Assembly: GCA_030549845.1 (NCBI GenBank)
Contig: JAUQQN010000002.1
Span: 53,307 to 117,306, forward strand
From: Patescibacteria group bacterium
GTDB taxonomy: Bacteria; Patescibacteriota; Minisyncoccia; UBA6257; HR35
Length of the DNA stretch: 64,000 bases
Reading direction: 5' to 3'
Shown: piece by piece, positions 1 to 64,000 of the stretch
How positions within the stretch are numbered: the stretch's first letter is position 1
How the letters are laid out: each line of letters opens with the position of its first letter
Notes under the pieces: model-generated
What the model saw: the letters and a program-made list of their open reading frames with translations, nothing else
The model's database searches: none
Told to the model about the DNA's origin: nothing
Translations under genes and position numbers: made by a program

Positions 1-454
1 ATATTAAGTTTACTTTCAATCCTCCAATTTGGTTTACAACAGATTTTATGAGATAACTATCAATTACAATATATTTTTTAATTTTTAAGCCAGTTATTAA
101 AGAAACTTCCCTTAATAGCTCTTCTTTTTTATTTAAGCCCCACAAAGAATTGATTTTATAAAAATCTCCATTAATATTTACAAGTAAATCTCTAGGTATA
201 TGAATTATAAATAAATGATCTTCCTTCAAATAAACAACGAAAATTGCATCTGTATTTTCTGCTCCATAATGGTAACCTCCCATTTTCCCCAAAAACAAAA
301 TAGCCTCTTCTTTGTATAATGACTCTTCTATTTTTTCTTTTAATTCTTTTATAAAAATGATTTTTCTATCTGAAAAAACTAAATCAAAAATCAATAGAGA
401 GATTATTGTTAAAAATATAAAAATTGCTAATATTTTTAAATCCACTTTTGTCAT
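1..454 (-). CDS. LytR-CpsA-Psr (LCP) family protein, N-terminal part; the 3' end lies beyond the window edge
   Basis: Reverse-strand translation from the ATG at 454-452 gives MTKVDLKILAIFIFLTIISLL (TM anchor) then ...LFLGKMGGYHYGAENTDAIFVVYL...IHIPRDLLVNINGDFYKINSLWGL...LITGLKIKKYIVIDSYLIKSVVNQIGGLKV, which is the LCP-domain pattern. It is not in the ORF track because it runs off the window. Confidence 0.5.
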   Translation of the reverse strand, partial: MTKVDLKILAIFIFLTIISLLIFDLVFSDRKIIFIKELKEKIEESLYKEEAILFLGKMGGYHYGAENTDAIFVVYLKEDHLFIIHIPRDLLVNINGDFYKINSLWGLNKKEELLREVSLITGLKIKKYIVIDSYLIKSVVNQIGGLKVNLI

Positions 455-464
455 TTGGTTTCAT

Positions 465-2951
465 TCAAAATGGCTTGAAGGAAAAATTTCCTTCAAAGTC
501 TACTAATATTTTATTTCTATTTTGGATTTCTTCTTTTAAAAGCATGTCTGAAAGCGGACCCATAATCTCTCTTTCTATTGTTCTTTTTACTTCTCTTGCT
601 CCATATATAGGGCTAAATCCTAATTCTATAATCCTTTCTTTTGCCTTTTCTGTAAGCTCTATAGTAATGCCAAATTTTTGAAGCAATAATCCATTTAAAT
701 CTCTTATCATCATATCTATAATTTTAGAAACATCTTCCTTATTTAATGTCCTAAATATAACAATTTGTGAAAATCTATTTAAAAGCTCTATCCTAAAAAC
801 TTCCGTAAGTTTATCTCTTAAAATAGGAGCAATTGCTTCGATACTTTTACCTTTTTCTATTTCTTCTTTTATAAAATCAGATAAGGCATTAGAGGTGCAT
901 ATTATTATTGTATTTGAAAAATCAACTAGTCTTCCAAAGCCATCTTTTATATATCCCTCATCAAAAATTGGCAAAAATATGTTTAAAACCTCAAAATGGG
1001 CCTTTTCAAATTCATCCAATAATATTAAAGAATAAGGCTTTCTTAAAACTTCTTCTGTTAATAATCCAGCAATTTTTTTCTCTTCATTTCCGATTAATTT
1101 TTCTACATCTTCTGGTTTTTGAAATTCTACCATATCTAATCTTATAATCTGATCCTCCCCTCCAAAATAAATTTTCGCTAACGTTTTTGCAAGTTCAGTT
1201 TTCCCTACTCCTGTAGGCCCAATAAATAAAAATACTGCTATAGGACCCTTTTTTTCTATCCCCGCTCTATACATTCTCAATGTTCTCGCTACTTCCTTTA
1301 CTGCAAATTCTTGATTCACTAGTCTCTGATGGATTATTTCTTCTAAATTCTGTAAAATATATTTCTCTGTTTCAACTGGTGCTTTTACGGGAATTCCCGT
1401 AATTTTTGTGAATACATCACCAATCATTTCTGGCAAAATTGTTTTTTCATTTATCGATTTAGCAAAGCCTATTGCTTCTACCAAAAGATCCCGAGCAGAT
1501 CCTGGTAATGGTTTATGAATTAAAAATTTTTTAGCTAAAATCACAGCCTTTGATATAGCTTGTGGAGATATTATAACTTTATATTCATTTTCCCAAATAA
1601 CAGCTTCTAAGGTTAAAAGTGTTATTGCTTCTTCGATAGAAAGTTCTTCAACCTCTATAATTTCAAATATATTACCAAAATTATAAATTCCTTCTAATTT
1701 AGAAAAGCCTTCTTTTGTAATTGTAGCTATTAAATTTAAATTCGATACTTTCATATATTTGACAATAAGTGGCCAACAAGCAGAAAGTTCTGGTATAAAA
1801 AATATATTATGAATTTCAGGTATATATAGAATAACATTTCTTGCAATAATTGCTTCGTTTAAAATAGATTGAAAATTAGTTAAAAATTCTTGAGGCTCAA
1901 GAGCAAATATATCTTGTATGTTTATCTGGATCAATCTATAATCATAAAATTTTTCTGGAACCTGATCTTTTGTAATTAAATATGCTAAATGCCATATGAT
2001 TGCATTTCTTCCTACCCCCTCTTTTCCAACAAAAAGAAAGTTTATATTATTTACTGCTTCTAATAAGGAGATTACCCTTTCAACTTCTTTTTTGTGACCT
2101 ACCAAAAAACCTAATTCGCCAATTTCTGCTAAATAAGTTAAATCTATGCCTAATTTATCTAATATTGGTGTTGGGGATGAAGTCCAAGTTCTATTAAGCC
2201 ATCTTCTTCTGAATATTGGTTTTAAAAATAAAGAATGTGGTTGTAATTTTCTTCTTTTTATAAACAATTTTTTGTAATATTCTAAAACTAAAGCAGGTCT
2301 TAAGACTTCTGGAATTAATTTATATTTATTTAAAATCTCTAAGACAATAGGATTACCTTTTTCTGATAATGCTAAAAATACTGAACTAAATGTTATTTTT
2401 TCTAAATTAAATTCTTTTGCAATTTCATAAGCCCTTATAAAAATTGTTTCTAGGTTGTTTTGAATAATTTTTAAAGGTTTTAGCTCTAAATCTAATTTTT
2501 GTAAAGTATCAGGTTCTGAAAGGTTTTTTCGTATTTCTTCTTTTAAATTTTTCAAATCAATATTTAACCTAACTAATATATCTTTTATTTCTGGAATATC
2601 TAACAGTTTTAAAAGAAGTACTAATTGAGTTTTACTATATAGCCTTAGAATTTCGATATTTTTTACAATATCAAAAATGAAAATTTTAAAAGATTTATCC
2701 ATAAAATCTGCTACATTTTCTGATTTTTCATATTTAATGTTTTTAGGAGATTTGTTCTTGAAAAATAAAAAATTAGATAAATAAATTAGAATAAACCAAA
2801 AGCCTATTAATTTAAAAACAGGAATTTTTACAGTTATAAAAGATAAACCTAAAACAAAAAGAAAAATTTTAAAACCTATATAAAGAAATTTATAAAAAAA
2901 TTTAAAAGGAAGTGGAATTTTTACCAACTCTAACTCAAAATATTTTACCAT
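465..2951 (-). CDS. ClpC/ClpB-like AAA+ chaperone ATPase with an N-terminal membrane anchor and a degenerate first ATPase domain
   Basis: D2 has an intact Walker A (GPTGVGKTELAKTLA) and Walker B (LILLDEFEKAH). D1 has GKEGVGRNAI instead of GEPGVGKTAI and PEIH instead of DE(L/V)H. A Clp-N-like repeat region is present. The first ~80 aa are strongly hydrophobic (two predicted TM helices). Confidence 0.8.
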   Translation of the reverse strand: MVKYFELELVKIPLPFKFFYKFLYIGFKIFLFVLGLSFITVKIPVFKLIGFWFILIYLSNFLFFKNKSPKNIKYEKSENVADFMDKSFKIFIFDIVKNIEILRLYSKTQLVLLLKLLDIPEIKDILVRLNIDLKNLKEEIRKNLSEPDTLQKLDLELKPLKIIQNNLETIFIRAYEIAKEFNLEKITFSSVFLALSEKGNPIVLEILNKYKLIPEVLRPALVLEYYKKLFIKRRKLQPHSLFLKPIFRRRWLNRTWTSSPTPILDKLGIDLTYLAEIGELGFLVGHKKEVERVISLLEAVNNINFLFVGKEGVGRNAIIWHLAYLITKDQVPEKFYDYRLIQINIQDIFALEPQEFLTNFQSILNEAIIARNVILYIPEIHNIFFIPELSACWPLIVKYMKVSNLNLIATITKEGFSKLEGIYNFGNIFEIIEVEELSIEEAITLLTLEAVIWENEYKVIISPQAISKAVILAKKFLIHKPLPGSARDLLVEAIGFAKSINEKTILPEMIGDVFTKITGIPVKAPVETEKYILQNLEEIIHQRLVNQEFAVKEVARTLRMYRAGIEKKGPIAVFLFIGPTGVGKTELAKTLAKIYFGGEDQIIRLDMVEFQKPEDVEKLIGNEEKKIAGLLTEEVLRKPYSLILLDEFEKAHFEVLNIFLPIFDEGYIKDGFGRLVDFSNTIIICTSNALSDFIKEEIEKGKSIEAIAPILRDKLTEVFRIELLNRFSQIVIFRTLNKEDVSKIIDMMIRDLNGLLLQKFGITIELTEKAKERIIELGFSPIYGAREVKRTIEREIMGPLSDMLLKEEIQNRNKILVDFEGNFSFKPF

Positions 2952-3288
2952 TGTAAATCAAATAACTTATAATAAATGGTGCTGAGATCCAAAAAAGTAA
3001 AATTAAAACTAATGTAAACGTATTAATAAGATGCAAAAAGACAGAAATGAATATTAAGATGATTCTTAAAGGTATTGCATAAAAATAAGTTTCAATTCCT
3101 TTAATTCCATAAAGGGGCGCAAAAAAATACTTTATGTTAAGCCTTATGCTAAATTTTTTTTCTATAATTAAAAAATTTTTTGTATATTCATTAAAGATAT
3201 ATCTTAAAAAATCATAAAACCAAAATTTAAAAAAAATATAAAAATCTTGAAGAATTTCATTGATTAAATTTTTGATTAAAATTTGCAT
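2935..3288 (-). CDS. Hypothetical small membrane protein
   Basis: 117-aa ORF with a hydrophobic C-terminal half; no recognisable motif. Overlaps the start of the Clp-like gene by 17 nt. Confidence 0.3.
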   Translation of the reverse strand: MQILIKNLINEILQDFYIFFKFWFYDFLRYIFNEYTKNFLIIEKKFSIRLNIKYFFAPLYGIKGIETYFYAIPLRIILIFISVFLHLINTFTLVLILLFWISAPFIISYLIYNGKIF

Positions 3289-4554
3289 TTAAAATAAGGT
3301 TTTTAATTCTTTCTTTTCTAACTTTTCTTTCTTTTCTAATAATATTTTAACAACTCCATATTCTCCATCATAGCCAGGTTCAATATAAATTTCATTTTTG
3401 AAAAACTTATCTATACCATAAAAAACTTCATCAGGTACAATTTTCTTTATTTTTTCATAATCATTAGGACTCAAAAAGAAGTTAAATTCATTTCCATAAA
3501 TTTCTAAAATTTTAAAATAAACATCTAAAACCTTTTTTGATGTAGGATCAGAGTTTAAGGCTTCAGCTATTATTTCTGTAAGTGGAATAATATTTTTAAA
3601 AGGAGGCCTATTTGGAGGCATAAAGTTTTCTTCCCTGTCTGCTAGTTTTTCAACTCTACTTAAAACACCTATTGTTACAGGTTTTAAGCAAACAGGACAT
3701 ATATAATTGTTCTTTTTTGACTCTTTTGGAGAAAATCTTACTTTGCAATTTCTATGACCATCGTAATGATATTTACCTTCTTCAGGAAAAAACTCAATAG
3801 TCATTAAAATTTTATTTTTTTCATCAGGATCTTTTAAAGCTTTTAACAAACTAAAAAAAGAAGGTTCTTCTAACTCAAAAATTGTAGCTTCTCTTCCTAT
3901 TCTGTGTGAATATGGAGAATGTGAATCTGAAAAAGAAACAATTTGAAAATCATCTAGCTGAGAAAGTCTCCAATTCATTTTAGGATCACTTGAAAGACCG
4001 GTTTCTACTCCGTAGATATATTTTTTATATTCTCCAAATGCTTCATCAATTGAATCAAATCCTGACATTGAGCCAAACAAACTAAACCATGGAGTCCAAA
4101 TATGAGCAGGAATTATTATAGAATTTTCGTTAATATCTAGGGCTATTTTTATAACTTCTATGATATCTAATCCCAAAGTCGGCCTTCCATCCGAAGAAAG
4201 GTTTGTAAAAATCGAAATTTTTTTATTGAATTTTTCAACATCGCTTAAATATGGGAACATAACTAAATAATGGATTCTTCGCACAGCACCATGTTTAGAG
4301 TAAATAGAACTGATTTCACATGAAAGCAAAAAATATATTTCATCCTTTGAATTTTTTAATTTTAAAAATCCTTTTCCATTATCTTCAAGCTTTTCTTTTA
4401 TCTCTTTAAACCATAAAGGATGGGTAAAATCTCCTGTAGCTAAAAGATTTAATCCTTTATATTTTGCCCAATAATGTAAATTTTCTAAATCTAAATTTTT
4501 CGAACATGCTCTAGAATATTTAGAATGTAAATGCAAATCTGCATAAAATTTCAT
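3289..4554 (-). CDS. PHP-domain protein resembling endonuclease Q (TIGR00375-like)
   Basis: N-terminal PHP motif MKFYADLHLHSKYS and LLATGDFTHP. Internal Cys/His cluster CPVCLKPVTIGVLSRV...HYDGHRNCKV. The 421-aa length matches EndoQ-type proteins. Confidence 0.5.
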   Translation of the reverse strand: MKFYADLHLHSKYSRACSKNLDLENLHYWAKYKGLNLLATGDFTHPLWFKEIKEKLEDNGKGFLKLKNSKDEIYFLLSCEISSIYSKHGAVRRIHYLVMFPYLSDVEKFNKKISIFTNLSSDGRPTLGLDIIEVIKIALDINENSIIIPAHIWTPWFSLFGSMSGFDSIDEAFGEYKKYIYGVETGLSSDPKMNWRLSQLDDFQIVSFSDSHSPYSHRIGREATIFELEEPSFFSLLKALKDPDEKNKILMTIEFFPEEGKYHYDGHRNCKVRFSPKESKKNNYICPVCLKPVTIGVLSRVEKLADREENFMPPNRPPFKNIIPLTEIIAEALNSDPTSKKVLDVYFKILEIYGNEFNFFLSPNDYEKIKKIVPDEVFYGIDKFFKNEIYIEPGYDGEYGVVKILLEKKEKLEKKELKTLF

Positions 4555-4623
4555 TAAAAATAATTATAAGAGAAATTTATCTACATTTTAGCATAGTTGT
4601 TCCGAGGATTAAAACCTCTTAAT

Positions 4624-6096
4624 TTACTTTATATAATAAAGTCTAATAGAACATTTGCCACCTACATAAGCTTTTCTTGCTATTGCTGCATAATCAATAT
4701 AAAACTTATCTGAGCCTTCTAAGATAAATCTCATACCATCAAAATTCTTATAAATAACAAAATCATAACCCCAACCTCCTGCCCAATCTTCTCGGCCATA
4801 ATAATGTAGTGAATTAATCCCCCTCTTAAGATTTTTGAACTCTATGACATTGGATTCGAAACTTGAAGGAGGTTGAAGGTTACCTAATCTTTCTCTTGAA
4901 ACAATATATCCTGTCCAAAATCTTCCATATACTTTTCTATTCCAATTTCCCAGATTCTCGCTGGTTATGGTATCCCTTACAAAATAAGGAAATATTTGGT
5001 TAGCATATATAATGGAACCAGTCAAATTATCATCACCACTTTTACTAACTAAACCAACGCCTATAGCTAACTTATTAGGTATTAAAAATGCACATATACC
5101 CACTGTGCCATCTTCATATTTAACTTGTACTCCGATTATACTTTTGCTTATTAATGATTGGAATTCAGAAATACTTTCATATCCTACAGCTTCGTATCTT
5201 TCTTGCCATACCATATTTTTTGTAAAATCTTGAACAAAGTAATTGCTTAAACCCTTTTCAATAACTTTACCCTTAAGGCATACATAATCCTGTCTTTGAA
5301 GTTCTGGTATTTCTATATAAGCAATTAATGAGCAATCATCGCCTTGACTTTGAGCTATTTTTATATCCACATATCCTTTTGTCGCAACTTGTTCTGGCGG
5401 TGAGTTTTCAGTAGGAGTTTGAGCAAAAAGAGAAGCCAATATTGAGGTATAGACAGGTTCTGATTTTATTGGTTTAGCTTCTAAAGTATATAAATTACCT
5501 GAGGAAGAAAGCCTTAGATCATATTTCCCTGATGGTATAGGTAATGAAATAGTGGTATTTATTGTTTCAAAACCATTAGCGAACAAATCGTAGAGTTCAT
5601 CGGTTATTGGTGTTTTACCAGGATAATAGAAATATTTTTTGCCACTATTGTAATCATAACCAAAGTCTAATGAAGGCGTTCTTTCAAATATGTTAGTTTG
5701 TTGCCTTGTATAAGCTCTGAAGGATTTATGGCATATACCCCAGGAATTACATCCACCATCTATATCATATGCAACTTGGATATTTGAAGGAGCATTGGAC
5801 CATTGATAAGAATTAGGACAGTTAATATCATTTGAATTTATATCGCATGGCAATCTTGTAACTGTAGTAGCATACTGAAGGGTAGGTTTATTGGTATCTT
5901 CGATAATTTTATAGTGAGAAATATTAATTTTCAAAAACTTAAATCCTTCATTTTCAGTTTTAAATACTGTGTATTTTTGTTGGGTTTGTTGTGCTTTGAT
6001 TTGAGGAAGTGGGATTGTTAATATAAGTAGGGTTAAGAAAGAAAGTAAGATTCCTGTAAAGATTCCTATAAGTATTTGCTTTTTATTGTTTTGCAT
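4624..6096 (-). CDS. Secreted or membrane-anchored Cys-rich hypothetical protein; paralog of 55135-56085
   Basis: N-terminal signal anchor. The segment QQKYTVFKTENEGFKFL right after the anchor is nearly identical in the paralog (QQKYTTFKTENVGFKFL). Internal ATKGYVD motif. No enzymatic motifs. Confidence 0.5.
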   Translation of the reverse strand: MQNNKKQILIGIFTGILLSFLTLLILTIPLPQIKAQQTQQKYTVFKTENEGFKFLKINISHYKIIEDTNKPTLQYATTVTRLPCDINSNDINCPNSYQWSNAPSNIQVAYDIDGGCNSWGICHKSFRAYTRQQTNIFERTPSLDFGYDYNSGKKYFYYPGKTPITDELYDLFANGFETINTTISLPIPSGKYDLRLSSSGNLYTLEAKPIKSEPVYTSILASLFAQTPTENSPPEQVATKGYVDIKIAQSQGDDCSLIAYIEIPELQRQDYVCLKGKVIEKGLSNYFVQDFTKNMVWQERYEAVGYESISEFQSLISKSIIGVQVKYEDGTVGICAFLIPNKLAIGVGLVSKSGDDNLTGSIIYANQIFPYFVRDTITSENLGNWNRKVYGRFWTGYIVSRERLGNLQPPSSFESNVIEFKNLKRGINSLHYYGREDWAGGWGYDFVIYKNFDGMRFILEGSDKFYIDYAAIARKAYVGGKCSIRLYYIK

Positions 6097-6164
6097 GTTT
6101 TTGTTATTGGATTAATTTATTAAATTTTAAAATTGAAATTTTTTATGTCAAATAAAATTGTGGA

Positions 6165-7220
6165 TTATTTAAAAAATTTGGCTGTTATATCTTTAATTGT
6201 AATTAAAATCATCAAAATTATTAAAATACTAAATCCTATAGTGTTTATTATATTTTCTACAACAAAGGGTGTTCTTTTTTTAATTATCAGCTCAAACAAA
6301 TAAACTATAAATCTACCTCCATCTAGAGCAGGGAACGGTAGTATATTTATTATTGCTAGATTTAAAGAAATTATGGCTGCAAAGTGTAAAATATAACTTA
6401 TTCCTAATGTCTTCATTTGTGTATAAATATCATAAAGTCCAAAAGGGCCTATAACTTCTTTTGCTACTTTTGTTTCTTTGACTAACCTTAAAAAGAAATC
6501 TTTTATTGCTACAATTAAATTAACCAATGTTTCATATGTTTTTATAAAACCATAGTAAAAATTTGAAGGAAAAGATTTTTTCTCTAATTTCAACGACGAA
6601 AAGGAAATACCTAACGGACCTATGTTATCTTTAATAAAAGGTATTAATTCTGTCTCAAATTTATATGGCCCTCTTTCTACTCCAACTATTAATTTTTTTC
6701 CTATATAAGGCTTTAATTCTTCTTTTAAGTTATGTAGGTTTTTAATTTGGATAATTTCATTATTATATTTGAAATAAAGAACTTTATCTCCTAATTTCAA
6801 TCCAGCTTTTTCGGCTGGTGAATCAGGGAATACTTGCAAAATAGTTATATTTTCTAACTTGCCAGAGTATTCAGGTAAGCCAACTAAATAGCCAAAAGAA
6901 AATATAAAATAAGCAAAAATTATATTAAATAAAACTCCGCCTAAGACAATTAATATTTTAATGTACGCAGGTTGGGCTAAAAATCCTTTAGGGTCATTTT
7001 CATCAATCTCTCCTCTTAATTTGACAAACCCCCCAAAGGGTATTAAATTTATAGAATACAAAGTTTCATTATATTTAAAAGAGATTATTCTTGGCGGGAA
7101 TCCTAAACCAAATTCTTCAACTCCTACTTTGGATATTTTTGCAAGAAAAAAATGGCCTAATTCATGAACTAAAATTAAAATACTCAAGAAAATTAAAAAA
7201 ATTACTATGTTTTCAATCAT
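6165..7220 (-). CDS. rseP: Site-2 protease RseP (M50 zinc metalloprotease with PDZ domain)
   Basis: HELGHF zinc motif in the first TM helix, a PDZ segment (PDSPAEKAGLKLGDKV), and a multi-TM C-terminus. Confidence 0.85.
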   Translation of the reverse strand: MIENIVIFLIFLSILILVHELGHFFLAKISKVGVEEFGLGFPPRIISFKYNETLYSINLIPFGGFVKLRGEIDENDPKGFLAQPAYIKILIVLGGVLFNIIFAYFIFSFGYLVGLPEYSGKLENITILQVFPDSPAEKAGLKLGDKVLYFKYNNEIIQIKNLHNLKEELKPYIGKKLIVGVERGPYKFETELIPFIKDNIGPLGISFSSLKLEKKSFPSNFYYGFIKTYETLVNLIVAIKDFFLRLVKETKVAKEVIGPFGLYDIYTQMKTLGISYILHFAAIISLNLAIINILPFPALDGGRFIVYLFELIIKKRTPFVVENIINTIGFSILIILMILITIKDITAKFFK

Positions 7221-7759
7221 TGTAAAACTTCTTTTTCTTTTTCCTTAAATAATTCATCGACTTTTTTATTAAATTCTTCAATTTCTTTATCTACTTTTTC
7301 TTTTGTTTTATAAAACAAGTCTTCTGATATCTCTTTTTTTTCTTTTTTATTTTTTAATTCTTTTAAGAAATCATCCCTTAATTTTCTTGATCTTATTCTA
7401 AATTCTTCTTTCAGCTGATTTAGGTTTTTTAATAATTCTTTTTTTGTCTCCTCAGTCAAAGGTGGGAAAGTTACTATTAAATAATTTTTCTCTCTTATTA
7501 CACTTCCTCCAAAATTAGTTTTCTTTATATCTCTTTCAATATCAGAAATTATATTTAAATCCCAGGGTTCAACTTTATATTTTAAAAGATCCAACTGGGA
7601 TATGCTTGCCAATGATTTTAATTCATACTTACTATTATATGCTTCAATAAAAACATTTTCCAGCCAATGTAAAGCAAATCTATAACTTCTAATCTGTTTT
7701 AATTTCTCTCTTATCTCACTGATTAATTTTTCCAAATCCTTTTTAAAATCTTCAATCAT
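7217..7759 (-). CDS. frr: Ribosome recycling factor
   Basis: 180 aa with characteristic RRF segments (PPLTEETKKELLK, ISEDL...KVDKEIEEF). Start overlaps the upstream small ORF in an ATGA arrangement. Confidence 0.8.
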   Translation of the reverse strand: MIEDFKKDLEKLISEIREKLKQIRSYRFALHWLENVFIEAYNSKYELKSLASISQLDLLKYKVEPWDLNIISDIERDIKKTNFGGSVIREKNYLIVTFPPLTEETKKELLKNLNQLKEEFRIRSRKLRDDFLKELKNKKEKKEISEDLFYKTKEKVDKEIEEFNKKVDELFKEKEKEVLQ

Positions 7760-7914
7760 CTCAAATGTAGTATTTCAATTATATAAGGAGTTAATTTTGA
7801 ACCTGCTTCTTGAATAAACTTCATTAATGTTTCTTCTGATATCCCAAGCCCTATTAAAAAAACAATTAATCCTATCAAAAATACAGTTTTTAACAGATTG
7901 AAAGCTTTATCCAT
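7756..7914 (-). CDS. Small hydrophobic ORF (52 aa) translationally coupled between holB and frr
   Basis: MDKAFNLLKTVFLIGLIVFLIGLGISEETLMKFIQEAGSKLTPYIIEILHLR. Its start overlaps the holB stop and its TGA stop overlaps the frr ATG. It is below the ORF-track cutoff. Confidence 0.3.
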   Translation of the reverse strand: MDKAFNLLKTVFLIGLIVFLIGLGISEETLMKFIQEAGSKLTPYIIEILHLR

Positions 7915-8698
7915 TTAAATTTAATAATATATTACTTAGCTGCAATGTTTTATTCAAAGAATAATCTGAATCTTGATATAAACCTTCTAAAAATTTAATC
8001 TTATAAATAGATTCTCTGTTGCCCAGCATTAAATTTAATCTTTCTATATGAATAAAGTATACTAAAGCTTCTTTTAAGTCTATTTTATCCTCCAAAGTTA
8101 ATACATTGTAGATTTTTTCGAAATCATCCTTACTTTTGTACATTTTTACAAGTAAATTAAACATTTCTTTATTTTCTATCGTTTTTAAAATTTTACCTAT
8201 TTGGCCTGGGAAAAGTTGTAAAAGGATTTTTATGGTTTCTCTTTTTATTCCTTTTTTAATCAAAAATTCTTCAATTTCAGAATTGGGCACTAATTTAAAA
8301 ATAATTTTTTGCATTCTAGATCTAATTGTAGAAAGAATTTTATAAGGTCTATGAGTTACGAAAAACAATATAGCACTTGTTTTTATTTCTTCAACAATTT
8401 TTAAAAGTGAATTTTGTGCTTCCTTGTTTAATTTATGAGCATCATTTATAACAATTACTCTTTTTTCATCTGCTGATAAACTTAAAAGTTTTTGTAATAA
8501 ATTTGCTGTATGAAGTTTTAAGATATTTTCTTCAGAATCTACAAATATTTTATCCTTTATACCTTCATCTTCTACTATTTTTTTTATAGTATAAAACTTA
8601 CCTACACCTTCTGGTCCAATTATTATAAAAGCTCCTCTTTGATATTCTCTTAAAATTTTTCTAATTATTTCTTGTTCATTTTTATGGCCTATTATCAT
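7907..8698 (-). CDS. holB: DNA polymerase III delta-prime-like clamp-loader subunit
   Basis: AAA+ core with Walker A IIGPEGVGKF and VINDAHKLNKEAQNSLLKIVEE (sensor and box motifs). 263 aa. Confidence 0.6.
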   Translation of the reverse strand: MIIGHKNEQEIIRKILREYQRGAFIIIGPEGVGKFYTIKKIVEDEGIKDKIFVDSEENILKLHTANLLQKLLSLSADEKRVIVINDAHKLNKEAQNSLLKIVEEIKTSAILFFVTHRPYKILSTIRSRMQKIIFKLVPNSEIEEFLIKKGIKRETIKILLQLFPGQIGKILKTIENKEMFNLLVKMYKSKDDFEKIYNVLTLEDKIDLKEALVYFIHIERLNLMLGNRESIYKIKFLEGLYQDSDYSLNKTLQLSNILLNLNG

Positions 8699-9705
8699 TT
8701 ATGCGAAAGAATTATTCTTCGATAAATATCTAATTTTTCTATAATTTTACCTGTTCCTCTTGCTACACAATACAATGGATCATCAGCTACATAAGTCGGT
8801 ACCCCTGTATGTTCATAAATTAGTGCGTCTAAATTTCTCAAAAGAGCACTACCTCCTGATAGAATTATTCCCTTTTCCATTATATCAGCCACCAATTCTG
8901 GAGGTGTATTTGCTAAAACTTTCTTTATGCCAGCAATTATTTCTCTTAAATCTTTCTGCAAAGCTTCTGCAATGTGGTTAGAATGAATTTTAACATTTAC
9001 CGGTAAACCAGAAAGTATATTTATACCCCTGACTTCCATAATATGCTCATTATTGTTATTCTTTACTGGAATAGCTGAACCTACTTGAATTTTTATCAAT
9101 TCTGCTGTTCTTTCACCTACAGCTAGGTTGAATTTTCTTCTTAAATATTCTTTAATAGATTCATCAAATTTATCTCCTGCTATTCTTATTGATTCCCACC
9201 TTACTATCCCTCCCAAAGAAATAACTGCTATTTCTGTTGTTCCTCCACCAATATTTACAATTAAATGACCGGAGGCAGAATTTATAGGAAGATCTGCGCC
9301 TAAGGCTGCAAGAAGCGGCTCTCTTATTGGATAAACCTCTCTCACACCTGCTTCATAGGCTGCATCTATAACTGCTTTTCTTTCTGTAGAAGTTATTCCT
9401 GCTGGTACAGATATAACAAGGATTGGCTTAAAAAACCTTGTTATCTTAACTTTATTTAAAAAATATTTCAAAATTTCCAATGTTGCTTTATAATCTGCTA
9501 TAACACCTTCCCTTAGTGGCCTATAAATTTTTATATCACCAGGTGTTTTTCCTATCATATCCTTTGCTTCTTTACCTACTGCTAAAATTTTATTGGTCAG
9601 TTCATCAACAGCAACAACGGTAGGTTCTGTCAAAACAATTCCTTTCCCTGCTACATAAACAGTTGTGTTTGCTGTACCTAAATCTATGCCTATTTTTGGT
9701 ATCAT
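8695..9705 (-). CDS. mreB: Rod-shape-determining actin homolog MreB
   Basis: MIPKIGIDLGTANTTVYV... with full-length collinearity to the MreB/ASKHA fold and a DGG...GGG phosphate loop. Confidence 0.9.
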   Translation of the reverse strand: MIPKIGIDLGTANTTVYVAGKGIVLTEPTVVAVDELTNKILAVGKEAKDMIGKTPGDIKIYRPLREGVIADYKATLEILKYFLNKVKITRFFKPILVISVPAGITSTERKAVIDAAYEAGVREVYPIREPLLAALGADLPINSASGHLIVNIGGGTTEIAVISLGGIVRWESIRIAGDKFDESIKEYLRRKFNLAVGERTAELIKIQVGSAIPVKNNNNEHIMEVRGINILSGLPVNVKIHSNHIAEALQKDLREIIAGIKKVLANTPPELVADIMEKGIILSGGSALLRNLDALIYEHTGVPTYVADDPLYCVARGTGKIIEKLDIYRRIILSHK

Positions 9706-9745
9706 TTTTCAAGAGAATAAATTTTCATTAAAATTTTATAAAAAA

Positions 9746-11482
9746 ATGAACAAAATTACAATCCTAGAAATAATTCCTATTGAACCCTTACCCCATAATT
9801 CTCCAGATACATTCTTATATTTTTCAACAGAACCTGTTGAAAGGGGTAGTATAGTTAAAATTACCCTTAAAAATATTAAAACTTATGGTTATGTTTATAA
9901 TACAAAATTTATTGAAGATATTAAAATAATTTTAAAAGATTTAGAATTTGAGTTAAAACCTATCGAGGGCATCTACAAACAAAAAAGATTTATAAGCTCA
10001 ATTCAAGAAAATTTTGCTGAGTGGATTGCTAAAAATTATTATCTGTCTTTAGCTCATAGTTTTTATTTTTTCCTTAGTTTCTTCAACAAGATTGAAAATG
10101 ATATTGAAGCAAAGGAAGAAAAGGGTCACAAATTTTTGAAAAAGTATGAGAGTGAATTTAACATAAATAACTTGCAAAACCTCCCTATTTTAATAATAAC
10201 TCCTACAGAAGATTATGCAAAAATAATTTATGAAAAACTTGATGAAAAATATAAAAATAATGTAGTTTATTTAGATTTAGAAAAACCAAAAAGACATTTC
10301 AAGGAGTTTGCGAATCTAATTTTAAACAAAGAAATGAAAATATTTATTGGAAGCAAAAATTCTATATTCCTTCCTTGGCAAAAATTAAATCAAATTATTG
10401 TTTTAGAAGAGGGGAATATTTTTTATAAAGAATTCTTTAAATCTCCTTATTTTAATTATTTAAATTTAATAGAAAAGTTAGCTAAGCTTCTTAAGACAGA
10501 ACTTATATTAATCGACAAAATACCTTCTTTAAAAACTTTTTTCGATTTTACTTTAAGTTATAAAAATCTAAAAGAAATAGAAGTAAAAAAATTTGATAGC
10601 ATATTTGAGCTTGAAAAAATAATTAAAGACTATAAAACAATAAGGGTTTTTACCCCTTTAAAAATATTAAGCAAAAAAATAAGATGCAATGCGTGTTTTT
10701 ACGAGTTTTTGTGTCCTAAATGTAATTTTCCTTTATCTGTTTACGAAAATTCTGCTTATTGCAGAATTTGTTTTAAAAAATATAGTTTCCAAGACAAATG
10801 TCCTAATTGTAATTCAAATGATATCTATATTAAAGGAATCGGGGCAATTTGGTTAAAAAGGTTTTTAGAAAAAAATGGTTACTTTGTATGGTTTATTAAA
10901 AATAAAAAAGAAATCAAAGAATTTCTATCTCATAATTTTGAAAGGTTTATAATTTTAGGGAGCTATAATATTTTAAATCCATTTTTACCTAATACTGAAA
11001 TTTCGATTTTTGTTAATTTTGACCAAGCTTTTTATTCATGGAATCCATTTTTAAAAGAAAGATACATAAGAATAATTTATAAACTTTCTGAGTTTTCGCC
11101 TATAGTTTATCTTCACACAAATAAAAACATAGAATTTATAGAGAAAATAAAAAATTTTTCTATAATAAATGAAATTTTAGAAGAAAGAAGAATAAATAAG
11201 CTTCCTCCTTTTTATAGATTAGTAAAATTAATTTCAAGATTAAAAAAACTTGAAGAACTAAATAAAAGATTATTAGAAATAAAGAGAGAAATTGAAAAAA
11301 GAATTTTATTAAGCAAAGAATATGCAGAAATTAGTGGACCTTTTTTGGAAAGAATTCCCCTAAGAAAAAGGCGATATCAAATGTTTTTATTGATAAGATC
11401 CAAAAACGAAATAAATTTAAAAAAATTATTAAGCGATATTCCCTACATTGAAGAAATAAAAGCTGATGAAGAAGATATTTAA
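9746..11482 (+). CDS. priA: PriA-like primosomal protein with all helicase ATPase motifs degenerate
   Basis: N-terminal 3'-DNA-binding-like region. PriA-type Cys4 zinc-binding insertion (CNACFYEFLCPKCN...CRICF...CPNCN). C-terminal LPPFYRLVKL. Walker A absent (NLQNLPILIITPTED where GVTGSGKT is expected). DEEH replaced by LEEG. GSATPS replaced by IDKIPS. Arg-finger motif absent. Start chosen at the internal Met (MNKITILE) to avoid the mreB overlap. Confidence 0.65.
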   Translation: MNKITILEIIPIEPLPHNSPDTFLYFSTEPVERGSIVKITLKNIKTYGYVYNTKFIEDIKIILKDLEFELKPIEGIYKQKRFISSIQENFAEWIAKNYYLSLAHSFYFFLSFFNKIENDIEAKEEKGHKFLKKYESEFNINNLQNLPILIITPTEDYAKIIYEKLDEKYKNNVVYLDLEKPKRHFKEFANLILNKEMKIFIGSKNSIFLPWQKLNQIIVLEEGNIFYKEFFKSPYFNYLNLIEKLAKLLKTELILIDKIPSLKTFFDFTLSYKNLKEIEVKKFDSIFELEKIIKDYKTIRVFTPLKILSKKIRCNACFYEFLCPKCNFPLSVYENSAYCRICFKKYSFQDKCPNCNSNDIYIKGIGAIWLKRFLEKNGYFVWFIKNKKEIKEFLSHNFERFIILGSYNILNPFLPNTEISIFVNFDQAFYSWNPFLKERYIRIIYKLSEFSPIVYLHTNKNIEFIEKIKNFSIINEILEERRINKLPPFYRLVKLISRLKKLEELNKRLLEIKREIEKRILLSKEYAEISGPFLERIPLRKRRYQMFLLIRSKNEINLKKLLSDIPYIEEIKADEEDI

Positions 11483-12726
11483 AGATTAAATATTGTTTTT
11501 AAAAAGATTAAAAGATCTAAAATTAGACTTCTATTTTTTAAATAATATAGATCATATTCTAATTTTAATTTGCTTTCTTCTAAGCTTCTTACATATTTGT
11601 AATTCACTTGTGCCCATCCAGTTATCCCCGGAGTTACTATATGTCTTATATTAAAAAATGGTATTTTTTTATTTAATTCTTCTACTATATTAACCTGCTC
11701 GGGTCTTGGGCCTATAAAAGAAAGTTCTCCCTTAAAAATATTGATAATTTGAGGAATTTCGTCTAGATGTAATCTTCTTAAGATCTTACCAAAAAAGAAT
11801 ATTCTTTCATCGTTTTCTTTTGCCCATATTCCTAAATCCTTGCCTTCTTTCATTGTTCTAAACTTCAATAAAGTGAATATTCTTCCATCTTTTCCTACTC
11901 TTTTTTGTTTAAACAATAGAGGACCAGGGGAGTTTAAATAAATACCTAAACAAACAAAAGGAAGTAGGGGTAATGCAAATATTAATAAAACTAAAGAAAA
12001 AATAAGATCGATTAATCTCTTTAAATAAGTCTGGATTTTGTGTTCTGGATTAACAACTTCTTTCAAAATCCAATATTCATCAATTTCTTCTAATGGAATT
12101 AATCCTAAATTTTTTTCATAAAATTCAATAATTTCCATTAAAGGAATATTTAAACTTAATTTTTTAAAATCAATAAAAGGAGCAATTTTCCTACTTATTA
12201 AAATTAAATCGCAATCTTCATTTATATTTTGAAGGTTCTCAGATATTGCTAAAATATTTAAAAAACCTAAATTATTAAAATCTTCTAAAATTCTTTTATG
12301 TAATTCTTTCGGCGCTATTACTAAAACTCTTAATTTATAGTTAGATAAATATTTTGTGTAAAATATTTGCCTAAAAATTAAAAATAACGAAAAGTAAATC
12401 ATAACAAAAATTAAAAGATTTGTTTTAGGAGTTATTCTTAAAAATGGATTGAAATAGAAAAGTAGTATCGAAAATAATGAACCAAACAAAAATGCTTTTA
12501 ATGCATTTAAAGTTATTCTTTTATTAGTAAAAGGAGAATAAAGATTATTTACATAAAAACCTATAATCCAAAAAGGAATAGCTAAAGAAAAAGCTATTAA
12601 ATGTTCTTTCAAAGTAATATAATTGATTCCATATCTAATTATTACTAATAAAATTATAGAAAGATAAAAAATCAAAATATCTATTAACACAAGAAGAGAG
12701 AGAACTATTTTGCTAAAATTTTTCAT
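11479..12726 (-). CDS. Polyprenyl-phosphate glycosylphosphotransferase (bacterial sugar transferase, WbaP/WcaJ family)
   Basis: C-terminal catalytic motif SPGPLLFKQKRVGKDGRIFTLLKFRTM...LDEIPQIINIFKGELSFIGPRP. N-terminal TM helices. Confidence 0.85.
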   Translation of the reverse strand: MKNFSKIVLSLLVLIDILIFYLSIILLVIIRYGINYITLKEHLIAFSLAIPFWIIGFYVNNLYSPFTNKRITLNALKAFLFGSLFSILLFYFNPFLRITPKTNLLIFVMIYFSLFLIFRQIFYTKYLSNYKLRVLVIAPKELHKRILEDFNNLGFLNILAISENLQNINEDCDLILISRKIAPFIDFKKLSLNIPLMEIIEFYEKNLGLIPLEEIDEYWILKEVVNPEHKIQTYLKRLIDLIFSLVLLIFALPLLPFVCLGIYLNSPGPLLFKQKRVGKDGRIFTLLKFRTMKEGKDLGIWAKENDERIFFFGKILRRLHLDEIPQIINIFKGELSFIGPRPEQVNIVEELNKKIPFFNIRHIVTPGITGWAQVNYKYVRSLEESKLKLEYDLYYLKNRSLILDLLIFLKTIFNL

Positions 12727-13051
12727 GGTTCAATGGTTAACTTATTCCATATTTTTACAAAAATTTTATAACCAACAATCCAAATTATCATTAAAATAAG
12801 AAGTATTTTCCCAATTAGATTTAAAATCTTATCAATTGTTTCCATTTTTTATTATTTTAATCTCACAAGGCATATAAAATTTAGTGCCATATATAAATCC
12901 TATTTGAAACATTAAAAACCCAAATAGAAAAAGTATAATAAAAAGTTTAATTTTATTTTTATCCACTTTTTCTAATAAAGATTTCATCAAATGGTTTATA
13001 ATTTAAATGGCAAAGGGTTGGTTGGAGCTATTGCGGCTCCACCCTTTCCTA

Positions 13052-13078
13052 CCCCGCCTAACGGCGGGGTAATTTTTT
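13052..13078 (+). terminator. Intrinsic-terminator-like GC hairpin plus U-tract
   Basis: CCCCGCC-TAAC-GGCGGGG followed by TAATTTTTT. It is preceded by a second long imperfect hairpin at 13012-13049. Confidence 0.5.
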
Positions 13079-13083
13079 ATATT

Positions 13084-13156
13084 TGCCCCGGGAGGGACTC
13101 GAACCCCCAACCTTGAGCTTAGAACGCTCCTGCTCTTCCGATTGAGCTACCGGGGC
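13084..13156 (-). tRNA. tRNA-Arg (anticodon TCT)
   Basis: 73-nt cloverleaf. Acceptor GCCCCGG/CCGGGGC. D-arm GCTC...GAGC. Anticodon loop with TCT. T-loop TTCGAGT. No encoded CCA. Confidence 0.75.
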
Positions 13157-13186
13157 TTATTAAAATTATTATAAGACTTTTTAGAT

Positions 13187-14287
13187 TTAACTTAAAAATT
13201 CTCCTAATATTCCTACTATAAATCCTACAATATAAAATATCAGCATAAGATAAACTAAGGCATTTGGAATTTTGAAATACTTTTTTTCTTTTAACTTTAA
13301 ATAGCATAATAAAACAATAATTAAATTTAATCCTATGAACAAACTCCCTATAGCGCTAATAAGTTTAGCTAAATTTTCTAAGTTCAGAAAAATAAAACAT
13401 AATATAGGTAATGAAGTTAATACCCACGATTTAGATTCGCTTAAACCAAAATCAACATTTAATCCTCTTTTTAAATAAAATGCTAAAGCTATAAAGGTAG
13501 TAAAAATATTCAAAAATGCTAAAATCCCAGCTAAAGTTAAAATCTTAATATCTACCCGATTTTTTAAACTAGAAAAAGTTTCAGGGCTTATATTTTTGCC
13601 TACTATACCAACTATTGATATCGTAAAAAGTAAATAAATCAAAGAAATTAAAAAAAGGGCAATTAAATTTATTGCCAGCATTTTTTTCTTATTCTCTCCT
13701 ATTAAATCATAAACAATCTGCAAAGAAGAGTAACCAGTAAAAGCAAAAATTAAAACACCATAGCTAATAAAAGGATTAAAAGAGGCAGCTTGAATGTTTT
13801 TGAAGTCAACTTGAGGAAGGAATATAGATATTAAAAATATAAAAAGCAAAAGTAAAAGTACAGCGAGGGTTGATTCTACTTTGGCAAAAGGATTTATTTT
13901 TAAGAAAATAATTAGAATCACAAAAAGGGCAATAAAGATTTTTATTAGCAATGGATTAATTGCGAAAAATGAATTTATTATTGCTGGAATAGCTAACAAA
14001 TAAGCCCAAAAAACAAGTTGAGTACCAAAAAAATCTAACACCCATACATACTTTTTGAATTTTTCTCCTAATATTTTCCCGGCTAATCCAGGCAGATTGT
14101 GTTTTTCTTTAACCTGAAAAATTATCTCTGAGTAAATTAAATGAAGTAAAAAAAATGACATAACAACTAACAAAAACCAAACCCAAAAATAAAATCCTGA
14201 ATGAACAAATGCATAAGGTAAAACAAAAACTCCAAGGCCTATTATTGTACTTATTATTATTAAAATACTTTCTATAAAATTAATCAT
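13187..14287 (-). CDS. Polytopic membrane transporter, likely an amino-acid permease (APC superfamily)
   Basis: 366 aa with about 10-11 predicted TM helices; N-terminal GLGVFVLPYAF resembles amino-acid transporter signatures. Confidence 0.45.
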   Translation of the reverse strand: MINFIESILIIISTIIGLGVFVLPYAFVHSGFYFWVWFLLVVMSFFLLHLIYSEIIFQVKEKHNLPGLAGKILGEKFKKYVWVLDFFGTQLVFWAYLLAIPAIINSFFAINPLLIKIFIALFVILIIFLKINPFAKVESTLAVLLLLLFIFLISIFLPQVDFKNIQAASFNPFISYGVLIFAFTGYSSLQIVYDLIGENKKKMLAINLIALFLISLIYLLFTISIVGIVGKNISPETFSSLKNRVDIKILTLAGILAFLNIFTTFIALAFYLKRGLNVDFGLSESKSWVLTSLPILCFIFLNLENLAKLISAIGSLFIGLNLIIVLLCYLKLKEKKYFKIPNALVYLMLIFYIVGFIVGILGEFLS

Positions 14288-14696
14288 TTTTTCTTATTTT
14301 ATCTTCAATAAAAGGAAGAAGGGCTAAAATTATTAAAACTAAAATTGTTGTTAAGAAAGCCTCGATATAAAAACCTTGGCCTACAGCCATTCCGATTCCT
14401 GCAGTTGTCCATAAAGCTGCAGCTGTTGTTATTCCATAAATATGCTCATCTTTTAGAAAGATTAAACCAGCACCTAAAAATCCAATCCCTAACACAATAT
14501 TTGCTAAAATTCTTGCAGCTGCATCTGTAGGAAAATATATAGCACTTACAGAAAAAAGGGTTGCACCTAAGCTTACTAATGCGAAAGTTCTCATACCAGC
14601 TTGTTTTTTAAAAAAACTTCTCTCAATGCCGATTAAGGCTCCAAGTGTTGTTCCTAAAATAAGTCTATAAATAACTTCAATTATACTCATTTTCAA
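14280..14696 (-). CDS. MgtC/SapB family membrane protein
   Basis: GIERSFFKKQAGMRTFALVSLGATLF...ARILANIVLGIGFLGAGLIF...GITTAAALWTTAGIGMAVGQG, which is the MgtC family signature. Confidence 0.85.
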   Translation of the reverse strand: MKMSIIEVIYRLILGTTLGALIGIERSFFKKQAGMRTFALVSLGATLFSVSAIYFPTDAAARILANIVLGIGFLGAGLIFLKDEHIYGITTAAALWTTAGIGMAVGQGFYIEAFLTTILVLIILALLPFIEDKIRKND

Positions 14697-15216
14697 TAAG
14701 TTTAATGAACCTTTCGACTAATTTTATTGGATCAGCTTCCCAAATTATTTTATCATGACCCTTTTTTGCTTCATTAATGATTTCATCCATATATTTTTCT
14801 TCACCTCCAGAACCTAAAAGTATTGCCATTGGTTTTTTCTCTTCATATGCTATCACAAATTCATTTAAAGTACCAGTTCTTCCACATATAAAAATTACAC
14901 CATCTCCTGATCGCACTAAGATTAAATTCCTTCCTGAATGCCCTAAGCCTGTATAAAAAATCAAATGATGGTAATCCAAAGGCAAATTGTAAACTTCTAA
15001 ATGTTCTTTTTTATCAATGGCAGGCGAAAAACCCACTACAAAACCGCCATTTTCGTATGCTCCTTTTGCCGCCCAAAAAGGAACTCCTGTAGTTGCTCCT
15101 GTAACAACTATGATATTTCTTTTTGCCAATTCCTTACCGATCTCATAAGCTAATTCATTCACATTCTCAGAACAATTTTGTGTCTCTGCTGCTCCTGAAA
15201 TTGCTATTTTTATCAT
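14677..15216 (-). CDS. TIGR00725-like Rossmann-fold protein (LOG/Smf-related)
   Basis: IVVTGATTGVPFWAAKGAYENGGFVVGFSP...YTGLGHSGRNLILVRSGDGVIFICGRTGTLNEF pattern. Confidence 0.6.
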   Translation of the reverse strand: MIKIAISGAAETQNCSENVNELAYEIGKELAKRNIIVVTGATTGVPFWAAKGAYENGGFVVGFSPAIDKKEHLEVYNLPLDYHHLIFYTGLGHSGRNLILVRSGDGVIFICGRTGTLNEFVIAYEEKKPMAILLGSGGEEKYMDEIINEAKKGHDKIIWEADPIKLVERFIKLIENEYN

Positions 15217-15219
15217 TTT

Positions 15220-15414
15220 TTAATAATAAGCATATTCTAAAAAATCTTTTGGAGCAATATCAAGTTTACTTTTGTTTTTAATATTCTTTTTACCCCTTTT
15301 AACTCTACAATGATCTATCCCTGGTGATTTTTTTAGTAATTTCCCTTTTTTGCTTAATTTAAATCTTTTTATAAAAGATTTCCTTAATTTGCCTGGAACC
15401 ATTTTTGTTTTCAT
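15220..15414 (-). CDS. rpmI: Ribosomal protein L35
   Basis: 64-aa basic protein (MKTKM...KRFK...) immediately downstream of infC, the canonical infC-rpmI arrangement. Confidence 0.55.
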   Translation of the reverse strand: MKTKMVPGKLRKSFIKRFKLSKKGKLLKKSPGIDHCRVKRGKKNIKNKSKLDIAPKDFLEYAYY

Positions 15415-15415
15415 G

Positions 15416-15902
15416 TTATTTTCGACTTATTAATGTAAATAAAGTATTGCCTTGTTGTTTAATTTCATTTACTATTTTGAAAGGTATTTCTATATTATCT
15501 AATATTTTTTTCATTTTTTCTTTGGCTAAATCAATATGAATTAATTGCCTGCCCTTTAATATCATTTTTATCCTCACTTGATGACCTTCGTTTAAAAATT
15601 CCTCTGCCTGCTTTGCTTTTCTCAACAAATCTGATTCAGCCTCTTGGAAACTTATTCTAATTTCCTTGACTTCTGTTTTCTTTTCTTTTTTTGCTTGTTT
15701 TTTAATCTGATAAATATATTTATAATAATCTCCTAATTTTATGACAGGCGGGTCAGCTTTTTCTGATATTAAAATCAAACCGGTATTTTTTCCTTCGGCT
15801 ATTTTAAAAACTTCATCAAAATTAAAAATTCCTAAATTTTTACCCTCTTCATCAATTAATCTTACTTTTTTAAATTTTGCTTTTTGTAATCGTGGGTCAA
15901 TC
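15416..15902 (-). CDS. infC: Translation initiation factor IF-3 with a non-ATG start
   Basis: The track ORF (15416-15778) covers only the C-terminal domain (VKEIRISFQEAESDLLRKAKQAEEFLNEGHQVRIKMILKGRQ). The same frame continues upstream without stops through the IF-3 N-domain (KVRLIDEEGKNLGIFNFDEVFKIAEGKNTGLILISEKADPPVIKLG). The only plausible starts are ATT at 15902 or CTG at 15905, echoing the AUU start of E. coli infC. Confidence 0.75.
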
Positions 15903-15936
15903 AGTTCTCGTAAATAATTATAAATTTAAATTAAAT

Positions 15937-16410
15937 TTATAGTAAATGATCTGCTATTTTACTAGCAGCATAAGATTCTGGCTTTACTTTTACTTCAAAA
16001 CCATAACCTTTGATTAAATTAATAATTTCTTTAACAATACTATTGCTTTTGCCATTGGTTCCTAAATCTAGATGAACTTCAAAATCAAACTCCAATTTTT
16101 CTCTTAATAAATGACTTAATAGCTCTTTGCTTATTTCTAAACTAAAAAGTGCTTCTTTCCATAATCTTGAATATAAATCTAATAAATTGGAGAAAGTTCT
16201 TCTCCAGAAAAATCTTGCTCCGTATCCAACTCTATGAACAACAATCACAGAGATGAATTCTATTCTATCCTTTTGCTTTTCGGAATCTGTTCCTACTAAT
16301 ATTCTGTATTTAAAGTTCTTATTTTCTAGAATAAAATTTTTTATTTCATCAATTAACTTCTCTTTTCCTAATTTTAATCCTTTAGCTGTTTTAAATCCCG
16401 TTAAGTACAT
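15937..16410 (-). CDS. YkuK/DUF458-like RNase H-fold protein
   Basis: 157 aa containing RILVGTDSEKQKDRIEFISVIVVHRVGYGARFFW, matching the GTDS-containing YkuK family pattern as I recall it. Confidence 0.4.
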   Translation of the reverse strand: MYLTGFKTAKGLKLGKEKLIDEIKNFILENKNFKYRILVGTDSEKQKDRIEFISVIVVHRVGYGARFFWRRTFSNLLDLYSRLWKEALFSLEISKELLSHLLREKLEFDFEVHLDLGTNGKSNSIVKEIINLIKGYGFEVKVKPESYAASKIADHLL

Positions 16411-16424
16411 TTATTGAAAAAATT

Positions 16425-17366
16425 TTAACTTAATTCTTCGTAAGCTGCAATTATCAAAGCTGTTAAAGGAACAATTGTAATTACTCCTAAAATTCCACCT
16501 AATTTACCTCCTATTAAAATAGCGCTTAATGTAAAAACTGGTGGTATATTTAAAACATATCTTGCTACTAAGGGGACTAAAAAATTATTTTCTAATTGTT
16601 GTATTACTATAAATCCTACAATAACCCATAAAACTAAACTAGGATTATAAGAAAAAGTAATTATAATAGCAATTGATGCCGCGATAATAGGACCTATTAT
16701 AGGTATAATTTCTGTAATTCCAGCTATTAAGCCAAGAAGACTTGCATAAGGAATCTTTAATATAACTAACAAAATATAGGTAGCAATTCCTATAGTAAAC
16801 ATCAAAAATATTTGACCAATAAGCCATAATGCAAGTTTTCTTTTAATTTTTAAATAGACATTATAATATTCTTCCTTTTGAAGTATTTTTGCAAAAAATT
16901 TATTCATAAACTTAACTTGCGTGGAAACATAAAATGAGATTACTAATATCAAAATAATGCTAAATATACCTCCAACTATATTCAAAAAATTCGAAAATGT
17001 TCTAATAAATAGGTCAGGTGTTGGCTTATTAAACAAATCTTTTAAATAATCTTCTACTCCTTTCAAGCCTAGAGATTTTAAATAATCAATTAAATTTGGA
17101 AATAGCTCTTTTATTTCTGATAAAAGAATAGGGGTTAAAAGATAAATAGAAACCATAAATAAAAATAGTATTATTAAATAAATAAATGAAACTATTATTG
17201 TAAAAGGAAGTTTAATTTTGTTCTTTAATCGTAAAGACCATTCTTGAATAGCTAAACCCAAAATAAAACCCGTAAGAATAATAAAAAAAATATCTTTCAA
17301 ATACCATAAAAGAAATAAAACAGCAGGTATCAACCAAAAAAATAAGCTCTTTTTTAAATCTTCCAT
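16425..17366 (-). CDS. AI-2E family transporter (PerM/YhhT, UPF0118)
   Basis: Eight or so TM helices. C-terminal GLIAGITEIIPIIGPIIA...NNFLVPLVARYVLNIPPVFTLSAILIGGKLGGILGV. Confidence 0.8.
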   Translation of the reverse strand: MEDLKKSLFFWLIPAVLFLLWYLKDIFFIILTGFILGLAIQEWSLRLKNKIKLPFTIIVSFIYLIILFLFMVSIYLLTPILLSEIKELFPNLIDYLKSLGLKGVEDYLKDLFNKPTPDLFIRTFSNFLNIVGGIFSIILILVISFYVSTQVKFMNKFFAKILQKEEYYNVYLKIKRKLALWLIGQIFLMFTIGIATYILLVILKIPYASLLGLIAGITEIIPIIGPIIAASIAIIITFSYNPSLVLWVIVGFIVIQQLENNFLVPLVARYVLNIPPVFTLSAILIGGKLGGILGVITIVPLTALIIAAYEELS

Positions 17367-17381
17367 TCAATAAATTATATA

Positions 17382-18665
17382 TTAGAAATCTATTAAATTT
17401 AAATCTTCTTTTTTGATTTTAGAATAAGAAGGTAATAAAACGCCGCTTACAAGATTCTCTTTTCTTAAATATTTTAAAGCCATTTGTAAAACTTCCTTAG
17501 TAGAAATTTTTTTAATTTCTTTTAAAATTTCATCAACATCAGCTATTTTGTTATTTAAAATATACTCTAAGCCCATAAAATAACAGATATTTAAGGATGA
17601 TTCTAAAGAAGAAAGCAGACTATTTTTCAATATAGCTATGGCTTTTTCAAATTCTTCATTATTTAATTTTTCTGATTTTAATTTTTTTATTTCTTCCAAA
17701 ATTTTTTGAAAAGCAATAGTGGTTTTTTCTACTTTTGAGCCAGATTGAATATACATATAACCTCTATCAGTATAAAAATCTACATTAGCCCTTATATAAT
17801 AAGTTAATCCTAGTTCTTCTCTTATTGTTTTAAAAAGCCTTGAACTCATTCCAGCGCCTAAAATTGTAACCAAAACATTTACTAAGTATCTTTTATTTTT
17901 CAAAAAAGAAAGGCCAGGAATCCTAAAAAGCATAACTAAATGAGATTGAGTTAGATCTTTTTTATAAATAACTTTGCTTTTAAAACCAGTAGTTTTTTTA
18001 AATTTTTTCTTCTTGGGAACTTTATAATTATTGTAATTTTTAAAATATTTTTCTAAAGTTTTTAAAATTTTGTTTTTGTCAAAATTACCAGCTATTACAA
18101 TTAAAGAATTTTTTGAAGAATAATGTTTTTTAAAATAATTTTTAATTTTTTCACTATTAATTTTTTTGATAACCTCTTCTCTTCCTAATATTGACCAACC
18201 TGCTGGTTGATCTCCGTAACATGTTTTTAATGTTTCATCAAAAATAAGAGCAATAGGATTATCCTTATGAAAGTTGATTTCTTCTAAAATTACATTTTTT
18301 TCTTTTTCTATTTCTTCTTCATTAAATAAAGGATTTATCAACAAATCTGACATCAAATATATTCCTCTTTCAAAATATTCTGGTAGGGTTTTAATATAAT
18401 AACCAGTATACTCATAAGATGTAAAAGCATTATATTCTGCGCCAATTTTATCAAGCTCAAACCCTAAAGCTTGCGGAGAAGGAAAGTTTTTTGTTCCCTT
18501 AAAAAAAATGTGCTCTAAAAAATGAGAAATGCCATTATTTTTTTTATCTTCATAATCAGTGCCTGTCTTTACCAAAACTAAAATAGAATTAGTTGTCAAA
18601 TTAAATGAATTATATAAAAGCACCTTAAGACCATTTGAAAGTTGGTGCAAGGAGGGTTTTTTCAT
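17382..18665 (-). CDS. M16 family zinc peptidase (pitrilysin/insulinase-like)
   Basis: Inverted zinc motif HFLEH near the N-terminus (GISHFLEHIFFKGTKNF). 427 aa. Confidence 0.8.
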   Translation of the reverse strand: MKKPSLHQLSNGLKVLLYNSFNLTTNSILVLVKTGTDYEDKKNNGISHFLEHIFFKGTKNFPSPQALGFELDKIGAEYNAFTSYEYTGYYIKTLPEYFERGIYLMSDLLINPLFNEEEIEKEKNVILEEINFHKDNPIALIFDETLKTCYGDQPAGWSILGREEVIKKINSEKIKNYFKKHYSSKNSLIVIAGNFDKNKILKTLEKYFKNYNNYKVPKKKKFKKTTGFKSKVIYKKDLTQSHLVMLFRIPGLSFLKNKRYLVNVLVTILGAGMSSRLFKTIREELGLTYYIRANVDFYTDRGYMYIQSGSKVEKTTIAFQKILEEIKKLKSEKLNNEEFEKAIAILKNSLLSSLESSLNICYFMGLEYILNNKIADVDEILKEIKKISTKEVLQMALKYLRKENLVSGVLLPSYSKIKKEDLNLIDF

Positions 18666-18961
18666 TTTTCAACTAAAGAAGATTCTTCTTTAGATTTTGT
18701 TTTTACAGAAATAGGCCTTTTCTTTCCTTTGATGATTCTTTTTTTTATTAATAAATTCCAAACAGAATCACTCACATCTGCACCATTTGTAATATAGAAA
18801 TTTATTCTTTCTTTATCAAATTCACCTTCCTTTTTTCTTGGATCCCACCAGCCTAATTTCGCAATAATTTTCCCACTCAACTTGCTTCTTTTTTCTTGCA
18901 AAACTATTCTGAATATTTTTTGGTGTTTTTTGCCTACTGGCTGAAATCTTATTACAAGCAT
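18662..18961 (-). CDS. rpsP: Ribosomal protein S16
   Basis: MLVIRFQPVGKKHQKIFRIVLQEKRSKLSGKIIAKLGWWDP matches the bS16 N-terminus. Confidence 0.85.
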   Translation of the reverse strand: MLVIRFQPVGKKHQKIFRIVLQEKRSKLSGKIIAKLGWWDPRKKEGEFDKERINFYITNGADVSDSVWNLLIKKRIIKGKKRPISVKTKSKEESSLVEK

Positions 18962-18963
18962 CT

Positions 18964-19314
18964 TTAAACAAATTCTATAAGACTTAATTCGGCATTATCG
19001 CCTTTTCTTCTTAAGGGTAATTTTATAATTCGAGTATACCCTCCATTTCTATCCATATATCTTGGAGCTATTTCATAATATAACTTATAAGCAGATTTTT
19101 TAGGTAATCTAGCAATCAATTTCCTTAGCGCAGTTAAATTTTGCTTTTTTGCTAAAGTAATTAATTTCTCAACAATTCTTCTTAGATATTTTGCTCTTTC
19201 TGTAGTAGTCTTTATTCTTCCATTCATAATTAAATGATGTGCTAAAATTTTAAACAAAGCTTCTCTTTGATCTTTTTTTCTGTGAAATTTTTTTACTTTA
19301 CTTAAATGCCTCAT
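18964..19314 (-). CDS. rplQ: Ribosomal protein L17
   Basis: MRHLSKVKKFHRKKDQREALFKIL...GYTRIIKL matches bL17. Confidence 0.9.
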   Translation of the reverse strand: MRHLSKVKKFHRKKDQREALFKILAHHLIMNGRIKTTTERAKYLRRIVEKLITLAKKQNLTALRKLIARLPKKSAYKLYYEIAPRYMDRNGGYTRIIKLPLRRKGDNAELSLIEFV

Positions 19315-19990
19315 TGATTAAGCTGAAATGTTTAATTAAAATCTCTGATGCTTCAAGTAATGCTTCTTGAGGGCTTATTGAACCATCTGTCTCTATTGTT
19401 AATCTCAATAAATTATAATCTGCCCTACCTTTATAAACTATATTTTCAACTTCATAGCTTACATTTACAACAGGAGAAAATATAGCATCCAAAACAATGG
19501 TTCCCGGTTCTACTCTTTCTTTTGTCCTTTCTTCTGCAGGAGAATATCCATATCCTCTTGTAGCTATTAAAGTAGCCTTGAAAGTTGTATCTTTGTTTGT
19601 TATTGTACATATTTTTAATTCTGGATTTACAACTTCTACGCCTGCTGGAGCTTTTATATCACCTGCAAATACTTCACCTTCGCCAGCTTTTTCTATTACC
19701 ATTTCCACAGGATCTTCGCCAAAATATTTGATTCTTACTTGTTTTAAGTTCAATAATATATCAATAACATCTTCTAAAATGCCAGGAATTGTTGAAAATT
19801 CGTGCAAAACACCCTCTATGTGTACTGTTGTAATAGCTGTTCCTTTAATAGAAGACAATAAAACTCTTCTTAAAGCATTGCCAATAGTTACACCATAACC
19901 TGGATATAAAGGTGAAATTTCAAATACAGCTTTATTTTTTTCTGATGCTACTAATTTTATTGATTCTGGAAATATTAATTCTTTTATCAT
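19298..19990 (-). CDS. rpoA: DNA-directed RNA polymerase alpha subunit, N-terminal domain only (no alpha-CTD)
   Basis: 230 aa collinear with the alpha-NTD (GYGVTIGNALRRVLLSS..., the dimerisation and beta/beta-prime-binding region). It ends where the linker would begin. rplQ starts 17 nt before its stop, leaving no room for a CTD. Confidence 0.85.
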   Translation of the reverse strand: MIKELIFPESIKLVASEKNKAVFEISPLYPGYGVTIGNALRRVLLSSIKGTAITTVHIEGVLHEFSTIPGILEDVIDILLNLKQVRIKYFGEDPVEMVIEKAGEGEVFAGDIKAPAGVEVVNPELKICTITNKDTTFKATLIATRGYGYSPAEERTKERVEPGTIVLDAIFSPVVNVSYEVENIVYKGRADYNLLRLTIETDGSISPQEALLEASEILIKHFSLINEAFK

Positions 19991-20019
19991 TAATTTGATA
20001 TATAAAATTTAATTCGACT

Positions 20020-20637
20020 TTATCTGGAATAAAATTCTAACGCCAATTGAACATCGAAAGGAAGCTGTAATTCTTCTGGTTCAGGATATCTTAAAAACTC
20101 TGCTTTTAAGTTATTTACATCCAGTTTTAACCAAGGTGGAGGAGTATATACTTTTAAAATTTTATCTAGATTTTTAAAGGGCTCAATATCTCTACTTGCT
20201 TCTCTTATTTCAATAATATCTCCGGGTTCTAATAAATATGTAGGTGTTTTTATTCGGTTTTTATTGACCAAAAAGTGTCCATGACTAACTAATTGCCTCG
20301 CATGTAATTTAGAATGGGTAAAGCCTAGTTGCCATATAACATGATCTAGCTTGCTTTCTAAAAGCTTAACTAAGGCAACAGGAAGAGGGTCTTTCATTTT
20401 AGAAGCTTTTTCGATAAAATTCCTTAATTGTTTTTCTTTTAAAAGATAATAGTATCTTAATTTTTGTTTTTCAATCAACTTCTTAGCATAATCTGAAAGC
20501 GCTCTTGGTTTATGACCATGGACTCCTGGCCTTGTTCTTCTTCTATCTAAAGCACATTTATTAGACATACATCTTTCATTCCATAAAATTTTTTGCCCCA
20601 AGCTTCTGCAAATTTTGCACTTTTTTTCTATCTTCAT
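20020..20637 (-). CDS. rpsD: Ribosomal protein S4 (zinc-finger type)
   Basis: MKIEKKCKICRSLGQKILWNERCMSNKCAL... with a Cys4 cluster and the S4 domain. Start taken at the internal Met of the track ORF. Confidence 0.9.
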   Translation of the reverse strand: MKIEKKCKICRSLGQKILWNERCMSNKCALDRRRTRPGVHGHKPRALSDYAKKLIEKQKLRYYYLLKEKQLRNFIEKASKMKDPLPVALVKLLESKLDHVIWQLGFTHSKLHARQLVSHGHFLVNKNRIKTPTYLLEPGDIIEIREASRDIEPFKNLDKILKVYTPPPWLKLDVNNLKAEFLRYPEPEELQLPFDVQLALEFYSR

Positions 20638-20638
20638 T

Positions 20639-21079
20639 TTATACCCTTCTTGGCTTAGGAGGAGTAGGACCACCAAATGGTATTGGGGTTCTATCCTCTA
20701 TCGCAGTTATATTAAAATCTTCATTAAATAATGCCCTTAATGCGGATTCTCTACCTGGTCCTATTCCTTTTACAATAATTTTTACTTCTCCAATGTCAAA
20801 ATTACTTTTAACTTTATTTATTAAAAGTTCGGCTGTTTTGGCTCCTGCATATGGGGTCGCTTTTTTTGTATTTTTAAAACCACAATGTCCTGCTGAAGAC
20901 CAGGCTAGTACATTTCCTTTTTTATCTGTAAAGCACATCAATGTATTATTGAAAGTAGCATTTATATAAAAAATACCAAAATCAACATATTTCTTCTTTT
21001 TACTCTTTTTTGTCTTTGCAGTTTCTGATTTAATTTTTGCTTCTTCCCCTTGAACTATTTTTGTTCTTGTTCTACCCAT
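20639..21079 (-). CDS. rpsK: Ribosomal protein S11
   Basis: ...GIFYINATFNNTLMCFTDKKGNVLAWSSAGHCGFKNTKKATPYAGAKTAE matches uS11. Confidence 0.9.
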   Translation of the reverse strand: MGRTRTKIVQGEEAKIKSETAKTKKSKKKKYVDFGIFYINATFNNTLMCFTDKKGNVLAWSSAGHCGFKNTKKATPYAGAKTAELLINKVKSNFDIGEVKIIVKGIGPGRESALRALFNEDFNITAIEDRTPIPFGGPTPPKPRRV

Positions 21080-21462
21080 TATTTTTTAGATACCTTTCTC
21101 TTACCTGACCCGACCGTTTTTCTAGGTCCTTTTCTCGTTCTTGCATTTGTTCTTGTTCTTTGCCCCCATACTGGTAATTTTCTCAAATGCCTCAACCCTC
21201 GATAGCATTGAATATCTATTAATCTTCGTATATTTGCTTGAATTTCTCTTCTTAATTCGCCTTCAACTTTTAAATTTTCATTTATATATTTTTCTAATTT
21301 CCCTATCTCTTCGGGAGTTAATTCTTTTGTTTTTTTCATAGGATCAATACTTAATTCTCTACAAATTTTTTCTGCCAAAGCCTTACCAATTCCATATATT
21401 TTCGGTAAAGCAAACATTAATCTTTTTTCATCTTTTATTTCTACTCCTGCAATTCTAACCAT
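21079..21462 (-). CDS. rpsM: Ribosomal protein S13
   Basis: MVRIAGVEIKDEKRLMFALPKIYGIGKALAEKI matches uS13. Confidence 0.9.
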   Translation of the reverse strand: MVRIAGVEIKDEKRLMFALPKIYGIGKALAEKICRELSIDPMKKTKELTPEEIGKLEKYINENLKVEGELRREIQANIRRLIDIQCYRGLRHLRKLPVWGQRTRTNARTRKGPRKTVGSGKRKVSKK

Positions 21463-21464
21463 TG

Positions 21465-21578
21465 TTATCCTTGTCTTTGTTTATGTTTGGGATTTTCACA
21501 AATAACATAAATACGACTTTTCCTTCTTACTATTTTACATTTATTACACCTTCTTTTTACCGATGCTTTTACCTTCAT
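21465..21578 (-). CDS. rpmJ: Ribosomal protein L36
   Basis: Hand-translated 37-aa [40 protein letters not shown] with a zinc ribbon. It sits between infA and rpsM as expected and is below the ORF-track size cutoff. Confidence 0.85.
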
Positions 21579-21593
21579 TTTTATATTTTGTTT

Positions 21594-21800
21594 TTATTTT
21601 CTTCTAATAATTCTACCTCTATTTTTATCATATGGCGAAAGTTCAACAACAACTTCATCTCCTGGAACTACTTTTATAAAGTTGATTCTCATTTTGCCAG
21701 ATAAATAACATAAAACCTCTCTACCTGACTTTAATTTTACTTTAAATGTTGTATCTGGCAATGCTTCAATTACAATTCCTTCTTCAATTTCTTTTTTCAT
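21594..21800 (-). CDS. infA: Translation initiation factor IF-1
   Basis: 68 aa with an S1-like fold: [51 protein letters not shown]. Confidence 0.9.
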
Positions 21801-21814
21801 TTTTAAAAATTAAA

Positions 21815-21887
21815 TCGGGGTGGCCGGATTCGAACCGGCAATCTCGTGGTCCCAAACCACGCGCCTTAACCATTAGGCCACACCCCG
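21815..21887 (-). tRNA. tRNA-Pro (anticodon TGG)
   Basis: 73 nt. C1:G72 acceptor pair typical of bacterial tRNA-Pro. Anticodon loop TTTGGGA. T-loop TTCGAAT. Confidence 0.8.
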
Positions 21888-21892
21888 CTAAA

Positions 21893-21965
21893 TGGACCCA
21901 GAGGGACTCGAACCCTCGGCCTCCGCCATGCCATAGCGGCGCTCTACCAACTGAGCTATGGGCCC
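21893..21965 (-). tRNA. tRNA-Ala (anticodon GGC)
   Basis: 73 nt. Acceptor GGGCCCA/TGGGTCC with the G3:U70 Ala identity pair. Anticodon loop containing GGC. T-loop TTCGAGT. Confidence 0.8.
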
Positions 21966-21998
21966 TTAATAAAAATAATTATAACAAAAAATAAAAAA

Positions 21999-22073
21999 TG
22001 GTGGGCGGGCCGGGCCTTGAACCCGGATCTCTCTCACTTTTAGAGAGCGCCTTCCCCTTTAAGCCACCCGCCC
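21999..22073 (-). tRNA. tRNA-like gene with an atypical anticodon loop; isotype unresolved
   Basis: Perfect 7-bp GC acceptor stem (GGGCGGG/CCCGCCC), D-arm with GG, T-arm CCGGG-TTCAAGG-CCCGG, discriminator A and a genomically encoded CCA. The anticodon stem CTCTC/GAGAG encloses the loop TAAAAGT, with A at position 33 and an AAA/AAG-type anticodon. Confidence 0.55.
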
Positions 22074-22088
22074 ACCATAAAATAAAAA

Positions 22089-22112
22089 ATGGCCGGAGCG
22101 TGCCGGCCAGAG
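22089..22112 (-). terminator. GC hairpin plus T-tract (bidirectional-terminator-like) just upstream of the tRNA cluster
   Basis: GGCCGG-AGCGTG-CCGGCC flanked by T-tracts on both strands. Part of a larger dyad with 22153-22163. Confidence 0.4.
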
Positions 22113-22368
22113 TATTTTTTAAAGGATTAATTTTTATGGTCAATCAAATACCCTGGCCGGCACCTTTCCGACCAAAACAACCAAAACGAGATTTAATAAT
22201 AGATCTTTCTTTAAAAACTCAAACATTTTATACTTTTTCATTAACATTATATAAAAATTATTATAACATTTACATTTATAAACTTATATAAACTTATTAT
22301 ACAAAAATTTATAAAACTTAAAGTTCGTGAGTAATAAATTTATGCTATTGATATATAATAATTAACTT

Positions 22369-23910
22369 ATGGAAAGAGGGAAAGAGTTGCAACCAAAATT
22401 TCCAAAGCCGAGTGAATATTGGGATGAAATTCAACAAATTTTATCTTCAGCTAAACAAAGTCCTATATCTGGTGCAGCTGTTGAAGCGGTATTAATGAGG
22501 GGGTTACAGAGTTGGCGAAAGAATAAGATTGAAGAATCAAGTAGAAGAATAATTTCTGGAAATGGAAACTTCTTCTCAAATCCACTAATCTTCATTTCTA
22601 CCATACAAGCTCTTATAGCTGCTGAAAATGGGAAATTAAAAGAATTCCTTGATGCATTAAAAAAACATTGGATATATGAGGAGCATTTAAGAAGAGTAAG
22701 GGTAGGTTTTCCTCCTTATTTGAGGCCCATAGAAGAAGCAATAGAAACACAAAGATTCGGGGAGGAATATGAAAAGAAGGTGTTAGAAATTTTACAGATG
22801 TTAGGGTATTATGCAGTTGAAACTCCTAAAATGGATGATTATTATGGAACAGGAGACATTTATATCTATATTAAAACACAAGATGGACATTTGATATTAG
22901 CGATCGATGTTACAACTGTAAGTAAAGAAAATAAAGAAAGAGATTTAGAAATAATTCAATCTAAAATAAAAGCAAATCTTGGAAAAGATAGAAAAAATCT
23001 CACAGCAGCTATAAATCCAAATTCTTTTCTTGAAGCAGGTTATGACGACAAAGTACACAAACTAACGCTTATATTACTACCAGAAGATCAAGATATTTTA
23101 GATAAAGGTAGCGATGAAGAAAAGAAGAGACTTATAAAAAGAAAATTAGAAGAAGCAATTGAAAACTTTAAAAGATTGGCAGAAGAAGAAATTGTTAGTC
23201 ATTACTTAATGCACGCCTTAATAAATATAGAAGAGTTTGAAGCAAAAATAGAAGCATATCAAAAGTATTTAGAAGAAAATGACGAGTTTAGGGGCAAAAG
23301 TGGTTGGGAGAAATTAAAAACAATGGTTTTAGAAGCAGGTTTAGCAACTAAATCTGAAGTAAAAAGATTAGATAGAAAAAAATTAATAGAATTACTCTGC
23401 AACGCATATGCTAGGAATTTAATTAACGAGTATCTTCAAAACGTGGAGTCTCCTCCTAAAACTTTAGAAGATTTATACAAAATTTTATTGAATAATGTAA
23501 ATAAAAATTTTTTAATAGGATTGAAAATTTTAGAAAGAACAAAGCTTTTTGATCTTACAAACAAGGACGAATTTAAAAAACTAATTTCTGAAATATATAA
23601 ATATCCTGAGAGCTTGGAAGAAATACTTAAAGGAGTTTATTTAGAAACAACAATCTTTGGAGAAACTGAACCGGATGATGAAGTTTTAAAAACTTTATAC
23701 AATTTAGACAAAAATTGGAATAACCTAAGCAAAAATGAAAGGAAGGAAAAAATTTTTGAAGCTTTACAAAAACTCATTTTAAAAGATCCCGAAATAGGAA
23801 AAGCCCTTATCGAAGTAGTATACAGAAAACTTGTTAAACAAAGAGAAAATTTAATAAATTTCTGGAATGCAGTAAAATCTTATCTTGAAGTAAGTACTCC
23901 CTATTTTTAA
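22369..23910 (+). CDS. Orphan 513-aa hypothetical protein with a putative Mrr-like PD-(D/E)xK nuclease core and a long alpha-helical C-terminal domain
   Basis: EEYEKKVLEILQMLGYYAVETPKMDDYYGTGDIYIYIKTQDGHLILAIDVTTVSK resembles the Mrr_cat/restriction-endonuclease fold (FE..V..LL...GY.V......DGGIDI......VQCK). The rest is E/K-rich helical sequence. It is the only plus-strand gene in a minus-strand neighbourhood and is flanked by tRNA genes. Confidence 0.4.
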   Translation: MERGKELQPKFPKPSEYWDEIQQILSSAKQSPISGAAVEAVLMRGLQSWRKNKIEESSRRIISGNGNFFSNPLIFISTIQALIAAENGKLKEFLDALKKHWIYEEHLRRVRVGFPPYLRPIEEAIETQRFGEEYEKKVLEILQMLGYYAVETPKMDDYYGTGDIYIYIKTQDGHLILAIDVTTVSKENKERDLEIIQSKIKANLGKDRKNLTAAINPNSFLEAGYDDKVHKLTLILLPEDQDILDKGSDEEKKRLIKRKLEEAIENFKRLAEEEIVSHYLMHALINIEEFEAKIEAYQKYLEENDEFRGKSGWEKLKTMVLEAGLATKSEVKRLDRKKLIELLCNAYARNLINEYLQNVESPPKTLEDLYKILLNNVNKNFLIGLKILERTKLFDLTNKDEFKKLISEIYKYPESLEEILKGVYLETTIFGETEPDDEVLKTLYNLDKNWNNLSKNERKEKIFEALQKLILKDPEIGKALIEVVYRKLVKQRENLINFWNAVKSYLEVSTPYF

Positions 23911-23942
23911 CTTATCAATAAGATAGCTCTGCTTCGAATTTG

Positions 23943-24013
23943 CTGCGGGGCCTGGATTCGAACCAGGACTAACGGCTCCAAAGGCCGCTGTGCTACCGTT
24001 ACACCACCCCGCA
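23943..24013 (-). tRNA. tRNA-Gln (anticodon TTG)
   Basis: 71 nt. U1:A72 and G73 as in bacterial tRNA-Gln. Anticodon loop CTTTGGA. T-loop TTCGAAT. Confidence 0.75.
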
Positions 24014-24090
24014 ATTTTAAAATTATAAATTATTTTTTATCGTATATAAAAATTTTTATTACTTAACCCGTTCTTTTTTATATTTATTTT

Positions 24091-24879
24091 TCAGGTATGG
24101 GTTTTCAATAAATATAAACCTCCATAGATTCCTGATTTTTCCTGAAGTTTGCTTTTAAAAATTTTTGTTTTAAAGGGTAAAGTTTTTAAATTACTAAAAT
24201 TTACTTTTAACTCTTCAAAGTCTAAGCTTTTGATTAATGAACCACCAATAATAATTGCCTCTACTGACCAAAAAATAGCAACATTAATTAAAAACCCAGC
24301 GAAAATTTTATTAATATAGGACCAAAATTTTTTATCTTTAATTTCTTCTGGCTTTTTACCAGTAATTTTTTCTATTGATTTTCCTCCTATTAATTTTTCA
24401 ACTTCTATAAAATTAGAATTTAATAAAAACAAACTATGGCCTGGTTCAAAGCCGAAAAAATTCTCTTCAACTTTTTTATTTACAATTTTTACCCCACCCA
24501 CTCCACTACTTAGAGTAACATAACCCAAAATATTAAATCTTTTACCAATGCCATAAACAGCCTCTCCTAAACCTGCAAGTTCTGCATCATTTTTTAAAAT
24601 AACATCGCAATTAAATAAATTTTTAAAATCTTTAACAATATTTTTATTATTAAAATTAGGAAGGTTAGGGGCTTTAATTATTTTTTCATTTCTTATCATC
24701 CCAGCAAAACCAATAACTATTCTATTGAATCTTGTTTCTTTCAAGTTGTTTTTAAGTACTTGCAAGAAATCATTATAATTCTTAGGAGTTTCGATAATAA
24801 AAAATTTATCAATTTTATTTAAGTTTTTACTAATACCTATTTTAGTCGTAGTGGCTCCTATATCTAATAAAAGGTGCAT
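24091..24879 (-). CDS. ROK/BadF-type sugar kinase (glucokinase-like ASKHA ATPase)
   Basis: N-terminal LLDIGATTTKIGI phosphate-1 motif. GFAGMIRNEKIIKAPNLPNF. C-terminal IIGGSLIKS...GIYGGLYLL. Confidence 0.55.
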   Translation of the reverse strand: MHLLLDIGATTTKIGISKNLNKIDKFFIIETPKNYNDFLQVLKNNLKETRFNRIVIGFAGMIRNEKIIKAPNLPNFNNKNIVKDFKNLFNCDVILKNDAELAGLGEAVYGIGKRFNILGYVTLSSGVGGVKIVNKKVEENFFGFEPGHSLFLLNSNFIEVEKLIGGKSIEKITGKKPEEIKDKKFWSYINKIFAGFLINVAIFWSVEAIIIGGSLIKSLDFEELKVNFSNLKTLPFKTKIFKSKLQEKSGIYGGLYLLKTHT

Positions 24880-26381
24880 TATTCAATTTTAGTTTTTTCC
24901 TTCGATCTTGCAAATAAATAATACCACATTGCTATATTTAACAAAATCAAAATTATAACTAAAATCCACGGTGTTGAAATAATACTAAATAATCCTCCAG
25001 CAAAAGCAGCAAGTGGAGCAAATATATTTTCCTTTTTACTTACTTCAATAGTAACTGGAAAATCTTTTTTGGTCCCATTTATACCTGCTGTAATTATCCC
25101 ATAATATTCACCTTCTTCTGCATCACAAGGTACATCAATAGTCCAATTAAATGAATTTATATCATTAGGTAAAACTTCTATAACTCTTGCTTTTGGCTTA
25201 AACCATTTTTTAATCTCCCCACTTATTGTAAAAGATACTTTTCTTTTTTTGCTATTGTTATTAATAATAGTAATATTTATATTATCTTTCTTGCATATAT
25301 ATGTCTTCAAATAATCATCTATAGATATATCCAAATAAGAATTTTGCATTTCTTTTGTAACCAAAGTAGCGGCCGGAGTTGTTGGCTTAGTTACTGGAAC
25401 TCTGACAGTTTGGGTTATTGTTTTTGTGATTGTCTTTGTAATAAATTGCGTTCTTCCTACACTAAGCACAAGTTCTTTTGAAGAAGTAGCACCCTTATCA
25501 TCTACAACTGTAAGCTTTATATTATAAGTCCCTGAACTAAGGGCCCTTGAAAAAGATGGATTTCTTGAAACAATTTCATTATTTATTGACCATTCATAAA
25601 GAATTATTCTACCATCAGGATCATAAGAGCCAGCTGAAGAGAAGGTTACAATTGTTCCTGGTTTAATTAAGGTTGGAGAATAAGTTATATTAGCAATAGG
25701 TTTTTGATTTTGAGATGTTATAGTTGTCTGTTGAATTTCACGGGAAATTACATTTACACTACAATTTGTGGCTCTTGAAATACCATCTGAATAAACTGTT
25801 AAATAAACATAATAAGTACCTGGAGTATAAAACGTTTTTTGGCAAATAGATGAATTTCCAACACAATCTCCAGACCAGGAATATGAATAATATCCTGTTC
25901 CCCCAGATACGTTAGAATAGAAAGTAACTAAACTTCCTACATAAGCTGGGTTGGGTGCTGAATAGCAAGAAACACTTAAATCAGATTGCTGGGTTCCACA
26001 AGTAGTTGTAAAAGATCTAATTTCCCCATAATTTATTCCGGCGGAGTTTTTTGCTACTGCTCTATAATAGTATGTTGTACAAGGATTTAAATTAAATATT
26101 GTATAACAAAATCTATAAGGAGTATAAGTAACATTCAGGGTTTGAACGGGCGTAGTATTAGTTAAAGCAGTGGTTCTTCCCCATTCAAACCAAACCTGAA
26201 TATTTTGATCCCCTCCTGTATCAGTTATTTCACCAACTAAAGTAGCTTGAGTATCAGTATAGGTTGATCTGCTTGGACAAGCTTGCGCATTTACATCGTA
26301 TAATCCTAAAAACAAAACAAACAATGCAACTAACATTATTTTTAATTTGCTTTTTATAAATCTTTCTTTTTTTATTTGCAT
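24879..26381 (-). CDS. Secreted, C-terminally membrane-anchored protein with an FN3-like N-terminal domain and a PKD-like domain
   Basis: Signal peptide. Domain CPS...ATLVGEITDTGGDQNIQVWFEWG...PYRFC...CTTYYYRAVAKNSAGINYGEIRSFTT. PKD-like segment YDPDGRIILYEWSINN...YNIKLTVVDDKGATSS. C-terminal TM helix. Confidence 0.6.
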   Translation of the reverse strand: MQIKKERFIKSKLKIMLVALFVLFLGLYDVNAQACPSRSTYTDTQATLVGEITDTGGDQNIQVWFEWGRTTALTNTTPVQTLNVTYTPYRFCYTIFNLNPCTTYYYRAVAKNSAGINYGEIRSFTTTCGTQQSDLSVSCYSAPNPAYVGSLVTFYSNVSGGTGYYSYSWSGDCVGNSSICQKTFYTPGTYYVYLTVYSDGISRATNCSVNVISREIQQTTITSQNQKPIANITYSPTLIKPGTIVTFSSAGSYDPDGRIILYEWSINNEIVSRNPSFSRALSSGTYNIKLTVVDDKGATSSKELVLSVGRTQFITKTITKTITQTVRVPVTKPTTPAATLVTKEMQNSYLDISIDDYLKTYICKKDNINITIINNNSKKRKVSFTISGEIKKWFKPKARVIEVLPNDINSFNWTIDVPCDAEEGEYYGIITAGINGTKKDFPVTIEVSKKENIFAPLAAFAGGLFSIISTPWILVIILILLNIAMWYYLFARSKEKTKIE

Positions 26382-26746
26382 TTTGTCTTTATTGATCTAA
26401 TTTCCCCATAATTTATTCCGGCGGAGTTTTTTGCTACTGCTCTATAATAGTATGTTGTACATTTTTTTAATTTATTCACATTTATACAATATATTCCTGG
26501 TTTGCTTAATTTTATTGATTTTGTCTTAAACATTAAACTTGATGAAGAAGATCCGTACTCAAACCAACCTTCTACATATTTGTCATTTCCTAAACTATCA
26601 ACTTTTCCTACAAAAATTATATTATTTTTATTAGCAATAGTTCTCTGGGGACATTTTATTGAAATAGTATTCACCGCAAAAACCCTAGAAGCTAAAAATG
26701 TAAAGAATATTAAAATACTTATTAAAAGGATAAATAATTTCTTCAT
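26372..26746 (-). CDS. Secreted FN3-like paralog (124 aa)
   Basis: Signal peptide plus the same domain, ending ...CTTYYYRAVAKNSAGINYGEIRSIKTKCK. Shares a 68-bp identical DNA segment with the upstream paralog. Confidence 0.55.
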   Translation of the reverse strand: MKKLFILLISILIFFTFLASRVFAVNTISIKCPQRTIANKNNIIFVGKVDSLGNDKYVEGWFEYGSSSSSLMFKTKSIKLSKPGIYCINVNKLKKCTTYYYRAVAKNSAGINYGEIRSIKTKCK

Positions 26747-26796
26747 TTTAATCGTCTTTCTTTTTAATAATATTTTTCTCTATAAATAGTGTTTTT

Positions 26797-27489
26797 TTAT
26801 AATGTTTGAACTGCAGGTAAAGTAATAACAGCAGGCGGATTAGCTCTTACATCCACAGTTACAGAATCAGAAACAGATTGATTGTATCCAGAACAAGTGA
26901 TAGTAAATGTATATCTTCCAGAGCTTAAATTAGAAATTACTTGTGAACCAGAAACTGATTTACTACCACTCCAAGCTGAAACCCATGGACTACTTTGAGC
27001 TGAGCAGGATGAAACATCTCTAGATGTCCAAGAAAGTGTAACACTTTCTCCAGGTAATATTGTTATTGTACCATCAGTACCATTAACCTTTAAATCAACT
27101 TCAGGTCTTACACACAATGTTGTAAATGACATTATATCACCATAAGAAGTACCACCAGAGTTTTGGGCTACAGCTCTATAGTAATATGTTGAGCATGGGG
27201 TTAAATTACTAATAGAAGAACAAAATCTATAAGGAACATTATCAACTCTTAAATATTGCTTTGATGTACTTCTTCCTAGAGAACTGGTTTCCCCCCACTC
27301 AAACCATGCAGTTATATTTTTATCTCCTCCTGTATCATTAATTTGACCTACTAATGTAGCTGCAGTGTGTGTGAATGTTGTATTAGAAGGACAAGAAGAT
27401 TGAGCAAAAGATTTGAGATTCAAACTAAAACCTAAACCTAATAGAGCAATAAGCAAAATACCTAAAGATATTACTTTTCCTCTATTCAT
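26797..27489 (-). CDS. Secreted FN3-like paralog (230 aa)
   Basis: Signal peptide plus CPSNTTFTHTAATLVGQINDTGGDKNITAWFEWGETSSL...CSTYYYRAVAQNSGGTSYGDIMSFTT, followed by a second beta-rich domain. Confidence 0.55.
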   Translation of the reverse strand: MNRGKVISLGILLIALLGLGFSLNLKSFAQSSCPSNTTFTHTAATLVGQINDTGGDKNITAWFEWGETSSLGRSTSKQYLRVDNVPYRFCSSISNLTPCSTYYYRAVAQNSGGTSYGDIMSFTTLCVRPEVDLKVNGTDGTITILPGESVTLSWTSRDVSSCSAQSSPWVSAWSGSKSVSGSQVISNLSSGRYTFTITCSGYNQSVSDSVTVDVRANPPAVITLPAVQTL

Positions 27490-27660
27490 TTTTTGTACTT
27501 TTAGAGATTAATTAAGACCTTTTACTAAAAATAACCCAAGCTTCTAATTAATTTTCGACTTATTAATAAATGTCATTAAATTATAAAATTTTTCTGCCCT
27601 ATAGTCAAGACCCTTAGTAAAGAACAAAATTATTTAAAAAAATACAATTTTTAAATCTTT

Positions 27661-28281
27661 TTAATGAGGTTTTTTAAAGCACACTAAGTTATAATTTATA
27701 GATTTTGATTCTTTTGAAAGGTATTCTTCAATTTCTGTAATCAAAGTGCCTGTTACAAGAATAGTTTTATTTTTTTTACTAAATTGAATTTTTTCCTCTC
27801 TTAAAACTTGCTCAAGATAATCATTACTTGGAAATATCCTAGCTTCTCCTCCTGGTTTTAAAACTCTTAAAATTTCCATAACAGATCGTCTTATGTTTTC
27901 TTTTGACATTTCTTCATCTTCGGAGGTTAAATATAAAGGCATTCCATATAATGATAACACTAAGTCAAATGAGTTATCTTGAAATGGTAACTGTAAAAAT
28001 GAAGCAGCAATTAATCCTAATTTATCAGAGTTATATAAATAGGGTTGAGCTTCTTTGATTTCTTTTCTTCTTTCCTCTTCCTTTAAAGTAATATCTAATC
28101 CTACAACCTCTGCTTTATCTTCTATTTTTTGAAGAAGCTCTCTTGGAAATCTTTGCAATCTTCCTGATCCCAAGTCTAATATTTTTTTACCTTTTAGTTC
28201 TTCTATATTTAAATCTAGTAGCTCTAAATAATTTTTGAGAGACCGGTCTGTTATCATTATTTTTCTTTCGATTTTTTTCAT
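27661..28281 (-). CDS. Class I SAM-dependent methyltransferase
   Basis: Motif I KILDLGSG. Motif post-II FDLVLSLYG. RVLKPGGEARIF. Confidence 0.75.
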   Translation of the reverse strand: MKKIERKIMITDRSLKNYLELLDLNIEELKGKKILDLGSGRLQRFPRELLQKIEDKAEVVGLDITLKEEERRKEIKEAQPYLYNSDKLGLIAASFLQLPFQDNSFDLVLSLYGMPLYLTSEDEEMSKENIRRSVMEILRVLKPGGEARIFPSNDYLEQVLREEKIQFSKKNKTILVTGTLITEIEEYLSKESKSINYNLVCFKKPH

Positions 28282-28285
28282 AAAC

Positions 28286-29074
28286 TTAAACTAAAAACTT
28301 AATTAGTTTGTTACTCAATAGGGGTAAATATTTCCTTCCTATATTCTCCCCTATTTTAATTTTTTCTTGTGCGTTTAGAAAATCATACCATTTAACTTCA
28401 TATGGCAGATTTACATTTATAACAAAATCCGCGTTTTTAACATTAAATTTAGCAAGGTTATATTCTAATATTTTTAAAGAATAATCTGCTACTTCTAAAA
28501 TATTGTAGTGACCCTTGAGAGAAAAATTATAATTACTTAAATTTACAGCAATCACAAAATCCGCTCCCATTTTTCTTACTACATCAACAGGAACAGGCAA
28601 TGAAATTCCACCATCTACTAGCATTTTATTATTTATTTTCACTGGAGCAAAAATAAAAGGAATTGAAATACTTGCTCTAATAGCAGTAGATAATTTTCCT
28701 TTATCTATTACATAATAATCTCCAGAAGATAAATCAGTTGCAATTGCTCTAAAGGGAATTAAGCAATTTTCTATTTTTTTATCACCTAAATAATACTCTA
28801 AAAAATTTTTTATCTTTTCCCCACTTATTAAGCCAGATTTAAAATCAGGATCAAAAAATAAAGAAAATAAATCTTTCCAATCTGTATCAATAGCTATTTC
28901 TTCAATTTTATCTATAGAAAATCCTGCACAATAAAAACCTCCTATTAATGCGCCTATGCTTGATCCTGCAATAAAATTAATAGGAATTTTATTTTCTATT
29001 AAAACTTTTAGAATACCTATATGAATTAACCCCCTAGCTCCCCCAGCACCTAATGCTAATCCTATTTTTATCAT
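28286..29074 (-). CDS. Patatin-like phospholipase
   Basis: Oxyanion GxGxxG (LGAGGARG), nucleophile elbow AGSSIG, and catalytic-Asp motif DGG. Confidence 0.85.
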   Translation of the reverse strand: MIKIGLALGAGGARGLIHIGILKVLIENKIPINFIAGSSIGALIGGFYCAGFSIDKIEEIAIDTDWKDLFSLFFDPDFKSGLISGEKIKNFLEYYLGDKKIENCLIPFRAIATDLSSGDYYVIDKGKLSTAIRASISIPFIFAPVKINNKMLVDGGISLPVPVDVVRKMGADFVIAVNLSNYNFSLKGHYNILEVADYSLKILEYNLAKFNVKNADFVINVNLPYEVKWYDFLNAQEKIKIGENIGRKYLPLLSNKLIKFLV

Positions 29075-29093
29075 ACCTTCATTGATTTATTTG

Positions 29094-29801
29094 CTATTGA
29101 GATTGTTTTTGAGATTGTTGTTGAATTTGTTGTTTAATTTGCTCAATAATCTGAGAAAGGTCTACACCAAAAGATTCTTTTATCTTGGTTTTTAAATTTT
29201 CTAATGTTTTCTCAATATTCTCGAATTTCCTCTCCATAATTGCTTGAGTTTTTCTTTCTAAAACAACAATTTTTTTAGCTAAAAATTGAGAACCGTTCCA
29301 AATGCCAAAAATTTTAACTCTTTCTCCAATTTTTATATCAGTAGTATTTATAAGTTGCGGATTAACTTGAGCCAATAATCTTAAATTTATACTTGATATT
29401 ACCTTTGTATCAGTTCCTATATGCCAATCAATCTTAAAACCTTGTGAGTTAATAGTTAATATATTATTCTCATTTCTATCTACAATACCTTGCTGAACCG
29501 TAAAACCAACTGGGTTTAAAAAGAAGAACTCAGCTTTTATTCTATTTGTTATTTTTTCTCTTACAAAATCATCGAGGTCTTTAAACTCCCCAAGTTGCTG
29601 TTTGTTTAAAGGAGGAGTTTTAATTTCAATTTTATTAGGATTTATCTTAACAAATGGAGCTTTTTCTTTAAATAATTCAATTTTAGGAGCTGGAACTATT
29701 ACTGGAGTAGAAGTAACAACAGGATTTATCTCTTCAGCTTTTGCAATTAAACCAAACAAAAAAAGAAAACCTACTATCCCTCCAATTAAAATTTTTCTCA
29801 T
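29094..29801 (-). CDS. Secreted hypothetical protein with a Q-rich C-terminus
   Basis: Signal peptide and a coiled/Q-rich tail (QQIQQQSQKQSQ); no catalytic motif. Confidence 0.4.
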   Translation of the reverse strand: MRKILIGGIVGFLFLFGLIAKAEEINPVVTSTPVIVPAPKIELFKEKAPFVKINPNKIEIKTPPLNKQQLGEFKDLDDFVREKITNRIKAEFFFLNPVGFTVQQGIVDRNENNILTINSQGFKIDWHIGTDTKVISSINLRLLAQVNPQLINTTDIKIGERVKIFGIWNGSQFLAKKIVVLERKTQAIMERKFENIEKTLENLKTKIKESFGVDLSQIIEQIKQQIQQQSQKQSQ

Positions 29802-30423
29802 TACTTAAAAATTATATTTAATTCGACTTAACAAGTTAATAACTATTTAATTACTTTGATTTTTTAGGTCTCTTTTTAGAACCACAACTTTTTGCCATTT
29901 TTTGTCTACGATATTTTAAAAATTTAAATCCGACCTTTAAAAATTATAACAAAATTTCAGAAATAAAATAAAAAACAAATTGTATAATAGTTTCTTAGCA
30001 TTTATTATGTTTAAGCAAAAAATAAAATTTTAACAAATTCAGGAATTATTGAAATTTCTCATGCAGAAATTTAAAAAAGAATCATGCAAGGAATTTATAA
30101 AAAGGAGCTAAGCTCAGGATTAAAAAATTATTAATTCCTTCTAAAAACAGTTCTGTTAAAAATCACTATAAAAACTTGCTTCAAAATTTTTATAGCAAAG
30201 AGGCATCAAGATTAAAAAATTATTTATTTCATATAAATTTTTAATGTGACTTATTTGCTTTATGCGTAATTACTATTTGCTCTTATTCTTTTGGTGCTTG
30301 CACATCTTATCTACTCCAAAATTACATCATAAAATTTTCCCAAAAACAATAATTGTAAGACGCAGTTTGATAAAAAAAATTGTAATAGTAAAATTTTTAA
30401 GTAATACTTATGGAACTCGAAAA

Positions 30424-32172
30424 ATGTTTGTAAAAAGAAAATCTAATTTTAAATTTATTATAATTACTCTTCTCATCGTTATTATTGAAATAGTTCTAGG
30501 ATATTATTTTAGGCCAATTTCAGAAAAAATAAGCGGCAGTAAAAATCGAATAAGAATATCTGCTGGAATCGTACCTCATCATTTATTGGCAAAAAATATT
30601 ATAGAAAATTTTTTCCGGTACATTTCTTCAAAAGATGAACCCGAGGTGATTGTTTTGTTAAGTCCTGACCATTTTAAAGTCGGGAGTATTGTGGGAGATT
30701 TTTTTATAACACTAGAACCACAAACTTTAGAATTCTATGGGATGAAAATTGATAGGCCACTTATTAAAAATCTTTATTTTGAAAATAATATTTTTTTTAG
30801 CAATTCAAGCATTAAACTCGACCATGGAATTATAAATTTAATGCCTTTCATAAAAAAATATTTTCCTAACAGTAAAGTTGTGCCGTTTATTATACCTTCT
30901 AGTATTTCTAAAAAAGCAGTAGACCAATTTGTAATCTCTCTAAATCGCTTTGCACCTAAAAAAACAATAGTAATTGCTAGTGTTGATTTTTCTCATTATC
31001 TTCCAGTTCCAGCGGCTAGATTCCATGATGTTAAAAGTATTCGTACTATAATTAATTTCGAAAAAGAAAATTTTGAAAAATTAGATGTGGACTCTTGGCA
31101 AGCTCTTTATATTGCAAGAGCTTTTGCTCATAAAATGAAGATGGAATCACCAAAACTAATCGCTTACGCAAATTCTCATGATATTACCAAAAATTCAATA
31201 AGCAAGGAAGTAACTTCGTATTTCAGTGTTGTCTTTGAAAAAGAAACTCAAAATAAAGAAAGAGCAAACAGATTTGAAGGGAAAACAATTTTATTTGTTG
31301 GAAACATTATTCTAGATAAAAGCATAAAGCATATGACACAAAAAAATAGTGTCTTTTATCCATTCGAAAAAATCAAGCAATTTCTAAAAGGAATTGATCT
31401 TTTAGTAGGAAACCTAGAGGGCGTGATTGTTGAAAACCCAGAAAAATTTGATAACCATTCATTAAAGTATGTTCTTCCTCCAGAAATAGTTAAGGCATTT
31501 TCCCATACGAATTTTAATTTATTTTCATTGTCGAATAAACACGCATTTGATATGGGAGAAACAGGCTTGGAACAAACCAAAAAATTTTTAACCAAAGCAA
31601 ATATCAACTTTGTTGGTCATCCGAATGAATGTAATAAAAATTCAAAGTTTGAAAAAAATGAAATAATAATTCTATCTTTTAAAAAAACTTCCTTCTCCAA
31701 TTGTTCTGATAAAGAAATTATAAATCATATAAAAACCGTAAGAGCTCTTAATATAAAAAAATTCATAATAGTTCTTTTACACTGGGATGAAGAATATCAA
31801 TCAAAAAATTTTCTGCTACAACAAAAATTAGCCCATCAAATAATTGATAGTGGAGCAGATTTGATAATCAGTTTTGGGATTCCAATTGTTCAAAAAATAG
31901 AAGAATATAAAAGGAAACTAATTTTCTATTCTTTGGGTAATTTTATTTTTGGTCAACATTTTTCAAAGGAAACTTCACAAACCTTAGCAATAGGTTTAGA
32001 AATTTATTCACAAGAAGTTATTTTTAGACTATTTCCAATTAAAAATCAACTAGGTCAGCCATTTTTGATGGATAGAAAAGAAGCAAATTTATTTCTAGAA
32101 AAATTAGCCGAAAAAAGTTCTAACTCTTTGTCTGACAAAATTAAAAGCGGTATAATAGTAATTAAGAGATGA
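30424..32172 (+). CDS. Fusion protein: N-terminal Memo1-like domain plus C-terminal CapA-like (PGA-synthesis type) metallophosphatase domain
   Basis: N-terminal half: ISAGIVPHHLL...VIVLLSPDHF...DHGIINLMP...IASVDFSHY (Memo-like His cluster). C-terminal half: LSNKHAFDMG (GNHEFD-type), LLHWDEEYQ (HWGxEY-type), GADLIISFGIP, YSLGNF (CapA signature). Single N-terminal TM helix. Start taken at the internal Met of the track ORF. Confidence 0.55.
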   Translation: MFVKRKSNFKFIIITLLIVIIEIVLGYYFRPISEKISGSKNRIRISAGIVPHHLLAKNIIENFFRYISSKDEPEVIVLLSPDHFKVGSIVGDFFITLEPQTLEFYGMKIDRPLIKNLYFENNIFFSNSSIKLDHGIINLMPFIKKYFPNSKVVPFIIPSSISKKAVDQFVISLNRFAPKKTIVIASVDFSHYLPVPAARFHDVKSIRTIINFEKENFEKLDVDSWQALYIARAFAHKMKMESPKLIAYANSHDITKNSISKEVTSYFSVVFEKETQNKERANRFEGKTILFVGNIILDKSIKHMTQKNSVFYPFEKIKQFLKGIDLLVGNLEGVIVENPEKFDNHSLKYVLPPEIVKAFSHTNFNLFSLSNKHAFDMGETGLEQTKKFLTKANINFVGHPNECNKNSKFEKNEIIILSFKKTSFSNCSDKEIINHIKTVRALNIKKFIIVLLHWDEEYQSKNFLLQQKLAHQIIDSGADLIISFGIPIVQKIEEYKRKLIFYSLGNFIFGQHFSKETSQTLAIGLEIYSQEVIFRLFPIKNQLGQPFLMDRKEANLFLEKLAEKSSNSLSDKIKSGIIVIKR

Positions 32173-34742
32173 AAAATTTTCCCCAGCAAATTAATCCATC
32201 CAAAACTATATTATCAATTATTTTAGTAGGATTAGTTATTTTAGGAAGTATTTATGTTAGCATTTTTTATTTTAAAAAAAGATCCCCAAAGCCTCCATTA
32301 ACAAAAATATCACCCATTCAATCCTCTCCTGTTTTTAATGAAGTTTTATTTACAAAAAGATTGATCAAACCCGAGGATATTGCTTTAGAAAAAGTTCAGA
32401 TTATTCCCCAAATCCCTAAATATAATTTACCTCTTAAGACTAAAGACATTGCCAATTATCCAAAATTCTCTCAAAAAATTCGTTTAAGTTCTCGAGCTTT
32501 ATCTCTTTTAGAAAAAAATGGATTTGTAGCAATTACTACGCCAAAAGAGATTGCTAATAAAGAAAGTGTAACTTCAATAGGAGAAAATAGCAAAATAAGC
32601 TATCCAAAAGACGATTTTGCAGCTTTTTATATAGCTTTACAAACATTAGATTTACCGATTTTTATTACTACTGATTCACTTTTACATTTCTACCACATCC
32701 TTTTTAATACTACTTTGATGAAATTAGAAAAAGATCTTTTTTATTCAGATCTTTGGCTAATAAGCAAGGAATTTTTTGATGACGCTCTTTTCCAATATAA
32801 CAAAACCTCTGGAGATTTAAAGGAAGCAGCTAAAAGAAATGTAGCCTATTTTTCAGTCGCTCTAGAATTGCTAAAGCCAAAGCCGCATCAAGTTGCAACA
32901 AAAGAAAATATCCAAAAAGAAATCGAATGCTATCTGCCTTCAGAAACTTGTGAAGAAATTATTTCAAATCAATTAAAAGAAGGAAAACTTTTTAGCTTAT
33001 TTACGCCTGAAGAATTTAAAAAATATTCATTTCAACCACCAGATTTTGTAAAAGATCTGGTTCAAAAGGAAATTCAACTAATTGAAAATCATAAAGGTTG
33101 GGAGAATTCTCCGATTTTCATATACAAAGAAGATTACTCTCAGTACATTCCAAGGGGCCATTATAGCAGATCTGAAAAACTTAAAAATTATTTCAAAGCA
33201 ATGATGTGGTATGGTAGAATGACAACTTTGATTAAAGGATCTCCTAATTTACCAAAGGGGGTATCTAAATGTTCAGAGTATGGAATTATTTCTGAATATG
33301 ATGCTAAAATTCAGACTCTCCAAGCAAGTTTAATCGCTAGTAAATTTTTAAAAAGCCATGATATCCAGAAAAGATGGGAGAGAATCTATAAAATTACTTC
33401 TTTTTTTGTTGGATTTTCTGATGATTTGGGCCCATATGAATATAGTATTGTGTTAAAAAGTTTATTTAAGGGGGAAATTAAACTAGAAAAATTGGAAGAA
33501 AAATATTCAGAAATTAAAAACATTCTCCTTAATCTTCCTTATAATCCAAAAATTTATGGAGGGTTAGGGGCTTGCCAGCTATCTATGCCTTGTCCACCTC
33601 TTTCAGACCAAGAAATTCAAGAATTAAAACTCCAAGAAAAAAAACTTATAGAAGCAACAAAAGGGCTTAGATTAATGGGACAAAGATTCACTATTGATTC
33701 TTGGTTCTTTTCGGAACTTGTTTCTCCTTATTCTGGGATATACATTGGTAATAAAACCACTCGTCCATTCACTCTTGTAAAAACTCAAATTCCTGGTTGC
33801 CAAGAAGGAAGAGAAATAAGAGGCTTTCCTAGGGGGTTAGATATTATGGCCTTACTAGGATCAAAAAGAGCTAAAGAAATTTTGAAAGAATTAGGAGATA
33901 CGGCTTATTCAGATTATGAAAAGAAATTTTCTGAATTAAAGAAAGAATTAGATACTTTACCTCAATATAAATGGTTCGAGAATCTTTATTGGGGATGGCT
34001 TTATGTTTTGAAATCTTTATTAGGTGAATTTGGCGAAGGGTATCAAACCTTTATGCAAACAAAGGCCTGGCAAGATAAGGAACTAAATACTGCTTTGGCT
34101 TCTTGGGCAGAGCTAAGGCATGATACAATTTTGTATACAAAACAAAGTTATACCGGTGCTGAAATGGGTTCTGTAGAAGAACCACCAATCGTTGGTTATG
34201 TTGAGCCAATACCTGAATTTTATGCTCGACTTTTAACTTTAACAAAAATAACAAGTAAGGGCTTGAAAGAATTAATACCAAAAGAAAATTTAGAAAAATT
34301 AAAAATAGAAGAAGTCTTAACGGAATTTTCAAAAATTTTAACGAAATTATTAGAAATCTCAAAAAAAGAATTAGAAAATAAACCATTAAATCAGGAAGAA
34401 TATGATTTCATCCAATATTTTGGAGTAAATTTGGAAAACCTTGTTCGATTGGTTGCACAAGCTGAACCAGATCCTGATATTTTTAAAACAACTTTAATCG
34501 CTGATGTTCACACTGAAAGCAATACTAAAAAAGTTTTGGAAGAAGGAGTAGGGTATATTAAAACTTTAGTAGTAGCTTATAAACTTCCAGACGGTCGAAT
34601 TTTAATTGGAGTTGGGCCTATTTTTAGTTATTATGAATTTAAGCAACCAATGGAAAATAGATTAACTAATGAAACTTGGAGGTTAATGTTGCAAGAAAAT
34701 CCTCCTTCTTCACCAGAATGGACGAGAAGCTTTTCAGAATAA
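32169..34742 (+). CDS. Large (857 aa) membrane-anchored hypothetical protein, possibly DUF3160-like
   Basis: ATGA start/stop overlap with the upstream fusion gene. N-terminal TM. Conserved-looking segments IPRGHYSRSEKLKNYFKAMMWYGR and ELRHDTILYTKQSY. No enzymatic motif recognised. Confidence 0.4.
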   Translation: MKNFPQQINPSKTILSIILVGLVILGSIYVSIFYFKKRSPKPPLTKISPIQSSPVFNEVLFTKRLIKPEDIALEKVQIIPQIPKYNLPLKTKDIANYPKFSQKIRLSSRALSLLEKNGFVAITTPKEIANKESVTSIGENSKISYPKDDFAAFYIALQTLDLPIFITTDSLLHFYHILFNTTLMKLEKDLFYSDLWLISKEFFDDALFQYNKTSGDLKEAAKRNVAYFSVALELLKPKPHQVATKENIQKEIECYLPSETCEEIISNQLKEGKLFSLFTPEEFKKYSFQPPDFVKDLVQKEIQLIENHKGWENSPIFIYKEDYSQYIPRGHYSRSEKLKNYFKAMMWYGRMTTLIKGSPNLPKGVSKCSEYGIISEYDAKIQTLQASLIASKFLKSHDIQKRWERIYKITSFFVGFSDDLGPYEYSIVLKSLFKGEIKLEKLEEKYSEIKNILLNLPYNPKIYGGLGACQLSMPCPPLSDQEIQELKLQEKKLIEATKGLRLMGQRFTIDSWFFSELVSPYSGIYIGNKTTRPFTLVKTQIPGCQEGREIRGFPRGLDIMALLGSKRAKEILKELGDTAYSDYEKKFSELKKELDTLPQYKWFENLYWGWLYVLKSLLGEFGEGYQTFMQTKAWQDKELNTALASWAELRHDTILYTKQSYTGAEMGSVEEPPIVGYVEPIPEFYARLLTLTKITSKGLKELIPKENLEKLKIEEVLTEFSKILTKLLEISKKELENKPLNQEEYDFIQYFGVNLENLVRLVAQAEPDPDIFKTTLIADVHTESNTKKVLEEGVGYIKTLVVAYKLPDGRILIGVGPIFSYYEFKQPMENRLTNETWRLMLQENPPSSPEWTRSFSE

Positions 34743-35110
34743 ATGATAAATAATATTTACGGTTGAAATATTTTAAAAAGCAGACCCAGAAGTTTTAACA
34801 TGTTCATTTGGGATAAATATAAACTTAATTTTTAAAGATTATAAAAGCATAAAAAATTTTAAATTTTGATATGATTAATTCCAGTTTTTATTTCAAAACT
34901 AAGTTTTAAAATATGTAAATATCTTTCGCTCTTATATAAAAATAGAATCTTTATGGCTAAGTAAATATTAAAAAAAATCGCCATTTAATTTCTTCATAGA
35001 GATTATTAATATTTGGAAGCTTAAAGAACTATAGAAAAGTGCAAAAAGCTAGGTATCCTCTATAAACATAAACTTGAAGGATTGATAGATTTAGAGACCT
35101 ATAAAGCTAA

Positions 35111-35464
35111 AAAACTGAAATAGAAAGGGAGATTAGCTCTTTACAGGATTCACTAAAGAGATTGTTTGAAACAGATATTGATTACTTAGATTTAGGTGTT
35201 AATCTTTTAGAACTATGTAAAAAAGCAAGGTTTTTATATGAAAATGCAACTATTGAAGAAAAACGAGAATTAATAAATTTAGCTTTTCAAAAAATTTTGA
35301 TAAAAGATAAAACATTTATTTTCGAATATTCTCCTTGGTTCGCAATTTTACACAAACACTCCGGATTAATTAAAGAAATTTGCGAACTCGAAAAAAGCAA
35401 GAATTTAAAAGAAGAAAATGAAATTTTAGAGAAAGTTTATCCTAAAATGCTCTACCTATATTAA
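35111..35464 (+). pseudogene. C-terminal fragment of a large serine recombinase (integrase); N-terminal catalytic domains missing
   Basis: The in-frame stretch after the stop at 35108 reads KTEIEREISSLQDSLKRLFETDIDYLDLGVNLLELCKKARFLYENATIEEKRELINLAFQKILIKDKTFIFEY, which matches the coiled-coil plus ...FDNSTFDEKR.L...I.KI.L....I.I.W tail of large serine recombinases. No upstream resolvase or recombinase domain ORF exists in 34743-35110. A TTG start was used by the ORF track. Confidence 0.5.
35366..35407 (+). repeat. Direct repeat copy A (42 bp, 1 mismatch vs 39713-39754)
   Basis: ttaattaaagaaatttgcgaactcgaaaaaagcaagaattta inside the recombinase fragment. A second shorter repeat pair lies at 35659-35684 and 39651-39677. 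Confidence 0.8.
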
Positions 35465-35823
35465 TGAACCGCAAATGTTAGATAGAGATAGTATAACACA
35501 GATTTTAAGTTTTGAATCTATCTTTAGTTAAATATTATTTACTCACCACCTTTACTATTATTTTGAAGTACAATCTTAGTTGAGACAAAAGGGGCAACAA
35601 AATATAGTGAAGAAATAATAAAGAAAACAAGAAATTATATAGAAAATTATAGAAAGTCCTTTCAATCTTTCATTAGTTCGTTGGGGATCCAAAAATAAGA
35701 GGGAAACCAAAAATAAAGTTGACAAGACTTTTATAACTATTTTTCACTAAATTATGAAGTATAATAGATTTAAGATAATAGATTTAAGATGGTATTTTTC
35801 TAAAAAAGTACAATAAAAACAGC

Positions 35824-38301
35824 ATGGTTATAAAACAAGGCAAATCTGAACCCAATTTAAAATATATATTAATCATAGTTGTTCTGAGTATTATTGTCGG
35901 GGGAATCGTTATCTGGAACTATTTGATTGTATTGCGGGAAAAAGAACTACAAATAAAAAAACCACAAGAAAAAGAGATTATTAAGTTGGAGGGTAGATTA
36001 TACCGGAAAAAAATCACTTTTGATCTGAAAAATACTGAAACGCTTAAAAATTTTCAAATTTCTTTAAAATTAGATACCTTATCTTTAATAAGGGAAGGAA
36101 AGTTATCTCTTGATTGCGGAAATATTAGGTTTACAGATTCTGATAAGGAAACAGAGATTCCTTATTGGATAAAAGGTAAGTGTGGAGAGAATAATACTGA
36201 AATCTGGTTAAGAGTGCCAGAAATCTTACCTAATTCAAAAAAAACCATTTATGTTTATTACGGCAACGAGGCTAAACCTTCAACTTCAAATTTTGATGAA
36301 GTCTTCAAAACCAATAATTTTTTGTTGGGTTGGTACTATTTTAGTGAGCTAGATAAGCTAAAAGTGACAGATCTTTCTATGAGTAAAAACAACGGAAAAA
36401 TTTTTGGATTAGATTATGAGTTGGTACCATCAAAGATGACATTAGATTGCGAAAATGAGAATGGATGTTTTGTGTTTTTAGATAATTGGGGCAAAGAATG
36501 GGAGTGGACTGATATTCCCGATGCTTATTTTGAAATTCCTTCAGAAAAATTAAATTTTAATAAATTACAAGGATCTATTGAGATGTGGGTTAAACCGAAA
36601 AATGCAAGATCAGGAAAATATCAGAGATTGGTAGTTGATAGTAATTGGGAGATTGAGTTAGGAATTAATCCTAACGGTGATTTATATTTCTATCCAGCAC
36701 AAGCGCCAAAAGATAATTATAACATGATAAATAACCCGTTAAAAAACGATGAGTGGAATCATATAATAGTTACTTGGAATTTTGAAAATAAAGAGGTCAT
36801 TTTCTATATCAATGGAGAAAAAAAGAAAAATGACGTTGAGAATGTTCCAAGATATTGGAAAGAAATGGCAAAAATAGGAAATTTGCAAATTGGAGGAACT
36901 AATTTAGGAATTGAATCTGCATTTGTAGGGTATATAGATGGAGTGAGAATTTATAATAAAGCTTTAGATAGTAAAGAGGCAAAAATGGCTTATAAATATA
37001 ACAGAAGAAACATAAGATATCCAACAATTTCTTTTGGGGCAGAAGAGTTGATTTCGGTAGGGAAATTAAAGGATACGGTTTTTGACTCTTCAATTGTAGA
37101 AAATATCCCTATGACTGATAAAATTAAGATTGGTACTTGTTATGCCACACCACTTCACATAGGGTATAGCTATTATCCTAGCGAGGGAAAATACATCAAT
37201 CCTTCAACCAAAGAAGCTTTCTTTTTGATTCATAGATTAAAAGATGAAGATCTTCCTATTTTTGGTGTACCAAGTCACTTTTTCCCATATGAAGGAGCAT
37301 TTGTTAAATTTGAAGATGCCTTTTTATTATCTTACATAGGATTAGAAATCAATAACCCCAAATTAATTAAAGATTTAAAAATTGAATTTAAGAAAGTAAA
37401 GAGTTATGAACCTGGAATAATTGAGCGTTGGGGGGAACTAATTCCTACTGCCTATGCGTGTGGTCCTTACTATAGTTATAAAACAGTTGGAGATTCGGAA
37501 TTTTCTTTTATAGGAGAAAAAAATGGAATATATTGGTATAAATTGAAAAATCCAATTTTCGTTGACCAAGAAGTTACAATGATGCAACTTTATTACAAAC
37601 CTACTGGCGAAGAAGGAATGCTTTCTATTAGGGTTAACGATATGGTTTTTATTGATAGAAATAAAAAGCTTGTTCGCCCTACTTTTTCTAAAGATTCAAA
37701 AAAACCAATTGAGACAGAAGGAGCGGATTTTTTCTCAGAAATGTATGTTCTTCCTTACTGCCCTCCTGGTGAGAAATATTTTGAGAAATATTTAGCATAT
37801 TTTGCTAAAGAAGAAAAAGGATTTATCATTTTTAAACAAAACCTCGATACACAAAAATTAGAGTTATCTTTTGAAAACCGCGGAAAAGACCAGATTATTA
37901 TTGACCATCAATCTATTTGGAATATTGAAACTCAATTAATAAAATGGAGGGTTAAAGATATCAAAATTCGAGATTTAAATGATAACATTATTTATAAGCT
38001 CTCAATGGATGAAATCAAAAATCAGATATTTGGTAAGAAAATAGACCCAGGTGGAGCAATAAAAATACCTCTTATTTCTCTTAAAGATTTGCAAAAAAAT
38101 ACATTTTATCACATTACTATTGGTACGGGTGAAGAATCGAAACTTGAAGAAGTAACAAATCAAAAAAGAATTATCAAGTGGGTTCTCGGTGATTCACCTT
38201 ACTATTATCCTCGATATCGTTTTAATAATGATCTTTATTTGTACCGTTTAAATGTGGCTCAAGATGGCTCTATCAGTTTCGAAGAAGTAAGGTCGAAATA
38301 A
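35824..38301 (+). CDS. Membrane-anchored DUF2341 plus LamG (concanavalin A-like lectin/glucanase) domain protein
   Basis: N-terminal TM. DUF2341-like LDCGNIRFTDSDKETEIPYWIKG...EIWLRVPEILPNSKKTIYVYYGN. LamG-like GSIEMWVKPKNARSGKYQRLVVDSNWEIELGINPNGDLYFY...WNHIIVTWNF...GYIDGVRIYNKAL. Confidence 0.65.
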   Translation: MVIKQGKSEPNLKYILIIVVLSIIVGGIVIWNYLIVLREKELQIKKPQEKEIIKLEGRLYRKKITFDLKNTETLKNFQISLKLDTLSLIREGKLSLDCGNIRFTDSDKETEIPYWIKGKCGENNTEIWLRVPEILPNSKKTIYVYYGNEAKPSTSNFDEVFKTNNFLLGWYYFSELDKLKVTDLSMSKNNGKIFGLDYELVPSKMTLDCENENGCFVFLDNWGKEWEWTDIPDAYFEIPSEKLNFNKLQGSIEMWVKPKNARSGKYQRLVVDSNWEIELGINPNGDLYFYPAQAPKDNYNMINNPLKNDEWNHIIVTWNFENKEVIFYINGEKKKNDVENVPRYWKEMAKIGNLQIGGTNLGIESAFVGYIDGVRIYNKALDSKEAKMAYKYNRRNIRYPTISFGAEELISVGKLKDTVFDSSIVENIPMTDKIKIGTCYATPLHIGYSYYPSEGKYINPSTKEAFFLIHRLKDEDLPIFGVPSHFFPYEGAFVKFEDAFLLSYIGLEINNPKLIKDLKIEFKKVKSYEPGIIERWGELIPTAYACGPYYSYKTVGDSEFSFIGEKNGIYWYKLKNPIFVDQEVTMMQLYYKPTGEEGMLSIRVNDMVFIDRNKKLVRPTFSKDSKKPIETEGADFFSEMYVLPYCPPGEKYFEKYLAYFAKEEKGFIIFKQNLDTQKLELSFENRGKDQIIIDHQSIWNIETQLIKWRVKDIKIRDLNDNIIYKLSMDEIKNQIFGKKIDPGGAIKIPLISLKDLQKNTFYHITIGTGEESKLEEVTNQKRIIKWVLGDSPYYYPRYRFNNDLYLYRLNVAQDGSISFEEVRSK

Positions 38302-38320
38302 ATCATAGAATATAGAATTA

Positions 38321-39454
38321 GTGATAATTAGATTAAAGAAAACATTAACCTTATTAATAATTAGTGGAGTTTTCTTTTTAGGTAGTTTATTTATTATTGA
38401 ACTGAAACTTTTAAATCGAGATAAATTCGCACACAACTATTCTTCTTTCATTCAAAACAAAACTATATTACAAGAGAAAAAGAAAATAACTCTTAGAGAA
38501 AAACTTGGACAAAATTTAGTAGTTGGAATTCCAGGCCCTACGCTCGATGAAAGAACAAAAGAAATTTTGCATTACATTAAACCAGCTGGAATTGTGTTAT
38601 ATCGTCGGAATTATAAATCCTATTCTCAACTTAAAGATTTAATTTCCCAGTTACAAAAAATTTCAAATGAAGATACTGGGCTTTTTTATTTCATTATGTT
38701 AGATGAAGAACCAGACGGCGCAATGCGTCTCGGTTTACTTAAAAATGTCTTTCCTCTAGAAATACCTGACTGGAAAACTATTGAAAATGATATTAGAATT
38801 TTGGCAGATATAGGAATTAATGTTGAGCTAGCGCCTATCGCAGATTTTCCATTTAATAACGATGCATTTGTTAAAAGACGAGTTCCAGTAAAGAGTGTCG
38901 AAGACTTAATAGCATTTAATAGAACATTTATCAGCTTACTTAAAGAATATAGAATTTCAGCTACTTTAAAACATTTTCCCGGTATGGGAATTTTTATCGA
39001 AGATCCTCACGAAAAGATCCCTCATTCAAATATCCAACAAGAAGTTCTTAATAAATCGTTAAAGATTTTTAAAGATGGGATTGAGAATGGGGCTGATTTT
39101 GTTATGACAGGTCACGCAGTATATGAAAATATAGACCCTAATAACCCGGCAACATTTTCTTCTAAAATAGTAAGAGACCTTTTAATACATCAACTCGGTT
39201 TTCAAGGAATTATTATTACCGATGATCTTTCAGATATGCCCCTGGCTATAAAAGGAATAAATCTTGCAGAGGCTGGTATTAGAGCGCTTAAGGCAGGTCA
39301 TCATTTGATAATGTATTCACACAAATTAGAAAAAACAAAAGATATTTTTGATAAAATATATCGCCGCATAGAAAACGATTTTGAATTGCAATCAATTATT
39401 GAGAGTAATTATCAGAAAATTATTGAATTTAAAAAATCTATCTTCTCATATTAA
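38321..39454 (+). CDS. Glycoside hydrolase family 3 N-terminal domain protein (NagZ-like beta-N-acetylhexosaminidase); GTG start
   Basis: KHFPGMG (KHFPGHG motif), MLDEEPDGAMRLG, ELAPIADFP, VMTGHAVY. N-terminal TM anchor. Confidence 0.75.
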   Translation: MIIRLKKTLTLLIISGVFFLGSLFIIELKLLNRDKFAHNYSSFIQNKTILQEKKKITLREKLGQNLVVGIPGPTLDERTKEILHYIKPAGIVLYRRNYKSYSQLKDLISQLQKISNEDTGLFYFIMLDEEPDGAMRLGLLKNVFPLEIPDWKTIENDIRILADIGINVELAPIADFPFNNDAFVKRRVPVKSVEDLIAFNRTFISLLKEYRISATLKHFPGMGIFIEDPHEKIPHSNIQQEVLNKSLKIFKDGIENGADFVMTGHAVYENIDPNNPATFSSKIVRDLLIHQLGFQGIIITDDLSDMPLAIKGINLAEAGIRALKAGHHLIMYSHKLEKTKDIFDKIYRRIENDFELQSIIESNYQKIIEFKKSIFSY

Positions 39455-39712
39455 AAGTTAGCGTAATAAAAATAAAAAACTTGTCATTGCAAAACAACAA
39501 ATCTGAAGATAGGTTTTCTCGAAAAAACACCATTTTAAAATGCTAAAGTCAATGACAATTCTTCTAAAACCCCAAGTTTCAGACGTAGGCTTAATGCAGA
39601 GTCTCTGCCTCCGTTCTTGAAAATAAAATAAGGGCGAGGGAATTAGCTGGCTTTCAATCTTACATTAAGTTCGTTGGAAATTTGATAACAAACCCATTAT
39701 TGCATTTTAGGT

Positions 39713-39754
39713 TAATTAAAGAAATTTGCGAACTCGAAAAAAGTAAGAATTTAT
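39713..39754 (+). repeat. Direct repeat copy B (42 bp)
   Basis: ttaattaaagaaatttgcgaactcgaaaaaagtaagaattta; it lies in a short remnant ORF ending ...RLIKEICELEKSKNLSEF. Confidence 0.8.
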
Positions 39755-39929
39755 CTGAATTTTAAAATTCTATGGTGCCAATAAGAAAGTTGTAATTGCC
39801 ATATCTATCAGTATACATACAATAGATTTACTCCCAGCATTTTTATTCTATTTTTCCATACAACTTCTCTAATAATTCTTTCACTTTTACATTTCATTAC
39901 TTTTATCTCTAAATCCTGCCTTTATTCAA

Positions 39930-40703
39930 TTAAATATGAATGCCAAAGTAAATCAAAATATATTTCAATGAGACATAGAAAAACAAAAGACCAAACAAGA
40001 ATTTCAAGATATTTGGTTTGAATTTTGCTACGAGCTTTGCGCCATAAATTGCGCCGATTAAAGCGCCGATACCCAAAGCAATTGCTACTGGAATATCAAC
40101 AACACCTTGAAAAAGTTTAAAGAAAGCACCCACCAAGGCCATCCAGACAAAAGCAGCCATTGAAGTACCAATTGCCAGCTTTACTGGTGCTTTCAAAAAA
40201 TAGATGTAAGAAGGGACTAAAGCATAACCACCTCCAAGACCGATAATGCCAGTTAAAATGCCAATAGCTGAACCTAAAATTGTTTTTACTAGCGGCTTAC
40301 CTGGAATTTCCACACCTTGCACAGTTTGGCTTTTAGTAAATAATCCTTCATAAAGCATTCGGACCGAAACGATGATAAAAGCAATACCAATAATCAAGTC
40401 AATTAAATTACCGTAATGTTTAATATAACCAAAAACAATTGAACCAATAATTACACCCAAAATTCCTGCATAACCAGTTAAAAGTGCTGTTTCTTTATCA
40501 ACATTTTTCATTTTAAAATGCTGATAAGCACCCGATGCGGCAGTAAAAACTACTGCCGTTAAAGTTGTACCAATAGCAACTGCTGGATCAAAATGAAAAA
40601 CAAAACGAATAACTGGCATTATTAAAGCACAACCTCCAGTACCTAAAAGCCCGCCGATAACTCCAGCCAAGAAACCGGTGATAAGATAAATTAAGTAAAT
40701 CAT
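39930..40703 (-). CDS. TSUP (TauE/SafE) family anion exporter
   Basis: 257 aa, eight TM helices, internal twofold repeat with GxGGG-like motifs (GGLLGTGG / IGLGGGY). Confidence 0.8.
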   Translation of the reverse strand: MIYLIYLITGFLAGVIGGLLGTGGCALIMPVIRFVFHFDPAVAIGTTLTAVVFTAASGAYQHFKMKNVDKETALLTGYAGILGVIIGSIVFGYIKHYGNLIDLIIGIAFIIVSVRMLYEGLFTKSQTVQGVEIPGKPLVKTILGSAIGILTGIIGLGGGYALVPSYIYFLKAPVKLAIGTSMAAFVWMALVGAFFKLFQGVVDIPVAIALGIGALIGAIYGAKLVAKFKPNILKFLFGLLFFYVSLKYILIYFGIHI

Positions 40704-40863
40704 AATTTCTCTTTCTAGTTTTTAATTCCAGAAAAACTCGGAAATTATTAAAATAATTAATGATATATCAAAACTTTCAAAAATTACCAAAGAATTAAAT
40801 ATAGTTTTAATTACTTTAAACAACTACTGAATTAACAAAATTTCAAACAACGTCACTAAATTA

Positions 40864-41526
40864 TTATAATAAACCTTTTTCTTTTAACCTTTTTAATAAC
40901 CTTTCTAACCCCTCAACAATATATTCAACATGAAGAGCGCCGCAAGAAACTAAAATCTTAGCATTAGGATTTTCGCTTAATATGTTATTAATTTTCTCTA
41001 CCGTAACTCTACTTCTTTCTGGTATCATAATTGTAGCTATTATTTCTGCTATTTGTTTCTCTCCTAAATTGAATTGCTTTAGATAATTCTTTAAATAATC
41101 AACCATGTGTTTGTGTTTAAATAATATCCATTCTCGCATCTTTGCTCCACTCATATCACCAGCAATAACCCTTACTTTATTCTTCTTGGCTTCTTCTACT
41201 AACTTTTGATAATCGATAGAAAGTTTTTCAAGTTGAGAAATTTCTACTATTTTGTCCTGTACAAATTCATCAAGGGTTTGTTGCATATCTTCAGAAAGTT
41301 CTAAAATTAAATGAGTATACTGCCCACTTTGCAAAGCAACTATTAATTCAAAAACACGAGGTCGATCGTGAAATTCACCAAAAATATGCACATTACCAAT
41401 TTCAATGAACTCCTTAGAAATTTCTTCTAGGGTTTTTCCTTTTATTTCAATGAGTTTCTTAGAAATTTCTTCTAGAGAAATTCCTGCTAGAGTTTTTCCT
41501 TTTTTGCCTTCTCCAAATTCTTTCAT
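40864..41526 (-). CDS. ChaN-like (Tiki/TraB/GumN superfamily) protein
   Basis: GNVHIFGEFHDRPRVFELIVAL (GExHd-type motif) and VSCGALHV near the C-terminus. The N-terminal region has an internal tandem peptide repeat. Confidence 0.4.
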   Translation of the reverse strand: MKEFGEGKKGKTLAGISLEEISKKLIEIKGKTLEEISKEFIEIGNVHIFGEFHDRPRVFELIVALQSGQYTHLILELSEDMQQTLDEFVQDKIVEISQLEKLSIDYQKLVEEAKKNKVRVIAGDMSGAKMREWILFKHKHMVDYLKNYLKQFNLGEKQIAEIIATIMIPERSRVTVEKINNILSENPNAKILVSCGALHVEYIVEGLERLLKRLKEKGLL

Positions 41527-41661
41527 ATTTTAATTATTGTTTATTTTAATCATTTTTTGGTTTCGACCTTTATTATCTTTTATTTTTAGCAATTTTTCGA
41601 TTTCACTCATAATAATCTAAATTATACCTCAATTTCTTATGCGCGGAGGCTAGGTAAAGAC

Positions 41662-41689
41662 TTGACAAATTTTGAAAATATGGTGTAAT
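41662..41689 (+). promoter_or_regulatory. Sigma70-like promoter (TTGACA-N16-TGTAAT) for the GC-rich ORF
   Basis: Consensus -35 TTGACA at 41662-41667, 16-nt spacer, -10 TGTAAT at 41684-41689, then a perfect SD AAAGGAGGTG at 41706-41715, 6 nt before the ATG. Confidence 0.5.
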
Positions 41690-41721
41690 TTTAAATGGTA
41701 AACTAAAAGGAGGTGTTTGGA

Positions 41722-42120
41722 ATGAAGATTATCAATTTGACCCCTCATCCCTGTGTCATCCTGCGGGAAGACCCGCAGGGGGACATCGAAGGTGTCGAAG
41801 GTGTAGGGAGTGAAGTTCGCCGCTACAGAAAAATCGCAGAATTGCCACCGTCCGGCAAGGTGGCACGCGCCAGTCAAAAGGAAGAAATTGCTGGTTTCAT
41901 TTTGGTTAACGACGTGGAGGTCCCCGTAGTCAGAATGACTTACGGGGAACCCATCAATTTACCAGAGCCAAAAGAAGGAGTAGTTTATTTTGTCTCCCTC
42001 CTCACAGCCCAGGCTGCGGCGGCCACCGGACGCCGGACAGATGACTTAGTGTTTGCTGGGAAAACAGTTAGGAGTAAGGAGGGCTCAATAATCGGTATAA
42101 CTTCCTTCGGTAAATTATGA
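41722..42120 (+). CDS. GC-rich (about 50% GC) 133-aa hypothetical protein of likely foreign origin
   Basis: MKIINLTPHPCVILREDPQGDIEGVEGVGSEVRRYRKIAELPPSGKVARASQKEEIAGFILVNDVEVPVVRMTYGEPINLPEPKEGVVYFVSLLTAQAAAATGRRTD... with codon usage unlike the AT-rich host. Has its own promoter, SD and terminator. Confidence 0.55.
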   Translation: MKIINLTPHPCVILREDPQGDIEGVEGVGSEVRRYRKIAELPPSGKVARASQKEEIAGFILVNDVEVPVVRMTYGEPINLPEPKEGVVYFVSLLTAQAAAATGRRTDDLVFAGKTVRSKEGSIIGITSFGKL

Positions 42121-42143
42121 TGATGAGAAGTTGCAGGTTTCAA

Positions 42144-42172
42144 GGGAGCCTAAGAAAGGGCTCCCATTTTTT
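42144..42172 (+). terminator. Rho-independent terminator
   Basis: GGGAGCC-TAAGAAA-GGCTCCC followed by ATTTTTT. Confidence 0.7.
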
Positions 42173-42432
42173 CAGTCAAAAAAGAGTATTCGGTTCTCTT
42201 TTTCATGTTTTAGGTTGAAAATAGAATAAGAATTTTAGGTTATTAAGTTCAAATAAAAATAGCCAATTGAAAAACTATAATTTGCGATAGATGTCTTTAC
42301 CTTTTTGATGTGGAGCCAACAACCTCAAGAATTAGCCTTAAATTGTGATTCTTAAATTAAATTAGATAAATTGTGCTATAACTGATTGATTATCAATTAA
42401 TAGAACTGACTTTTAATTTCTCAGCCTCTTTG

Positions 42433-42504
42433 CTCCGGGGGCAGGATTCGAACCTGCGACATCCTGGTTAACAGCCAGGCGTTCTACCGCTGAACTACCC
42501 CGGA
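42433..42504 (-). tRNA. tRNA-Asn (anticodon GTT)
   Basis: 72 nt. U1:A72 and G73. Anticodon loop CTGTTAA. T-loop TTCGAAT. Confidence 0.8.
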
Positions 42505-42533
42505 GTAATAATCAAATAAAATTATAATTCAAA

Positions 42534-42623
42534 TTAATACAAATCAATACTGGCAATTATTTCAAAATTGCCGCATTGAGAACAGCGAGAAGGTGTCTTT
42601 TTATTTCTGCGTTTCTTTGCCAT
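42534..42623 (-). CDS. Possible 29-aa basic CxxC peptide
   Basis: MAKKRRNKKTPSRCSQCGNFEIIASIDLY, preceded about 25 nt upstream by the recurrent AAGGTCGAAAT motif. Only two Cys, so not a complete zinc ribbon. Confidence 0.25.
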   Translation of the reverse strand: MAKKRRNKKTPSRCSQCGNFEIIASIDLY

Positions 42624-43196
42624 TTCTATTCCTATATTATTCTAAATTTCGACCTTTTAAAGTTTATTTTTATTTATAGTAAAGCATCTAATAACATTTT
42701 ACCAAATTTTTCACCAGATTGTAGACCATTAGTAGTAACTAAATAAATTACCATTACGAATAATATTTTCATCTGCATACTTCTACTTATCCCATTTTCT
42801 TCTTAAGATACCGACTTTAGCTAAAATTGTTGGTGCTATTTAGATAGCTGCTAATTTTTATTTAACTCAATAATTCCTAAGCAATCTTATAATTAGTCTC
42901 ATTATTTAAATTTTCTAAGGCTACTGACAACGATAATTTGGTGATCAGATTTTTTTTTAAAAAATCTCAGCAAGCATAAAAAATCCCTCAGCTCGAAAAC
43001 CTTCTTTGGTAATAATAAAAGCAATTTTTTCATTAGCATTTTGTGACTTATAATATTAGGCAGAGAAAAATTAAAAAATTATAAATTTGGCTATATTTTC
43101 TTTGAAGATAATTTAAAAGGCATTAGTTGGTGGCGGAAGAATTTAACGTTTTTTTCAATGGTTAAATTTTATTTAGATTAAACTCTAAACGAGATT

Positions 43197-44186
43197 TTAT
43201 ATCCGAAAATTTCTTTTAACATATAACCAGAACTTAAATATAACTAAACCAAATACAATAATTAAAATACCAACAATCATAATTTTAATTAAAACCTGAA
43301 CAGAAACGATGATAAAAGGAATTAGTTCGGTAAAATTTAAAATAGCGTGAATAGAATCATTAATAACTAATTTAATTTTCTCGTTAATAGCTTCCTTATA
43401 ATCACTGACTACAATTTTAAATGGTTTTGTTTGATTAAGATTAATTGAAAAAACTGAATATTCTCCTTGTTGCATTTTTTCTTCAACAATACCTTGTAAA
43501 CTTCTCATTCTTGAAACTAAATTCATTTTTTCGTTATTAATTTTCATCAAAAGATTAATTTTTCGTTCGCTTGTCTCCATATTTAAAGTTTCTTTTTCAA
43601 TTTGATTTAAATTATTTAAAGTTTGGCGAATAATATCCAGTTCATTTAACTCTTGTTTAGTTGAAATTTTGTAATTTTTAACATATGAATTGCGAACATC
43701 AAAATTTTTTAAAAGGAAATTAAAGAATTCATCAAATTTATTAGTAGGAACATAGGCGGAAATTTTTACATTTATTTTTTCATAATCTTCAGTTTTATAA
43801 TAATCACCAATAAAGCCGTTATAACTTTCTGTTTTTTGTTTTATCGTTTCATAATCCTTATCCACTGATTGAGATTTTATAGAGATATCGCCTTCTTTAA
43901 TTTCTATTTTTGTTTGATCTTTTAAGGAAGAAGGTGATAGGAATGGAGCAAAAGAAGATTCTAATTTAGCTGGACTTGGAAGTTCAAAAGATGGGGTAGA
44001 TAAGGTTTTAAAAGATGGATAATCAGTTCCTCTATAATAATCTAATCGTCTCGAAGCGTTAAAATTTTGAAAATTTAAATAGGTATAAGTAAAAAATAAT
44101 ACTAGCAAGATAATTATAATTCCAGTTATAATCTTTATGAAAAGAGGTAATTTTTTAATTTTTTCAAGAATATTTTTCTCTTCCAT
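43197..44186 (-). CDS. Membrane protein anchored at both ends with a coiled-coil middle (DUF4349-like architecture)
   Basis: N-terminal and C-terminal TM helices, with a central coiled region (NELDIIRQTLNNLNQIEKETLNMETSERKINLLMK). Confidence 0.35.
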   Translation of the reverse strand: MEEKNILEKIKKLPLFIKIITGIIIILLVLFFTYTYLNFQNFNASRRLDYYRGTDYPSFKTLSTPSFELPSPAKLESSFAPFLSPSSLKDQTKIEIKEGDISIKSQSVDKDYETIKQKTESYNGFIGDYYKTEDYEKINVKISAYVPTNKFDEFFNFLLKNFDVRNSYVKNYKISTKQELNELDIIRQTLNNLNQIEKETLNMETSERKINLLMKINNEKMNLVSRMRSLQGIVEEKMQQGEYSVFSINLNQTKPFKIVVSDYKEAINEKIKLVINDSIHAILNFTELIPFIIVSVQVLIKIMIVGILIIVFGLVIFKFWLYVKRNFRI

Positions 44187-44621
44187 TGTTCATTATTAAG
44201 TTCAATTAATTTTTTGACTCTCTCAAAATTATTTTACTCTAAATTTTATAAATTTAAAAAACAATGGAAAGGAAACTTAAAAATCTCGATTGAATTTAGG
44301 ATAAAATTAAGTGTTAAAAACGTTATCAACTCTTTAACAAACATGTTTGGCCTTTTAAAATAGATACTTGCTGACTTTTGAGGATATATTATTTTTATCA
44401 GACCAATTTTATGGTAGCCTCGATAAACAATTAAGTTTGTTCAAAATTTAAATCAATTATTATAGTGTAAATTTATAATTTATTTAGTTAAATAATATTT
44501 ATTCAGTTTAAATATTAATATTTAAAAAATAAAATAATATAGAAAAAATAGAAAAGTAATAAACTAACATTTATAGTAAAGTTTAAAGACATCTTGGGGA
44601 TTTTTAACTATAATATTATTA

Positions 44622-45302
44622 TTAAAAAATCAAAGTTCCTATAAATTGTTTCCCTTCTATGCATTTAATAAAATTTGATAAATTTTTGCCATTAAGAATA
44701 TAAACTTTGAATTTAAGTTTTTTAGCAAGCCTTGAAGCAACAGGATCAAAAGGAGAAGACATTCCAGGTTTCCAATCTTTTTCTATCATTTTTAAATAGT
44801 TATCCCAGCTTAATTTTCTAAAGGGTTTTGCATCTTTATATTTTCTAGGATCTTTATCGTATACATAATCAACGTTTGTCAGATTAATTATGGTATTTGA
44901 ACCATATGTTTTTGCAAGTAAAACCGCATCATAATCAGTACTAAATCCTGGTTTCCAACCAGCGGCTATTAAAATTTTTTCTTTAAAATCAAATTTTTTT
45001 CTGGGGTTTTTAGCAAATCTGAAATGAGCATATTCTCTAAAAATAGTAAGTAAAAGATGTGCATTTAATCTTGTTGAATGTATTCCTAACCAATCTAGAT
45101 CTTCATTAGACGGATTTGATAATTGTTTAGCTGTGGTTTGGTATTTCCTTGCAATTTTACCACCTCCAACAATTATAATAAACCTCTTTCCTTTCTGGAT
45201 TTCTTTTGTAATAACTTCTTTAAATTTATTTAAAAAATTAATATCAATTTCATTTGGCACTATTAAACTACCTCCTAATGAAATGACAAATAATTTGCCC
45301 AT
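44622..45302 (-). CDS. pyrH: UMP kinase (amino-acid kinase fold, short/archaeal-type)
   Basis: LFVISLGGSLI...RFIIIVGGGKIARKY...; 226-aa length. Confidence 0.65.
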   Translation of the reverse strand: MGKLFVISLGGSLIVPNEIDINFLNKFKEVITKEIQKGKRFIIIVGGGKIARKYQTTAKQLSNPSNEDLDWLGIHSTRLNAHLLLTIFREYAHFRFAKNPRKKFDFKEKILIAAGWKPGFSTDYDAVLLAKTYGSNTIINLTNVDYVYDKDPRKYKDAKPFRKLSWDNYLKMIEKDWKPGMSSPFDPVASRLAKKLKFKVYILNGKNLSNFIKCIEGKQFIGTLIF

Positions 45303-45312
45303 TTATTTTGAT

Positions 45313-46830
45313 TTATGGTAAATTATAAAGCTTATTATATTTATTCTTGATATAAGATAAAAATGGTTCAGCAGAAAACTCTTTACCGCATATCTTTGAA
45401 ATCAAATCCTTTGAAGGATAAGTTTTGCCATATTTGTGGATTTTTTCTTTTAACCAATTTTGAATTCTGAGTATACCATTTTCTTCTTTTAACAATTCTT
45501 CTATTACCCCTAATTCATTTTGCAAAGCTTCTAACCACATTCCTGATAAAAATGTACCGAGAGAATAAGTTGGAAAATACCCTATTGCCCCCATTGACCA
45601 ATGAATATCTTGTAAAACCCCTTCTTTATCATTATCAACATCCACATCCAAATACTCTTTCATTTTTGCTCGCCAAATTTCTGGTAATTCATTAACCTTA
45701 ATTTTTTCTTCCAATAGCCCTTTTTCTAATTCAAATCTCAAAATAATATGAAAGTGATAAGTAACTTCATCTGCTTCAACTCTTATTTTTTCTGGTCTTA
45801 CAATATTGAAATATAAAACAAAATCTTCAAATGAATATTTCTTTAAAAATAATAAAAATTCTTTTGCTTTTTCAAAAATTTTTGCTAAAAATATTGGATT
45901 TCTTCCAATAATATTTTCCCAAAACCTTGATTGAGATTCATGAAAGGCATAAGATAGACCTCCTTGCAAAGGTGTAAATTTCAGTTCTGGATCAACTTGA
46001 AGCTCATATAAAGAATGTCCAAATTCATGAATTGTTGCTGTTAAACTTCTACGAAAATCTTTTGGGTGATACCAGGTGGTTATTCGAACATCATTTAAGG
46101 AAATAGCAGTTTCAAAGGGGTGAGGAGCAATATCCAATCGAGAGCGAGCAGGATTGAAATTTAGTAGACTTAATACATAATAATTCAATTTTTCCATTTG
46201 TTCTTTCTCATATTTCTCCTCTTCTAAAGGATGTTTTTCTTTATAAAATGGTGAGTTTCTTATTTGATTAAATAAATCTTTTAATGGTTTCTTTATAACT
46301 TCAAAAAAGTTTTCAAAGTCCTTGGTTGTCCAACCTTCTTCAAATAAATCTATTAAAGCATCATATGGGTGTTCTTCATATCCTAAATATTCTGCTTTTT
46401 TCTTTATTAACTCAACAATTTTCTCCAAATGAGGTTTAAATTTTTCGAAATTGTTTTCTTTTTTAGCATTTCGCCAAATAATTTGAGCTTCGTTTGTTAC
46501 TTTATTAAATTTTTCAATAAATTCATTTGGTAATTTTTCAATGATATTAATTTCTCTTTCCAAAACCCTTACTACACCTTTTTCATAATCATTTAACTTT
46601 TCTAAATTTTCTTTTGCTTTTTCTAATAACTTTTTCAATTTTTTATCTAAAATCAAGTTTTTAATAAGCAGATTAACCTTACCCAAAACAAACCCCCTGT
46701 CTTCCGCCGAGCTCTCTGGCATATAGGTATTTAAATCCCAATCAGCCAAAGATATCAAGCTTTCTAAAGAGCTTATATAATAATATTTGTTTAAAATATT
46801 TTTAATAATTTTATTTTGGAATTTCATCAA
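45313..46830 (-). CDS. Carboxypeptidase Taq (M32) metallopeptidase
   Basis: HEFGHSLY (HExxH), AFHESQSRFWEN (HESQS), IAPHPFETA (HPF), GVLQDIHWS (DxHW). Confidence 0.9.
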   Translation of the reverse strand: MMKFQNKIIKNILNKYYYISSLESLISLADWDLNTYMPESSAEDRGFVLGKVNLLIKNLILDKKLKKLLEKAKENLEKLNDYEKGVVRVLEREINIIEKLPNEFIEKFNKVTNEAQIIWRNAKKENNFEKFKPHLEKIVELIKKKAEYLGYEEHPYDALIDLFEEGWTTKDFENFFEVIKKPLKDLFNQIRNSPFYKEKHPLEEEKYEKEQMEKLNYYVLSLLNFNPARSRLDIAPHPFETAISLNDVRITTWYHPKDFRRSLTATIHEFGHSLYELQVDPELKFTPLQGGLSYAFHESQSRFWENIIGRNPIFLAKIFEKAKEFLLFLKKYSFEDFVLYFNIVRPEKIRVEADEVTYHFHIILRFELEKGLLEEKIKVNELPEIWRAKMKEYLDVDVDNDKEGVLQDIHWSMGAIGYFPTYSLGTFLSGMWLEALQNELGVIEELLKEENGILRIQNWLKEKIHKYGKTYPSKDLISKICGKEFSAEPFLSYIKNKYNKLYNLP

Positions 46831-46848
46831 TTAATATTATATATAAAA

Positions 46849-47718
46849 ATGGAGCTTAAAAGATTTATATTAGAAAGTTTTTCCAATTATAAATTTAAAT
46901 TAGTCAAAATTAATGAACCGAGCAAAAATTTTTTAAATTTTGTAAAAAAACAAAAAATAAAAGAAAGTCTTTTTATTAATAGCTTAAAGGGAATAGATGC
47001 AAATGAATTAGGGAATTTTATTTTTTTATTAAGAGTTTTAGATTTTATGCTTTGGAAATATCCTGAAAACTGGGAATTTAAAAACAGAAAAGGCTTTTAT
47101 GGTTTATTAGAAAGAGTTAAGGTTTTATTTAAAAATGACTATAAAAATATTAAATTTAATGAGTTTAAAAAAATAATTTCTCCTAAAGAAGATTTAAATT
47201 TAGCAAAATTAAGATACAGACTTTTCAAAAAATCTATAAAGTGGTTAAAAGAAAATTTTGAGGGAGATTTTACTAATTATTTTGAAGAATATAACAGTCC
47301 GTATGATTTTTCATTAAAGATTATCACCCTAGAGAAATTTAGCGATTATAATAAAAATTTTTATTTCTTAAAACCCAACCAGCTTTTATATTATGAATTT
47401 ATTCTAGCAAAATTTAGTTCCAAAAATGAGAAATTGGAAGAGTTAACGGTTTTTGCAGATCATAAGTTGTCACAAATTTTTATAAATTTTAATATTTTAA
47501 AAATACCCCAAAATTATAATGATAGAATAAAAACTAGAAAGATTTTTAAAAACAAAAGTATATTTGAAAACGAAATACGAATTGCATCAATTATTATAGG
47601 TGAAATTTTGAGTGAGCGTCTAAAAATCCCTTCTTATATTGTTGATAATTTATTATGGCATATTCCAGAGAAATTTTTAAAATTGCCTCCAATTAGAGTT
47701 AAAACAATATTTTATTGA
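46849..47718 (+). CDS. DUF2419/Qng1-like putative queuosine-salvage protein
   Basis: About 290 aa. ATGA-coupled to the downstream tgt, the typical genomic context for Qng1/DUF2419. LTVFADHKLSQIF resembles the FADYRVPQ region. Start taken at the internal Met to avoid overlap with the M32 gene. Confidence 0.45.
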   Translation: MELKRFILESFSNYKFKLVKINEPSKNFLNFVKKQKIKESLFINSLKGIDANELGNFIFLLRVLDFMLWKYPENWEFKNRKGFYGLLERVKVLFKNDYKNIKFNEFKKIISPKEDLNLAKLRYRLFKKSIKWLKENFEGDFTNYFEEYNSPYDFSLKIITLEKFSDYNKNFYFLKPNQLLYYEFILAKFSSKNEKLEELTVFADHKLSQIFINFNILKIPQNYNDRIKTRKIFKNKSIFENEIRIASIIIGEILSERLKIPSYIVDNLLWHIPEKFLKLPPIRVKTIFY

Positions 47719-48905
47719 TGTTTAGTTTTAATATTCTTAAAAAAGATAAAGAAACAAAAGCAAGGATTGGAATTTTAAGGACTCCTCATGGAATTATTCA
47801 TACACCAAATATAGCAATTGTTGCAACAAAAGGAAGTATTAGGGGTTTAAGCTTTGATAAAGCAAATAGATTTGGAGCGGAAATTTTTATGATAAATACA
47901 TTCCACTTCTTTCATAATAATAGATATGAGATTGTAAAAAAATTTGGTGGATTACATAAATTTTTAAATATAAATTATCCTTTGATGACAGATAGTGGAG
48001 GATTTCAAATTTTTAGTTTGGGCTTTGGGATGGAACATGGAGTAGGTAAGGTAGCGGATATATTTCCAGAAGAGTCAAATATAAAAAATTTACCTATATC
48101 AAAGGGCAGGAATTTAGTAAAAGTTTATGAAGAAGGCGTAGAATTTATTTCACCATATAATGGAAGAAAAATTTTTTTGAGCCCTGAACTTTCTATAAAA
48201 ATTCAAAAGGCATTAAGAGCAGATATTATTTTTGCATTTGATGAATGTACTTCTCCGCTTTCTAGTTATGAGTACACAAAAGAAGCAATGCAAAGAACTC
48301 ATAGATGGGCAACAAGATGTTTAGATGAATTTGGCAAACCAGAAAATCAAGTTATGTTTGGGATTGTACAAGGCGGAGAATATGAAGATTTACGAAAGGA
48401 ATCCGCAAAATATATTAACTCTTTGAATTTTTTTGGTTATGGAATAGGTGGAAGTCTAGGAAAAAGTAAAAAAGATATAATAAAGGTCTTAAATTGGACT
48501 ATTCCTTTATTAGATGAAAACAAACCAAGGCATTTACTAGGAATTGGAGAGGTTGATGATATATTTAATTCAATTGAACAAGGAATAGATTTATTTGACT
48601 GCGTAATCCCTACACGTTGGGCAAGACATGGTGCTGCTTTTAGTTATAAGGGGAGACTTAATTTAAAATCTAGTAAATATTTAAATGATAAAAGACCGAT
48701 TGATCCTAAGTGTAAATGTAATATTTGCAAGAAATATTCTAAGGCTTACATTTCACATTTATTAAAAGAAAAAGAGATATTTGGAATAATTTTATTAACC
48801 GAGCATAATATATTCTGGATTTTAAACCTATTCAAAGAAATAAGACAGGCAATAAAAGAAAATAAGTTTTTAGACCTTAAAAAAAGAATATTAAAATACT
48901 GGTAA
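47715..48905 (+). CDS. tgt: Queuine tRNA-ribosyltransferase
   Basis: MTDSGGFQIFSLG catalytic motif. Zinc site CKCNICKKYSKAYISHL. LGIGEVDD. Confidence 0.9.
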   Translation: MMFSFNILKKDKETKARIGILRTPHGIIHTPNIAIVATKGSIRGLSFDKANRFGAEIFMINTFHFFHNNRYEIVKKFGGLHKFLNINYPLMTDSGGFQIFSLGFGMEHGVGKVADIFPEESNIKNLPISKGRNLVKVYEEGVEFISPYNGRKIFLSPELSIKIQKALRADIIFAFDECTSPLSSYEYTKEAMQRTHRWATRCLDEFGKPENQVMFGIVQGGEYEDLRKESAKYINSLNFFGYGIGGSLGKSKKDIIKVLNWTIPLLDENKPRHLLGIGEVDDIFNSIEQGIDLFDCVIPTRWARHGAAFSYKGRLNLKSSKYLNDKRPIDPKCKCNICKKYSKAYISHLLKEKEIFGIILLTEHNIFWILNLFKEIRQAIKENKFLDLKKRILKYW

Positions 48906-48910
48906 TTAGC

Positions 48911-50542
48911 CTATTTTACACTCATTTTAATAAATTCTACAAAAAGAGGATGGGGGTGCATAAATCTAGATTTAAATTCCGGATGAAATTGAGTTCCTAA
49001 AAAGAATGGGTGGATTTTTTGAGAAAGTTCTATTATTTCCACCAAAAGGCCATTTTTTGAAATTCCTGAGAAAATTATCCCATTTTTTTGCAAAATTTTA
49101 TAAAACGTTGGGTTCACCTCATAACGATGTCTGTGTCTTTCAAAAACTTTTTCTTTTTTATATGCTTTATAGGCAATTGTTCCTTTTTTAATTTGGCATT
49201 CCCAATTACCAAGCCTCATAGTTCCCCCATATAACTTCTCTTTTAATAATTTTTTCTGTTCTTCTAAAATATCAATTACAGGATATTTTGTTTTTGGGTT
49301 AACTTCTGTTGTATGAGCCCCTTTCAAGCCGCAAACATTTCTTGCAAATTCAACAATCATAAGTTGTAAACCATAGCATAATCCAAAAATTGGTATTTTA
49401 TTTTCCCTACAATATTCTATTGCTAAAATTTTTCCTTCTACTCCACGTGAACCAAAACCCCCTGGTATAATTACTCCATTAAAATTTTTTAATTCTTCTA
49501 ATTTATCTTTATTTTTTTCATATTCTTCTGAATTAATCCAATATATCAAAGGTTTAAAACCTAAGCTCCAGCTTGCATGTTTTACTGCTTCAATTACAGA
49601 AATATAAGCATCCGCTAAGACAAAGTTCCCACTTTTAAAATATTTCCCTACTATTCCAATTTTTACTTCTTTGTTTAGATTTTGTATTTTATTAATTTCT
49701 TTATTCCAGATTTTTTTCTCTAAATTGTTTTTCTTTTTAGGTTTTAAATTTAATTTTTTTAAAATTTTTAAACCAAGTTTTTCTTTTTCAAAGTTAAGAG
49801 GTATTTTATAAATTAACTTTTCATCAGGAGCAGAAATTATATCTTCTTTATTCATATTACAATTAAATGCTATCTTTTCTCTTCTTGGCTCATCTAAAGG
49901 TTTTATTGCCCTTGCTAAAACAAAATCTGGTTGAAGGCCCGCAGAGTTTAGAGTTCTTATAGCATATTGTGTTGGTTTTGTTTTTAGCTCCATATCTTCT
50001 CCTTGATAAGGTAAATAACTTACTAATATTAGGAGCACATCTTTTGGTTTTTGAAGCTTTAAAATTCTGACTGCTTCTAAAAATAAAAGGTTTTGATATT
50101 CTCCAACGGTGCCGCCTATTTCAGTAATTACAATATCAGATTTAGTTAATTTTTGTGCTTGGTTTATTTTTTCAATAACTTCTAATGGTACATGAGGCAC
50201 AACTTCTACACATTTACCGTCAAAATATAAACTTCTTTCTTTTTGAATTAGAGACAAATAAACACTTCCTGTAGTCATATAATTTGCTTTTGTAAGTTCT
50301 GTATTTAAAAATCTTTCATAATGACCCATATCTTGATCACACTCTGTTCCATCTTTTAAAACAAAAACTTCTCCATGTTCAATAGGGTTCATTGTTCCAG
50401 CATCCACATTAACATAAGGATCAATTTTTATACAGGTAGTTCGATAACCATACCAAGATAAAATTTTAGCAATTGAAGCAGCTGCTACACCTTTCCCTAC
50501 TCCTGACATTACTCCGCCGCAAACGAAAATATATTTTGCCAT
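48911..50542 (-). CDS. pyrG: CTP synthase
   Basis: MAKYIFVCGGVMSGVGKGVAAASIAKIL synthetase domain. C-terminal glutamine amidotransferase with GLCYGLQ and HPEF. Confidence 0.95.
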   Translation of the reverse strand: MAKYIFVCGGVMSGVGKGVAAASIAKILSWYGYRTTCIKIDPYVNVDAGTMNPIEHGEVFVLKDGTECDQDMGHYERFLNTELTKANYMTTGSVYLSLIQKERSLYFDGKCVEVVPHVPLEVIEKINQAQKLTKSDIVITEIGGTVGEYQNLLFLEAVRILKLQKPKDVLLILVSYLPYQGEDMELKTKPTQYAIRTLNSAGLQPDFVLARAIKPLDEPRREKIAFNCNMNKEDIISAPDEKLIYKIPLNFEKEKLGLKILKKLNLKPKKKNNLEKKIWNKEINKIQNLNKEVKIGIVGKYFKSGNFVLADAYISVIEAVKHASWSLGFKPLIYWINSEEYEKNKDKLEELKNFNGVIIPGGFGSRGVEGKILAIEYCRENKIPIFGLCYGLQLMIVEFARNVCGLKGAHTTEVNPKTKYPVIDILEEQKKLLKEKLYGGTMRLGNWECQIKKGTIAYKAYKKEKVFERHRHRYEVNPTFYKILQKNGIIFSGISKNGLLVEIIELSQKIHPFFLGTQFHPEFKSRFMHPHPLFVEFIKMSVK

Positions 50543-50660
50543 TTTACATAAAAATTTATTTTAATTATTTTAAAATTATTAACTTTAAAAATTAAACCTT
50601 TAAATTTTACTTTGTTTTACTTTAATTTTTTTTAATTTACTTTAAAAGATAACTTAAATT

Positions 50661-51581
50661 TTAATTGAAATAATAATCTAATAAATTTTTCCAATTTGAC
50701 CCTATAATTAATTCATAAAACCATCCCATTGGGATGAAACCAACAAGAAATTTAATAAAATGAGCTAAAGGTTCTGTATAAATATCAATTAATTTCTCGA
50801 AAAAGCTTTTAAAAAGATTATCTAATAAAGCAATAACATCTTGATTTGTTAAAATTAAAAACACTAAAATGACAACAAACGCACTATTAACTAAGAAGAG
50901 AATAATAATTTTAATTAAAATTCTAGAAACTGCTTGATTTTCTTTTTTATCTAAAGGTCCTATAAACAAATAAAATAACAGATTAAATAGGTAATAAAAA
51001 ATACCAGAAATTAAAAAAATTATAGGTATATAACTAAAGGTTATGATAGTTATAAATGCTGCAAATTTATAAAGTGGATCTAATATTAATAGAGACTTCT
51101 GCCAAAGTTTATTTATCTCATCACTAATATAAGTAAAAATATATATACTTAAGCTAATCGACATAACTAAGTATGCAGCGAGAAAAATAAAAGAAGCTAT
51201 AAAGCATTTTAATTTAAGCGTCCATTCAATTTTTTTATATTCACGTCTCAAAATTATTTTACAAGTTTGGTTGAAGTTCCATCCAAGAAATTTTTCAGGA
51301 AATAGTTGGGCCATCATGAAATTAAGGAAGAAAATAAATAAAGATAGAATTATAACTTTATATACTACTAAAAAAGGTAAATTATGTATGTGTAAAAGGA
51401 AAATTACAAAAACATAAAATGCAAATAAACTTAAAATACCCAAAATTATTGCATATCTCCAAAAAATTAAAAAACTTAAAATATATTTAAAAAAATTTTT
51501 AAACCCTATAAGTATTTCTAAATTTTTATTTTTCATCATTAAAATATACTCTTTTTTCAAATAGTATATATATTTTAACAA
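50661..51581 (-). CDS. Polytopic hypothetical membrane protein
   Basis: 306 aa, about 8 predicted TM helices, no motif recognised. Confidence 0.4.
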   Translation of the reverse strand: MLKYIYYLKKEYILMMKNKNLEILIGFKNFFKYILSFLIFWRYAIILGILSLFAFYVFVIFLLHIHNLPFLVVYKVIILSLFIFFLNFMMAQLFPEKFLGWNFNQTCKIILRREYKKIEWTLKLKCFIASFIFLAAYLVMSISLSIYIFTYISDEINKLWQKSLLILDPLYKFAAFITIITFSYIPIIFLISGIFYYLFNLLFYLFIGPLDKKENQAVSRILIKIIILFLVNSAFVVILVFLILTNQDVIALLDNLFKSFFEKLIDIYTEPLAHFIKFLVGFIPMGWFYELIIGSNWKNLLDYYFN

Positions 51582-51790
51582 ATGAATTAAAAATTGAAGG
51601 TTTTTATTATTATTATTATTTTAAATAGAAATTTGTAATTAATTGCCAATTAAGCAACCTGCAATTATGAAATTAATTTTTAAAATATATTAATAAAAAG
51701 TAGGGTTGCTAAATTATTAATTTTATTTTTAAAATATTTTGTATATTTTCTATAAAGTAAATTTATCAACAAAAGTTAAACCTTGAGATT

Positions 51791-54406
51791 TTACTTTATT
51801 TTTGTCTTTAAATATTTATAAATCTCACTAATTAAAATAACTATTGCGCTTAATAAAAAAAGGACAAGAAATTCAAAAAAGGTAATCTCTGCAAAACCAA
51901 AGATATTTCTCAAAAATTGGTTAAATATTGCTAAATACTGTAAAATCAAAGAAATTAAAATTCCTAATAATATGTAACGGTTTAATTTAAAACTTAATGT
52001 AAATATACTTCTATTTAAAGAACGGAGATTTAAAGCATTATAAATTTGAGTAAAACTCATAACTAAAAATGCGTAAGTTCGTGCTTTTTCTAAATTTATT
52101 AAATATTCATAACTAAATATTGAAACTGTTAAAATCATCATTACGCTTGCCATTATTATTAAAAAGGGAAGTACATCTAAATTAATTAAGGATTCCTTTG
52201 GATTTCTTGGCTTAGTTTTAAGCTCATAACCATGTTCTTTTTCAAAAACTAAAGAAGTGCCTACTAAAGTGTCTGTTACAAAATTCAAAAACAGAATGTG
52301 GGTCGGTTTTAAAATAAATGGATAGCCTAAAATCAAAGAACTTAAAATAGTTAAATCTTCAGCTACATTAGTTGTTATTAGGAAAAAAACTATTCTTTTG
52401 AGGTTATTAAATATTTTTCTTCCTTCAATAAATCCATAAAGCAAATTTTCAAGATTGTCATCTAATAAAATAATGTCACTTGCTGATTTTGCTATATCTG
52501 AACCACGCTTCCCCATGCAAATACCAACTTCTGCTTTTTTCAAACCTAAAACATCATTTACGCCATCTCCAATATAAGCAACTGAATATCCTAATTTTTG
52601 ATAAGCTTCTAAAATCTTTAATTTAGTTTCTGGAGTAACCCTGGCAAAAATATAAGTATTTTTTATTTTTTCAAGTAACTCTTTTTCTGTTAAATTTCCA
52701 ATTTCTTGCTGATCTAGTGTGCTTAAGTTTTCAAAACCAACTTCTTTAGCAATATAAATAGCAGTCGCTTTATGATCACCAGTTAAAATTCGTATATCAA
52801 CTCCTGCTTCTTTTAATTTTTTGATAGTTTCCTTAACCAATTTTTTAGGTGGATCGTAAAAAGCAATTAGTCCTACAAAAATTAAATTTTCTTCTTTTTC
52901 TCCTTCATTAAAGGCAACAGCTAGTACTGAAAATCCATTTTCTGCATATTTTAGAGCTTGATTAAAGATATCTTCTTTATTTTCAAATTCTATAACCCCA
53001 TCATGAGTCAAAATAAAATCACAATCTTTAATAATTTTTTCAAAGGCTCCTAGATAATAAGACTCAACTCTTTCATGCTCGACAATTGCTCTTTTATATT
53101 TTTTAACTCTTGAAAATGGTTCTCTTTTTTTAATTTTTTCAACGGCTAAAATATTTTCTCTTTTAATCTTTGCTTTTTCTAACAAAATAAGCAGAGCAAT
53201 ATCTCTTGGATTTCCTTTAAGCTTAATCTCTTCTCCTTTAATTATTTCACCCTCTATTAAAATTGCTGAAATATTTAAAAGTTTAATTAAAGGATAATTT
53301 TCTAAAATATTTATTTCTTTGCCATTCTTTAAAAATTTACCATCGAAACTCAAAGCTTCGCCAGTAACTTCAATCTCTTCATTATTAACAAAAATTTTCC
53401 TTACTGTCATTACACCCTCTGTTAAAGTACCAGTCTTATCAGAAAGTAAAAGATTAATAACCGATAGATTTTCTGTAGCTTTTAAATTTTTTACCAAAAC
53501 ATTTTTTTTATGTAAATCATATGCACTAATTACTAAAAGAATACTAATAATCACCGGTAAACCCTCAGGAATTGATGAGACAAAAGATGACAATACGAAA
53601 AGTAAAGATTCTGACCATAAATAATTTCTTCGGAAAGAGAAATAAAAAATAAATATTGAAGTCAAAAGAGCAATCAAAAGCATTCTTAAAATCAAGTCTT
53701 TAGAAAGTTTTTCGAAATGAGGGGTAAAGCTTTCAATCTCTTTAAATTTCTTGTAAATTTTTCCTAAATAAGTATTTAACGAAGTTGCTATTACAATTCC
53801 CCTGCCCTTCCCTTCAACAACATAGCTTCCCATAAAACCAATATTTTTCATTTCTGAAATTTGAACATTTTCTGGTAAAACTTTTGTATCTTTTTCAATT
53901 GGCAATGATTCGCCTGTTAAAATAGACTCATCAATCCTCAAATTTTCAACTTCAAAAAATCTCAAATCAGCAGGTAAAATATCTCCTTCTTCAACTAAAA
54001 TAATATCACCTGGGACAATATTTTCACTCTCAATTTCTTTAATTTCACCATCTCTTAAAACTTTTGCCCGTGGTTTAAATAGTTGTTTTAATTTTTCTAA
54101 GGTTTTTTCTGTTCTCAATTCAAAAACAAAACCAATAAAAGCATTAACTAAAATTATGAAAAGTATAACAGCTGAGTCATAATATTTTTGAAGAGATATT
54201 GTTAATAATAAAGCAAAAAATAATACTATATTAAAAATATTTTTAAATTGTTTCAAAAATAAAAACGTAATAGATTTTCTTTCTTCTGGTAATTTATTCT
54301 TTCCAAATTTTTTTAGTCTTTTATTTGCTTCTTCTTCGGAAAGGCCGTCTAATGAAGTGTTTAATTGTTCAATAACTTTTTCTATATTTAAAGTATGGGC
54401 ATTCAT
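51791..54406 (-). CDS. Cation-transporting P-type ATPase (Ca2+/Mg2+-type, P2-like)
   Basis: TGES (ILTGESLP), DKTGTLT phosphorylation site, TGDHKATA, GDGVNDVLGLKKAEVGICMG, ten TM helices. Confidence 0.9.
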   Translation of the reverse strand: MNAHTLNIEKVIEQLNTSLDGLSEEEANKRLKKFGKNKLPEERKSITFLFLKQFKNIFNIVLFFALLLTISLQKYYDSAVILFIILVNAFIGFVFELRTEKTLEKLKQLFKPRAKVLRDGEIKEIESENIVPGDIILVEEGDILPADLRFFEVENLRIDESILTGESLPIEKDTKVLPENVQISEMKNIGFMGSYVVEGKGRGIVIATSLNTYLGKIYKKFKEIESFTPHFEKLSKDLILRMLLIALLTSIFIFYFSFRRNYLWSESLLFVLSSFVSSIPEGLPVIISILLVISAYDLHKKNVLVKNLKATENLSVINLLLSDKTGTLTEGVMTVRKIFVNNEEIEVTGEALSFDGKFLKNGKEINILENYPLIKLLNISAILIEGEIIKGEEIKLKGNPRDIALLILLEKAKIKRENILAVEKIKKREPFSRVKKYKRAIVEHERVESYYLGAFEKIIKDCDFILTHDGVIEFENKEDIFNQALKYAENGFSVLAVAFNEGEKEENLIFVGLIAFYDPPKKLVKETIKKLKEAGVDIRILTGDHKATAIYIAKEVGFENLSTLDQQEIGNLTEKELLEKIKNTYIFARVTPETKLKILEAYQKLGYSVAYIGDGVNDVLGLKKAEVGICMGKRGSDIAKSASDIILLDDNLENLLYGFIEGRKIFNNLKRIVFFLITTNVAEDLTILSSLILGYPFILKPTHILFLNFVTDTLVGTSLVFEKEHGYELKTKPRNPKESLINLDVLPFLIIMASVMMILTVSIFSYEYLINLEKARTYAFLVMSFTQIYNALNLRSLNRSIFTLSFKLNRYILLGILISLILQYLAIFNQFLRNIFGFAEITFFEFLVLFLLSAIVILISEIYKYLKTKIK

Positions 54407-54431
54407 TTTTCAAATTATAATTTATATAAAA

Positions 54432-55028
54432 ATGAAAATCAATAGAAAAATTCTAAAAAAGATAAAAAAAGAAATAAGAAAATTCAAAAAATTAACAAAA
54501 AAAGAGAATCTATTTAAAGAAATGTCTTTTTGTATTTTAGTAGCAAATAATAACTTAGAAAAAACATATAAAATATGGAAAAGCATAAAAGACAATCTTA
54601 TTTCCTATAATTACAAATCCCTTTCAAGGATATTAAAAAAATCAGGTTATAGATTTTATAATACTAGAGCAAAATATATCATAGAAAATAAAAATAAAAT
54701 TAATGATGTTTTGAGGGTTTTAAATTCACAAAATGAAAATTACGTAAGAAACTGGTTGGTAAAGAACATCAAAGGGTTTGGATATAAAGAAGCTAGTCAT
54801 TTTTTAAGAAATATAGGCTATAGAAATTTTGCTATCTTGGATAGACATATTTTAAGGTTTTTATTTGATAAAAAAATAATTAAGGAAATTCCGAAAAATT
54901 TGACTAAAAAGAAATATGTAGAAATAGAAAATAAATTAAAACAAATAGCAAAAAAGAATAATTTAACCTTGGCTGAATTAGATATGTATATATTTTACTT
55001 ACAAACAAATAAAATCCCTATTAAATAA
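54432..55028 (+). CDS. N-glycosylase/DNA lyase (Ogg2/archaeal-type 8-oxoguanine glycosylase, HhH-GPD)
   Basis: EMSFCILVANNNLEKTYKIW...VKNIKGFGYKEASHFLRNIGYRNFAILDRHILRFL (HhH plus catalytic Lys/Asp region). About 199 aa from the internal Met. Confidence 0.65.
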   Translation: MKINRKILKKIKKEIRKFKKLTKKENLFKEMSFCILVANNNLEKTYKIWKSIKDNLISYNYKSLSRILKKSGYRFYNTRAKYIIENKNKINDVLRVLNSQNENYVRNWLVKNIKGFGYKEASHFLRNIGYRNFAILDRHILRFLFDKKIIKEIPKNLTKKKYVEIENKLKQIAKKNNLTLAELDMYIFYLQTNKIPIK

Positions 55029-55134
55029 AAAAAATTAGGTAACAGCTAAAAACTATCTTTTTAACACGTTTTTTGGGATTTTCTATGTATAAATTTTTAA
55101 AAATAAGGGGAATGATTAAAAAAATTTAAAATAT

Positions 55135-56085
55135 TCACTGTCCAAAGACCATAAAATTAATTCGAACATTTTTTAACTCAGATGAACATCTCCAAGAAAA
55201 GCTTACCTTAAAATGTGAAGGGTAATTATTTAACCTGCTTCCAAAAACCTCTATGTTATCACATGGATTTCTATCAACAAGACCATTCGTAGTAATACCT
55301 CCTAAAGCGGTGTATACTCCTTTTATTTTATTTATCACCTGATATTCAGAAGATAAATTATAACCTTCAACTAAATTTATTCCATCACTGCAACCTAACC
55401 GTCCACATATTTTAGCTTCAATAATATCAAATCTAGGTGCAGTTTGTATTTTTACGTCTAAAGCATAACCATAATCATAGTATCTGGGAGGTAAATTTTT
55501 TAGCAACAGATGCCCTGTTAGTATTTTTGGTATTTTTGATTCTGTATATTCATCTACATACTGTTTAGTATATTCATCTACATACTGTTTAGTAACTAAT
55601 TCGTTAGGCTCAGTAGGAGTTGCAGAAGGATTAATTAATACACGTATAGGAGCAATAGAATTCGATTGAGTTAATGCACCAAAGTAAATTATTCCATCAC
55701 AAAGCAGCGGATTTTGCCTACAAAGCGTTGGTGAAATTGTTGGCGATAATTCTTTGGGGGGAATTATTCCTATATATGAAAATTGATTATTTTGAAGTTT
55801 ACCAGAATAAATCCATGTACCACTTGTTGCGCTTCTTATAGCTGTTTCAACATAATCATTAATTCTACTTTTTAATACAAAAGCTGGACCGAAATCGTCA
55901 TAAGCAAGGTAACCACGTCCTAAATTAAAGAATAAAAATTTAAAACCAACATTTTCTGTTTTAAAGGTTGTATACTTTTGTTGGGTCTGGCTGCTTAATA
56001 TAGGGGCATTTAACATAAAAGCAAAAAATATAGATAAACAAATTCCCCAGGCTATTCCTTTGTAAAAGTATTTATTATTTTTCAT
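55135..56085 (-). CDS. Secreted Cys-rich hypothetical protein; paralog of 4624-6096, with an in-frame 24-bp tandem duplication
   Basis: Signal anchor then QTQQKYTTFKTENVGFKFL. VTKQYVDEYTKQYVDEYT is encoded by a perfect 2x24-bp tandem repeat at 55545-55592. Confidence 0.5.
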   Translation of the reverse strand: MKNNKYFYKGIAWGICLSIFFAFMLNAPILSSQTQQKYTTFKTENVGFKFLFFNLGRGYLAYDDFGPAFVLKSRINDYVETAIRSATSGTWIYSGKLQNNQFSYIGIIPPKELSPTISPTLCRQNPLLCDGIIYFGALTQSNSIAPIRVLINPSATPTEPNELVTKQYVDEYTKQYVDEYTESKIPKILTGHLLLKNLPPRYYDYGYALDVKIQTAPRFDIIEAKICGRLGCSDGINLVEGYNLSSEYQVINKIKGVYTALGGITTNGLVDRNPCDNIEVFGSRLNNYPSHFKVSFSWRCSSELKNVRINFMVFGQ

Positions 56086-56158
56086 TTGCTTTATTATTTT
56101 AATTTTAATTATACTATATTATATCTTATATCTAAGTCAAACAAATGCTTTGAATAAA

Positions 56159-57943
56159 TCATACCTTTATAACAACTGGAATGATGACAGGTCTTCTTCC
56201 TGTTTTTCTAAATAAGAATTCACTTAATTCTTCTTTTAATGAATATTTTATTTGTTCTTCTTGAATTATCGGCGCTTCATCTCCTAAGAATTGAGTATTT
56301 TTTGCAACTATGTTTTTTATAATACTTCTTGATTCATTAAGTAAATCTTTAGATTCTCTTAAGTAAACAAAACCTCTTGAAATTATATCTGGACTTGTTT
56401 TTATTTCTCCTGTTTTACTATCTATAGTAACAATAACAACAAAAATACCTTCTTCTGCTAAGGCTTTTCTATCTCTTAAAACAACATCTCCTACTGAACC
56501 TAATCCTAAGCCATCTACATAAACTAAATTGGAAGGTACCTTTTCATTTGTCAACTTTACAGAATTAGCTTCCATTTTAACTACATCTCCATTAGCTGCT
56601 ATAATTATTTTTTCTTTAGGGATTCCTAAATCTAAACCAATTTCTTCAACTGCTTTCATCATAAAATAATGACCATGCACTGGCATTAAATAATTTGGCT
56701 TTGCTAAGTTTATAAATAACCTTATATCATCAGCAAAAGCATGACCTGAAGCATGAATATCCATCATTTGATAATGATAAATTTTTGCTCCTTGCTTTGT
56801 AAGTGTATCTTTGAGGTTTTGTATTATTCTTTCATTCCCTGGGATTATAGATGAAGAAAAAATTACAGAATCTCCATTAACTATTCTAAAGTATTTATGC
56901 TCTCTATTTGCTATTCTCATAAGGGCAGAACCTTCTTCTGCTTGAGAGCCAGTGCATATTATTAAAACCTTATGAGGAGGCAATTTAAAGGAATCTTCTG
57001 GTCTTATAAATATTCCTTTTTCAAACTTAAGATATCCTAATCTTTTTGCTACTTCTACATTAACCCTCATCGTATGGCCATCAATTACTACTTTTCTTCC
57101 ATACAAACCTGCAAGGTATATTAATTGTTGGATTCTTTCAAGTAATGATGCAAAGGTTGAAGCTATTATTCTTCCTTTTGCTTTTTTAAATATTTCTTCT
57201 AAATTTTCCATTATTTTCCTTTCTGAAATTATATGCCCAGGTTCTGGTGCGTTTGTAGAATCAACCATCAAAAGGTCTACACCTTTATGAGCTAATTTAA
57301 CTACTCTTGAAAGATCAGCAGGTTTATCAAAAAATGGAGTGAAGTCTATTTTAAAGTCACCTGTATGCATAATATTGCCTACTGGAGTTTGTATAAAGTA
57401 TCCTATAGAATCTGGAATATTATGATTGACATGGAAATAATCAATAATAAAACTTCCTATTTTGAATGTTTTATAAGTATCCTTTTTAATTTCATGAATT
57501 TCGAGTTTTCCTTGATGAGGAAAATCTTGCTGTCTTTTTATTATTATTCCTTTTGTAAGTGGTGTAGCATATATAGGAGGATTTCCTATTTTGTCTATGA
57601 TGTAGGGGATAGCACCAATATGATCATAATGTCCATGAGTTATTAATATTCCTAAAATTTTATCCTTATTTTCAATTAAATATTCTAGATTGGGAATAGT
57701 ATAATCAATACCTAAAGTGTTTTCTATATCGGGATAACCTAAGCCCATATCTAAAATTAAAATTTCTTCTTTACCCTTGATTGGGAACCAATGAAATATT
57801 GTCAAATTTCTTCCGACTTCTTCTAGCCCACTAATAGGTATAATCTTCAATACACCTTCTTTTAAAGTTTTTTGTTTGTTGAATTTTCTTTGTGGCAATT
57901 TAGAAAGATCCTCTAATGTTTCTTGAGTTTTTAACGCATCCAT
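56159..57943 (-). CDS. rnj: Ribonuclease J (beta-CASP metallo-beta-lactamase RNase)
   Basis: ILITHGHYDHIGAIPY (HxHxDH), beta-CASP region, C-terminal domain; 594 aa. Confidence 0.85.
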   Translation of the reverse strand: MDALKTQETLEDLSKLPQRKFNKQKTLKEGVLKIIPISGLEEVGRNLTIFHWFPIKGKEEILILDMGLGYPDIENTLGIDYTIPNLEYLIENKDKILGILITHGHYDHIGAIPYIIDKIGNPPIYATPLTKGIIIKRQQDFPHQGKLEIHEIKKDTYKTFKIGSFIIDYFHVNHNIPDSIGYFIQTPVGNIMHTGDFKIDFTPFFDKPADLSRVVKLAHKGVDLLMVDSTNAPEPGHIISERKIMENLEEIFKKAKGRIIASTFASLLERIQQLIYLAGLYGRKVVIDGHTMRVNVEVAKRLGYLKFEKGIFIRPEDSFKLPPHKVLIICTGSQAEEGSALMRIANREHKYFRIVNGDSVIFSSSIIPGNERIIQNLKDTLTKQGAKIYHYQMMDIHASGHAFADDIRLFINLAKPNYLMPVHGHYFMMKAVEEIGLDLGIPKEKIIIAANGDVVKMEANSVKLTNEKVPSNLVYVDGLGLGSVGDVVLRDRKALAEEGIFVVIVTIDSKTGEIKTSPDIISRGFVYLRESKDLLNESRSIIKNIVAKNTQFLGDEAPIIQEEQIKYSLKEELSEFLFRKTGRRPVIIPVVIKV

Positions 57944-58006
57944 TTCTCTAAAAGAAAAAATTTAATTTAAACGACCAGGAAATTTAAAAATTAGAGAATA
58001 AATATT

Positions 58007-58090
58007 TGCCGAGGGTGGGATTCGAACCCACACGGCCTAACAGCCACAAGGCTCTGAACCTTGCGCGTCTTCCAATTCCGCCACCTCGGC
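58007..58090 (-). tRNA. tRNA-Leu (anticodon CAG), type II
   Basis: 84 nt. Acceptor GCCGAGG/CCTCGGC with A73. Anticodon loop TTCAGAG. Long variable arm. T-loop TTCGAAT. Confidence 0.8.
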
Positions 58091-58097
58091 AATTAAA

Positions 58098-59060
58098 TTA
58101 ATAACCATAGAAAACCACTTCCGGAATTAAAGCATATGCATTTGTTGTATTAGGTACCACCCTAATCCTAATTTCACCTGTTGTCTTTCCAATAGGAACG
58201 TTAACTATTCCATTTGAAGCCGTGGTTGAAGCTACTTCAATAAATTGAGAAGTAGAACTACTCCAATAAAGTATAGAAATCCTCGTATTACCTATCAAAT
58301 TACCTCCATTTAGATACAATATTCCATAATCAACATATCTAGGAACAGACATAGAAAAAATTATAAAATAATCTTCTAATTTTGAGGTAGTAGATGGATG
58401 ATCACCAATTAAAACTGAGGGAGATAAAAGTCCATCATGTAATAAGGGGGCTTCACAGTTTGCAAGTGATGGAGAAGGTGTAGCTGCTGCATAAGTAATA
58501 TTTTTAAAGCTTAATAAATTTAAATTCTCTAGATATGCAAAATTTAAATTTGTAGAATATACAATGGGAACAACGAGACACTCATATAAAGTATCGTTCC
58601 CATTTGCGATATAATATTTACCTTCTAAGTCTATGATATTAGATAGGTTTATTTGAACTTCTTTTATAACACCTGCTTCTCTTTTCGCTATCCATTTAAA
58701 TATCCATTGTATAGGGAAAATCAGATCTCTAAAACCAAAATAGCCTTCGTAAATTATAGGAAGCACTTGTTCACCATATATTGTTATTGTATAAGGTGCT
58801 TTAAAGAATGGTATCAAATTTTCACCACCAAAATAAGGAACTGAAATTTCTGATTGTGGTGGGATGTTTATCGTATTTAATTTGTAAAGCCCGTATTCTA
58901 ATGAAGAAATAACAGAAGAAAACCAATCGCCTCCTCTTTCAATCAAGCGACTTAAAGAAGTAATTTTTGAAGACATTAAACTTATACCTATTATTGTTGA
59001 AACTGCTAACACCAACAAAACAAGTAGAGTTATTAAAAGAATTTGGGCCTTTTTATTCAT
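58098..59060 (-). CDS. Pilin-like/pseudopilin-like secreted protein
   Basis: N-terminal KKAQILLITLLVLLVLAV hydrophobic helix (no Glu5). Third gene of the pilin-like cluster. Confidence 0.4.
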   Translation of the reverse strand: MNKKAQILLITLLVLLVLAVSTIIGISLMSSKITSLSRLIERGGDWFSSVISSLEYGLYKLNTINIPPQSEISVPYFGGENLIPFFKAPYTITIYGEQVLPIIYEGYFGFRDLIFPIQWIFKWIAKREAGVIKEVQINLSNIIDLEGKYYIANGNDTLYECLVVPIVYSTNLNFAYLENLNLLSFKNITYAAATPSPSLANCEAPLLHDGLLSPSVLIGDHPSTTSKLEDYFIIFSMSVPRYVDYGILYLNGGNLIGNTRISILYWSSSTSQFIEVASTTASNGIVNVPIGKTTGEIRIRVVPNTTNAYALIPEVVFYGY

Positions 59061-59517
59061 TAAAACTTAATTTATAAATTACTGATGTTGCTGAAAGGTT
59101 TTGATCTCCTTTCAAATTAGAAACATTTATAAAAACTTTTACATAAGGGCCTGATGTGCTTACTAGAAAATCCATAAGCTTTATATTAGAGCTTGTATAC
59201 CTATCTGTTCCGCTTGCATTTTCTATATACAAACTACTACCTGAAGCAAATAACTTTTCATAAGAATTATTAAACTCAAAACTTACCGAAGAGGTGGTTG
59301 TTTGGATGTTTTTTGCTTCTATACTATTATAATAAATTTTGTGTAAGATTTTAAACATCTCGTTTGATAGGGTTACTTTATCAAAATAAAACGAAGTATA
59401 GTAAATTATACCATATATTATCCCAAGAATCAATATAAAACTAATAGCAGCAATTCCAATATAAACTAAAAGTTCAACCAACGTAAATCCTTTGTTATGG
59501 TAAATAAACTTCTCCAT
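59053..59517 (-). CDS. Type IV pilin/pseudopilin with a canonical prepilin peptidase motif
   Basis: HNKG|FTLVELLVYIGIAAISF: class III signal peptide G/FTLxE. Confidence 0.75.
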   Translation of the reverse strand: MEKFIYHNKGFTLVELLVYIGIAAISFILILGIIYGIIYYTSFYFDKVTLSNEMFKILHKIYYNSIEAKNIQTTTSSVSFEFNNSYEKLFASGSSLYIENASGTDRYTSSNIKLMDFLVSTSGPYVKVFINVSNLKGDQNLSATSVIYKLSFNE

Positions 59518-60055
59518 TTATATTAACGTTTTCTGTTTTGGTGGAATAATAAATTAGAGATGTTGTTGGAGTAATTACAATTATACTTGAAGTTGCTTCT
59601 TTCCATTCATCTTGAAAAATAGCTCTTTCCTTTAAGTTTGTTAGAACAATTAATGATGATTTTAAGGTGTTTGGAGATTGAACATAAATTCTCAGTAATT
59701 TTTGAGAAGGATCTCCTTCCAAGGTCTTATTTTCTACAGTAAACCAGACATAATAATTTTCTAATTTATACGGATAAAGTTCTCTTCCTTCTATTATCTC
59801 GTAACCTGTTGAAGTAGGTGATAAAAAATAACTTACATTTTCTTCTAATTTATCTAATTGTGAGAAGTTTTCTCTTGCTATCCCTAATAAGATATAAGAA
59901 TAATTTGAAGAAAGATTATAAACTACTAATGCTTCTTCAGAAAGCTTTAAAGATTTTGAAACTATAGTAAACAGCGCAAAAATCAAAATAGCGACCAAAA
60001 TAAATACAGAAAGTCCTACTATTACTTCTACTAATATTTGGGATTTAAATTTCAT
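59495..60055 (-). CDS. Pilin-like (minor pilin/pseudopilin) protein
   Basis: MKFKSQ|ILVEVIVGLSVFILVAILIFALF, a non-canonical prepilin-like N-terminus. Confidence 0.5.
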   Translation of the reverse strand: MKFKSQILVEVIVGLSVFILVAILIFALFTIVSKSLKLSEEALVVYNLSSNYSYILLGIARENFSQLDKLEENVSYFLSPTSTGYEIIEGRELYPYKLENYYVWFTVENKTLEGDPSQKLLRIYVQSPNTLKSSLIVLTNLKERAIFQDEWKEATSSIIVITPTTSLIYYSTKTENVNINGEVYLP

Positions 60056-60062
60056 AAAAAAT

Positions 60063-62195
60063 TTATTTATGTTTCAAACTTTGTCTATTGTTTATAATAA
60101 CATCAAAAAGATATTGCGGTACTTCTTGATAATGCGAAAATTCCATATAGCTAAATCCTCTTCCTTGAGTTAAAGATCTTAAAACGGTAACATAGCCAAA
60201 CATTTCAGCAAGTGGGACTTTTGCATTTATTTTTTTCATTTCTCCTTGATCCTCCACTAATTCTATTTTAGCCCTTCTTGAAGAAAGATCTCCAATTACA
60301 TCACCTAAAAATTCAGACGGAACTATTACTTCTAATTTCATTATTGGCTCTAAAAATATAGGATTGCCCTTTTTTATGGCATCCTTAAAAGCAATTTCTG
60401 CTGCTATTTTAAAAGCTAAATCAGATGAGTCAACTTCATGAAAAGAGCCATCAAATAATGTAACCCTTACATCCCTTACCGGATAGCCAGCAATTACACC
60501 TTTTTCCATGGCTTCTTTTATTCCTTTTTCAACAGCAGGGATAAAGTTGTCAGGTATAACGCCGCCTTTAATAGCATTTACAAATTCAAATCCTTTACCT
60601 CTTTCTAATGGTTCGACTCTTATAACTACATGTCCGTATTGCCCTCTACCTCCGCTTTGCCTAATATATTTTCCTTCAGCTTCAACTGTTTTGGTTATAG
60701 TTTCATGATAAGCAACCTGCGGAACACCAACGTTTGTTTCAACCTTAAATTCTCTTTTTAGTCTATCCACCATAATTTCTAAATGAAGCTCTCCCATACC
60801 TCCTATTAAAGTATCACCTGTTTCTTGGTCTACTTTTATTTTAAAAGTAGGATCTTCATCAGATAAAGCTTTCAAGTATATACCCATTTTTTCTTGGTCT
60901 TGTTTTGTTTTTGGTTCTATTTTCATCCATATCACAGGTTCAGCGAATTGTATTGCTTCTAACCTAATAGGATGCTTCGGATCGCAAATTGTATCTCCTG
61001 TTTTAAGTTCTTTAACCCCAACTAGTGCACCAATGTCTCCAGCAAATAATTCCTCTATTTCTTCTCTATGATTCGCGTGCATTCTAACTATTCTTCCAGC
61101 TCTAAATGTTTCTCCAGTTCTTGTGTTTAATATAGTGTCACCTCTCTTTAAAACTCCTGAATATACTCTTATATATGTTAGCGAACCAACAAATGGGTCG
61201 ACAGCAAGCTTAAACGCTAAGGCGCAAAATGGTTCGTTATCATCTGATTTTCTGTATATTTCAGCACCAGTATCAGGATGCCAACCTCTTACAGGTGGCA
61301 AATCAACAGGAGAAGGCAAAAAGTCAATTACCCCATCTAAAATTAATTGAACACCTTTATTTTTCAAAGCTGAACCTGCATAAACTGGTATAAAAGTATA
61401 GTTTATACAAGCCCTTCTAATTGCTTCTCTTATTTCATCTTCATTAAATTCTCCCTTAAAGTATTTTTCCATAAATATCTCATCTGATTCTGCTAATTTT
61501 TCTAACATCATATTTCTATATTTTTCAGCATATTCTTTTAGTTCATTTGGTATCTCTTCCACTTTTAAAATTTCTCCTTTGTCTCCTTCAAAGTAAACGG
61601 CTTTCATTCTTATTAGATCTATAACTCCCTTGAAAGCTTCTTCTATTCCTATAGGGATAGTAACAGGTACAGCATTTTTTGTAAGCCTTTGATGAATAGA
61701 TTGTAAAGATTTTTCAAAGTTTGCACCTAATCTATCTAATTTATTTATAAAGCATAACCTAGGCACCTTATACTTATCTGCTTGATGCCAAACAGTTTCG
61801 GATTGAGCTTCAACTCCTTGTACCCCATCAAATATAACTATTGCTCCATCTAAAACACGTAAAGAGCGCTCAACTTCAGCAGTGAAATCTACATGGCCTG
61901 GGGTATCAATTATGTTTATTTTATATTCCCCTTTTATTCTTTCTTCTTTTGTAGTTGCTTGTTTTTTATAACTTTGAGTCCAAAAACATGTAACAGCAGC
62001 AGCAGTGATAGTTATACCTCTTTCTCTTTCTTGTGGCATCCAATCAGTAACAGTTGTACCTTCATGCACTTCACCAATTTTGTGAGACATTCCAGTGTAA
62101 TACAAAATTCTTTCAGTGGTTGTTGTTTTACCAGCATCAATATGAGCTATTATTCCTATATTTCTTGTCTTTTCAATTGAATAAATCCTTGGCAT
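60063..62195 (-). CDS. fusA: Elongation factor G
   Basis: [35 protein letters not shown]... with all five EF-G domains over the 710-aa length. Confidence 0.95.
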
Positions 62196-62222
62196 TTTAA
62201 TAGATTATAGAATAGAAATTAA

Positions 62223-62714
62223 TTATTTTTTCTTTTTACGCCCCCACCAAGCAAAGTGGGCAAAAGCTCTGTTAATTTCTGCTAGTTTGTGCATTTCATT
62301 TTTCTTTCTTACTGCTTCTCCTTCATTATTTGCGGCTGCTATTATTTCTTCTGCTAATTTTATATACATGGGTTTCCCCTTTTTGTTTCTCGCAGCTTCT
62401 ATTATCCATTTTACAGCTTTGGAAAACCTTCTTTCAGCTCGAACAACTCTTGGAACTAAATAAGTAGCTCCTGCAATTCTACGAGGCCAAACTTCTAAAA
62501 GTGGAGCTACGTTTTTTAATGCTTGCTGAAACATTTTAAATGGATCTTGTCCTGTTTTTTCCTTTATATAATCCATTGCAGAATAGAAAATTTTTTGAGC
62601 CTTAGTTTTTTTACCATCTTTCATAAGATTATTAATAAATCTAGTAACAGCAATTGAATTATAAACAGGATCAGGTAGCCATTTTCTTTCAATTTGCACT
62701 GGTCTTCTTGCCAT
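62223..62714 (-). CDS. rpsG: Ribosomal protein S7
   Basis: [20 protein letters not shown]... matches uS7. Confidence 0.9.
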   Translation of the reverse strand: MARRPVQIERKWLPDPVYNSIAVTRFINNLMKDGKKTKAQKIFYSAMDYIKEKTGQDPFKMFQQALKNVAPLLEVWPRRIAGATYLVPRVVRAERRFSKAVKWIIEAARNKKGKPMYIKLAEEIIAAANNEGEAVRKKNEMHKLAEINRAFAHFAWWGRKKKK

Positions 62715-63124
62715 TATTTTTCTTTCTTAACTCCATATAATGAACGACCTTGCTTTCTTCCTTCAACCGGAGCTGCATCATAGACACCTCTTACAATATG
62801 ATATCTAACGCCTGGTAAGTCTTTAACCCTACCTCCTCTTACTAAAACAATTGAGTGTTCTTGAAGGTTGTGGCCTATTCCTGGAATATAGGCAGTTACT
62901 TCTTTGCCATTGCTTAATCTAACTTTTGCTACTTTTCTTAAAGCAGAATTAGGTTTTTTAGGAGTCATTGTATAAACCCTAACACACACTCCTCTTTTAA
63001 AAGGAGCTGGTAAATAAATTTCTTTCTTCTTCAACGAATTATAATGCCACAAAAGAGCAGTGGCTCTCTTTTTTTCTTTTCTTTTTTCTCTGCCTTTTCT
63101 TATGAGTTGATTTATTGTTGGCAT
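62714..63124 (-). CDS. rpsL: Ribosomal protein S12
   Basis: [14 protein letters not shown]...[11 protein letters not shown] matches uS12. Confidence 0.95.
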
Positions 63125-63154
63125 TTTATTTAAGCTAATAATAAAATAGCTATC

Positions 63155-63226
63155 TGCCTGGGGAGGGAATCGAACCCCCGACGCCGGGCTCTTCAGGCCC
63201 GCGCTCTACCACTGAGCTACCCAGGC
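63155..63226 (-). tRNA. tRNA-Phe (anticodon GAA)
   Basis: 72 nt. Acceptor GCCTGGG/CCCAGGC with A73. Anticodon loop CTGAAGA. T-loop TTCGATT. Confidence 0.8.
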
Positions 63227-63263
63227 TTTTAGTATCTTTTAAAAGTTTATTAATCTTATTATA

Positions 63264-64000
63264 TCAAATTTCTTTTTCTTTTACAAATGGGAAGTAAATT
63301 ACATCTTTTAAGCTTTTAGAATTTGTTAAAATCATAACTAACCTATCTATTCCTATACCTAAACCTGCGGTAGGAGGCATTCCATATTCAAGCGCTTCTA
63401 TGAACGTTTCATCATAAGGATGAGCTTCTTCATCTCCTTTTTTAATCTGTTCTGCTTCTTGAAGAAACCTTTCTTTTTGATCAATAGGATCATTTAATTC
63501 TGCAAACGCATTAATTATTTCTAAACCACCAACATAACCCTGGAATCTTAAGGTAAGTTCAGGATTTTTTGGGTTTCTTTTGGCAAGTGGAGAAATTTCT
63601 AATGGGTGGTCTATTAAAAATGTTGGTTGAATCAAATTAGAACGTATCATCTTTTTAAATATTTCATCAACTATTTTACCTTTTGTTATTACCTTGGGAT
63701 TAAATTCGATATTATTTTTTTCAGCAAAATTTATAAAATCTTCTAAGGGATTTTTAAAGTAATCCAAGCCTGTGTATTTTTTTATTATGTCAACATATTT
63801 CAGCCTTTTCCATTTATTTTTAAAGTTTATTTTTTTGCCTTGGTACTCAATTGTGTAAATATCTTTCTTCTTAAAATACTTATTAAATTTAACAACTAAC
63901 TCCTTAAGTAAATCCTCAACGAATTTCATTAGCTTTTCCCTATCGCAATAAGCATAATAAAGTTCCATCATGGTAAATTCAGGATTGTGTTCTCTATCTA
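63264..64000 (-). CDS. lysS: Lysyl-tRNA synthetase (class II), C-terminal catalytic part; 5' end beyond the window
   Basis: ...HNPEFTMMELYYAY (motif 2 region), LIQPTFLIDHPLEISPLAK, ELNDPIDQ, EYGMPPTAGLGIGIDRLVMILT (motif 3). The reading frame continues open to position 64000. Confidence 0.85.
   Translation of the reverse strand, partial: DREHNPEFTMMELYYAYCDREKLMKFVEDLLKELVVKFNKYFKKKDIYTIEYQGKKINFKNKWKRLKYVDIIKKYTGLDYFKNPLEDFINFAEKNNIEFNPKVITKGKIVDEIFKKMIRSNLIQPTFLIDHPLEISPLAKRNPKNPELTLRFQGYVGGLEIINAFAELNDPIDQKERFLQEAEQIKKGDEEAHPYDETFIEALEYGMPPTAGLGIGIDRLVMILTNSKSLKDVIYFPFVKEKEI

Follow-up and report, generated by a model that had tools for sequence, protein, structure and literature searches.

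We find that a tRNA-shaped sequence of 75 nt on the minus strand of the window (the whole 64,000-nt stretch of DNA analysed here, also given below as 64 kb) is a genuine and single-copy accessory tRNA gene from a bacterium of the Parcubacteria (Patescibacteria), and that selection maintains its tRNA body and not a standard anticodon. Non-standard tRNAs are usually dismissed as pseudogenes; here, a comparison of strains reveals a fold under selection while the anticodon loop drifts, in a gene that is gained, swapped and lost within one species. Judged from the sequences compared, its maintained role would rest on the tRNA shape and on the acceptor/CCA end rather than on accurate decoding, a reading to which we assign a probability of roughly 40%.

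The window has a G+C content of ~28%, and the closest named homologues of its S13 protein belong to the Minisyncoccia/Parcubacteria, that is, to the Patescibacteria. The odd tRNA, as we call it below, is followed by tRNA-Ala(GGC) and tRNA-Pro(UGG), in that order, just upstream of infA and on the same strand as the ribosomal-protein operon infA-rpmJ-rpsM-rpsK-rpsD-rpoA-rplQ-rpsP (Table 1). The first-pass annotation of this DNA had described the gene without giving its strand.

Table 1. Positions in the window of the odd tRNA gene and of the features discussed with it
Feature	Position	Strand	Basis or remark
Non-standard tRNA gene, allele A (read 22073 to 21999)	21999..22073	-	ARAGORN, Rfam, cloverleaf parse, covariation over four alleles
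5′ leader AUGGU	22074..22078	-	Complementary to 3′ ACCAU; possible 12-bp acceptor helix in the precursor
14-nt repeat, upstream copy	22079..22092	-	Tail of the hairpin terminator
14-nt repeat, downstream copy	21988..22001	-	Opens with the tRNA's own CCA, then a U-run
Long GC-cored hairpin, then U-run	22090..22174	-	Fold energy, terminator scan
28-codon frame (MFEFLKKDLLLNLVLVVLVGKVPARVFD, then stop)	22140..22226	-	Leu/Val-rich; overlaps hairpin segments 1 and 2
Candidate extended -10-like box, upstream of small frame and hairpin	22260..22268	-	Read from sequence
Candidate extended -10-like box, between odd tRNA and tRNA-Ala	21978..21986	-	Read from sequence
tRNA-Ala(GGC)	21893..21965	-	ARAGORN, Rfam; rate control
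tRNA-Pro(UGG)	21815..21887	-	ARAGORN, Rfam
tRNA-Phe(GAA)	63155-63226		ARAGORN

From the acceptor to the anticodon stem the odd tRNA reads GGGCGGG UG GCUU AAAGGGGA AGGC G CUCUC, and from the anticodon loop to the 3′ end UAAAAGU GAGAG AGAU CCGGG UUCAAGG CCCGG CCCGCCC A CCA. The elements on which the first-pass annotation had based its cloverleaf are all present in this sequence: a 7-bp acceptor made entirely of G-C pairs, the GG of the D-loop, the T-arm motif GUUCAAGG, A73, an encoded CCA and a 7-nt anticodon loop with A33. On our reading of the sequence, no other register of the anticodon stem yields a canonical loop, and the variable loop measures 4 nt. The encoded CCA had been contrasted with four other tRNAs, and indeed none of the remaining seven in the window encodes one; all seven also have a UUCGA T-loop, as against UUCAA in the odd tRNA. 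Positions 34-36 of the window allele are AAA, and ARAGORN labels the gene tRNA-Phe(aaa). This anticodon is, to our knowledge, not used in normal bacterial decoding, which agrees with the view already taken of it, and ARAGORN also recovered the separate tRNA-Phe(GAA) that had been reported elsewhere in the window. The Rfam model RF00005 gives the odd tRNA 43.9 bits, above the gathering score of 29 and the lowest value among the eight tRNAs of the window (55.5-75 for the others).

The odd loop is not a sequencing artefact, since the same 75 nt recur without any difference in an independent assembly (L002, run SRR21619495). This excludes a sequencing or assembly error, including the indel that had been named as a possible refutation. 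A tRNA on the plus strand was likewise rejected (20.9 bits with our family model, without an Rfam tRNA match), as was an amber-suppressor reading with a CUCUAAA loop and a shifted stem, which by inspection would destroy the D-stem. The minimum-free-energy fold of the single sequence is not a clean cloverleaf (z = -2.1); the cloverleaf is supported by covariation between alleles and not by this fold.

We compared contigs that encode an identical IF-1 or a close S13 homologue, drawn from several samples and related species and designated here by L numbers. The resulting set comprises only four alleles from two species-level lineages, with allele D represented by one contig. Allele A (the window and L002) has the loop UAAAAGU with A33, and allele B (L001) has UUAAAGU with the canonical U33. 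Allele C (L003 and L010) has UAGAAGU; its 5′ half is A-like and its 3′ half B-like, it carries G3:G70 and C4:A69 mismatches, and ~1 kb of the DNA upstream of it is deleted. Allele D, from a sister species (L130, S13 91% identical), has a loop of either 6 nt (UAAAAU) or 8 nt (CUAAAAUG), for which ARAGORN returns '???(aaaa)', and a single C:A mismatch in the D-stem. The RF00005 scores of the four (43.9, 61.2, 36.3 and 49.5 bits for A to D) all exceed 29.

The anticodon loop is free to vary among these alleles: position 33 is A or U, position 34 is A or G, and the loop is 7 or 6/8 nt long. Only allele B combines the 7-nt loop, U33 and purine 37 of a canonical elongator tRNA. GAA, the anticodon of bacterial tRNA-Phe, is called by ARAGORN only in the chimeric allele C, with AAA in both A and B. 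A35-A36-G37-U38 is identical in alleles A-C. The odd tRNA also lacks U20 and U59/U60, both of which are present in the genome's own tRNA-Phe. Pairwise identity among the alleles, of which there are at least four, is 73-81%, corresponding to a divergence of 19-27%.

The tRNA body behaves differently. In a manual structural register of the four alleles, 10 of the 21 cloverleaf pairs have changed on both sides and still pair; unpaired cells number 3 of 84, two of them in chimera C and one in allele D, and alleles A and B have no broken stem pair at all. A model-based alignment, in which part of allele D is still misplaced, gives 95.9% of cells paired and 9 pairs changed on both sides, and neither value was reached in any of 500 shuffles. 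Slid controls showed 39-52% pairing and at most two pairs changed on both sides. Covariation thus retains the 7/4/5/5-bp stems that define a tRNA in general. Position by position, U8, A14, A15:U48, G18G19, A21, G26:A44, G53, U54, U55, C56, A58 and C61 are invariant in the alleles, and U33 is the sole universal tRNA position that is not kept across them. The sites that vary do so as in real tRNAs (D-loop 16/17/20, positions 45/46 and positions 59/60).

Over ~25% divergence, the 21 pairs would not survive in a duplicate that was decaying, and we therefore consider the fold to have been under selection. The first-pass annotation had offered a specialised or non-translational tRNA, a decoding variant or a degraded duplicate as interpretations; the specialised accessory tRNA stands, and the 10 compensated pairs, with the universal positions intact apart from U33, argue against a degraded duplicate as the general explanation. 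Allele C is the exception, since this chimera with two broken acceptor pairs does look damaged. With a covariance model built from the four alleles (R1), family members reach 90-106 bits, and the best of the eight canonical isotypes compared, tRNA-Pro, reaches 45-50 bits. With this model we detected no second copy in the 64-kb window or in ~210 kb from relatives, and none in the remaining loci, where the best score (66 bits) came from ordinary tRNAs picked for their shared end motifs.

The sequence of the odd tRNA changes at about ten times the rate of the tRNAs beside it. Flanking DNA within the species is ~99% identical. Between the window and L001, identity is 98.65% over the 8.2-kb locus, and tRNA-Ala and tRNA-Pro each match at 73/73 positions, as against 57 of 78 aligned columns for the odd tRNA. 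Comparison with L130 gives 71/73 for tRNA-Gln and for tRNA-Ala, 73/75 for tRNA-Pro and 60/77 for the odd tRNA, a divergence on par with that of the surrounding protein genes (75.7% identity). The difference between the window and L001 is limited to the tRNA body, stopping inside the shared ATGGTGG... and ...CCACCATTTT ends. This pattern looks like cassette exchange with a diverged lineage, with allele C as a visible recombinant. Given the tenfold rate, the variation at positions 33/34 and in loop length, and the deletion of the gene in part of the population, the odd tRNA does not behave as a standard decoder would.

Its distribution is narrow. In a synteny survey of related contigs, the source species and a single sister species were the only ones with the gene; where S13 identity is 84-89%, relatives have Ala-Pro alone before infA or no tRNA there, and on this survey the gene is confined to a small clade. 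Within the source species, three contigs (L009, L286 and L288, S13 99% identical) have empty sites, with a single repeat copy and without the odd tRNA, and the hairpin tail runs straight into the promoter region of tRNA-Ala (...CGCTCCGGCCATTTTTTATTTT joined to TTGTTATAAT...). The odd tRNA is dispensable and non-essential. We also ran pattern scans: among genome contigs the matches listed were mainly tmRNA 3′ ends and tRNA-Leu variable arms, and among metagenome contigs they were ordinary tRNAs with a TGGT leader, chiefly soil tRNA-Phe(GAA). Both listings came from outside the source lineage and are uninformative on the distribution of the gene.

Where the gene is present, the direct repeat CCATTTTTTATTTT, 14 nt long and exact, stands on either side of it, and the window contains only these two exact copies. 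Both copies contain five T's in L001 and six in the window. Flanking repeats and an empty site are thus present, as for a mobile element; several near-identical copies elsewhere are not, in the window and the ~210 kb from relatives, and the alleles are too far apart to be such copies. Slippage between the 14-nt repeats can account for the deletion. The gene occupies the same place in the sister species, which makes an ancestral gene that was later lost the simpler history of the locus; insertion with target duplication may be the alternative.

With respect to origin, identity between the alleles and the window's seven canonical tRNAs is 54-67%, no more than the background level for tRNAs that are unrelated. 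The D-arm and variable loop of allele A resemble tRNA-Pro, and the T-arm of allele B is shared with tRNA-Gln; overall identity to these two is only 57-67%, so that the case for derivation from either does not rise above the background. The encoded CCA and the UUCAA T-loop suggest that the gene came from elsewhere or was copied from a mature tRNA, and two viral-contig scans and two phage BLAST searches returned neither a donor nor a relative. In one version of this idea, a mature tRNA would have been copied and inserted, or the gene would be a small mobile cassette; its CCA, in a genome whose other tRNAs receive theirs after transcription, would be a trace of copying, and its repeats a target-site duplication. 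Such an event would account for the exact repeats around the gene and their single copy at empty sites, for a CCA encoded in this tRNA only, for the T-count shared by the two repeat copies of each strain, and for allele swaps whose breakpoints fall within the conserved ends. The deletion is, however, accounted for just as well by slippage between two similar terminator tails, and the extra AUGGU leader is foreign to a mature tRNA. The lack of a second copy in the sequence covered by R1, alleles that are diverged and compensated rather than near-identical, and the occupied site of the sister species, a point in favour of an ancestral gene that was then lost, weigh further against it, and we regard this origin as very unlikely. 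We know of no documented case in bacteria of the insertion of a mature, CCA-bearing tRNA copy.

The hairpin with a T-tract that had been noted directly upstream of the gene was recovered by a terminator scan at 22109 to 22090, at the end of a longer structure with a fold energy of -51.5 kcal/mol (z = -4.8). Four segments (1, 22174-22167; 2, 22163-22146; 3, 22117-22100; 4, 22097-22090) can pair either as 1:4 with 2:3, forming one long hairpin of lowest energy, or as 1:2 with 3:4, and each alternative finishes in a stem before the U-run. The L130 hairpin has the same architecture (z = -6.1), and the 2:3 helix gains support from a single compensatory change, G-C to A-U. Strains without the tRNA keep both the hairpin and the T-run, and these are therefore not part of the tRNA; the hairpin is predicted to be the terminator of the upstream unit, independent of the tRNA.

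The 28-codon frame that overlaps this hairpin has a counterpart of the same length in L130 (MEKFLMGNLNLVLVVLVGKMPARIFYFV, then stop). It may be a leader peptide or a chance frame, and its coding status is doubtful because its L286 version carries four amino-acid changes against one silent change, one of which improves RNA pairing. As a side observation, the frame, the four-segment hairpin and the U-run have a geometry that fits a leader-peptide attenuator, with a peptide that is not conserved within the species.

The 9-mer TGTTATAAT forms both candidate -10-like boxes in Table 1. It also precedes the small frame in L130, and the copy before tRNA-Ala is kept in the empty-site alleles and in L130; from its sequence and position, this copy is likely a separate promoter for the Ala-Pro-infA unit. 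Between the terminator and the odd tRNA we found no promoter-like match conserved between the two species. The leader itself is AUGGU in alleles A-C and UUGGU in D, and is drawn paired in a fold of the whole region. The pairing of leader and ACCA is not supported as a special feature, as it does not vary among the four alleles and ordinary tRNAs elsewhere have this leader too.

The genes next to the odd tRNA encode ribosomal proteins and a ROK kinase, and one is an orphan. Our search for a partner protein of the odd tRNA returned none, and the scanned ORFs of the window contain no aminoacyl-tRNA synthetase domain. A link to the divergent adjacent gene of 513 aa was also rejected: this gene is an orphan, it is absent beside the tRNA in L130, and its one weak homologue has no such tRNA nearby. 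Its product has no Pfam, PADLOC or PDB match, and its AlphaFold model is unusable (pLDDT 43.8). Codon usage, which had been proposed as a check, revealed no anomaly at Phe/Leu codons; UUU accounts for 84% of Phe codons (990 UUU versus 186 UUC), which is ordinary for an AT-rich genome.

On these comparisons a specialised accessory tRNA is supported, and both a non-translational use and a decoding variant may fit it. Under the reading that we prefer, the L-shape and the acceptor/CCA end would be selected via recognition by RNase P and other tRNA-binding proteins, and perhaps via charging. A transcript would arise when the upstream hairpin terminator is read through, or from a promoter without a recognised match. 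RNase P would then cut at G1, removing the AUGGU leader paired with ACCAU, to leave a 75-nt tRNA-shaped RNA for which CCA addition is unnecessary. A35, A36 and A73 might permit some charging by PheRS, and the irregular loop would make the RNA a poor A-site ligand. For proteins that bind tRNA, it could then be a substrate, carrier, sensor or decoy, much as has been proposed for tRNAOther (see below). The placement right behind a strong terminator, without a conserved promoter match, supports a role outside decoding; the fully canonical loop of allele B (U33, 7 nt), together with its 61.2 bits, counts against it, as does the shared A35-A36-G37-U38, which could reflect anticodon function.

These last points lead to the possibility, which we hold more tentatively, that the odd tRNA is an accessory decoder of the Phe box whose AAA (GAA in allele C) would read UUU. 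Charged with Phe, it would be a harmless supplementary isoacceptor; charged with another amino acid, it would amount to deliberate low-level mistranslation. In either case A33 might damp its efficiency, by analogy with what has been suggested for the Streptomyces A33/A34 tRNAProX. The ARAGORN anticodons of alleles A-C, the loop and score of allele B, the retained tRNA-universal positions and CCA end, the common nucleotides 35-38 and the excess of UUU over UUC all fit such a decoder. Nor does A33 alone exclude ribosomal use, since natural A33/A34 tRNAs decode (PMC10404621); those of the tRNAProX group are aminoacylated and decode in E. coli (PMC10404621, PMC11415595). Harder to reconcile with decoding are the 6- or 8-nt loop of the sister-species allele, an evolutionary rate about tenfold that of the adjacent decoding tRNAs, and the absence of the gene from some strains and close relatives. 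Similarly, the U20 and U59/U60 of the genome's own tRNA-Phe are missing, there is no dedicated synthetase among the scanned window genes, and the gene sits behind a terminator without a clear promoter.

The same signs of loss could instead mark a relic without function, in which a tRNA gene of foreign or duplicate origin landed in a variable intergenic spot and is now being lost, with its intact stems explained by recent import of copies from lineages in which the gene works. Empty-site alleles, the narrow distribution and a location after a terminator and before the next promoter, a dead zone for transcription, are in keeping with this, as are the damage in chimera C (its G3:G70 and C4:A69 mismatches and deleted upstream region), the C:A mismatch and irregular loop of allele D, and a CCA and T-loop unlike those of native tRNAs, which suggest a foreign origin. 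Neutral divergence of 19-27% should, however, have broken many of the 21 pairs; alleles A and B have none broken, and 10 pairs are compensated among the four alleles. The family as a whole has thus been selected for its fold somewhere, and phage records and viral contigs yielded no donor. We think a relic unlikely. A further interpretation, which we also consider improbable, is a tRNA-shaped gene under diversifying or frequency-dependent selection, with complete alleles passing between strains as a cassette and some strains losing the gene. Such a history would fit either of two readings. The RNA may read UUU (UUUU for the 8-nt loop) in an unorthodox way, possibly mistranslating or frameshifting, or it may be involved, as decoy or target, where tRNAs are fought over, for instance against tRNA nucleases of phages or competitors.

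If the odd tRNA does decode, it would be the second natural A33/A34 case after tRNAProX, an independent one, and the first for the Phe box, in a phylum whose translation machinery is minimal. Otherwise, a tRNA body would have been put to another use in a genome with little room for spare parts. Either way, the tRNA complements of CPR bacteria should not be read from anticodon calls alone, given that ARAGORN reports this gene as a tRNA-Phe.

Among known RNAs, the canonical tRNA-Phe(GAA) of the same genome shares A73, A35, A36 and G37 with the odd tRNA, and allele C even has its GAA. The two are nevertheless only 57% identical, and the odd tRNA differs in lacking U20 and U59/U60, in its 4-nt variable loop, encoded CCA and UUCAA T-loop, and, in the window allele, in A34 and A33. 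Skipping-rope RNA (RF02924) and SpF41 of Streptococcus (RF02435) are cloverleaf-like as well, with an extended closing helix and a U-rich terminator. Both were rejected: RF02924 gave 24.9 versus 36.7 bits with allele A only (allele B was unreported at E <= 10), and RF02435 gave 39.2 versus 52 bits with allele B only. Their likeness to the odd tRNA is generic to cloverleaf shapes.

The tRNAProX group of Streptomyces and Kitasatospora (tRNAProA/N/T) consists of natural mistranslating tRNAs (PMC10404621, PMC11415595), characterized by C1:G72 with A73, A15:A48, usually G21, and a co-encoded ProRSx (PMC10404621). Like these, the odd tRNA is a bacterial, lineage-restricted extra tRNA that has, in the window allele, the very rare combination of A33 and A34, lacks most of the expected identity elements, and is annotated from its anticodon as an ordinary isoacceptor. 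Unlike them, all four of its alleles have G1:C72, A15:U48 and A21, with A73 present, and no synthetase gene lies near it among the scanned window ORFs. A33 and A34 are also not fixed, as allele B has U33 and allele C has G34, and the loop differs in length between species in a gene whose very presence is polymorphic. The odd tRNA is not a member of tRNAProX, nor of any named special family.

Extra tRNAs with altered conserved nucleotides are also found among the non-proteinogenic tRNA-Gly isoacceptors of Staphylococcus, which serve cell-wall synthesis, are charged and are kept off the ribosome (PMC4574755). They differ from the odd tRNA in that their Gly anticodon is normal, in being fixed in the species and in having a known family of consuming enzymes. 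The nearest analogue in kind may be tRNAOther, a pseudo-tRNA of Bacillus cereus that flanks a pathogenicity island and whose role was shown by deletion (PMC3399842). The two are unrelated in sequence, and the orphan gene adjoining the odd tRNA is absent in the tRNA-bearing sister species. Both, however, lie outside the normal decoding set and beside strain-variable DNA, and for both the proposed action is via a tRNA-like structure, maybe expressed within a longer RNA.

The intergenic region that holds the 513-aa orphan gene and the non-standard, polymorphic tRNA gene (the odd tRNA) varies in content among close relatives. In the sister species (contig L130), the orphan gene is missing at the corresponding site, and in two same-species contigs with a chimeric odd-tRNA allele (L003 and L010) its 5′ half is deleted. 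Together with the odd-tRNA polymorphism, these sequence differences mark the region as a hot spot of strain variation. The orphan protein itself has no match in Pfam, PADLOC or PDB, and its AlphaFold model is unusable (pLDDT 43.8).

Features noted along the window (window coordinates)
Feature	Position	Strand	Remarks
RNA polymerase alpha subunit gene	19298-19990	-	Product only 230 aa
Four-segment hairpin element and small frame	22090-22226	-	Counterpart at L130:2020-2162
513-aa orphan gene	22369-23910	+	Between tRNA-Gln and hairpin
Three tandem secreted-protein genes	24879-27489	-	Common N-terminal module

Many same-species short-read contigs end within or just before the tRNA-Ala/odd-tRNA region (L004-L008, L282-L284, L287). 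These ends are consistent with populations in which several alleles occur side by side; alternatively, tRNA repeats alone can break assemblies at such positions. The Ala-Pro tRNA pair that precedes infA is found in all other relatives and is missing from one with 89% S13 identity (L261). There, AT-rich DNA of about 780 nt (L261:1-780), in which no gene is called, lies upstream of infA; ARAGORN found no tRNA in this locus.

Because precomputed Pfam matches to the alpha subunit are limited to the N-terminal and insert domains (RNA_pol_L, RNA_pol_A_bac), its C-terminal domain appears to be missing; the subunit is equally short in relatives (230-232 aa). The three secreted proteins, whose common module ends ...C(T/S)TYYYRAVA(K/Q)NS(A/G)G..YG(E/D)I(R/M)SF.T, resemble a family of surface proteins that has expanded locally, the largest additionally carrying PKD domains.

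Upstream of the odd tRNA, both here and in the sister species, lie four GC-cored segments (UGGUCGG / CCGGCCA... / ...UGGCCGG / CCGGCCA) that can pair as one long hairpin or as two alternative hairpins, with a U-run on their 3′ side. A Leu/Val-rich frame of 28 codons overlaps them. In its arrangement the element corresponds to a leader-peptide attenuator, a reading against which the poor conservation of the peptide within the species counts.

Six soil metagenome contigs (L168, L171, L190, L210, L236, L254) share a 74-nt tRNA-like sequence, GGGCUACUAGACUAAUAAUGACCGCAAUACUGAUAAGGGCGAGGUCGGUGGUUCAAGUCCACCCAGGCCCACCA, with a normal T-arm, an ACCA end and a D-loop without GG, always preceded by actgacatttcttggt. 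Ordinary soil-bacterial tRNA-Phe(GAA) consistently carries a 5′ leader UGGU, complementary to its own encoded ACCA (L141, L145, L148 and some 60 other metagenome loci), while the sequences 5′ of this leader otherwise differ between loci. Pairing between precursor leader and 3′ end thus seems to be common rather than specific to the odd tRNA.

What the first reader, a model, noticed from the sequence alone, without database searches (positions are those of the whole stretch)
22369..23910. tRNA-flanked orphan gene with an Mrr-like PD-(D/E)xK nuclease core fused to a long helical domain
This is the only plus-strand gene in about 20 kb of minus-strand housekeeping DNA. It lies between a Pro-Ala-atypical tRNA cluster on one side and tRNA-Gln on the other, a classic integration hotspot. 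Residues about 125-210 (EEYEKKVLEILQMLGYYAVETPKMDDYYGTGDIYIYIKTQDGHLILAIDVTTVSK) look like the Mrr_cat restriction-endonuclease fold. The remaining roughly 300 aa form an E/K-rich alpha-helical domain with no recognisable motif. That architecture suggests a single-protein defence or abortive-infection nuclease, or a type IV restriction relative, rather than housekeeping. It uses the host-style SD-less start, so it is not a very recent import.
Basis: partly seen in the sequence, partly recalled or inferred. Interest (0 to 1): 0.6.

Follow-up and report, generated by a model that had tools for sequence, protein, structure and literature searches.

The report
Hypervariable orphan nuclease-fold gene between tRNAs
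A real 513-residue gene of a tiny, candidate-phyla-bacteria-only family has a predicted restriction-endonuclease-like core between fast-changing helical domains, and its alleles differ far more between strains than the genes around it, which suggests a dispensable "genetic conflict" gene, although it belongs to no known defence or Mrr family.

Summary
The ORF at 22369-23910(+) is real. No Pfam, NCBIfam, PADLOC, PHROGs or PDB sequence profile matches it. An exhaustive phmmer search of 1.84 billion representative proteins finds only four other lineages; the single taxonomically labelled one is a Minisyncoccia MAG.

The gene is not Mrr_cat and not in a defence island. It has no integrase or att repeat. 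In the other lineages it keeps one fixed syntenic position.

It is nevertheless a sharp divergence island. In one strain pair the flanks are 91-100% identical and the gene 34-79%. In the window lineage the gene's dS is 0.066 against 0-0.02 in flanking genes. One natural variant has lost the whole core, and assemblies break on both sides of the locus.

Best reading (about 0.4): an accessory, conflict-type nuclease with variable helical sensing or targeting domains. This is a new family of a known fold, and its function is unproven.

The parts
22369..23910 (+). Gene X: 513-aa orphan protein (stop codon included)
   Evidence: ORF list. The identical protein is called on independent contigs. Homologs are P0002 and P0004-P0006. 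Omega is about 0.21 against the L010 allele.
22369..22704 (+). N-terminal helical domain (aa 1-112), low model confidence, most variable part
   Evidence: Helices H14-111 at pLDDT about 50-77. 9 of the 13 amino-acid differences from the L005/P0001 allele fall here. It has the highest dN between L007 and L009 (0.41).
22714..23106 (+). Predicted restriction-endonuclease-like (PD-(D/E)xK) core, aa 116-246: helix 120-144, strands 148-151, 164-170 and 173-183, helix 189-206, strand 229-236
22771..22773 (+). E135, invariant Glu in core helix 1 (motif G-x3-E); candidate metal ligand
   Evidence: Invariant column in A1. Position in helix 120-144. The catalytic role is inferred.
22855..22857 (+). D163 of the invariant G-T-G-D-I-Y motif at the N-terminus of strand 2; candidate 'PD' aspartate
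   Evidence: Invariant columns G160-Y165. Strand 164-170.
22906..22914 (+). D180-V181-T182 in strand 3: the '(D/E)xK' position with Lys replaced (T here, M in the other four members)
   Evidence: Alignment A1 shows 'ILAIDV(T/M)'. Strand 173-183.
22963..22965 (+). K199, invariant Lys in core helix 2; candidate migrated catalytic lysine
   Evidence: Invariant in A1 and A2. Helix 189-206. A precedent for Lys migration to the second core helix is Pa4535/1y0k in PMC3424549.
22996..23055 (+). Conserved loop motif N210-x2-A213-x2-N216-P217-x2-F220-L221...V229 (family consensus G-N-Y-Q-A-S-I-N-P-x-T-F-L) between helix 2 and strand 4
   Evidence: Invariant columns. pLDDT is below 50 for residues 206-216. 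Function is unknown; a substrate-binding loop is an inference.
23107..23907 (+). C-terminal E/K-rich helical domain (aa 247-513). About 140 aa of it are an expansion absent from the other members. The terminal helix carries the invariant F498-W499.
   Evidence: Alignment A1. All-helical prediction. No meaningful structural match.
22349..22357 (+). Extended -10-like sequence TGATATATA, 12 nt before the ATG; no Shine-Dalgarno sequence (short-leader or leaderless mRNA inferred)
   Evidence: Sequence read directly. It is not reported by the strict consensus scan. This is inference only.
21999..22073 (-). Accessory, hypervariable tRNA cassette (anticodon AAA; anticodon loop UAAAAGU here) forming the left edge of the variable segment
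   Evidence: ARAGORN and Rfam. It is 32% diverged from the L010 allele, with at least 8 compensatory pair changes, while the flanks differ by 0.4%. It is precisely absent in L018.
21985..22001 (.). Left copy of the 17-nt direct repeat CA(A/T)AAAATAAAAAATGG that brackets the tRNA cassette
   Evidence: Repeat family D15. The L018 deletion junction lies in it.
22076..22092 (.). Right copy of the 17-nt direct repeat
   Evidence: Repeat family D15.
22090..22175 (-). Conserved GC-rich long hairpin followed on the minus strand by a U-tract; unknown RNA or terminator between gene X and the tRNA cassette
   Evidence: MFE -48.8 kcal/mol, z = -6.1. Terminator-like calls. No Rfam family. Almost unchanged in L010. 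One breakpoint of the L015 deletion lies in its loop.
23942..24013 (-). tRNA-Gln(TTG), right boundary of the variable segment
   Evidence: Contigs from six samples end at window 23942-23986.
21815..21965 (-). tRNA-Pro(TGG) and tRNA-Ala(GGC), invariant left boundary
   Evidence: No differences from L010. Six contigs start at 21949-21997.

Best explanation
Gene X encodes a cytoplasmic protein of a very small, lineage-restricted family; the only labelled member comes from a Minisyncoccia (Patescibacteria) MAG. A conserved restriction-endonuclease-like (PD-(D/E)xK) core sits between an N-terminal and a C-terminal helical domain, and both helical domains change quickly in sequence and length.

I propose that it is a metal-dependent nuclease. 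E135 (helix 1), D163 (start of strand 2) and D180 (strand 3) would bind the metal. The missing strand-3 lysine would be supplied by the invariant K199 of the second core helix. The variable helical domains would provide oligomerisation and target or trigger recognition.

The gene behaves as a dispensable 'conflict' locus, meaning defence-like or addiction-like, and is kept as old, divergent alleles that are exchanged by recombination.

Shown here: the gene is real; the fold prediction and its structural matches; the invariant residues; the absence of any known-family membership; the divergence-island and deletion-variant pattern. Inferred: catalytic activity, the role of K199, the substrate, and the defence role.
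For: Fold:
- Alpha-beta-beta-beta-alpha-beta topology in two models.
- The Foldseek top hits are also PD-(D/E)xK: R2 endonuclease, FokI, XisH, MspJI, BamHI, PaqCI, SwaI.

Active-site candidates:
- E122, Q128, G131, E135, D156, D157, G160-Y165, D180 and K199 are invariant across about 30%-identical members.
- Migration of the lysine to the second core helix is documented for this superfamily (PMC3424549).

Rarity:
- 5 hits among 1.84 billion representatives.
- 1 locus among 185,579 species genomes.
- No hits in viral contigs.

Fast evolution confined to the gene:
- L004 against L009, L007 and L001: neighbours are 65-88% identical at the protein level (the ten with a recognised family or housekeeping role 67-88%; one downstream membrane ORF 56%), X 35-47%.
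- L007 against L009: left flank 91-95% nucleotide identity, right flank 99-100%, X 34-79%.
- dN is 0.29 for X against 0.029 for the BpsA_C-like neighbour.
- Window against L010: dS is 0.066 in X against 0.004, 0 and 0.023 in three flanking genes, with omega 0.21. The allele is therefore older than its surroundings but still under purifying selection.

Dispensability and structural polymorphism:
- L015 lacks window 22135-23089, which is the promoter plus codons 1-240.
- An insert of about 90 aa between strand 3 and helix 2 is present in three members and absent from two.
- Contigs break at both flanking tRNAs in many samples, and the locus assembles as separate contigs of 1.5-2 kb.
Against: - No match to any defence model. 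There is no partner gene such as a methyltransferase, ATPase or antitoxin, and no defence island.
- In four other genomes the gene sits in one conserved position among housekeeping genes. This is more typical of a vertically inherited host gene.
- The canonical lysine is absent, and in four of five members it is a methionine.
- Omega values of 0.2-0.56 show purifying to relaxed selection, not demonstrated positive selection.
Confidence: 0.4

Rival explanations
1. The protein is a catalytically dead nuclease fold that the lineage uses as a nucleic-acid-binding or scaffolding protein, for example in RNA or DNA handling. It evolves fast because most of it is low-constraint E/K-rich helix.
For: - The strand-3 lysine is lost (T or M) in all members.
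- Four genomes share a conserved syntenic position next to translation and envelope genes.
- Omega is below 1 everywhere.
- There is no defence context.
Against: - Six acidic residues (E122, E135, D156, D157, D163, D180) plus K199 are invariant at about 30% overall identity. This is the pattern of a retained metal site.
- Relaxed constraint does not explain the synonymous divergence, which is 15-fold or more above the left flank in the window lineage and 2-fold above the neighbour in L007/L009. It also does not explain the 99-100% identical right flank next to a gene only 34-79% identical.
- The core is deleted outright in a natural variant.
Confidence: 0.3
2. The gene is a selfish free-standing endonuclease cassette, homing-type or addiction-type, lodged in a tRNA cluster. 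Its cleavage and repair events would drive gene conversion and hence the high divergence of the adjacent sequence, including the neighbouring tRNA cassette.
For: - There are presence/partial-absence variants.
- The elevated-divergence tract runs from the tRNA cassette to tRNA-Gln.
- The tRNA cassette is bracketed by 17-nt direct repeats and is missing in L018.
Against: - The other four family members are not near tRNAs and are stably syntenic.
- No empty-site allele lacking the whole gene was found.
- Alleles as divergent as 42% amino-acid identity at one locus are not what homing predicts.
- There are no viral or mobile-element hits.
Confidence: 0.1
3. The protein is a tRNA-directed (anticodon-type) nuclease that is functionally coupled to the adjacent accessory tRNA(AAA). 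Under this reading the variable anticodon loop of that tRNA would make it a resistant back-up or a decoy.
For: - In the window the gene is adjacent to a hypervariable but structurally maintained tRNA. Its anticodon loops are UUAAAGU, UAAAAGU and UAGAAGU in three strains.
- There are fold matches to tRNA-splicing endonuclease subunit Sen15.
Against: - The tRNA association is not conserved in the other four loci.
- Sen15 is a non-catalytic subunit, and tRNA-splicing endonucleases use a different active site (PMC3424549).
- The argument is purely circumstantial.
Confidence: 0.05
4. The protein is a type IV (Mrr-like), modification-dependent restriction endonuclease.
For: It shares the general PD-(D/E)xK fold. 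MspJI, McrC and AF1548 appear among the weak structural hits.
Against: - No Mrr_cat or Mrr_N Pfam match for any member at E<=10.
- No (D/E/Q)xK lysine.
- No recognisable domain that binds modified DNA.
- No GTPase or ATPase partner.
Confidence: 0.03

Closest known systems
Minimal Hjc/UPF0102(YraN)/XisH-type PD-(D/E)xK domains (e.g. 1gef, 1ob8, 2wcw, 3fov, 2okf)
   Same: - The same alpha-beta-beta-beta-alpha-beta core of about 120 residues.
- Sequence pattern G-x3-E in helix 1, G-x-G-D-h-h at strand 2, and h-h-h-(D/E)-h in strand 3.
   Different: - No detectable sequence homology.
- The lysine two residues after the strand-3 acid is T or M.
- There are extra invariant motifs: T-P-x2-D-D, and N-x2-A-x2-N-P-x2-F-L.
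- The core is embedded between helical domains of about 110 and 270 residues.
PD-(D/E)xK variants with a migrated catalytic lysine (Pa4535, PDB 1y0k; motif PD-EXX-K; Steczkiewicz et al. 2012, PMC3424549)
   Same: An acidic residue is retained in strand 3, the lysine is absent there, and a conserved lysine is available in the second core helix (K199 here).
   Different: The equivalence of K199 is inferred from secondary-structure position only. It was not checked in 3D, and there is no sequence similarity.
Non-catalytic or RNA-associated versions of the fold: RAP domain (9g6k, 9gek), Prp8 endonuclease-like domain (9l5r, 6zym, 3zef), Sen15 (8iss)
   Different: They are eukaryotic or organellar proteins with no sequence relationship to gene X. 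Gene X keeps an invariant acidic triad that suggests a live metal site.
Single-polypeptide PD-(D/E)xK defence or restriction nucleases (Mrr/type IV, MspJI, FokI-type cleavage domains, Upx 9wuf, Cap4 effector domain)
   Same: A nuclease-fold effector is fused to other domains in one protein. Distribution is patchy and evolution fast. Structural hits are weak.
   Different: - No HMM membership.
- No recognisable DNA-binding, sensor or NTPase domain.
- No defence-island context.
- A conserved syntenic position in relatives.

Membership tests
PD-(D/E)xK (restriction endonuclease-like) superfamily | Four-stranded mixed sheet flanked by helices, with alpha-beta-beta-beta-alpha-beta order | tested here: met
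   Both AlphaFold models give H120-144, E148-151, E164-170, E173-183, H189-206, E229-236. This is a prediction from a 5-sequence alignment, with core pLDDT about 72-91.
PD-(D/E)xK (restriction endonuclease-like) superfamily | Structural similarity to solved members | tested here: met
PD-(D/E)xK (restriction endonuclease-like) superfamily | Conserved acidic residues: Glu in helix 1, Asp at the start of strand 2, Asp or Glu in strand 3 | tested here: met
   E135, D163 and D180 are invariant in all five members and fall on the predicted elements. Their spatial convergence was not checked.
PD-(D/E)xK (restriction endonuclease-like) superfamily | Lysine two residues after the strand-3 acidic residue | tested here: not met
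   The motif is D180-V-T182 here and D-(V/I)-M in the others. A migrated lysine (K199, helix 2) is possible but unproven.
PD-(D/E)xK (restriction endonuclease-like) superfamily | Metal-dependent phosphodiesterase activity | not testable with these tools
   This needs biochemistry.
Mrr / type IV restriction (Pfam Mrr_cat PF04471 with Mrr_N) | Significant match to the Mrr_cat profile | tested here: not met
   No Pfam family related to nucleases at E<=10 for any of the five members.
Mrr / type IV restriction (Pfam Mrr_cat PF04471 with Mrr_N) | N-terminal winged-helix or other domain that reads modified DNA | tested here: not met
   The N-terminal 112 residues are predicted all-helical, with no Pfam or structural match.
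Known anti-phage defence systems (PADLOC-DB) | Match to a defence-protein model | tested here: not met
   No families for any of the five members at E<=1.
Known anti-phage defence systems (PADLOC-DB) | Location among other defence genes or mobile elements | tested here: not met
   The window neighbours are IF-1, ribosomal proteins, tRNAs, a ROK kinase and PKD proteins. The relatives have ThrRS, RimP, LemA, MurG, L21, a BpsA_C-like gene and a cation ATPase.
tRNA-integrated genomic island | Integrase gene and a direct repeat of the tRNA 3' end at the far border | tested here: not met
   No integrase or transposase in the neighbourhood. There are only AT-rich chance repeats and no copy of the tRNA-Gln end.
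tRNA-integrated genomic island | Presence/absence polymorphism between close strains | tested here: inconclusive
   Found so far: a partial deletion (L015), a tRNA-cassette deletion (L018), divergent alleles, and assembly breaks at both tRNAs. No clean empty site was found.

The most novel reading that the evidence does not exclude
The segment bounded by tRNA-Ala and tRNA-Gln would be a small 'conflict locus' of an ultra-small episymbiotic bacterium. Gene X would be a previously unrecognised single-gene immune nuclease specific to Minisyncoccia: a conserved PD-(D/E)xK effector with a relocated lysine, and hypervariable helical sensor domains maintained as ancient alleles by frequency-dependent selection. 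The adjacent accessory tRNA(AAA) cassette, with its strain-specific anticodon loops and fully compensated stems, would be a back-up tRNA that escapes anticodon nucleases.
Probability: 0.1. Interest if true: 0.7.

Novelty: new member of a known kind. Interest (0 to 1): 0.4.

Why it matters
Candidate-phyla-radiation bacteria have genomes of about 1 Mb, few recognised defence systems and many orphan genes. This study defines a new, very small family of the PD-(D/E)xK superfamily, with an atypical active-site signature (E...D...D-x-[T/M]...K) and a clear population-genetic signal: an allelic divergence island, a deletion variant and recombination boundaries at the flanking tRNAs.

If the protein proves to be an active nuclease used in defence or addiction, it would add a lineage-specific immune or selfish module to organisms where such systems are almost uncharted. 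If it is inactive, it is another example of the nuclease fold reused for binding. In both cases the claim here is limited to fold assignment and evolutionary behaviour. The function is not shown.

Tried and rejected
- Sequence profiles. Pfam, NCBIfam, PADLOC, PHROGs and PDB searches, run with phmmer and with profiles of the full-length protein, the core, and the 75-residue core, gave only sub-threshold chance hits. These were DUF7167, CelTOS, RNase RNM at E 0.05 against a cutoff of 375 bits, Utp30, and the designed proteins TRACeR-I and RBL7.
- A third word-indexed search used a trimmed core alignment (A4). It returned nothing, not even the known members, so it is uninformative. The profile search with A1 recovered only P0001 and P0002.
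- The Foldseek afdb50 library was unavailable.
- An att-site search around the tRNAs found only AT-rich chance repeats.
- Scans of viral contigs for the protein and for the tRNA cassette were negative.
- The 97-aa plus-strand ORF at 21998-22291, which gene finders call on Logan contigs, is antisense to the tRNA cassette and the hairpin. I rejected it as spurious.
- I considered whether the 2-nt insertion in an A-run in L005 is a real frameshift. The same allele is intact on two other contigs (P0001), so it is probably a sequencing or assembly error or a rare variant.
- The L015 tRNA looks like a recombinant of two alleles. A chimeric assembly cannot be fully excluded for that contig, although a junction with about 10 bp of microhomology is not what k-mer assemblers produce.
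Full report
**1. What is in the sequence**

- The ORF at 22369-23910(+) exists, starts at ATG and encodes 513 aa. The protein is rich in L, E, K and I and has one cysteine.
- Apart from spurious antisense ORFs, it is the only plus-strand gene between about 11.5 and 29.8 kb.
- To its left, on the minus strand, lie IF-1, L36, S13, S11, S4, RpoA, L17 and S16. Next come tRNA-Pro(TGG), tRNA-Ala(GGC) and an atypical tRNA at 21999-22073. ARAGORN calls the atypical tRNA Phe(AAA), and Rfam gives it only 43.9 bits against 65-72 for its neighbours.
- To its right lie tRNA-Gln(TTG) at 23942-24013(-), a ROK kinase and PKD-domain surface proteins.
- Composition is native: GC 0.30 and GC3 0.20, against 0.15-0.24 GC3 in neighbouring genes.
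- The lack of a Shine-Dalgarno sequence is genome-wide: 1 of 46 long ORFs has GGAG/GAGG upstream.
- The gene is not a chance ORF. It has homologs with invariant motifs, and alleles differ with omega of about 0.2.

**2. Family**

- Nothing in Pfam, NCBIfam, PADLOC, PHROGs or the PDB matches by sequence, for this protein or for its relatives.
- The word-indexed search of 5.8 billion clusters found only a 98%-identical allele (P0001) and P0002.
- An exhaustive phmmer search of 1.84 billion representatives found five proteins: a fragment of the same gene, plus P0002, P0004, P0005 and P0006.
- One locus was found among 185,579 species genomes, in a Minisyncoccia MAG (taxonomy). Five metagenome loci were found and none in viral contigs.
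- The members are 27-29% identical to the query over the full length and share a conserved core:
  - P-x-E122-x-A-x3-Q128-x2-G131-x3-E135-x3-L-x-I-L
  - T152-P-x2-D156-D157-x2-G-T-G-D163-I-Y165
  - I176-L-x-I-D180
  - a variable insert of 0 to about 90 residues
  - K199
  - N210-x2-A-x2-N216-P217-x2-F-L...V229
  - a helix with K259...I264...F267-K268
  - a C-terminal F-W
- The N-terminal helical region and the C-terminal helical region vary in sequence and length. The window protein carries an extra stretch of about 140 aa.

**3. Fold**

- AlphaFold2 on the 5-sequence alignment gave mean pLDDT 65.5 for the full length and 69.9 for residues 116-290.
- Both models predict helix 120-144, strands 148-151, 164-170 and 173-183, helix 189-206 and strand 229-236. 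Everything else is helical. This is the order of elements in the restriction-endonuclease-like fold.
- Foldseek independently ranks the R2 retrotransposon endonuclease (E 1.7e-3), FokI, XisH, MspJI, BamHI, PaqCI and SwaI at the top.
- The full-length model adds nothing for the helical domains.
- The PD-(D/E)xK assignment is therefore supported, at modest scores and from a shallow alignment.
- The sequence register fits: E135 lies in helix 1, D163 at the start of strand 2 and D180 in strand 3.
- The residue two positions after D180 is T (window) or M (the other four), so the canonical lysine is absent.
- The superfamily review documents active-site migration, including lysine moved to the second core helix in Pa4535/1y0k (PMC3424549). 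K199 is invariant and lies in that helix. This is a lead only, because I could not access the coordinates to test it.

**4. Context in relatives**

- P0002 (L001), P0006 (L004), P0004 (L006/L007) and P0005 (L008/L009) all sit in the same place: ThrRS, RimP, LemA, MurG, a small membrane protein, L21, a BpsA_C-like gene on the opposite strand, gene X, then a cation ATPase on the opposite strand.
- No tRNA is adjacent, and there are no defence or mobile-element genes.
- The window shares none of this synteny within 64 kb. Only a 32%-identical ATPase lies 30 kb away.
- So the gene is not in defence islands, and in that clade it is vertically inherited.

**5. Evolutionary behaviour**

This is the most informative result.

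- Between L004 and the other three lineages, ten of the eleven neighbouring genes compared are 65-88% identical at the protein level (those with a recognised family or housekeeping role 67-88%) and one membrane ORF is 56%, while X is 35-47% identical.
- L007 and L009 are two co-occurring strains. Their left flank is 91-95% identical at the nucleotide level and their right flank is 99-100% identical. X is 34-79% identical with indels, and the drop coincides with the ORF borders.
- For that pair, dN is 0.29 in X against 0.029 in the adjacent BpsA_C-like gene. dS is 0.66 against 0.33.
- The same pattern holds in the window lineage. Against L010, the flanking genes differ by 0.4%, X by about 2.3%, and the atypical tRNA by 32%.
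- There, dS of X is 0.066 against 0.004 (M16 peptidase), 0 (RpoA) and 0.023 (ROK), with omega 0.21.
- The alleles are therefore older than the genome around them and are still under purifying selection. Relaxed constraint alone does not explain this.

Structural variants also exist.

- L015 lacks window 22135-23089, which is half of the upstream hairpin, the promoter region and codons 1-240. The junction has about 10 bp of microhomology.
- L005 carries a 2-nt insertion in an A-run. It is probably an error, because the same allele is intact elsewhere.
- P0004 lacks the insert of about 90 aa that its close relative P0005 has.
- Contigs from many samples end at 21949-21997 on the left and at 23942-23986 on the right. 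The locus itself assembles as separate contigs of 1.5-2 kb (L003, L005, L027, L028). This is what co-existing haplotypes produce.
- There is no integrase and no att-like repeat.

**6. Interpretation**

- 'Mrr-like' and 'type IV' fail their tests.
- The defence reading is neither confirmed nor excluded.
  - For it: rarity, a divergence island in two lineages at two different loci, dispensability, and a conserved effector-like core with variable flanking domains.
  - Against it: no known-family membership, no partner genes, no defence island, stable synteny in one clade, and the missing canonical lysine.
- I commit to an accessory conflict-type nuclease. E135, D163 and D180 would bind the metal, K199 would act as a relocated lysine, and the helical domains would serve for recognition or oligomerisation. 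My confidence is about 0.4.
- The main rival is an inactive nuclease fold used for nucleic-acid binding (0.3).
- Minor rivals are a selfish endonuclease cassette (0.1), a tRNA-directed nuclease linked to the neighbouring tRNA (0.05) and an Mrr-type enzyme (0.03).

**7. Novelty and score**

- This is a new, very small family within a very large and well-known superfamily. It has an atypical motif and a notable population signature.
- No function has been demonstrated.
- I rate it a new member of a known kind, with interest 0.4.

Noticed in passing
window 21999-22073 (-); L010 3922-3994; L015 1109-1183; absent in L018: The 'atypical tRNA' is an accessory, hypervariable tRNA cassette. Window and L010 differ at 24 of 75 positions, while the flanks differ by 0.4%. 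At least 8 of the changes are fully compensatory pair changes, in the acceptor, D, anticodon and T stems. The anticodon loops are UAAAAGU (window, A at position 33; 43.9 bits), UUAAAGU (L010; 61.2 bits, anticodon AAA) and UAGAAGU (L015; 36.3 bits, apparently a recombinant with a mismatched acceptor stem). An A34 Phe-type anticodon is unusual in bacteria, and a normal tRNA-Phe(GAA) lies at 63155-63226.
   Followed up: partly
window 21985-22001 and 22076-22092; L018 about 222-238: 17-nt direct repeats CA(A/T)AAAATAAAAAATGG bracket the tRNA cassette. Contig L018 (ENA ERZ27245617) lacks exactly the segment between them (window 22002-22075). The tRNA is therefore an insertion/deletion polymorphism.
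   Followed up: partly
window 22090-22175 (-): A GC-rich hairpin of about 85 nt in an AT-rich spacer (MFE -48.8 kcal/mol, z -6.1). On the minus strand it is followed by AUUUUUUAUUUU and then directly by the tRNA cassette. It has no Rfam family, only miRNA-like noise. It is almost identical in L010. One end of the L015 deletion lies in its loop. It could be a terminator or a small structured RNA.
   Followed up: partly
window 24879-26381 (-) and 26372-26746 (-): Two adjacent predicted secreted or surface proteins share the motif C-T-T-Y-Y-Y-R-A-V-A-K-N-S-A-G-I-N-Y-G-E-I-R-S. The larger one has a PKD domain and a C-terminal transmembrane helix. This looks like a tandem paralogous surface-protein pair, and it is 1.3% diverged from L010, more than the ribosomal flank.
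   Followed up: no
L009 2598-5065 against L007 6590-9058: The cation-ATPase gene next to the homolog is a single 822-aa ORF in L007 and L004 but is split into 294-aa and 521-aa ORFs in L009. The split may be a frameshift, a pseudogene or an assembly error. The surrounding DNA is otherwise 99-100% identical.
   Followed up: no
L007 4770-5483 (-), L004 8638-9348 (-), L001 5201-5914 (-), L009 490-1200 (-): In all four relatives the homolog is transcribed divergently from a BpsA_C-like gene (PF01861, branched-chain polyamine synthase C-terminal domain), with about 30-50 bp between the two. No such gene lies within the 64-kb window. Whether the pairing is functional is unknown.
   Followed up: no
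window 28286-29074 (-): A stand-alone patatin-like phospholipase gene lies about 4 kb from gene X. Such domains serve as effectors in some defence systems, but no partner genes were seen here.
   Followed up: no

Follow-up and report, generated by a model that had tools for sequence, protein, structure and literature searches.

A 68-nt tract shared by two genes of a conserved FN3/PKD-protein operon in Patescibacteria very probably reflects short-tract gene conversion

In an uncultured, ultra-small bacterium of the Patescibacteria, two adjacent paralogous genes, here named A and B, share a direct repeat of 68 identical nucleotides in the window, i.e., the whole 64-kb stretch of DNA that was analysed. 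This identity is very probably the product of short-tract intrachromosomal gene conversion within an old operon, a process that would be self-sustaining and family-wide. The process is real and represents fairly ordinary evolution, with no sign of a programmed surface-variation system and no new mechanism.

The ORF list of the window contained three adjacent genes on the minus strand, encoding proteins of 500 (A), 124 (B) and 230 aa (C), which together span 24879-27489 and whose outer coordinates agree exactly with those of the earlier note (Table 1). All three genes are complete and possess their own ATG start codon and leader. Hydrophobic N-terminal leaders, followed by the previously noticed common domain, were recovered in each of the three proteins, and signal peptides are predicted for A, B and C from the sequence and the modelled N-terminal helices. 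The end of B overlaps the start of A by 10 nt. The same 10-nt overlap occurs in the related loci L003, L004 and L005 and a 16-nt overlap in L001, L007 and L008, and the arrangement in the window would fit coupled translation of B and A better than a silent cassette. Directly downstream, the ATG of a ROK-family gene and the stop codon of A have one base in common and an identical A-ROK junction is present in L004 and L005; the ROK gene is probably co-transcribed with the trio in this clade. A candidate operon promoter matched the consensus upstream of C, and in the scan of the region for promoters and terminators the number of sites was not above chance. The neighbourhood is of a stable housekeeping type (rpoA, S4, tRNAs), and the genes scanned between 19.3 and 34.7 kb encode ROK, methyltransferase, patatin, PGA_cap, DUF3160, RpoA and S4 proteins as well as two proteins without a Pfam match.

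Table 1. Features of the C-B-A trio and its surroundings (positions in the window)
Feature	Nucleotides	Residues	Strand	Description	Basis
Candidate operon promoter	27580..27608		-	sigma-70-like TTGACT-17-TATAAT, 11/12, about 90 nt upstream of C	consensus match only
Gene C	26797..27489		-	first of trio, 230 aa, secreted-type	ORF
Gene B	26372..26746		-	124 aa, secreted-type, single FN3 domain	ORF
Repeat copy 2, 68 nt	26394..26461		-	in B, codons C96-S118	exact-match extension; repeat finder
B stop / A start overlap, 10 nt	26372..26381		-	AAATGCAAATAA	ORF coordinates and sequence
Gene A	24879..26381		-	500 aa, type-I membrane-anchored	ORF
A FN3-fold N-domain	25998-26282	34-128	-	after leader
Repeat copy 1, 68 nt	26014..26081		-	in A, codons C101-S123	exact-match extension; repeat finder family D1
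A PKD-like domain		134-213
A PKD domain		225-308
A linker				Thr/Pro-rich, low-confidence, between PKD domain and fourth beta-sandwich
A fourth beta-sandwich		349-448
A TM helix	24891-24977	469-497		C-terminal
ROK-family gene	24091..24879		-	directly downstream of A	ORF; Pfam ROK 1e-23

The N-terminal domain common to A, B and C contains four invariant cysteines. A and C are identical at 59/94 aa of this domain and A and B at 42/91 aa, and outside the identical tract A and B agree at only 19/68 aa. B is the most diverged paralogue of the three, and the consensus motif that had been proposed for the family fits A and C, B being much more diverged. Searching the PDB by Foldseek with the AF2 model of B (pLDDT 88 overall, 94-97 within the domain) returned FN3 domains almost exclusively among the top 50 matches (E 2e-4 to 5e-3), with a best TM of up to 0.67, normalised by target. 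This modelling supports an FN3 fold for the shared N-domain, in line with the earlier description of the proteins as FN3-like. In Pfam, the N-domain stayed below the cut-off of every model, the best scores being 20-23 bits for Pur_ac_phosph_N (cut-off 30) and 15-16 bits for FN3_DSCAM (cut-off 39), and PF00041 gave no match. A tblastn search of the window revealed no copies of the domain beyond the trio.

The C protein consists of a signal-like leader, the FN3-fold N-domain (aa ~32-127) and a second beta-rich domain, and its C-terminal tail NPPAVITLPAVQTL (motif PPAVITLPAVQTL) is kept among orthologues; the domain HMM matched gene C at 3e-53. The AF2 model of A comprises four beta-sandwich domains and a TM helix (per-domain pLDDT 80-92). 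Residues 225-303 matched the Pfam PKD models PF00801 (49.6 bits, cut-off 23.5, 4e-13) and PF18911 (49 bits, cut-off 27). Both the PKD-like domain and the C-terminal anchor ascribed previously to the largest member were found, the anchor being the TM helix. Foldseek of whole A returned generic Ig/FN3/macroglobulin strings only, without a specific functional relative. An NCBIfam scan of A, B and C detected no sorting-signal family (sortase or CTERM type), and exact-protein look-ups for A, B and P0001 gave no record.

The 68-nt direct repeat encodes CTTYYYRAVAKNSAGINYGEIRS, and no other exact repeat in the 64-kb window is as long. Its existence and its peptide had been reported correctly, whereas the coordinates had to be revised: the copy in A had been placed 39 nt away, at 26053-26120, and the copy in B at 26393-26460. 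The two copies lie 380 nt apart in one codon phase, and the copy in B ends 13 nt upstream of the ATG of A. Immediately outside the repeat, identity between A and B drops to 97/204 nt (about 48%). The identity within the tract is not random. All 22 of the 22 fully contained codons are identical, compared to about 11 expected for an identical peptide under the codon usage of the window itself (P = 1.3e-7), and when the aligned A-B sites were permuted the longest run was 29 nt, with 0 of 100,000 trials reaching the observed 68. For A versus C, only 6/16 of the codons for the same amino acid are identical in this segment. Structurally, the tract corresponds to the best-conserved part of the domain, its core, namely the F strand with the YYYRA motif followed by a hairpin. 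As regards residues diagnostic of the direction of transfer, it holds a B-type Lys (AVAKNS) together with an A-type Arg (EIRS); most B orthologues already carry nearly the tract peptide, which the B-family consensus resembles.

At least 13 loci, taken from MAGs labelled Patescibacteria, Paceibacterota or Parcubacteria, have kept the order C-B-A, the gene sizes and the B/A overlap. Full-length A orthologues form 13 clusters and reach down to 45% identity, B orthologues form about 20 clusters, and C orthologues of 218-237 aa occupy the same position in L001, L002, L004, L005, L007, L008 and L010-L012. Judged by this gene order, C-B-A is an old syntenic operon that was inherited vertically and did not arise by recent duplication. 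Of the earlier interpretation as recent gene conversion or recombination, the conversion was upheld, as the tract groups by genome. A view of the genes as recent duplicates is not supported, given the old operon in at least 13 loci.

Comparison with relatives revealed that conversion has recurred independently in this family. L003, a 65%-identical relative, possesses its own exact A-B tract of 76 nt at the corresponding place and with a different sequence. Upstream of the tract, nucleotide identity amounts to 67-76% for A-A, 61-72% for B-B and 69-84% for C-C versus 45-54% for A-B. Within the tract, A and B of one genome differ at 1/69 positions in the window and at 4/69 in L003, whereas orthologues differ at 11/69 (A of the window versus A of L003) and 12/69 (B versus B). 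This grouping by genome indicates that homogenisation went on after the two lineages had split. L004 and L005 contain no exact paralogue tract, and their A and B differ at 24 and 28 of the 69 positions, respectively. In other relatives the longest exact runs connect A with C (53 nt in L001, 225 in L011, 450 in L008 and 470 in L012). L001 and L008 are close in A (96% nucleotide identity) and B (98%), yet in C they reach only 84%, since C of L008 resembles its own A, with 98% identity over 505 nt. On this comparison, the C gene of L008 was overwritten after the split from L001. The signatures by which gene conversion is recognised, i.e., genome-wise grouping, synonymous identity, abrupt boundaries and recurrence in lineages, were all observed.

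A sister strain with 99.2% identity carries the identical repeat with identical boundaries in three independent assemblies, L030 (JGI), L031 (ENA/megahit) and L032 (JGI), which derive from different samples and pipelines. Neither copy of the repeat contains a SNP between the two strains, and 20 other sites of the locus differ. The four assemblies of the two strains are collinear without an indel over 5 kb, and the divergence of the locus (0.4-0.9%) compares with 0.25-1.3% in the neighbouring genes.

Taken together, the operon products would be three exported proteins with a common disulfide-type four-cysteine N-domain of FN3 fold. A would be held in the membrane by its C-terminal helix, B would be a free single domain, and C a secreted two-domain protein; a putative complex of A, B and C may have a cell-surface or adhesion role. 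The copies in A and B would be homogenised by non-reciprocal homologous recombination over the distance that separates them, presumably by a RecA-type mechanism. Conversion would be confined to the F strand and hairpin as the sole segment where A and B are similar enough to pair, and the homogenised tract would in turn offer perfect identity for further conversion, forming what may be called a "conversion island". Its edges probably stay sharp because the flanks have diverged and because selection retains the B-specific and A-specific residues. With A-B conversion in this clade and A-C conversion in others, the outcome would be a recurrent and patchy concerted evolution. A point against this reading is the tract length, as 68 nt between non-homologous flanks is little for RecA-dependent conversion.

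The repeat could also belong to a system of programmed surface variation; the earlier note had spoken of the kind of substrate used for surface-protein variation. B, perhaps together with C, would then serve as a donor cassette, and recombination at the 68 nt would swap or fuse halves of the N-domain of A, which we consider quite unlikely; the related variant, in which deletion between the repeats yields an in-frame B(1-95)-A(101-500) chimera and a heterogeneous population, we regard as unlikely to the same degree. Direct repeats at this spacing and in one codon phase do permit such an in-frame deletion product, the proteins are of surface type in a probably host-attached bacterium, and conversion has demonstrably been at work in this family. 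However, the trio consists of three complete genes, each of which has its own start, its own leader and orthologues across at least 13 loci, it comprises three copies only without silent truncated cassettes, and the tract represents a conserved structural core instead of a variable loop. No recombinase or reverse transcriptase is encoded by the adjacent genes. The four collinear assemblies, which diverge at the locus as in the neighbouring genes, contain no structural variants between the strains, and when assembled metagenome contigs were searched for the 68-mer, with deletion and duplication recombinants in view, only the known, normal two-copy contig was returned. The idea of a substrate for surface-protein variation was therefore not borne out. 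A broader speculation, improbable in our view, is that C-B-A forms a hetero-oligomeric surface apparatus, specific to a Paceibacterota lineage, whose members touch one another or a shared partner via their FN3 tip domains and might be kept matched by conversion, or that the 68-nt island might, as a crossover point, give rise to occasional in-frame B-A chimeras and thus to low-frequency tip switching in an episymbiont.

Explanations that dispense with conversion between A and B fare worse. Selection at the nucleotide level without recombination would mean that the tract acts as DNA or RNA, for instance as a regulatory site or an RNA element, which is needed in A as well as upstream of the A start. 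The position of the B copy, within the translation-initiation region of A, fits such a role, but the sequence is lineage-specific: the tract of L003 deviates at 11/69 positions and nevertheless matches its own partner, and A and B of L004 and L005 differ widely here. As direct repeats, the copies cannot form a duplex with one another, and the region matched no Rfam family. A functional nucleotide element, very unlikely on this evidence, was rejected. The earlier note had allowed that the repeat might be an assembly collapse or a duplication artefact. In this reading, collapse, chimeric joining or consensus polishing of two diverged paralogues during metagenome assembly or binning would have created an identical patch. 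The window stems from the assembly of an uncultured organism, and 68 nt is below or around common k-mer sizes. This explanation, hardly conceivable for a repeat whose two copies are in frame within intact ORFs, was rejected since independent assemblies reproduce the repeat: it recurs with its boundaries in L030, L031 and L032, whose strain departs from that of the window at 20 other sites of the locus, and L003, from another assembly, has a homologous 76-nt tract of different sequence. Diversity-generating retroelements, with their template and variable repeats, are common in Patescibacteria and have surface proteins of Ig-like and lectin fold as their targets. Such an element, or a duplication driven by another mobile element, is nevertheless so improbable as to be negligible and was rejected, because the copies are exact, without the differences at adenines that mark retroelement repeat pairs, and because the neighbouring genes over 19.3-34.7 kb, a stable housekeeping neighbourhood, include neither a reverse transcriptase nor an integrase. 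Moreover, both copies are coding and lie in conserved paralogues.

The trio provides a clean and well-controlled case of short-tract gene conversion that recurs within a reduced-genome lineage of Patescibacteria, which implies that paralogues of this lineage undergo homologous recombination. The analysis also delineates three genes for exported-type FN3/PKD proteins as a conserved and uncharacterised operon. Functions in the cell envelope or in host attachment may reasonably be considered for it, in organisms whose surface biology has hardly been explored. A literature search on Patescibacteria/CPR yielded nothing specific on gene conversion or on FN3/PKD surface proteins. Trees built from this domain mislead because the paralogues are homogenised within genomes, and short-read assemblers and binning tools should expect the 68-nt repeat.

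In overall design, the trio resembles bacterial FN3/PKD "beads-on-a-string" proteins, which combine a leader, tandem beta-sandwiches and a C-terminal membrane anchor. It departs from them by an N-domain below the Pfam cut-offs, by its four invariant cysteines and by the distribution over three separate proteins in a fixed operon order. Cassette-based antigenic variation operates in Neisseria pilE/pilS, Borrelia vlsE and Treponema tprK. There, too, short tracts are moved non-reciprocally between homologous surface-protein sequences. These systems, however, have one expression site and many silent truncated donors, hypervariable tracts and rapid variation within a strain, and the silent donors, the hypervariable tracts and the rapid variation are all absent from the trio. 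In Helicobacter pylori, the outer-membrane paralogues babA/babB, sabA/sabB and hom undergo segmental gene conversion, and intragenomic exchange of segments likewise results in mosaics in which whole blocks are identical. In H. pylori the loci are dispersed, and the exchange, which differs from isolate to isolate, alters both the expression and the specificity of adhesins, whereas the trio consists of adjacent genes in one operon, the shared block is a conserved core and close strains are invariant. The tufA/tufB genes and the rRNA operons are paralogues under recurrent concerted evolution by gene conversion. Recurrent concerted evolution between paralogues of one complex or pathway has been described but is uncommon in prokaryotes, with 26 gene pairs catalogued (PMC6053082). 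The trio differs from cases of the tufA/tufB type in that its tracts are short (68 nt) and patchy, the partners are A-B or A-C depending on the lineage, and only a part of one domain is affected in proteins of otherwise divergent function, encoded by an uncharacterised surface-protein operon of Patescibacteria. With tufA/tufB, the rRNA operons and the catalogued pairs, whose partners often act in one complex or pathway, it shares the hallmarks that paralogues within a genome are more similar than orthologues in the tracts and that this pattern recurs in separate lineages.

Three ORFs in the same orientation, encoding the FN3-like predicted secreted paralogues A, B and C, occupy positions 24879-27489 of the minus strand. 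A and B share an exact direct repeat of 68 nt (TGTACAACATACTATTATAGAGCAGTAGCAAAAAACTCCGCCGGAATAAATTATGGGGAAATTAGATC on the coding strand), which is read in the same codon phase in both genes, encodes CTTYYYRAVAKNSAGINYGEIRS and is the longest exact repeat of the 64-kb window. The copies start 380 nt apart, and identity is lost immediately on either side upon direct extension. The exact repeat described in the earlier note was thus recovered, but the copy in A, placed there at 26053-26120, was off by 39 nt and the copy in B by 1 nt. No additional copy of the shared N-terminal domain was found elsewhere in the window.

Coordinates of the genes, repeats and other features (positions in the window unless a related locus, L, is named)
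Feature	Position	Strand	Description
Gene A	24879-26381	minus	ORF, 500 aa
Gene B	26372-26746	minus	ORF, 124 aa
Gene C	26797-27489	minus	ORF, 230 aa
Repeat copy in A	26014-26081		exact 68-nt direct repeat; repeat finder and direct extension
Repeat copy in B	26394-26461		exact 68-nt direct repeat; repeat finder and direct extension
C tail motif region	26797-26838; L001 4924-5592; L002 4039-4809 and 4826-5506
ROK gene start at A stop	24877-24881; L004 3287; L005 2647
B with C-terminal extension	L001 5606-6016
L008/L001 comparison	L008 3333-5919; L001 4924-7512		C overwrite
32-nt repeat	35366-35397 and 39712-39743		exact direct repeat
tRNA-Phe (AAA)	21999-22073	minus	ARAGORN
tRNA-Phe (GAA)	63155-63226		normal
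27-nt repeat	55544-55594	minus	inside ORF 55135-56085

Each of the three proteins starts with a basic, hydrophobic leader that is predicted to form an N-terminal helix; an Ala-rich stretch behind it, directly ahead of the first invariant cysteine, is a candidate cleavage region. These leaders are presumed signal peptides. Four cysteines of the shared domain are invariant (C35, C92, C101 and C128 in A), and the domain gave a weak Pfam match to Pur_ac_phosph_N (20-23 bits, cut-off 30). The AF2 model of B (19 orthologues) reached a pLDDT of 88 overall and 94-97 in the domain, and its Foldseek matches in the PDB were nearly all FN3 domains, which confirms the label FN3-like at the fold level. AF2 models protein A as four beta-sandwiches (aa 34-128, 134-213, 225-308 and 349-448) plus a disordered linker rich in Thr and Pro, and at the C-terminus places a TM helix (469-497) with a short basic tail. 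Together with a significant Pfam PKD match (aa 225-303), this bears out the PKD-like domain and C-terminal anchor that the earlier note had ascribed to the largest member. The whole-protein fold search with A returned generic FN3/Ig/macroglobulin strings only. C orthologues all terminate in the tail PPxVITLPxVxTL, immediately before the stop codon. This tail may serve as a short C-terminal motif for recognition or strand donation; it matched no known sorting-signal model, and no recognised sorting signal was found in A, B or C. At L002, one of the related loci from other MAGs, an unannotated protein of 256 aa encoded upstream has this motif at its end too (PPVVITLPPVITI). Most B proteins outside the window's clade are extended at the C-terminus by about 15 aa of low-complexity sequence ending in W[IV][IV]F; B of the window and its closest relatives ends right behind the domain (TKCK), where it overlaps the start of A. 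No literature specific to these uncharacterised Patescibacteria FN3/PKD exported proteins was found.

The order C (218-237 aa), B (124-139 aa), A (467-506 aa) was found at every readable locus (L001-L005 and L006-L012), in MAGs labelled Patescibacteria, Paceibacterota, Pacebacteria or Parcubacteria. Full-length A orthologues formed 13 protein clusters with 45-66% identity and B orthologues about 20 clusters. The trio is therefore a conserved operon and not a recent duplication. One record, L010 (JAWBTN010000099.1), is labelled Candidatus Aenigmatarchaeota archaeon; since its A and B share 97-98% nucleotide identity with those of the Patescibacteria MAG L009 (JAUQOT010000017.1), it is probably a bacterial contig mis-binned into an archaeal MAG. 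The end of B runs 10 nt into the start of A in the window and L003-L005, and 16 nt in L001, L007 and L008, an overlap that points to translational coupling. Downstream of A, the window's clade has a ROK-family gene (glucokinase or regulator type) that overlaps A by 1 nt; as it begins on the last base of the A stop codon, it seems to be translated together with the surface-protein operon. The other clade has a convergent phosphoglycerate mutase gene at this position. The best promoter-like site, a consensus match only, precedes C by about 90 nt. The neighbourhood is of housekeeping type (tRNAs, S4, RpoA, methyltransferase, patatin), and the scan of neighbouring genes found no recombinase or RT adjoining the trio. 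The same FN3-type domain occurs in tandem arrays of large proteins in MAGs labelled Yonathbacteria, Nomurabacteria and Saccharibacteria.

In the N-terminal domain, A and B are identical at 42/91 residues (19/68 outside the tract). Their nucleotide identity is 68/69 inside the tract and 97/204 outside it; the latter, about 48%, is close to background for a genome of 28% GC. All 22 codons fully contained in the tract are identical, as compared to about 11 expected (P = 1.3e-7) given the identical peptide and the codon usage of the window itself. A and C have 16 of 23 residues in common in the same segment, with the identical codon in 6 of these 16. When aligned A-B sites were permuted in 100,000 rounds, the longest run never exceeded 29 nt.

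A codon alignment was built from the N-terminal portions of every A, B and C gene. Upstream of the tract, the window's clade (the window, L003, L004 and L005) groups strictly by orthologue, with nucleotide identities of 67-76% (A with A), 61-72% (B with B) and 69-84% (C with C) versus 45-54% for A with B. In the 69-nt segment holding the tract this grouping is inverted within the window and within L003: A and B differ at 1 and 4 positions, respectively (exact run of 76 nt in L003), whereas the two A genes differ at 11 and the two B genes at 12. L004 and L005 have 24 and 28 A-B differences. A single ancestral conversion predicts A-B differences within a genome about equal to A-A differences between genomes; homogenisation must therefore have continued independently after the window and L003 had split. 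The other clade exchanges sequence between A and C instead, with longest exact runs of 53 nt (L001), 225 nt (L011), 450 nt (L008) and 470 nt (L012). The close relatives L001 and L008 share 96% nucleotide identity in A and 98% in B but only 84% in C, because over 505 nt the C gene of L008 matches A of the same genome at 98% (80% in L001). This is a very recent A-to-C overwrite of about 505 nt and the clearest single conversion event of the family. All four tested features of interlocus gene conversion were found: within-genome likeness in the tract, synonymous identity, a long sharp-edged run and recurrence in related lineages. Gene conversion, as proposed in the earlier note, is thus the correct source of the identity and can be extended: given the recurrent A-B and A-C tracts, the 68-nt patch is a minor case of the patchy concerted evolution that pervades the operon.

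A sister strain (protein A 98% identical) was found by cluster look-up in three contigs, L030, L031 and L032, from different samples and assemblers. All are collinear with the window across C-B-A (2611 nt), contain the repeat with unchanged boundaries and show an identical set of 20 differing positions, 0 of them in the repeat copies. An assembly artefact was therefore rejected. Over 5057 nt, L030 differs from the window by 51 substitutions and 0 indels. Divergence was 0.43% in C, 0.80% in B and 0.86% in A, and 0.25% to 1.27% in neighbouring genes; hence the locus is neither mis-assembled nor unusually variable.

The earlier note had also likened the repeat to the substrates of surface-protein variation. 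A, B and C are indeed surface-type proteins, recombination is active among the genes of the family, and a deletion between the repeats would create an in-frame B(1-95)-A(101-500) chimera. However, all three genes are complete and individually conserved, with no silent cassettes, and the exchanged segment is the invariant domain core instead of a variable loop. The cross-strain alignment of the paralogues suggested in that note revealed no structural variant among four assemblies of two strains (assembled contigs), the trio diverges like its neighbours, and searching metagenome contigs with the 68-mer detected the normal arrangement only. This reading is thus unsupported, although rare recombinants may occur within a population. 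It would be quite surprising if conversion kept a hetero-oligomeric surface apparatus matched, or if B-A chimeras served low-frequency switching.

In the B model the tract comprises the F strand (TYYYRAVAKN), the next hairpin and the beginning of the final strand; no other part of the domain is as well conserved in any of the paralogues. The tract may be the sole place where the diverged copies are still similar enough to pair homologously. After equalisation it would offer perfect identity to later events and so behave as a self-sustaining island, with flanks probably too diverged to recombine. As the flanks carry paralogue-specific conserved residues (e.g. FVGK..LG.D..V.VWFEYG and SIKT.C in B), longer tracts are probably selected against. 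A B-type Lys (AVAKNS) and a clade-A-type Arg (EIRS) within the tract hint at exchanges in both directions; the B-family consensus peptide already nearly equals the tract peptide, and the diagnostic residues do not fix the direction of transfer.

Other repeats were noted elsewhere in the window. A 4.3-kb segment that encodes a DUF2341/Laminin_G_3 protein of 825 aa and a GH3 glycosidase is bracketed by a direct repeat, exact over 32 nt (about 42 nt if one mismatch is allowed, TTAATTAAAGAAATTTGCGAACTCGAAAAAAG), whose first copy lies inside a 100-aa ORF without family match; the repeat could represent an insertion with duplicated target or a duplicated gene end. A 27-nt stretch (GTATATTCATCTACATACTGTTTAGTA) is exactly repeated 24 nt downstream, the copies overlapping by 3 nt. 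A tRNA-Phe with the unusual anticodon AAA, beside tRNA-Ala and tRNA-Pro, had the window's lowest Rfam tRNA score (43.9 bits).

Concerted evolution by interlocus gene conversion is well known in tuf genes and rRNA operons, and the process seen in the C-B-A alignments is of this kind. According to a phylogenomic survey, gene conversion among prokaryotic protein-coding paralogues is recurrent yet rare, and the converting paralogues often share a complex or pathway (PMC6053082).

Follow-up and report, generated by a model that had tools for sequence, protein, structure and literature searches.

A decayed large serine recombinase element between ordinary chromosomal genes in a Patescibacteria group bacterium

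Temperate phages and elements that use serine integrases include phiC31, Bxb1, A118/comK and SPbeta, and serine integrases leave no long direct repeats at the ends of the elements. Another known class comprises the tRNA-linked genomic islands and the defective ("grounded") prophage remnants. In cluster G, N and P mycobacteriophages, as Broussard et al. reportedly described in 2013, attP lies inside a gene and integration changes the 3' end of that gene. In Mycobacterium prophages, the 3' end of a tRNA gene is a target typical of tyrosine integrases, while serine integrases go elsewhere (PMC10654092).

We analyzed a stretch of 64,000 nucleotides from a Patescibacteria group bacterium (hereafter the window), in which four large plus-strand genes (30262/30424-39454) have minus-strand genes on either side (24091-29801 and 39930-41526). 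Amid these genes we found what is, in our view, a fairly ordinary genomic scar, namely a decayed large serine recombinase (LSR) element in a bacterium of the candidate phyla radiation (CPR). It is probably the inert scar of a phage-like LSR element that would, in this group of Patescibacteria, normally insert at the extreme 3' end of tRNA-Asn(GTT). The recognizable element DNA in the window consists only of about 0.5 kb (35043-35529) and one 42-bp patch. The features are, in order of position:

30262-34742, plus strand: overlapping pair of a Memo/PGA_cap fusion gene and a DUF3160 gene (Pfam)
35043-35114, plus strand, frame 0: integrase stub, piece 1, LSR residues 375-398 (identity of both pieces within 64-75%)
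35111-35452, plus strand, frame +2: integrase stub, piece 2, LSR residues 398-511 (same identity range)
35337-35388, no strand assigned: 12-bp inverted repeat, GGTTCGCAA.TTT - 26 nt - AAA.TTGCGAAC, inside the integrase 3' coding region
35366-35407, plus strand: repeat X, 42 bp, encoding LIKEICELEKSKNL of the integrase tail
35448-35452, no strand assigned: common core TGCTC; in all loci compared, homology changes here from one to another of integrase tail, tRNA-Asn and P' arm
35453-35529, plus strand: P' arm of about 75 nt (the opposite, left end of the element), collinear with L005 attL, L018, L019 and L021
35659-35684, plus strand: repeat Y, 26 bp, the inner left repeat, 139 bp upstream of the LamG start
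35824-38301, plus strand: LamG/DUF2341 surface-type protein, 825 aa (Laminin_G_3, 2.1e-22; DUF2341, 5.6e-17)
38321-39454, plus strand: glycoside hydrolase family 3 (GH3) protein, 377 aa (Glyco_hydro_3, 3.8e-38)
39651-39677, plus strand: repeat Y', 27 bp, the inner right repeat, 196 bp downstream of the GH3 stop
39712-39753, plus strand: repeat X', 42 bp, 41/42 identical to X, an isolated patch of integrase tail
42431-42504, minus strand: tRNA-Asn(GTT) (42432-42504) with the core TGCTC at 42431-42435 (ARAGORN, Rfam)

The stub (35043-35452, plus strand) corresponds to the frameshifted last ~137 codons of an LSR of about 522 aa. When the protein of an intact 522-aa LSR (L005:6646-8214) was searched against the window by tblastn, its residues 375-511 matched the stub with E = 3.8e-39, and the frameshift could be located in an A-run near 35104-35112. 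A preliminary description of this DNA had reported an in-frame C-terminal recombinase fragment at 35111-35464. The stretch is real and extends upstream to 35043 in another frame; tblastn, profile searches and domain scans agree that it is the C-terminal third of an LSR that has lost its catalytic domain, and the proposed similarity to serine recombinase C-termini is borne out. A 100-aa ORF with a TTG start (35162-35464) is nested in the stub; its Pfam match to Chibby is below threshold and was dismissed as noise.

No Resolvase domain (PF00239, with the serine nucleophile) was detected in any frame of 34743-35823, and neither Recombinase (PF07508) nor zinc-ribbon (PF13408) domains were detected in the window, the homology of the stub beginning at residue 375. 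A C-terminal profile built from six fragments gave 724 matches at E up to 0.001, in which proteins of ~500-550 aa were matched at their C-termini (about residues 350-525). All six full-length matched proteins that we scanned carry Resolvase and Recombinase domains, and four of the six carry Zn_ribbon_recom; Resolvase was found in L005:6646-8214 (2.2e-21), P0007, P0019, P0033, P0045 and P0108. Pfam did not detect Zn_ribbon_recom in L005 and P0007; L005 keeps a Cys-rich, zinc-ribbon-like stretch. The C-terminal region of the stub is homologous to the part of bona fide LSRs that follows the zinc ribbon (coiled coil). Since the window copy lacks the catalytic and Recombinase domains, we read it as a pseudogene fragment and not as a member gene of the LSRs. 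With its catalytic domain gone and its reading frame broken, the stub region is predicted to be inactive now. In a sister strain, an independent Logan assembly contains a 97% identical stub (P0396) with a different 5' boundary, which is consistent with ongoing decay.

The identity of the junction can be read from L005, a relative that carries an intact prophage-like element of ~8.1 kb with TGCTC at both junctions (84-88 in attL, 8174-8178 in attR). Its attL reads TTATTTT-TGCTC-GCCTTTATT and its attR CTGAAA-TGCTC-CGGGGG. Junctions of attP type are present in contigs L018 (TGCTC at 216-220), L019 and L021 (363-367), and we infer one in P0142 as well. TGCTC is the only sequence common to both L005 sites, the three attP and the window tRNA-Asn site, and the arms appear to swap exactly at it, as expected of serine-integrase att sites. 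To the right of the core, the P' arm of the window matches L005:94-165 at 50/72 positions, a score reached by none of 2000 shuffles, and the distal P' arm of L018 at 39/54 positions (reached by 1 of 2000 shuffles). The stub, TGCTC and the P' arm together form a joined-ends (attP-type) junction and not a junction between element and chromosome. The direct repeats had earlier been taken for scars of integration; the real junction signature is this 5-bp core. A secondary (pseudo-attB) integration site was also considered and dropped, since the DNA to the right of the core is the P' arm of the element itself. The L005 B arm has no similarity to the window tRNA flank or to 34743-35042.

Members of this element family have ~115 nt of P' arm in common and then quite different genes. 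These are DnaJ/DUF499/DUF1156/SNF2 in L018, others in L019 and L021, and a phage-like set in L005: a GP3_package gene resembling a terminase small subunit (3.9e-19), a DnaJ-domain gene and the 522-aa LSR, which matches a PHROG integrase (3.3e-80), the remaining genes having no Pfam or PHROG match. With its 8.1 kb, the L005 element falls short of the size of a complete tailed phage, and nothing phage-like is left in the window stub. Protein and DNA scans of IMG/VR yielded no relatives, the sole match (L020) being an unrelated chance match. The integrase ORF contains the core, and its final codons therefore depend on the state of the element: the free form reads ..EML-AYIS.., the integrated form ..EML-RGQDSNLRHPA-stop. 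Integration thus exchanges the C-terminal tail of the protein.

In five relatives (L001, L002, L003, L005 and L011) the 3' end of the integrase gene directly adjoins that of tRNA-Asn(GTT), which in L011 is interrupted by a group I intron. As judged from these junctions, tRNA-Asn(GTT) is the normal attachment site of the family, and it lies outside the coordinates first considered. In the window, the 3' flank of the tRNA contains neither the integrase nor the P' arm, so that the site looks unoccupied; no integrase tail abuts the tRNA there as in an attR, the tail being joined to the P' arm instead, and the distance from the stub core to the tRNA is 6,978 bp. To the right of the tRNA, 44.6-56.5 kb of the window is syntenic with L005 and L002. 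L011 has TauE on the same side of tRNA-Asn as the window does; part of the 7 kb between stub and tRNA is therefore probably native, which complicates any simple model of a tandem at the tRNA. Beside the tRNA, the plus-strand gene at 41722-42120 has a foreign composition (50% GC). Candidate tRNA remnants next to the stub or after X' were rejected, as the local alignments did not exceed those of shuffled sequences.

Repeat X, 41-82 nt upstream of the core, takes in the right-hand arm of the inverted repeat. Its partner X', at a spacing of 4346 bp in direct orientation, matches integrase residues 480-494 (tblastn). Both repeat pairs of the preliminary description exist and go far beyond what chance would give: the 42-bp pair has the single mismatch reported, with the second copy shifted by one base to 39712-39753, and one mismatch plus one indel separate Y from Y' (local blastn, E = 7.5e-5). 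The pairs were said to lie in swapped order around the 9-kb block. They are instead nested as X ... Y ... Y' ... X', all direct, and bracket only its right half with LamG-GH3 (35.4-39.75 kb). No shuffle of the window gave 2 matches to the 42-bp repeat, while the 17-nt core of Y alone is not rare (at least 2 matches in 7 of 100 shuffles). Comparison of the X' flanks with the integrase, the P' arm, the tRNA, L018, the reconstructed L005 attP and the window sequence after X gave nothing significant, and on this ground we discarded the idea that X'/Y' represent another, diverged integrase tail or another attP. A blastn search of the window found no second P' arm or attL.

The preliminary description had interpreted the whole of 29.8-39.9 kb as a single decayed integrative element with AT-rich non-coding DNA at its borders and a recombinase relic inside. 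The strand switch, the long gaps at both ends and the relic speak for it. The plus-strand run was confirmed, and the gaps at 34743-35823 (1081 bp), 39455-39929 (475 bp) and 29802-30261/30423 (460-622 bp) are all among the seven longest of the window, although, contrary to that description, plus-strand genes also occur beyond 39.9 kb (41722-42120, 46849-48905 and 54432-55028). A relic of an element is present, but the block is not that element. Its left 4.5 kb is the pair of Memo/PGA_cap (probable true start 30424) and DUF3160, which recurs with overlapping stop and start in four other Patescibacteria contigs (L007, L008, L009 and L010) among housekeeping neighbors and with no recombinase nearby; of the 4362 DUF3160 homologs that a search gave at E up to 1e-30, the best 120 are 58-72% identical. 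By this conservation, we regard the two as chromosomal genes and not as part of the element. Furthermore, the repeats are internal and enclose LamG-GH3 only, the element's own junction (35448-35452) falls inside the block, and the integrase relic is internal too, whereas the L005 integrase sits at the element edge beside the attachment site. No compositional discontinuity was seen at 29.8 or 39.9 kb. What remains is an element remnant of ~0.5 kb between ordinary chromosomal genes; therefore the 9-kb block is not a mobile element, and we give the original model, largely refuted, next to no credence. A more serious contender, though still an unlikely one, is that 35453 to about 39800 represents a second element copy (P' arm, LamG, GH3, integrase), with an integrase later cut to 42 bp and with LamG-GH3 as cargo, in line with the cargo genes of the preliminary description. 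This would account for the direct integrase-tail repeats X and X', with the P' arm directly after X, and would suit a family whose members carry differing genes behind the P' arm. LamG-GH3 is also paired in L006 (77-81% nucleotide identity; LamG at 70% aa and 77% nt identity, GH3 at L006 3649-4788), where it is likewise bracketed by repeats in a different context, with flanks that have no similarity to those of the window. On the other hand, the L006 pair lies beside tRNA-Met/Met/Asp and a chromosomal-looking gene, on a 5.3-kb contig with no integrase, and the base composition of LamG-GH3 is ordinary. The putative second integrase amounts to 42 bp with no core or arm behind, and Y/Y' are left unaccounted for.

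Two further possibilities concern the stub itself. The window belongs to a 124-kb MAG contig, and attP-type contigs of the element family exist in metagenomes, so that the stub/attP junction or X' could be a chimeric join of chromosomal reads with those of a co-occurring free element. We consider such an artefact most improbable: unlike an active free element, the stub is frameshifted, cut at residue 375 and has a diverged P half-site, the sister-strain stub has boundaries of its own in an independent assembly, and 42 bp should be below the assembly k-mers that typically cause chimeras. Alternatively, the stub, its inverted repeat or the att-like site might have been selected as a decoy or a dominant-negative coiled-coil peptide that counters incoming relatives, or as a 3' trailer of tRNA-Asn. 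Truncated C-terminal stubs do recur beside tRNA-Asn in L001, L002, L003 and L011, those of L001 and L002 with a nearly identical 5' boundary. Moreover, 11 of the 12 pairs of the inverted repeat are identical in all 7 homologous loci aligned, synonymous positions included, the sole change being G-U/G-C at the outermost pair; each locus compared has a single copy of the motif AAATTTGCGAAC per integrase 3' end, and the inverted repeat persists even in X' and in L011, the copy that has decayed furthest. However, the stubs of the window, L002 and L003 are frameshifted, the 5' boundaries differ among loci (residues about 261, 344, 375, 405 and 407), and the window ORF begins with TTG. The alignment of the 7 sequences shows no covariation in the inverted repeat, and an Rfam search of the non-coding stretches found no known RNA families except tRNAs. 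A retained function strikes us as very unlikely. Promoter and terminator scans gave no excess over shuffles.

We return to an inert scar as the reading we favor. A joined-ends junction within a chromosome would require two head-to-tail copies of the element, which may have arisen by integration of a dimer or, through homologous recombination of the Campbell type, from an incoming circle and a stub already in place. X', 4.3 kb downstream, would be the last vestige of the integrase of the second copy, and deletions would have removed nearly all the remaining element DNA. Since X' comes without integrase tail, core, tRNA or alignable flanks, we infer the second copy from these 42 bp only. Y and Y' around LamG-GH3 may mark a separate insertion or duplication of the two-gene module. 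As a more speculative thought, which we hold to be a long shot, the inverted repeat of the stub and the att half-sites could act in cis as a site for the integrases of incoming relatives, stubs serving as decoys or landing sites and small chromosomal cassettes like LamG-GH3 being moved by serine-recombinase events between tRNA-linked CPR loci. Y and Y' carry the half-site-like motif AGTTCGTTGG and, as part of this same reading, might be pseudo-sites, which we find just as improbable.

We predict no function for the window scar itself. Its recognition improves the annotation: the 100-aa ORF can be marked as a piece of a pseudogene, 9 kb of ordinary surface/cell-wall-type genes need not be labeled as a mobile element, and tRNA-Asn(GTT) emerges as the true hot spot of integration. 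The comparison also defines attP, attB, attL and attR for a small family of Patescibacteria serine-integrase elements, characterized by the core TGCTC at a tRNA 3' end and by crossover within the integrase ORF. Phages and mobile elements of uncultured Patescibacteria are poorly known, and a serine integrase whose defined site lies within a tRNA lends itself to direct testing and is a possible genetic tool for CPR bacteria.

How does this locus compare with the systems described so far? As in the cluster G, N and P mycobacteriophages, the crossover takes place inside an ORF, here that of the integrase itself; the likeness, read here from sequence alone, is limited to the intact relatives and does not extend to the window stub, and those phages differ in using tyrosine integrases and in that the affected gene is the repressor. 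With the tRNA-linked islands and prophage remnants the locus shares a pseudogenized integrase piece close to a tRNA that is a hot spot of integration, extended non-coding gaps, a gene of foreign composition and signs of successive events at one locus. Unlike them, it lacks direct repeats derived from the tRNA, as befits a serine recombinase, and its remnant keeps joined ends of attP type and lies 7 kb from the tRNA instead of abutting it. As for the elements of the phiC31, Bxb1, A118 and SPbeta type, the L005 integrase likewise combines Resolvase and Recombinase domains with a Cys-rich, zinc-ribbon-like stretch and a long C-terminal region of coiled-coil type, the att sites likewise share a very short core (5 bp here), and the integrase gene likewise lies at the element edge beside attP. 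The differences are that the core lies within the integrase ORF, that the window holds a dead stub only and that, in contrast to the well-studied serine integrases, this family targets the extreme 3' end of a tRNA gene.

The fragment in the middle of the block had been described as the C-terminal part of a large serine recombinase, and our analysis bears this out. When the reconstructed peptide was used in a word-based homolog search, six short ORFs were all that came back, none with a Pfam domain; one of them ends in ...MLRGQDSNLRHRG, the antisense of a tRNA T-arm translated as protein. In three loci from other genomes (L001, L002 and L003), the fragment passes straight into an opposite-strand tRNA-Asn(GTT) gene, at the latter's 3' end. 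A scan of species-representative genomes then provided, in locus L005, a full 522-aa protein at the equivalent position beside tRNA-Asn, with Resolvase and Recombinase domains and a match to a PHROG integrase family (3.3e-80). By tblastn, residues 375-398 of this protein correspond to window 35043-35114 and residues 398-511 to 35111-35452; since the two pieces lie in different frames, the stub carries a frameshift in an A-run, and tblastn detected no match to the L005 integrase in the window DNA upstream of it. Among 1.84 billion representative proteins, an HMM of the fragments found 724 hits (E up to 0.001); those of about 500-550 aa match at their C-termini, and all that were tested are large serine recombinases. 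Lacking the catalytic and DNA-binding domains that define a functional member, the window copy is therefore not one: it is a pseudogene scar.

L005 and L002 come from true relatives of the window genome: on the right side of tRNA-Asn they show synteny with window 44.6-56.5 kb, at 70-87% amino-acid identity. The L005 element spans roughly 8.1 kb (about position 84 to 8178) and encodes a small-terminase-like GP3_package protein, a DnaJ-domain protein, the integrase and several ORFs without Pfam or PHROG match. Its left end reads ...TTATTTT-TGCTC-GCCTTTATTTTTGATCTGCGAACTTTAGATAATTATAGCATAA... and its right junction ...CTGAAA-TGCTC-CGGGGGCAGG, the last part being the tRNA. In relatives the element family is specific for tRNA-Asn, with the 5-bp core TGCTC. 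In L018, L019 and L021 the integrase tail leads through TGCTC into L005-type left-end sequence, which is the joined-ends (attP) arrangement, and we infer the same for the protein P0142. The core falls within the integrase ORF, and the integrase ends in ...EML-AYIS... when the element is free and in ...EML-RGQDSNLRHPA* when it is integrated. Beyond a shared left-end arm (P' arm) of ~115 nt, L018 carries DnaJ, DUF499, DUF1156 and SNF2 helicase genes and L019 other genes, so the family has a common int/att module and variable cargo. The L018 genes (363-10180, right after the P' arm; the DUF1156 protein methyltransferase-like, the helicase SNF2/ResIII) look like defence-system cargo.

In the window, homology of the stub to the tRNA-linked copies ends at 35452, the final base of TGCTC (35448-35452). 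The following ~75 nt (35453-35529) align collinearly with the P' arm found in L005, L018 and L021 (alignments A2 and A3), with an identity to L005 of 50/72, a score reached by 0/2000 shuffles. What the window holds is therefore attP fused to a truncated integrase rather than a junction between element and chromosome. No tRNA remnant was found after the stub or after X', the downstream copy of the 42-bp repeat. The window's own tRNA-Asn (42432-42504; core at 42431-42435) lies 7 kb from the joint within unrelated flanking sequence, and its site looks unoccupied. The stub of a sister strain (P0396) is 97% identical and has a different 5' boundary, which is consistent with decay that is still ongoing.

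The genes around the stub (window GC about 28%) are arranged as follows.

Gene layout around the stub
24091-29801, minus strand: neighbouring genes
30262/30424-39454, plus strand: four large genes, in order Memo/PGA_cap fusion, DUF3160, LamG/DUF2341 protein, GH3 hydrolase
39930-41526, minus strand: neighbouring genes

The preliminary description was right to place a plus-strand block between minus-strand genes, but not in stating that only minus-strand genes follow 39.9 kb (41722-42120, for example, is plus). The long non-coding stretches it pointed out are real: 34743-35823, 39455-39929 and 29802-30261 rank among the longest non-coding gaps of the window. The Memo/PGA_cap ORF is 636 aa in the window versus 576-582 aa in relatives, and translation probably begins at the ATG at 30424 (MFVKRKSNFKF..., then a membrane helix), so that the upstream gap would be 622 bp. 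This gap holds an imperfect direct repeat of 32 nt (30114-30145 / 30206-30237, 84%).

Given the contexts of these genes in other genomes, the 9-kb block is not one element. The Memo/PGA_cap-DUF3160 pair occurs in L007-L010 with its stop/start overlap preserved, among uvrB, minCDE, ftsW, greA and similar genes and with no recombinase nearby; judged by this gene neighbourhood, the left half of the block is chromosomal. The LamG-GH3 pair is found in L006 at 77-81% nucleotide identity, with flanks unrelated to those of the window, and the Parcubacteria contig L011 has TauE (window 39930-40703, minus strand) on the same side of tRNA-Asn and AA_kinase as the window does. In the window, element DNA is recognisable over about 0.5 kb and in the 42-bp X'.

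L006 is the only other genome found with LamG-GH3, just downstream of two tRNA-Met and a tRNA-Asp. Inverted repeats (L006:1026-1117 and 4891-5065; 78 nt at 90% and 31 nt at 94% complementarity, the right arm interrupted by an insertion of ~66 bp) bracket the pair, which could be an invertible or mobile cassette. TauE/SafE (DUF81), a membrane protein with raised local GC (0.33-0.40), has matches at 76-91% amino-acid identity in lineages as far apart as Desulfobacteraceae, Syntrophales, Thermodesulfobacteriota and Parcubacteria, among them one at 80% in the archaeon Methanothermus fervidus; either its sequence is under extraordinary constraint or the gene has spread widely by horizontal transfer. 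The 132-aa ORF at 41722-42120 (plus strand), 310 bp from the tRNA-Asn 3' end, has a strong RBS (aaaggagg) and about 50% GC against 28% for the genome. Two PHROG families without assigned function match it (1.6e-15, 2.1e-14), as do, in tblastn, hypothetical proteins from phages of Bacillus and Paenibacillus and from a Methanofastidiosa virus; the ORF is probably a recent foreign acquisition at the tRNA-Asn hot spot. Elsewhere, ARAGORN called a tRNA-Phe with the unusual anticodon AAA at 21999-22073 (minus strand), beside tRNA-Ala and tRNA-Pro; at 43.9 bits it scores far lower in Rfam than the remaining tRNAs, and the window also has a normal tRNA-Phe(GAA), at 63155-63226.

Stubs of this integrase are common at tRNA-Asn. 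Truncated or frameshifted C-terminal pieces lie beside it at L001:8664-9443, L002:1947-2484 and L003:9962-10261, the annotated ORFs of L001 and L002 starting at a nearly identical residue (..HK[DE]EIETRK..), and such persistence suggests either an old, shared decay or a degree of retention. In L011 (Candidatus Parcubacteria bacterium, BPJH01000002.1) a short decayed integrase-tail remnant abuts the 3' end of a tRNA-Asn(GTT) (5376-5611) missed by ARAGORN because a group I intron splits its anticodon loop (Rfam RF00028, 63.6 bits, E = 6.7e-16). Inside the integrase 3' coding region, at window 35337-35388, lies a 12-bp inverted repeat, GGTTCGCAA.TTT - 26 nt - AAA.TTGCGAAC, effectively invariant in 7/7 loci (window, L001, L002, L003, L005, L018, L021), synonymous positions included; the sole change is one G-U/G-C at the outermost pair. 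L018 and L019 have an extra TTGCGAAC copy in their P' arm, where L005 has TGCGAAC. Spanning 52 bp overall, the repeat resembles a recombinase binding site, yet it lies 60-111 nt from the core. An unlikely reading, for which the evidence is circumstantial, is that stubs and repeat are still cis-active for incoming integrases.

The 42-bp direct repeat is real: X (35366-35407) and X' match at 41/42 positions, 4346 bp apart, although the second copy lies at 39712-39753, one base from where it had been placed, and two matches occurred in none of the window shuffles. The 26/27-bp pair Y/Y' (35659-35684 / 39651-39677; one mismatch and one indel) likewise stands (E = 7.5e-5 in the local search space). 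Their supposed swapped order does not, the four direct copies being nested as X, Y, [LamG-GH3], Y', X'. The flanks of X' matched neither the integrase nor the P' arm nor the tRNA. A joined-ends junction inside a chromosome would require two head-to-tail copies, which might arise by dimer integration or by Campbell-type homologous recombination between an incoming circle and a resident stub. X' would then most plausibly be all that is left of the integrase from the second copy, given its near-identity to the integrase tail, its direct orientation and its downstream position. Nested within X/X' around LamG-GH3, Y/Y' may be the trace of an independent insertion or duplication event.

In the intact relatives we see bona fide serine-integrase elements, whose common core is short, as is typical of the class. 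Surveys of Mycobacterium prophages assign tRNA sites to tyrosine integrases, with serine integrases inserting elsewhere (PMC10654092). The relatives described here are unusual among serine-integrase elements in two respects: their target is a tRNA gene's 3' end, and the crossover falls within the integrase ORF.
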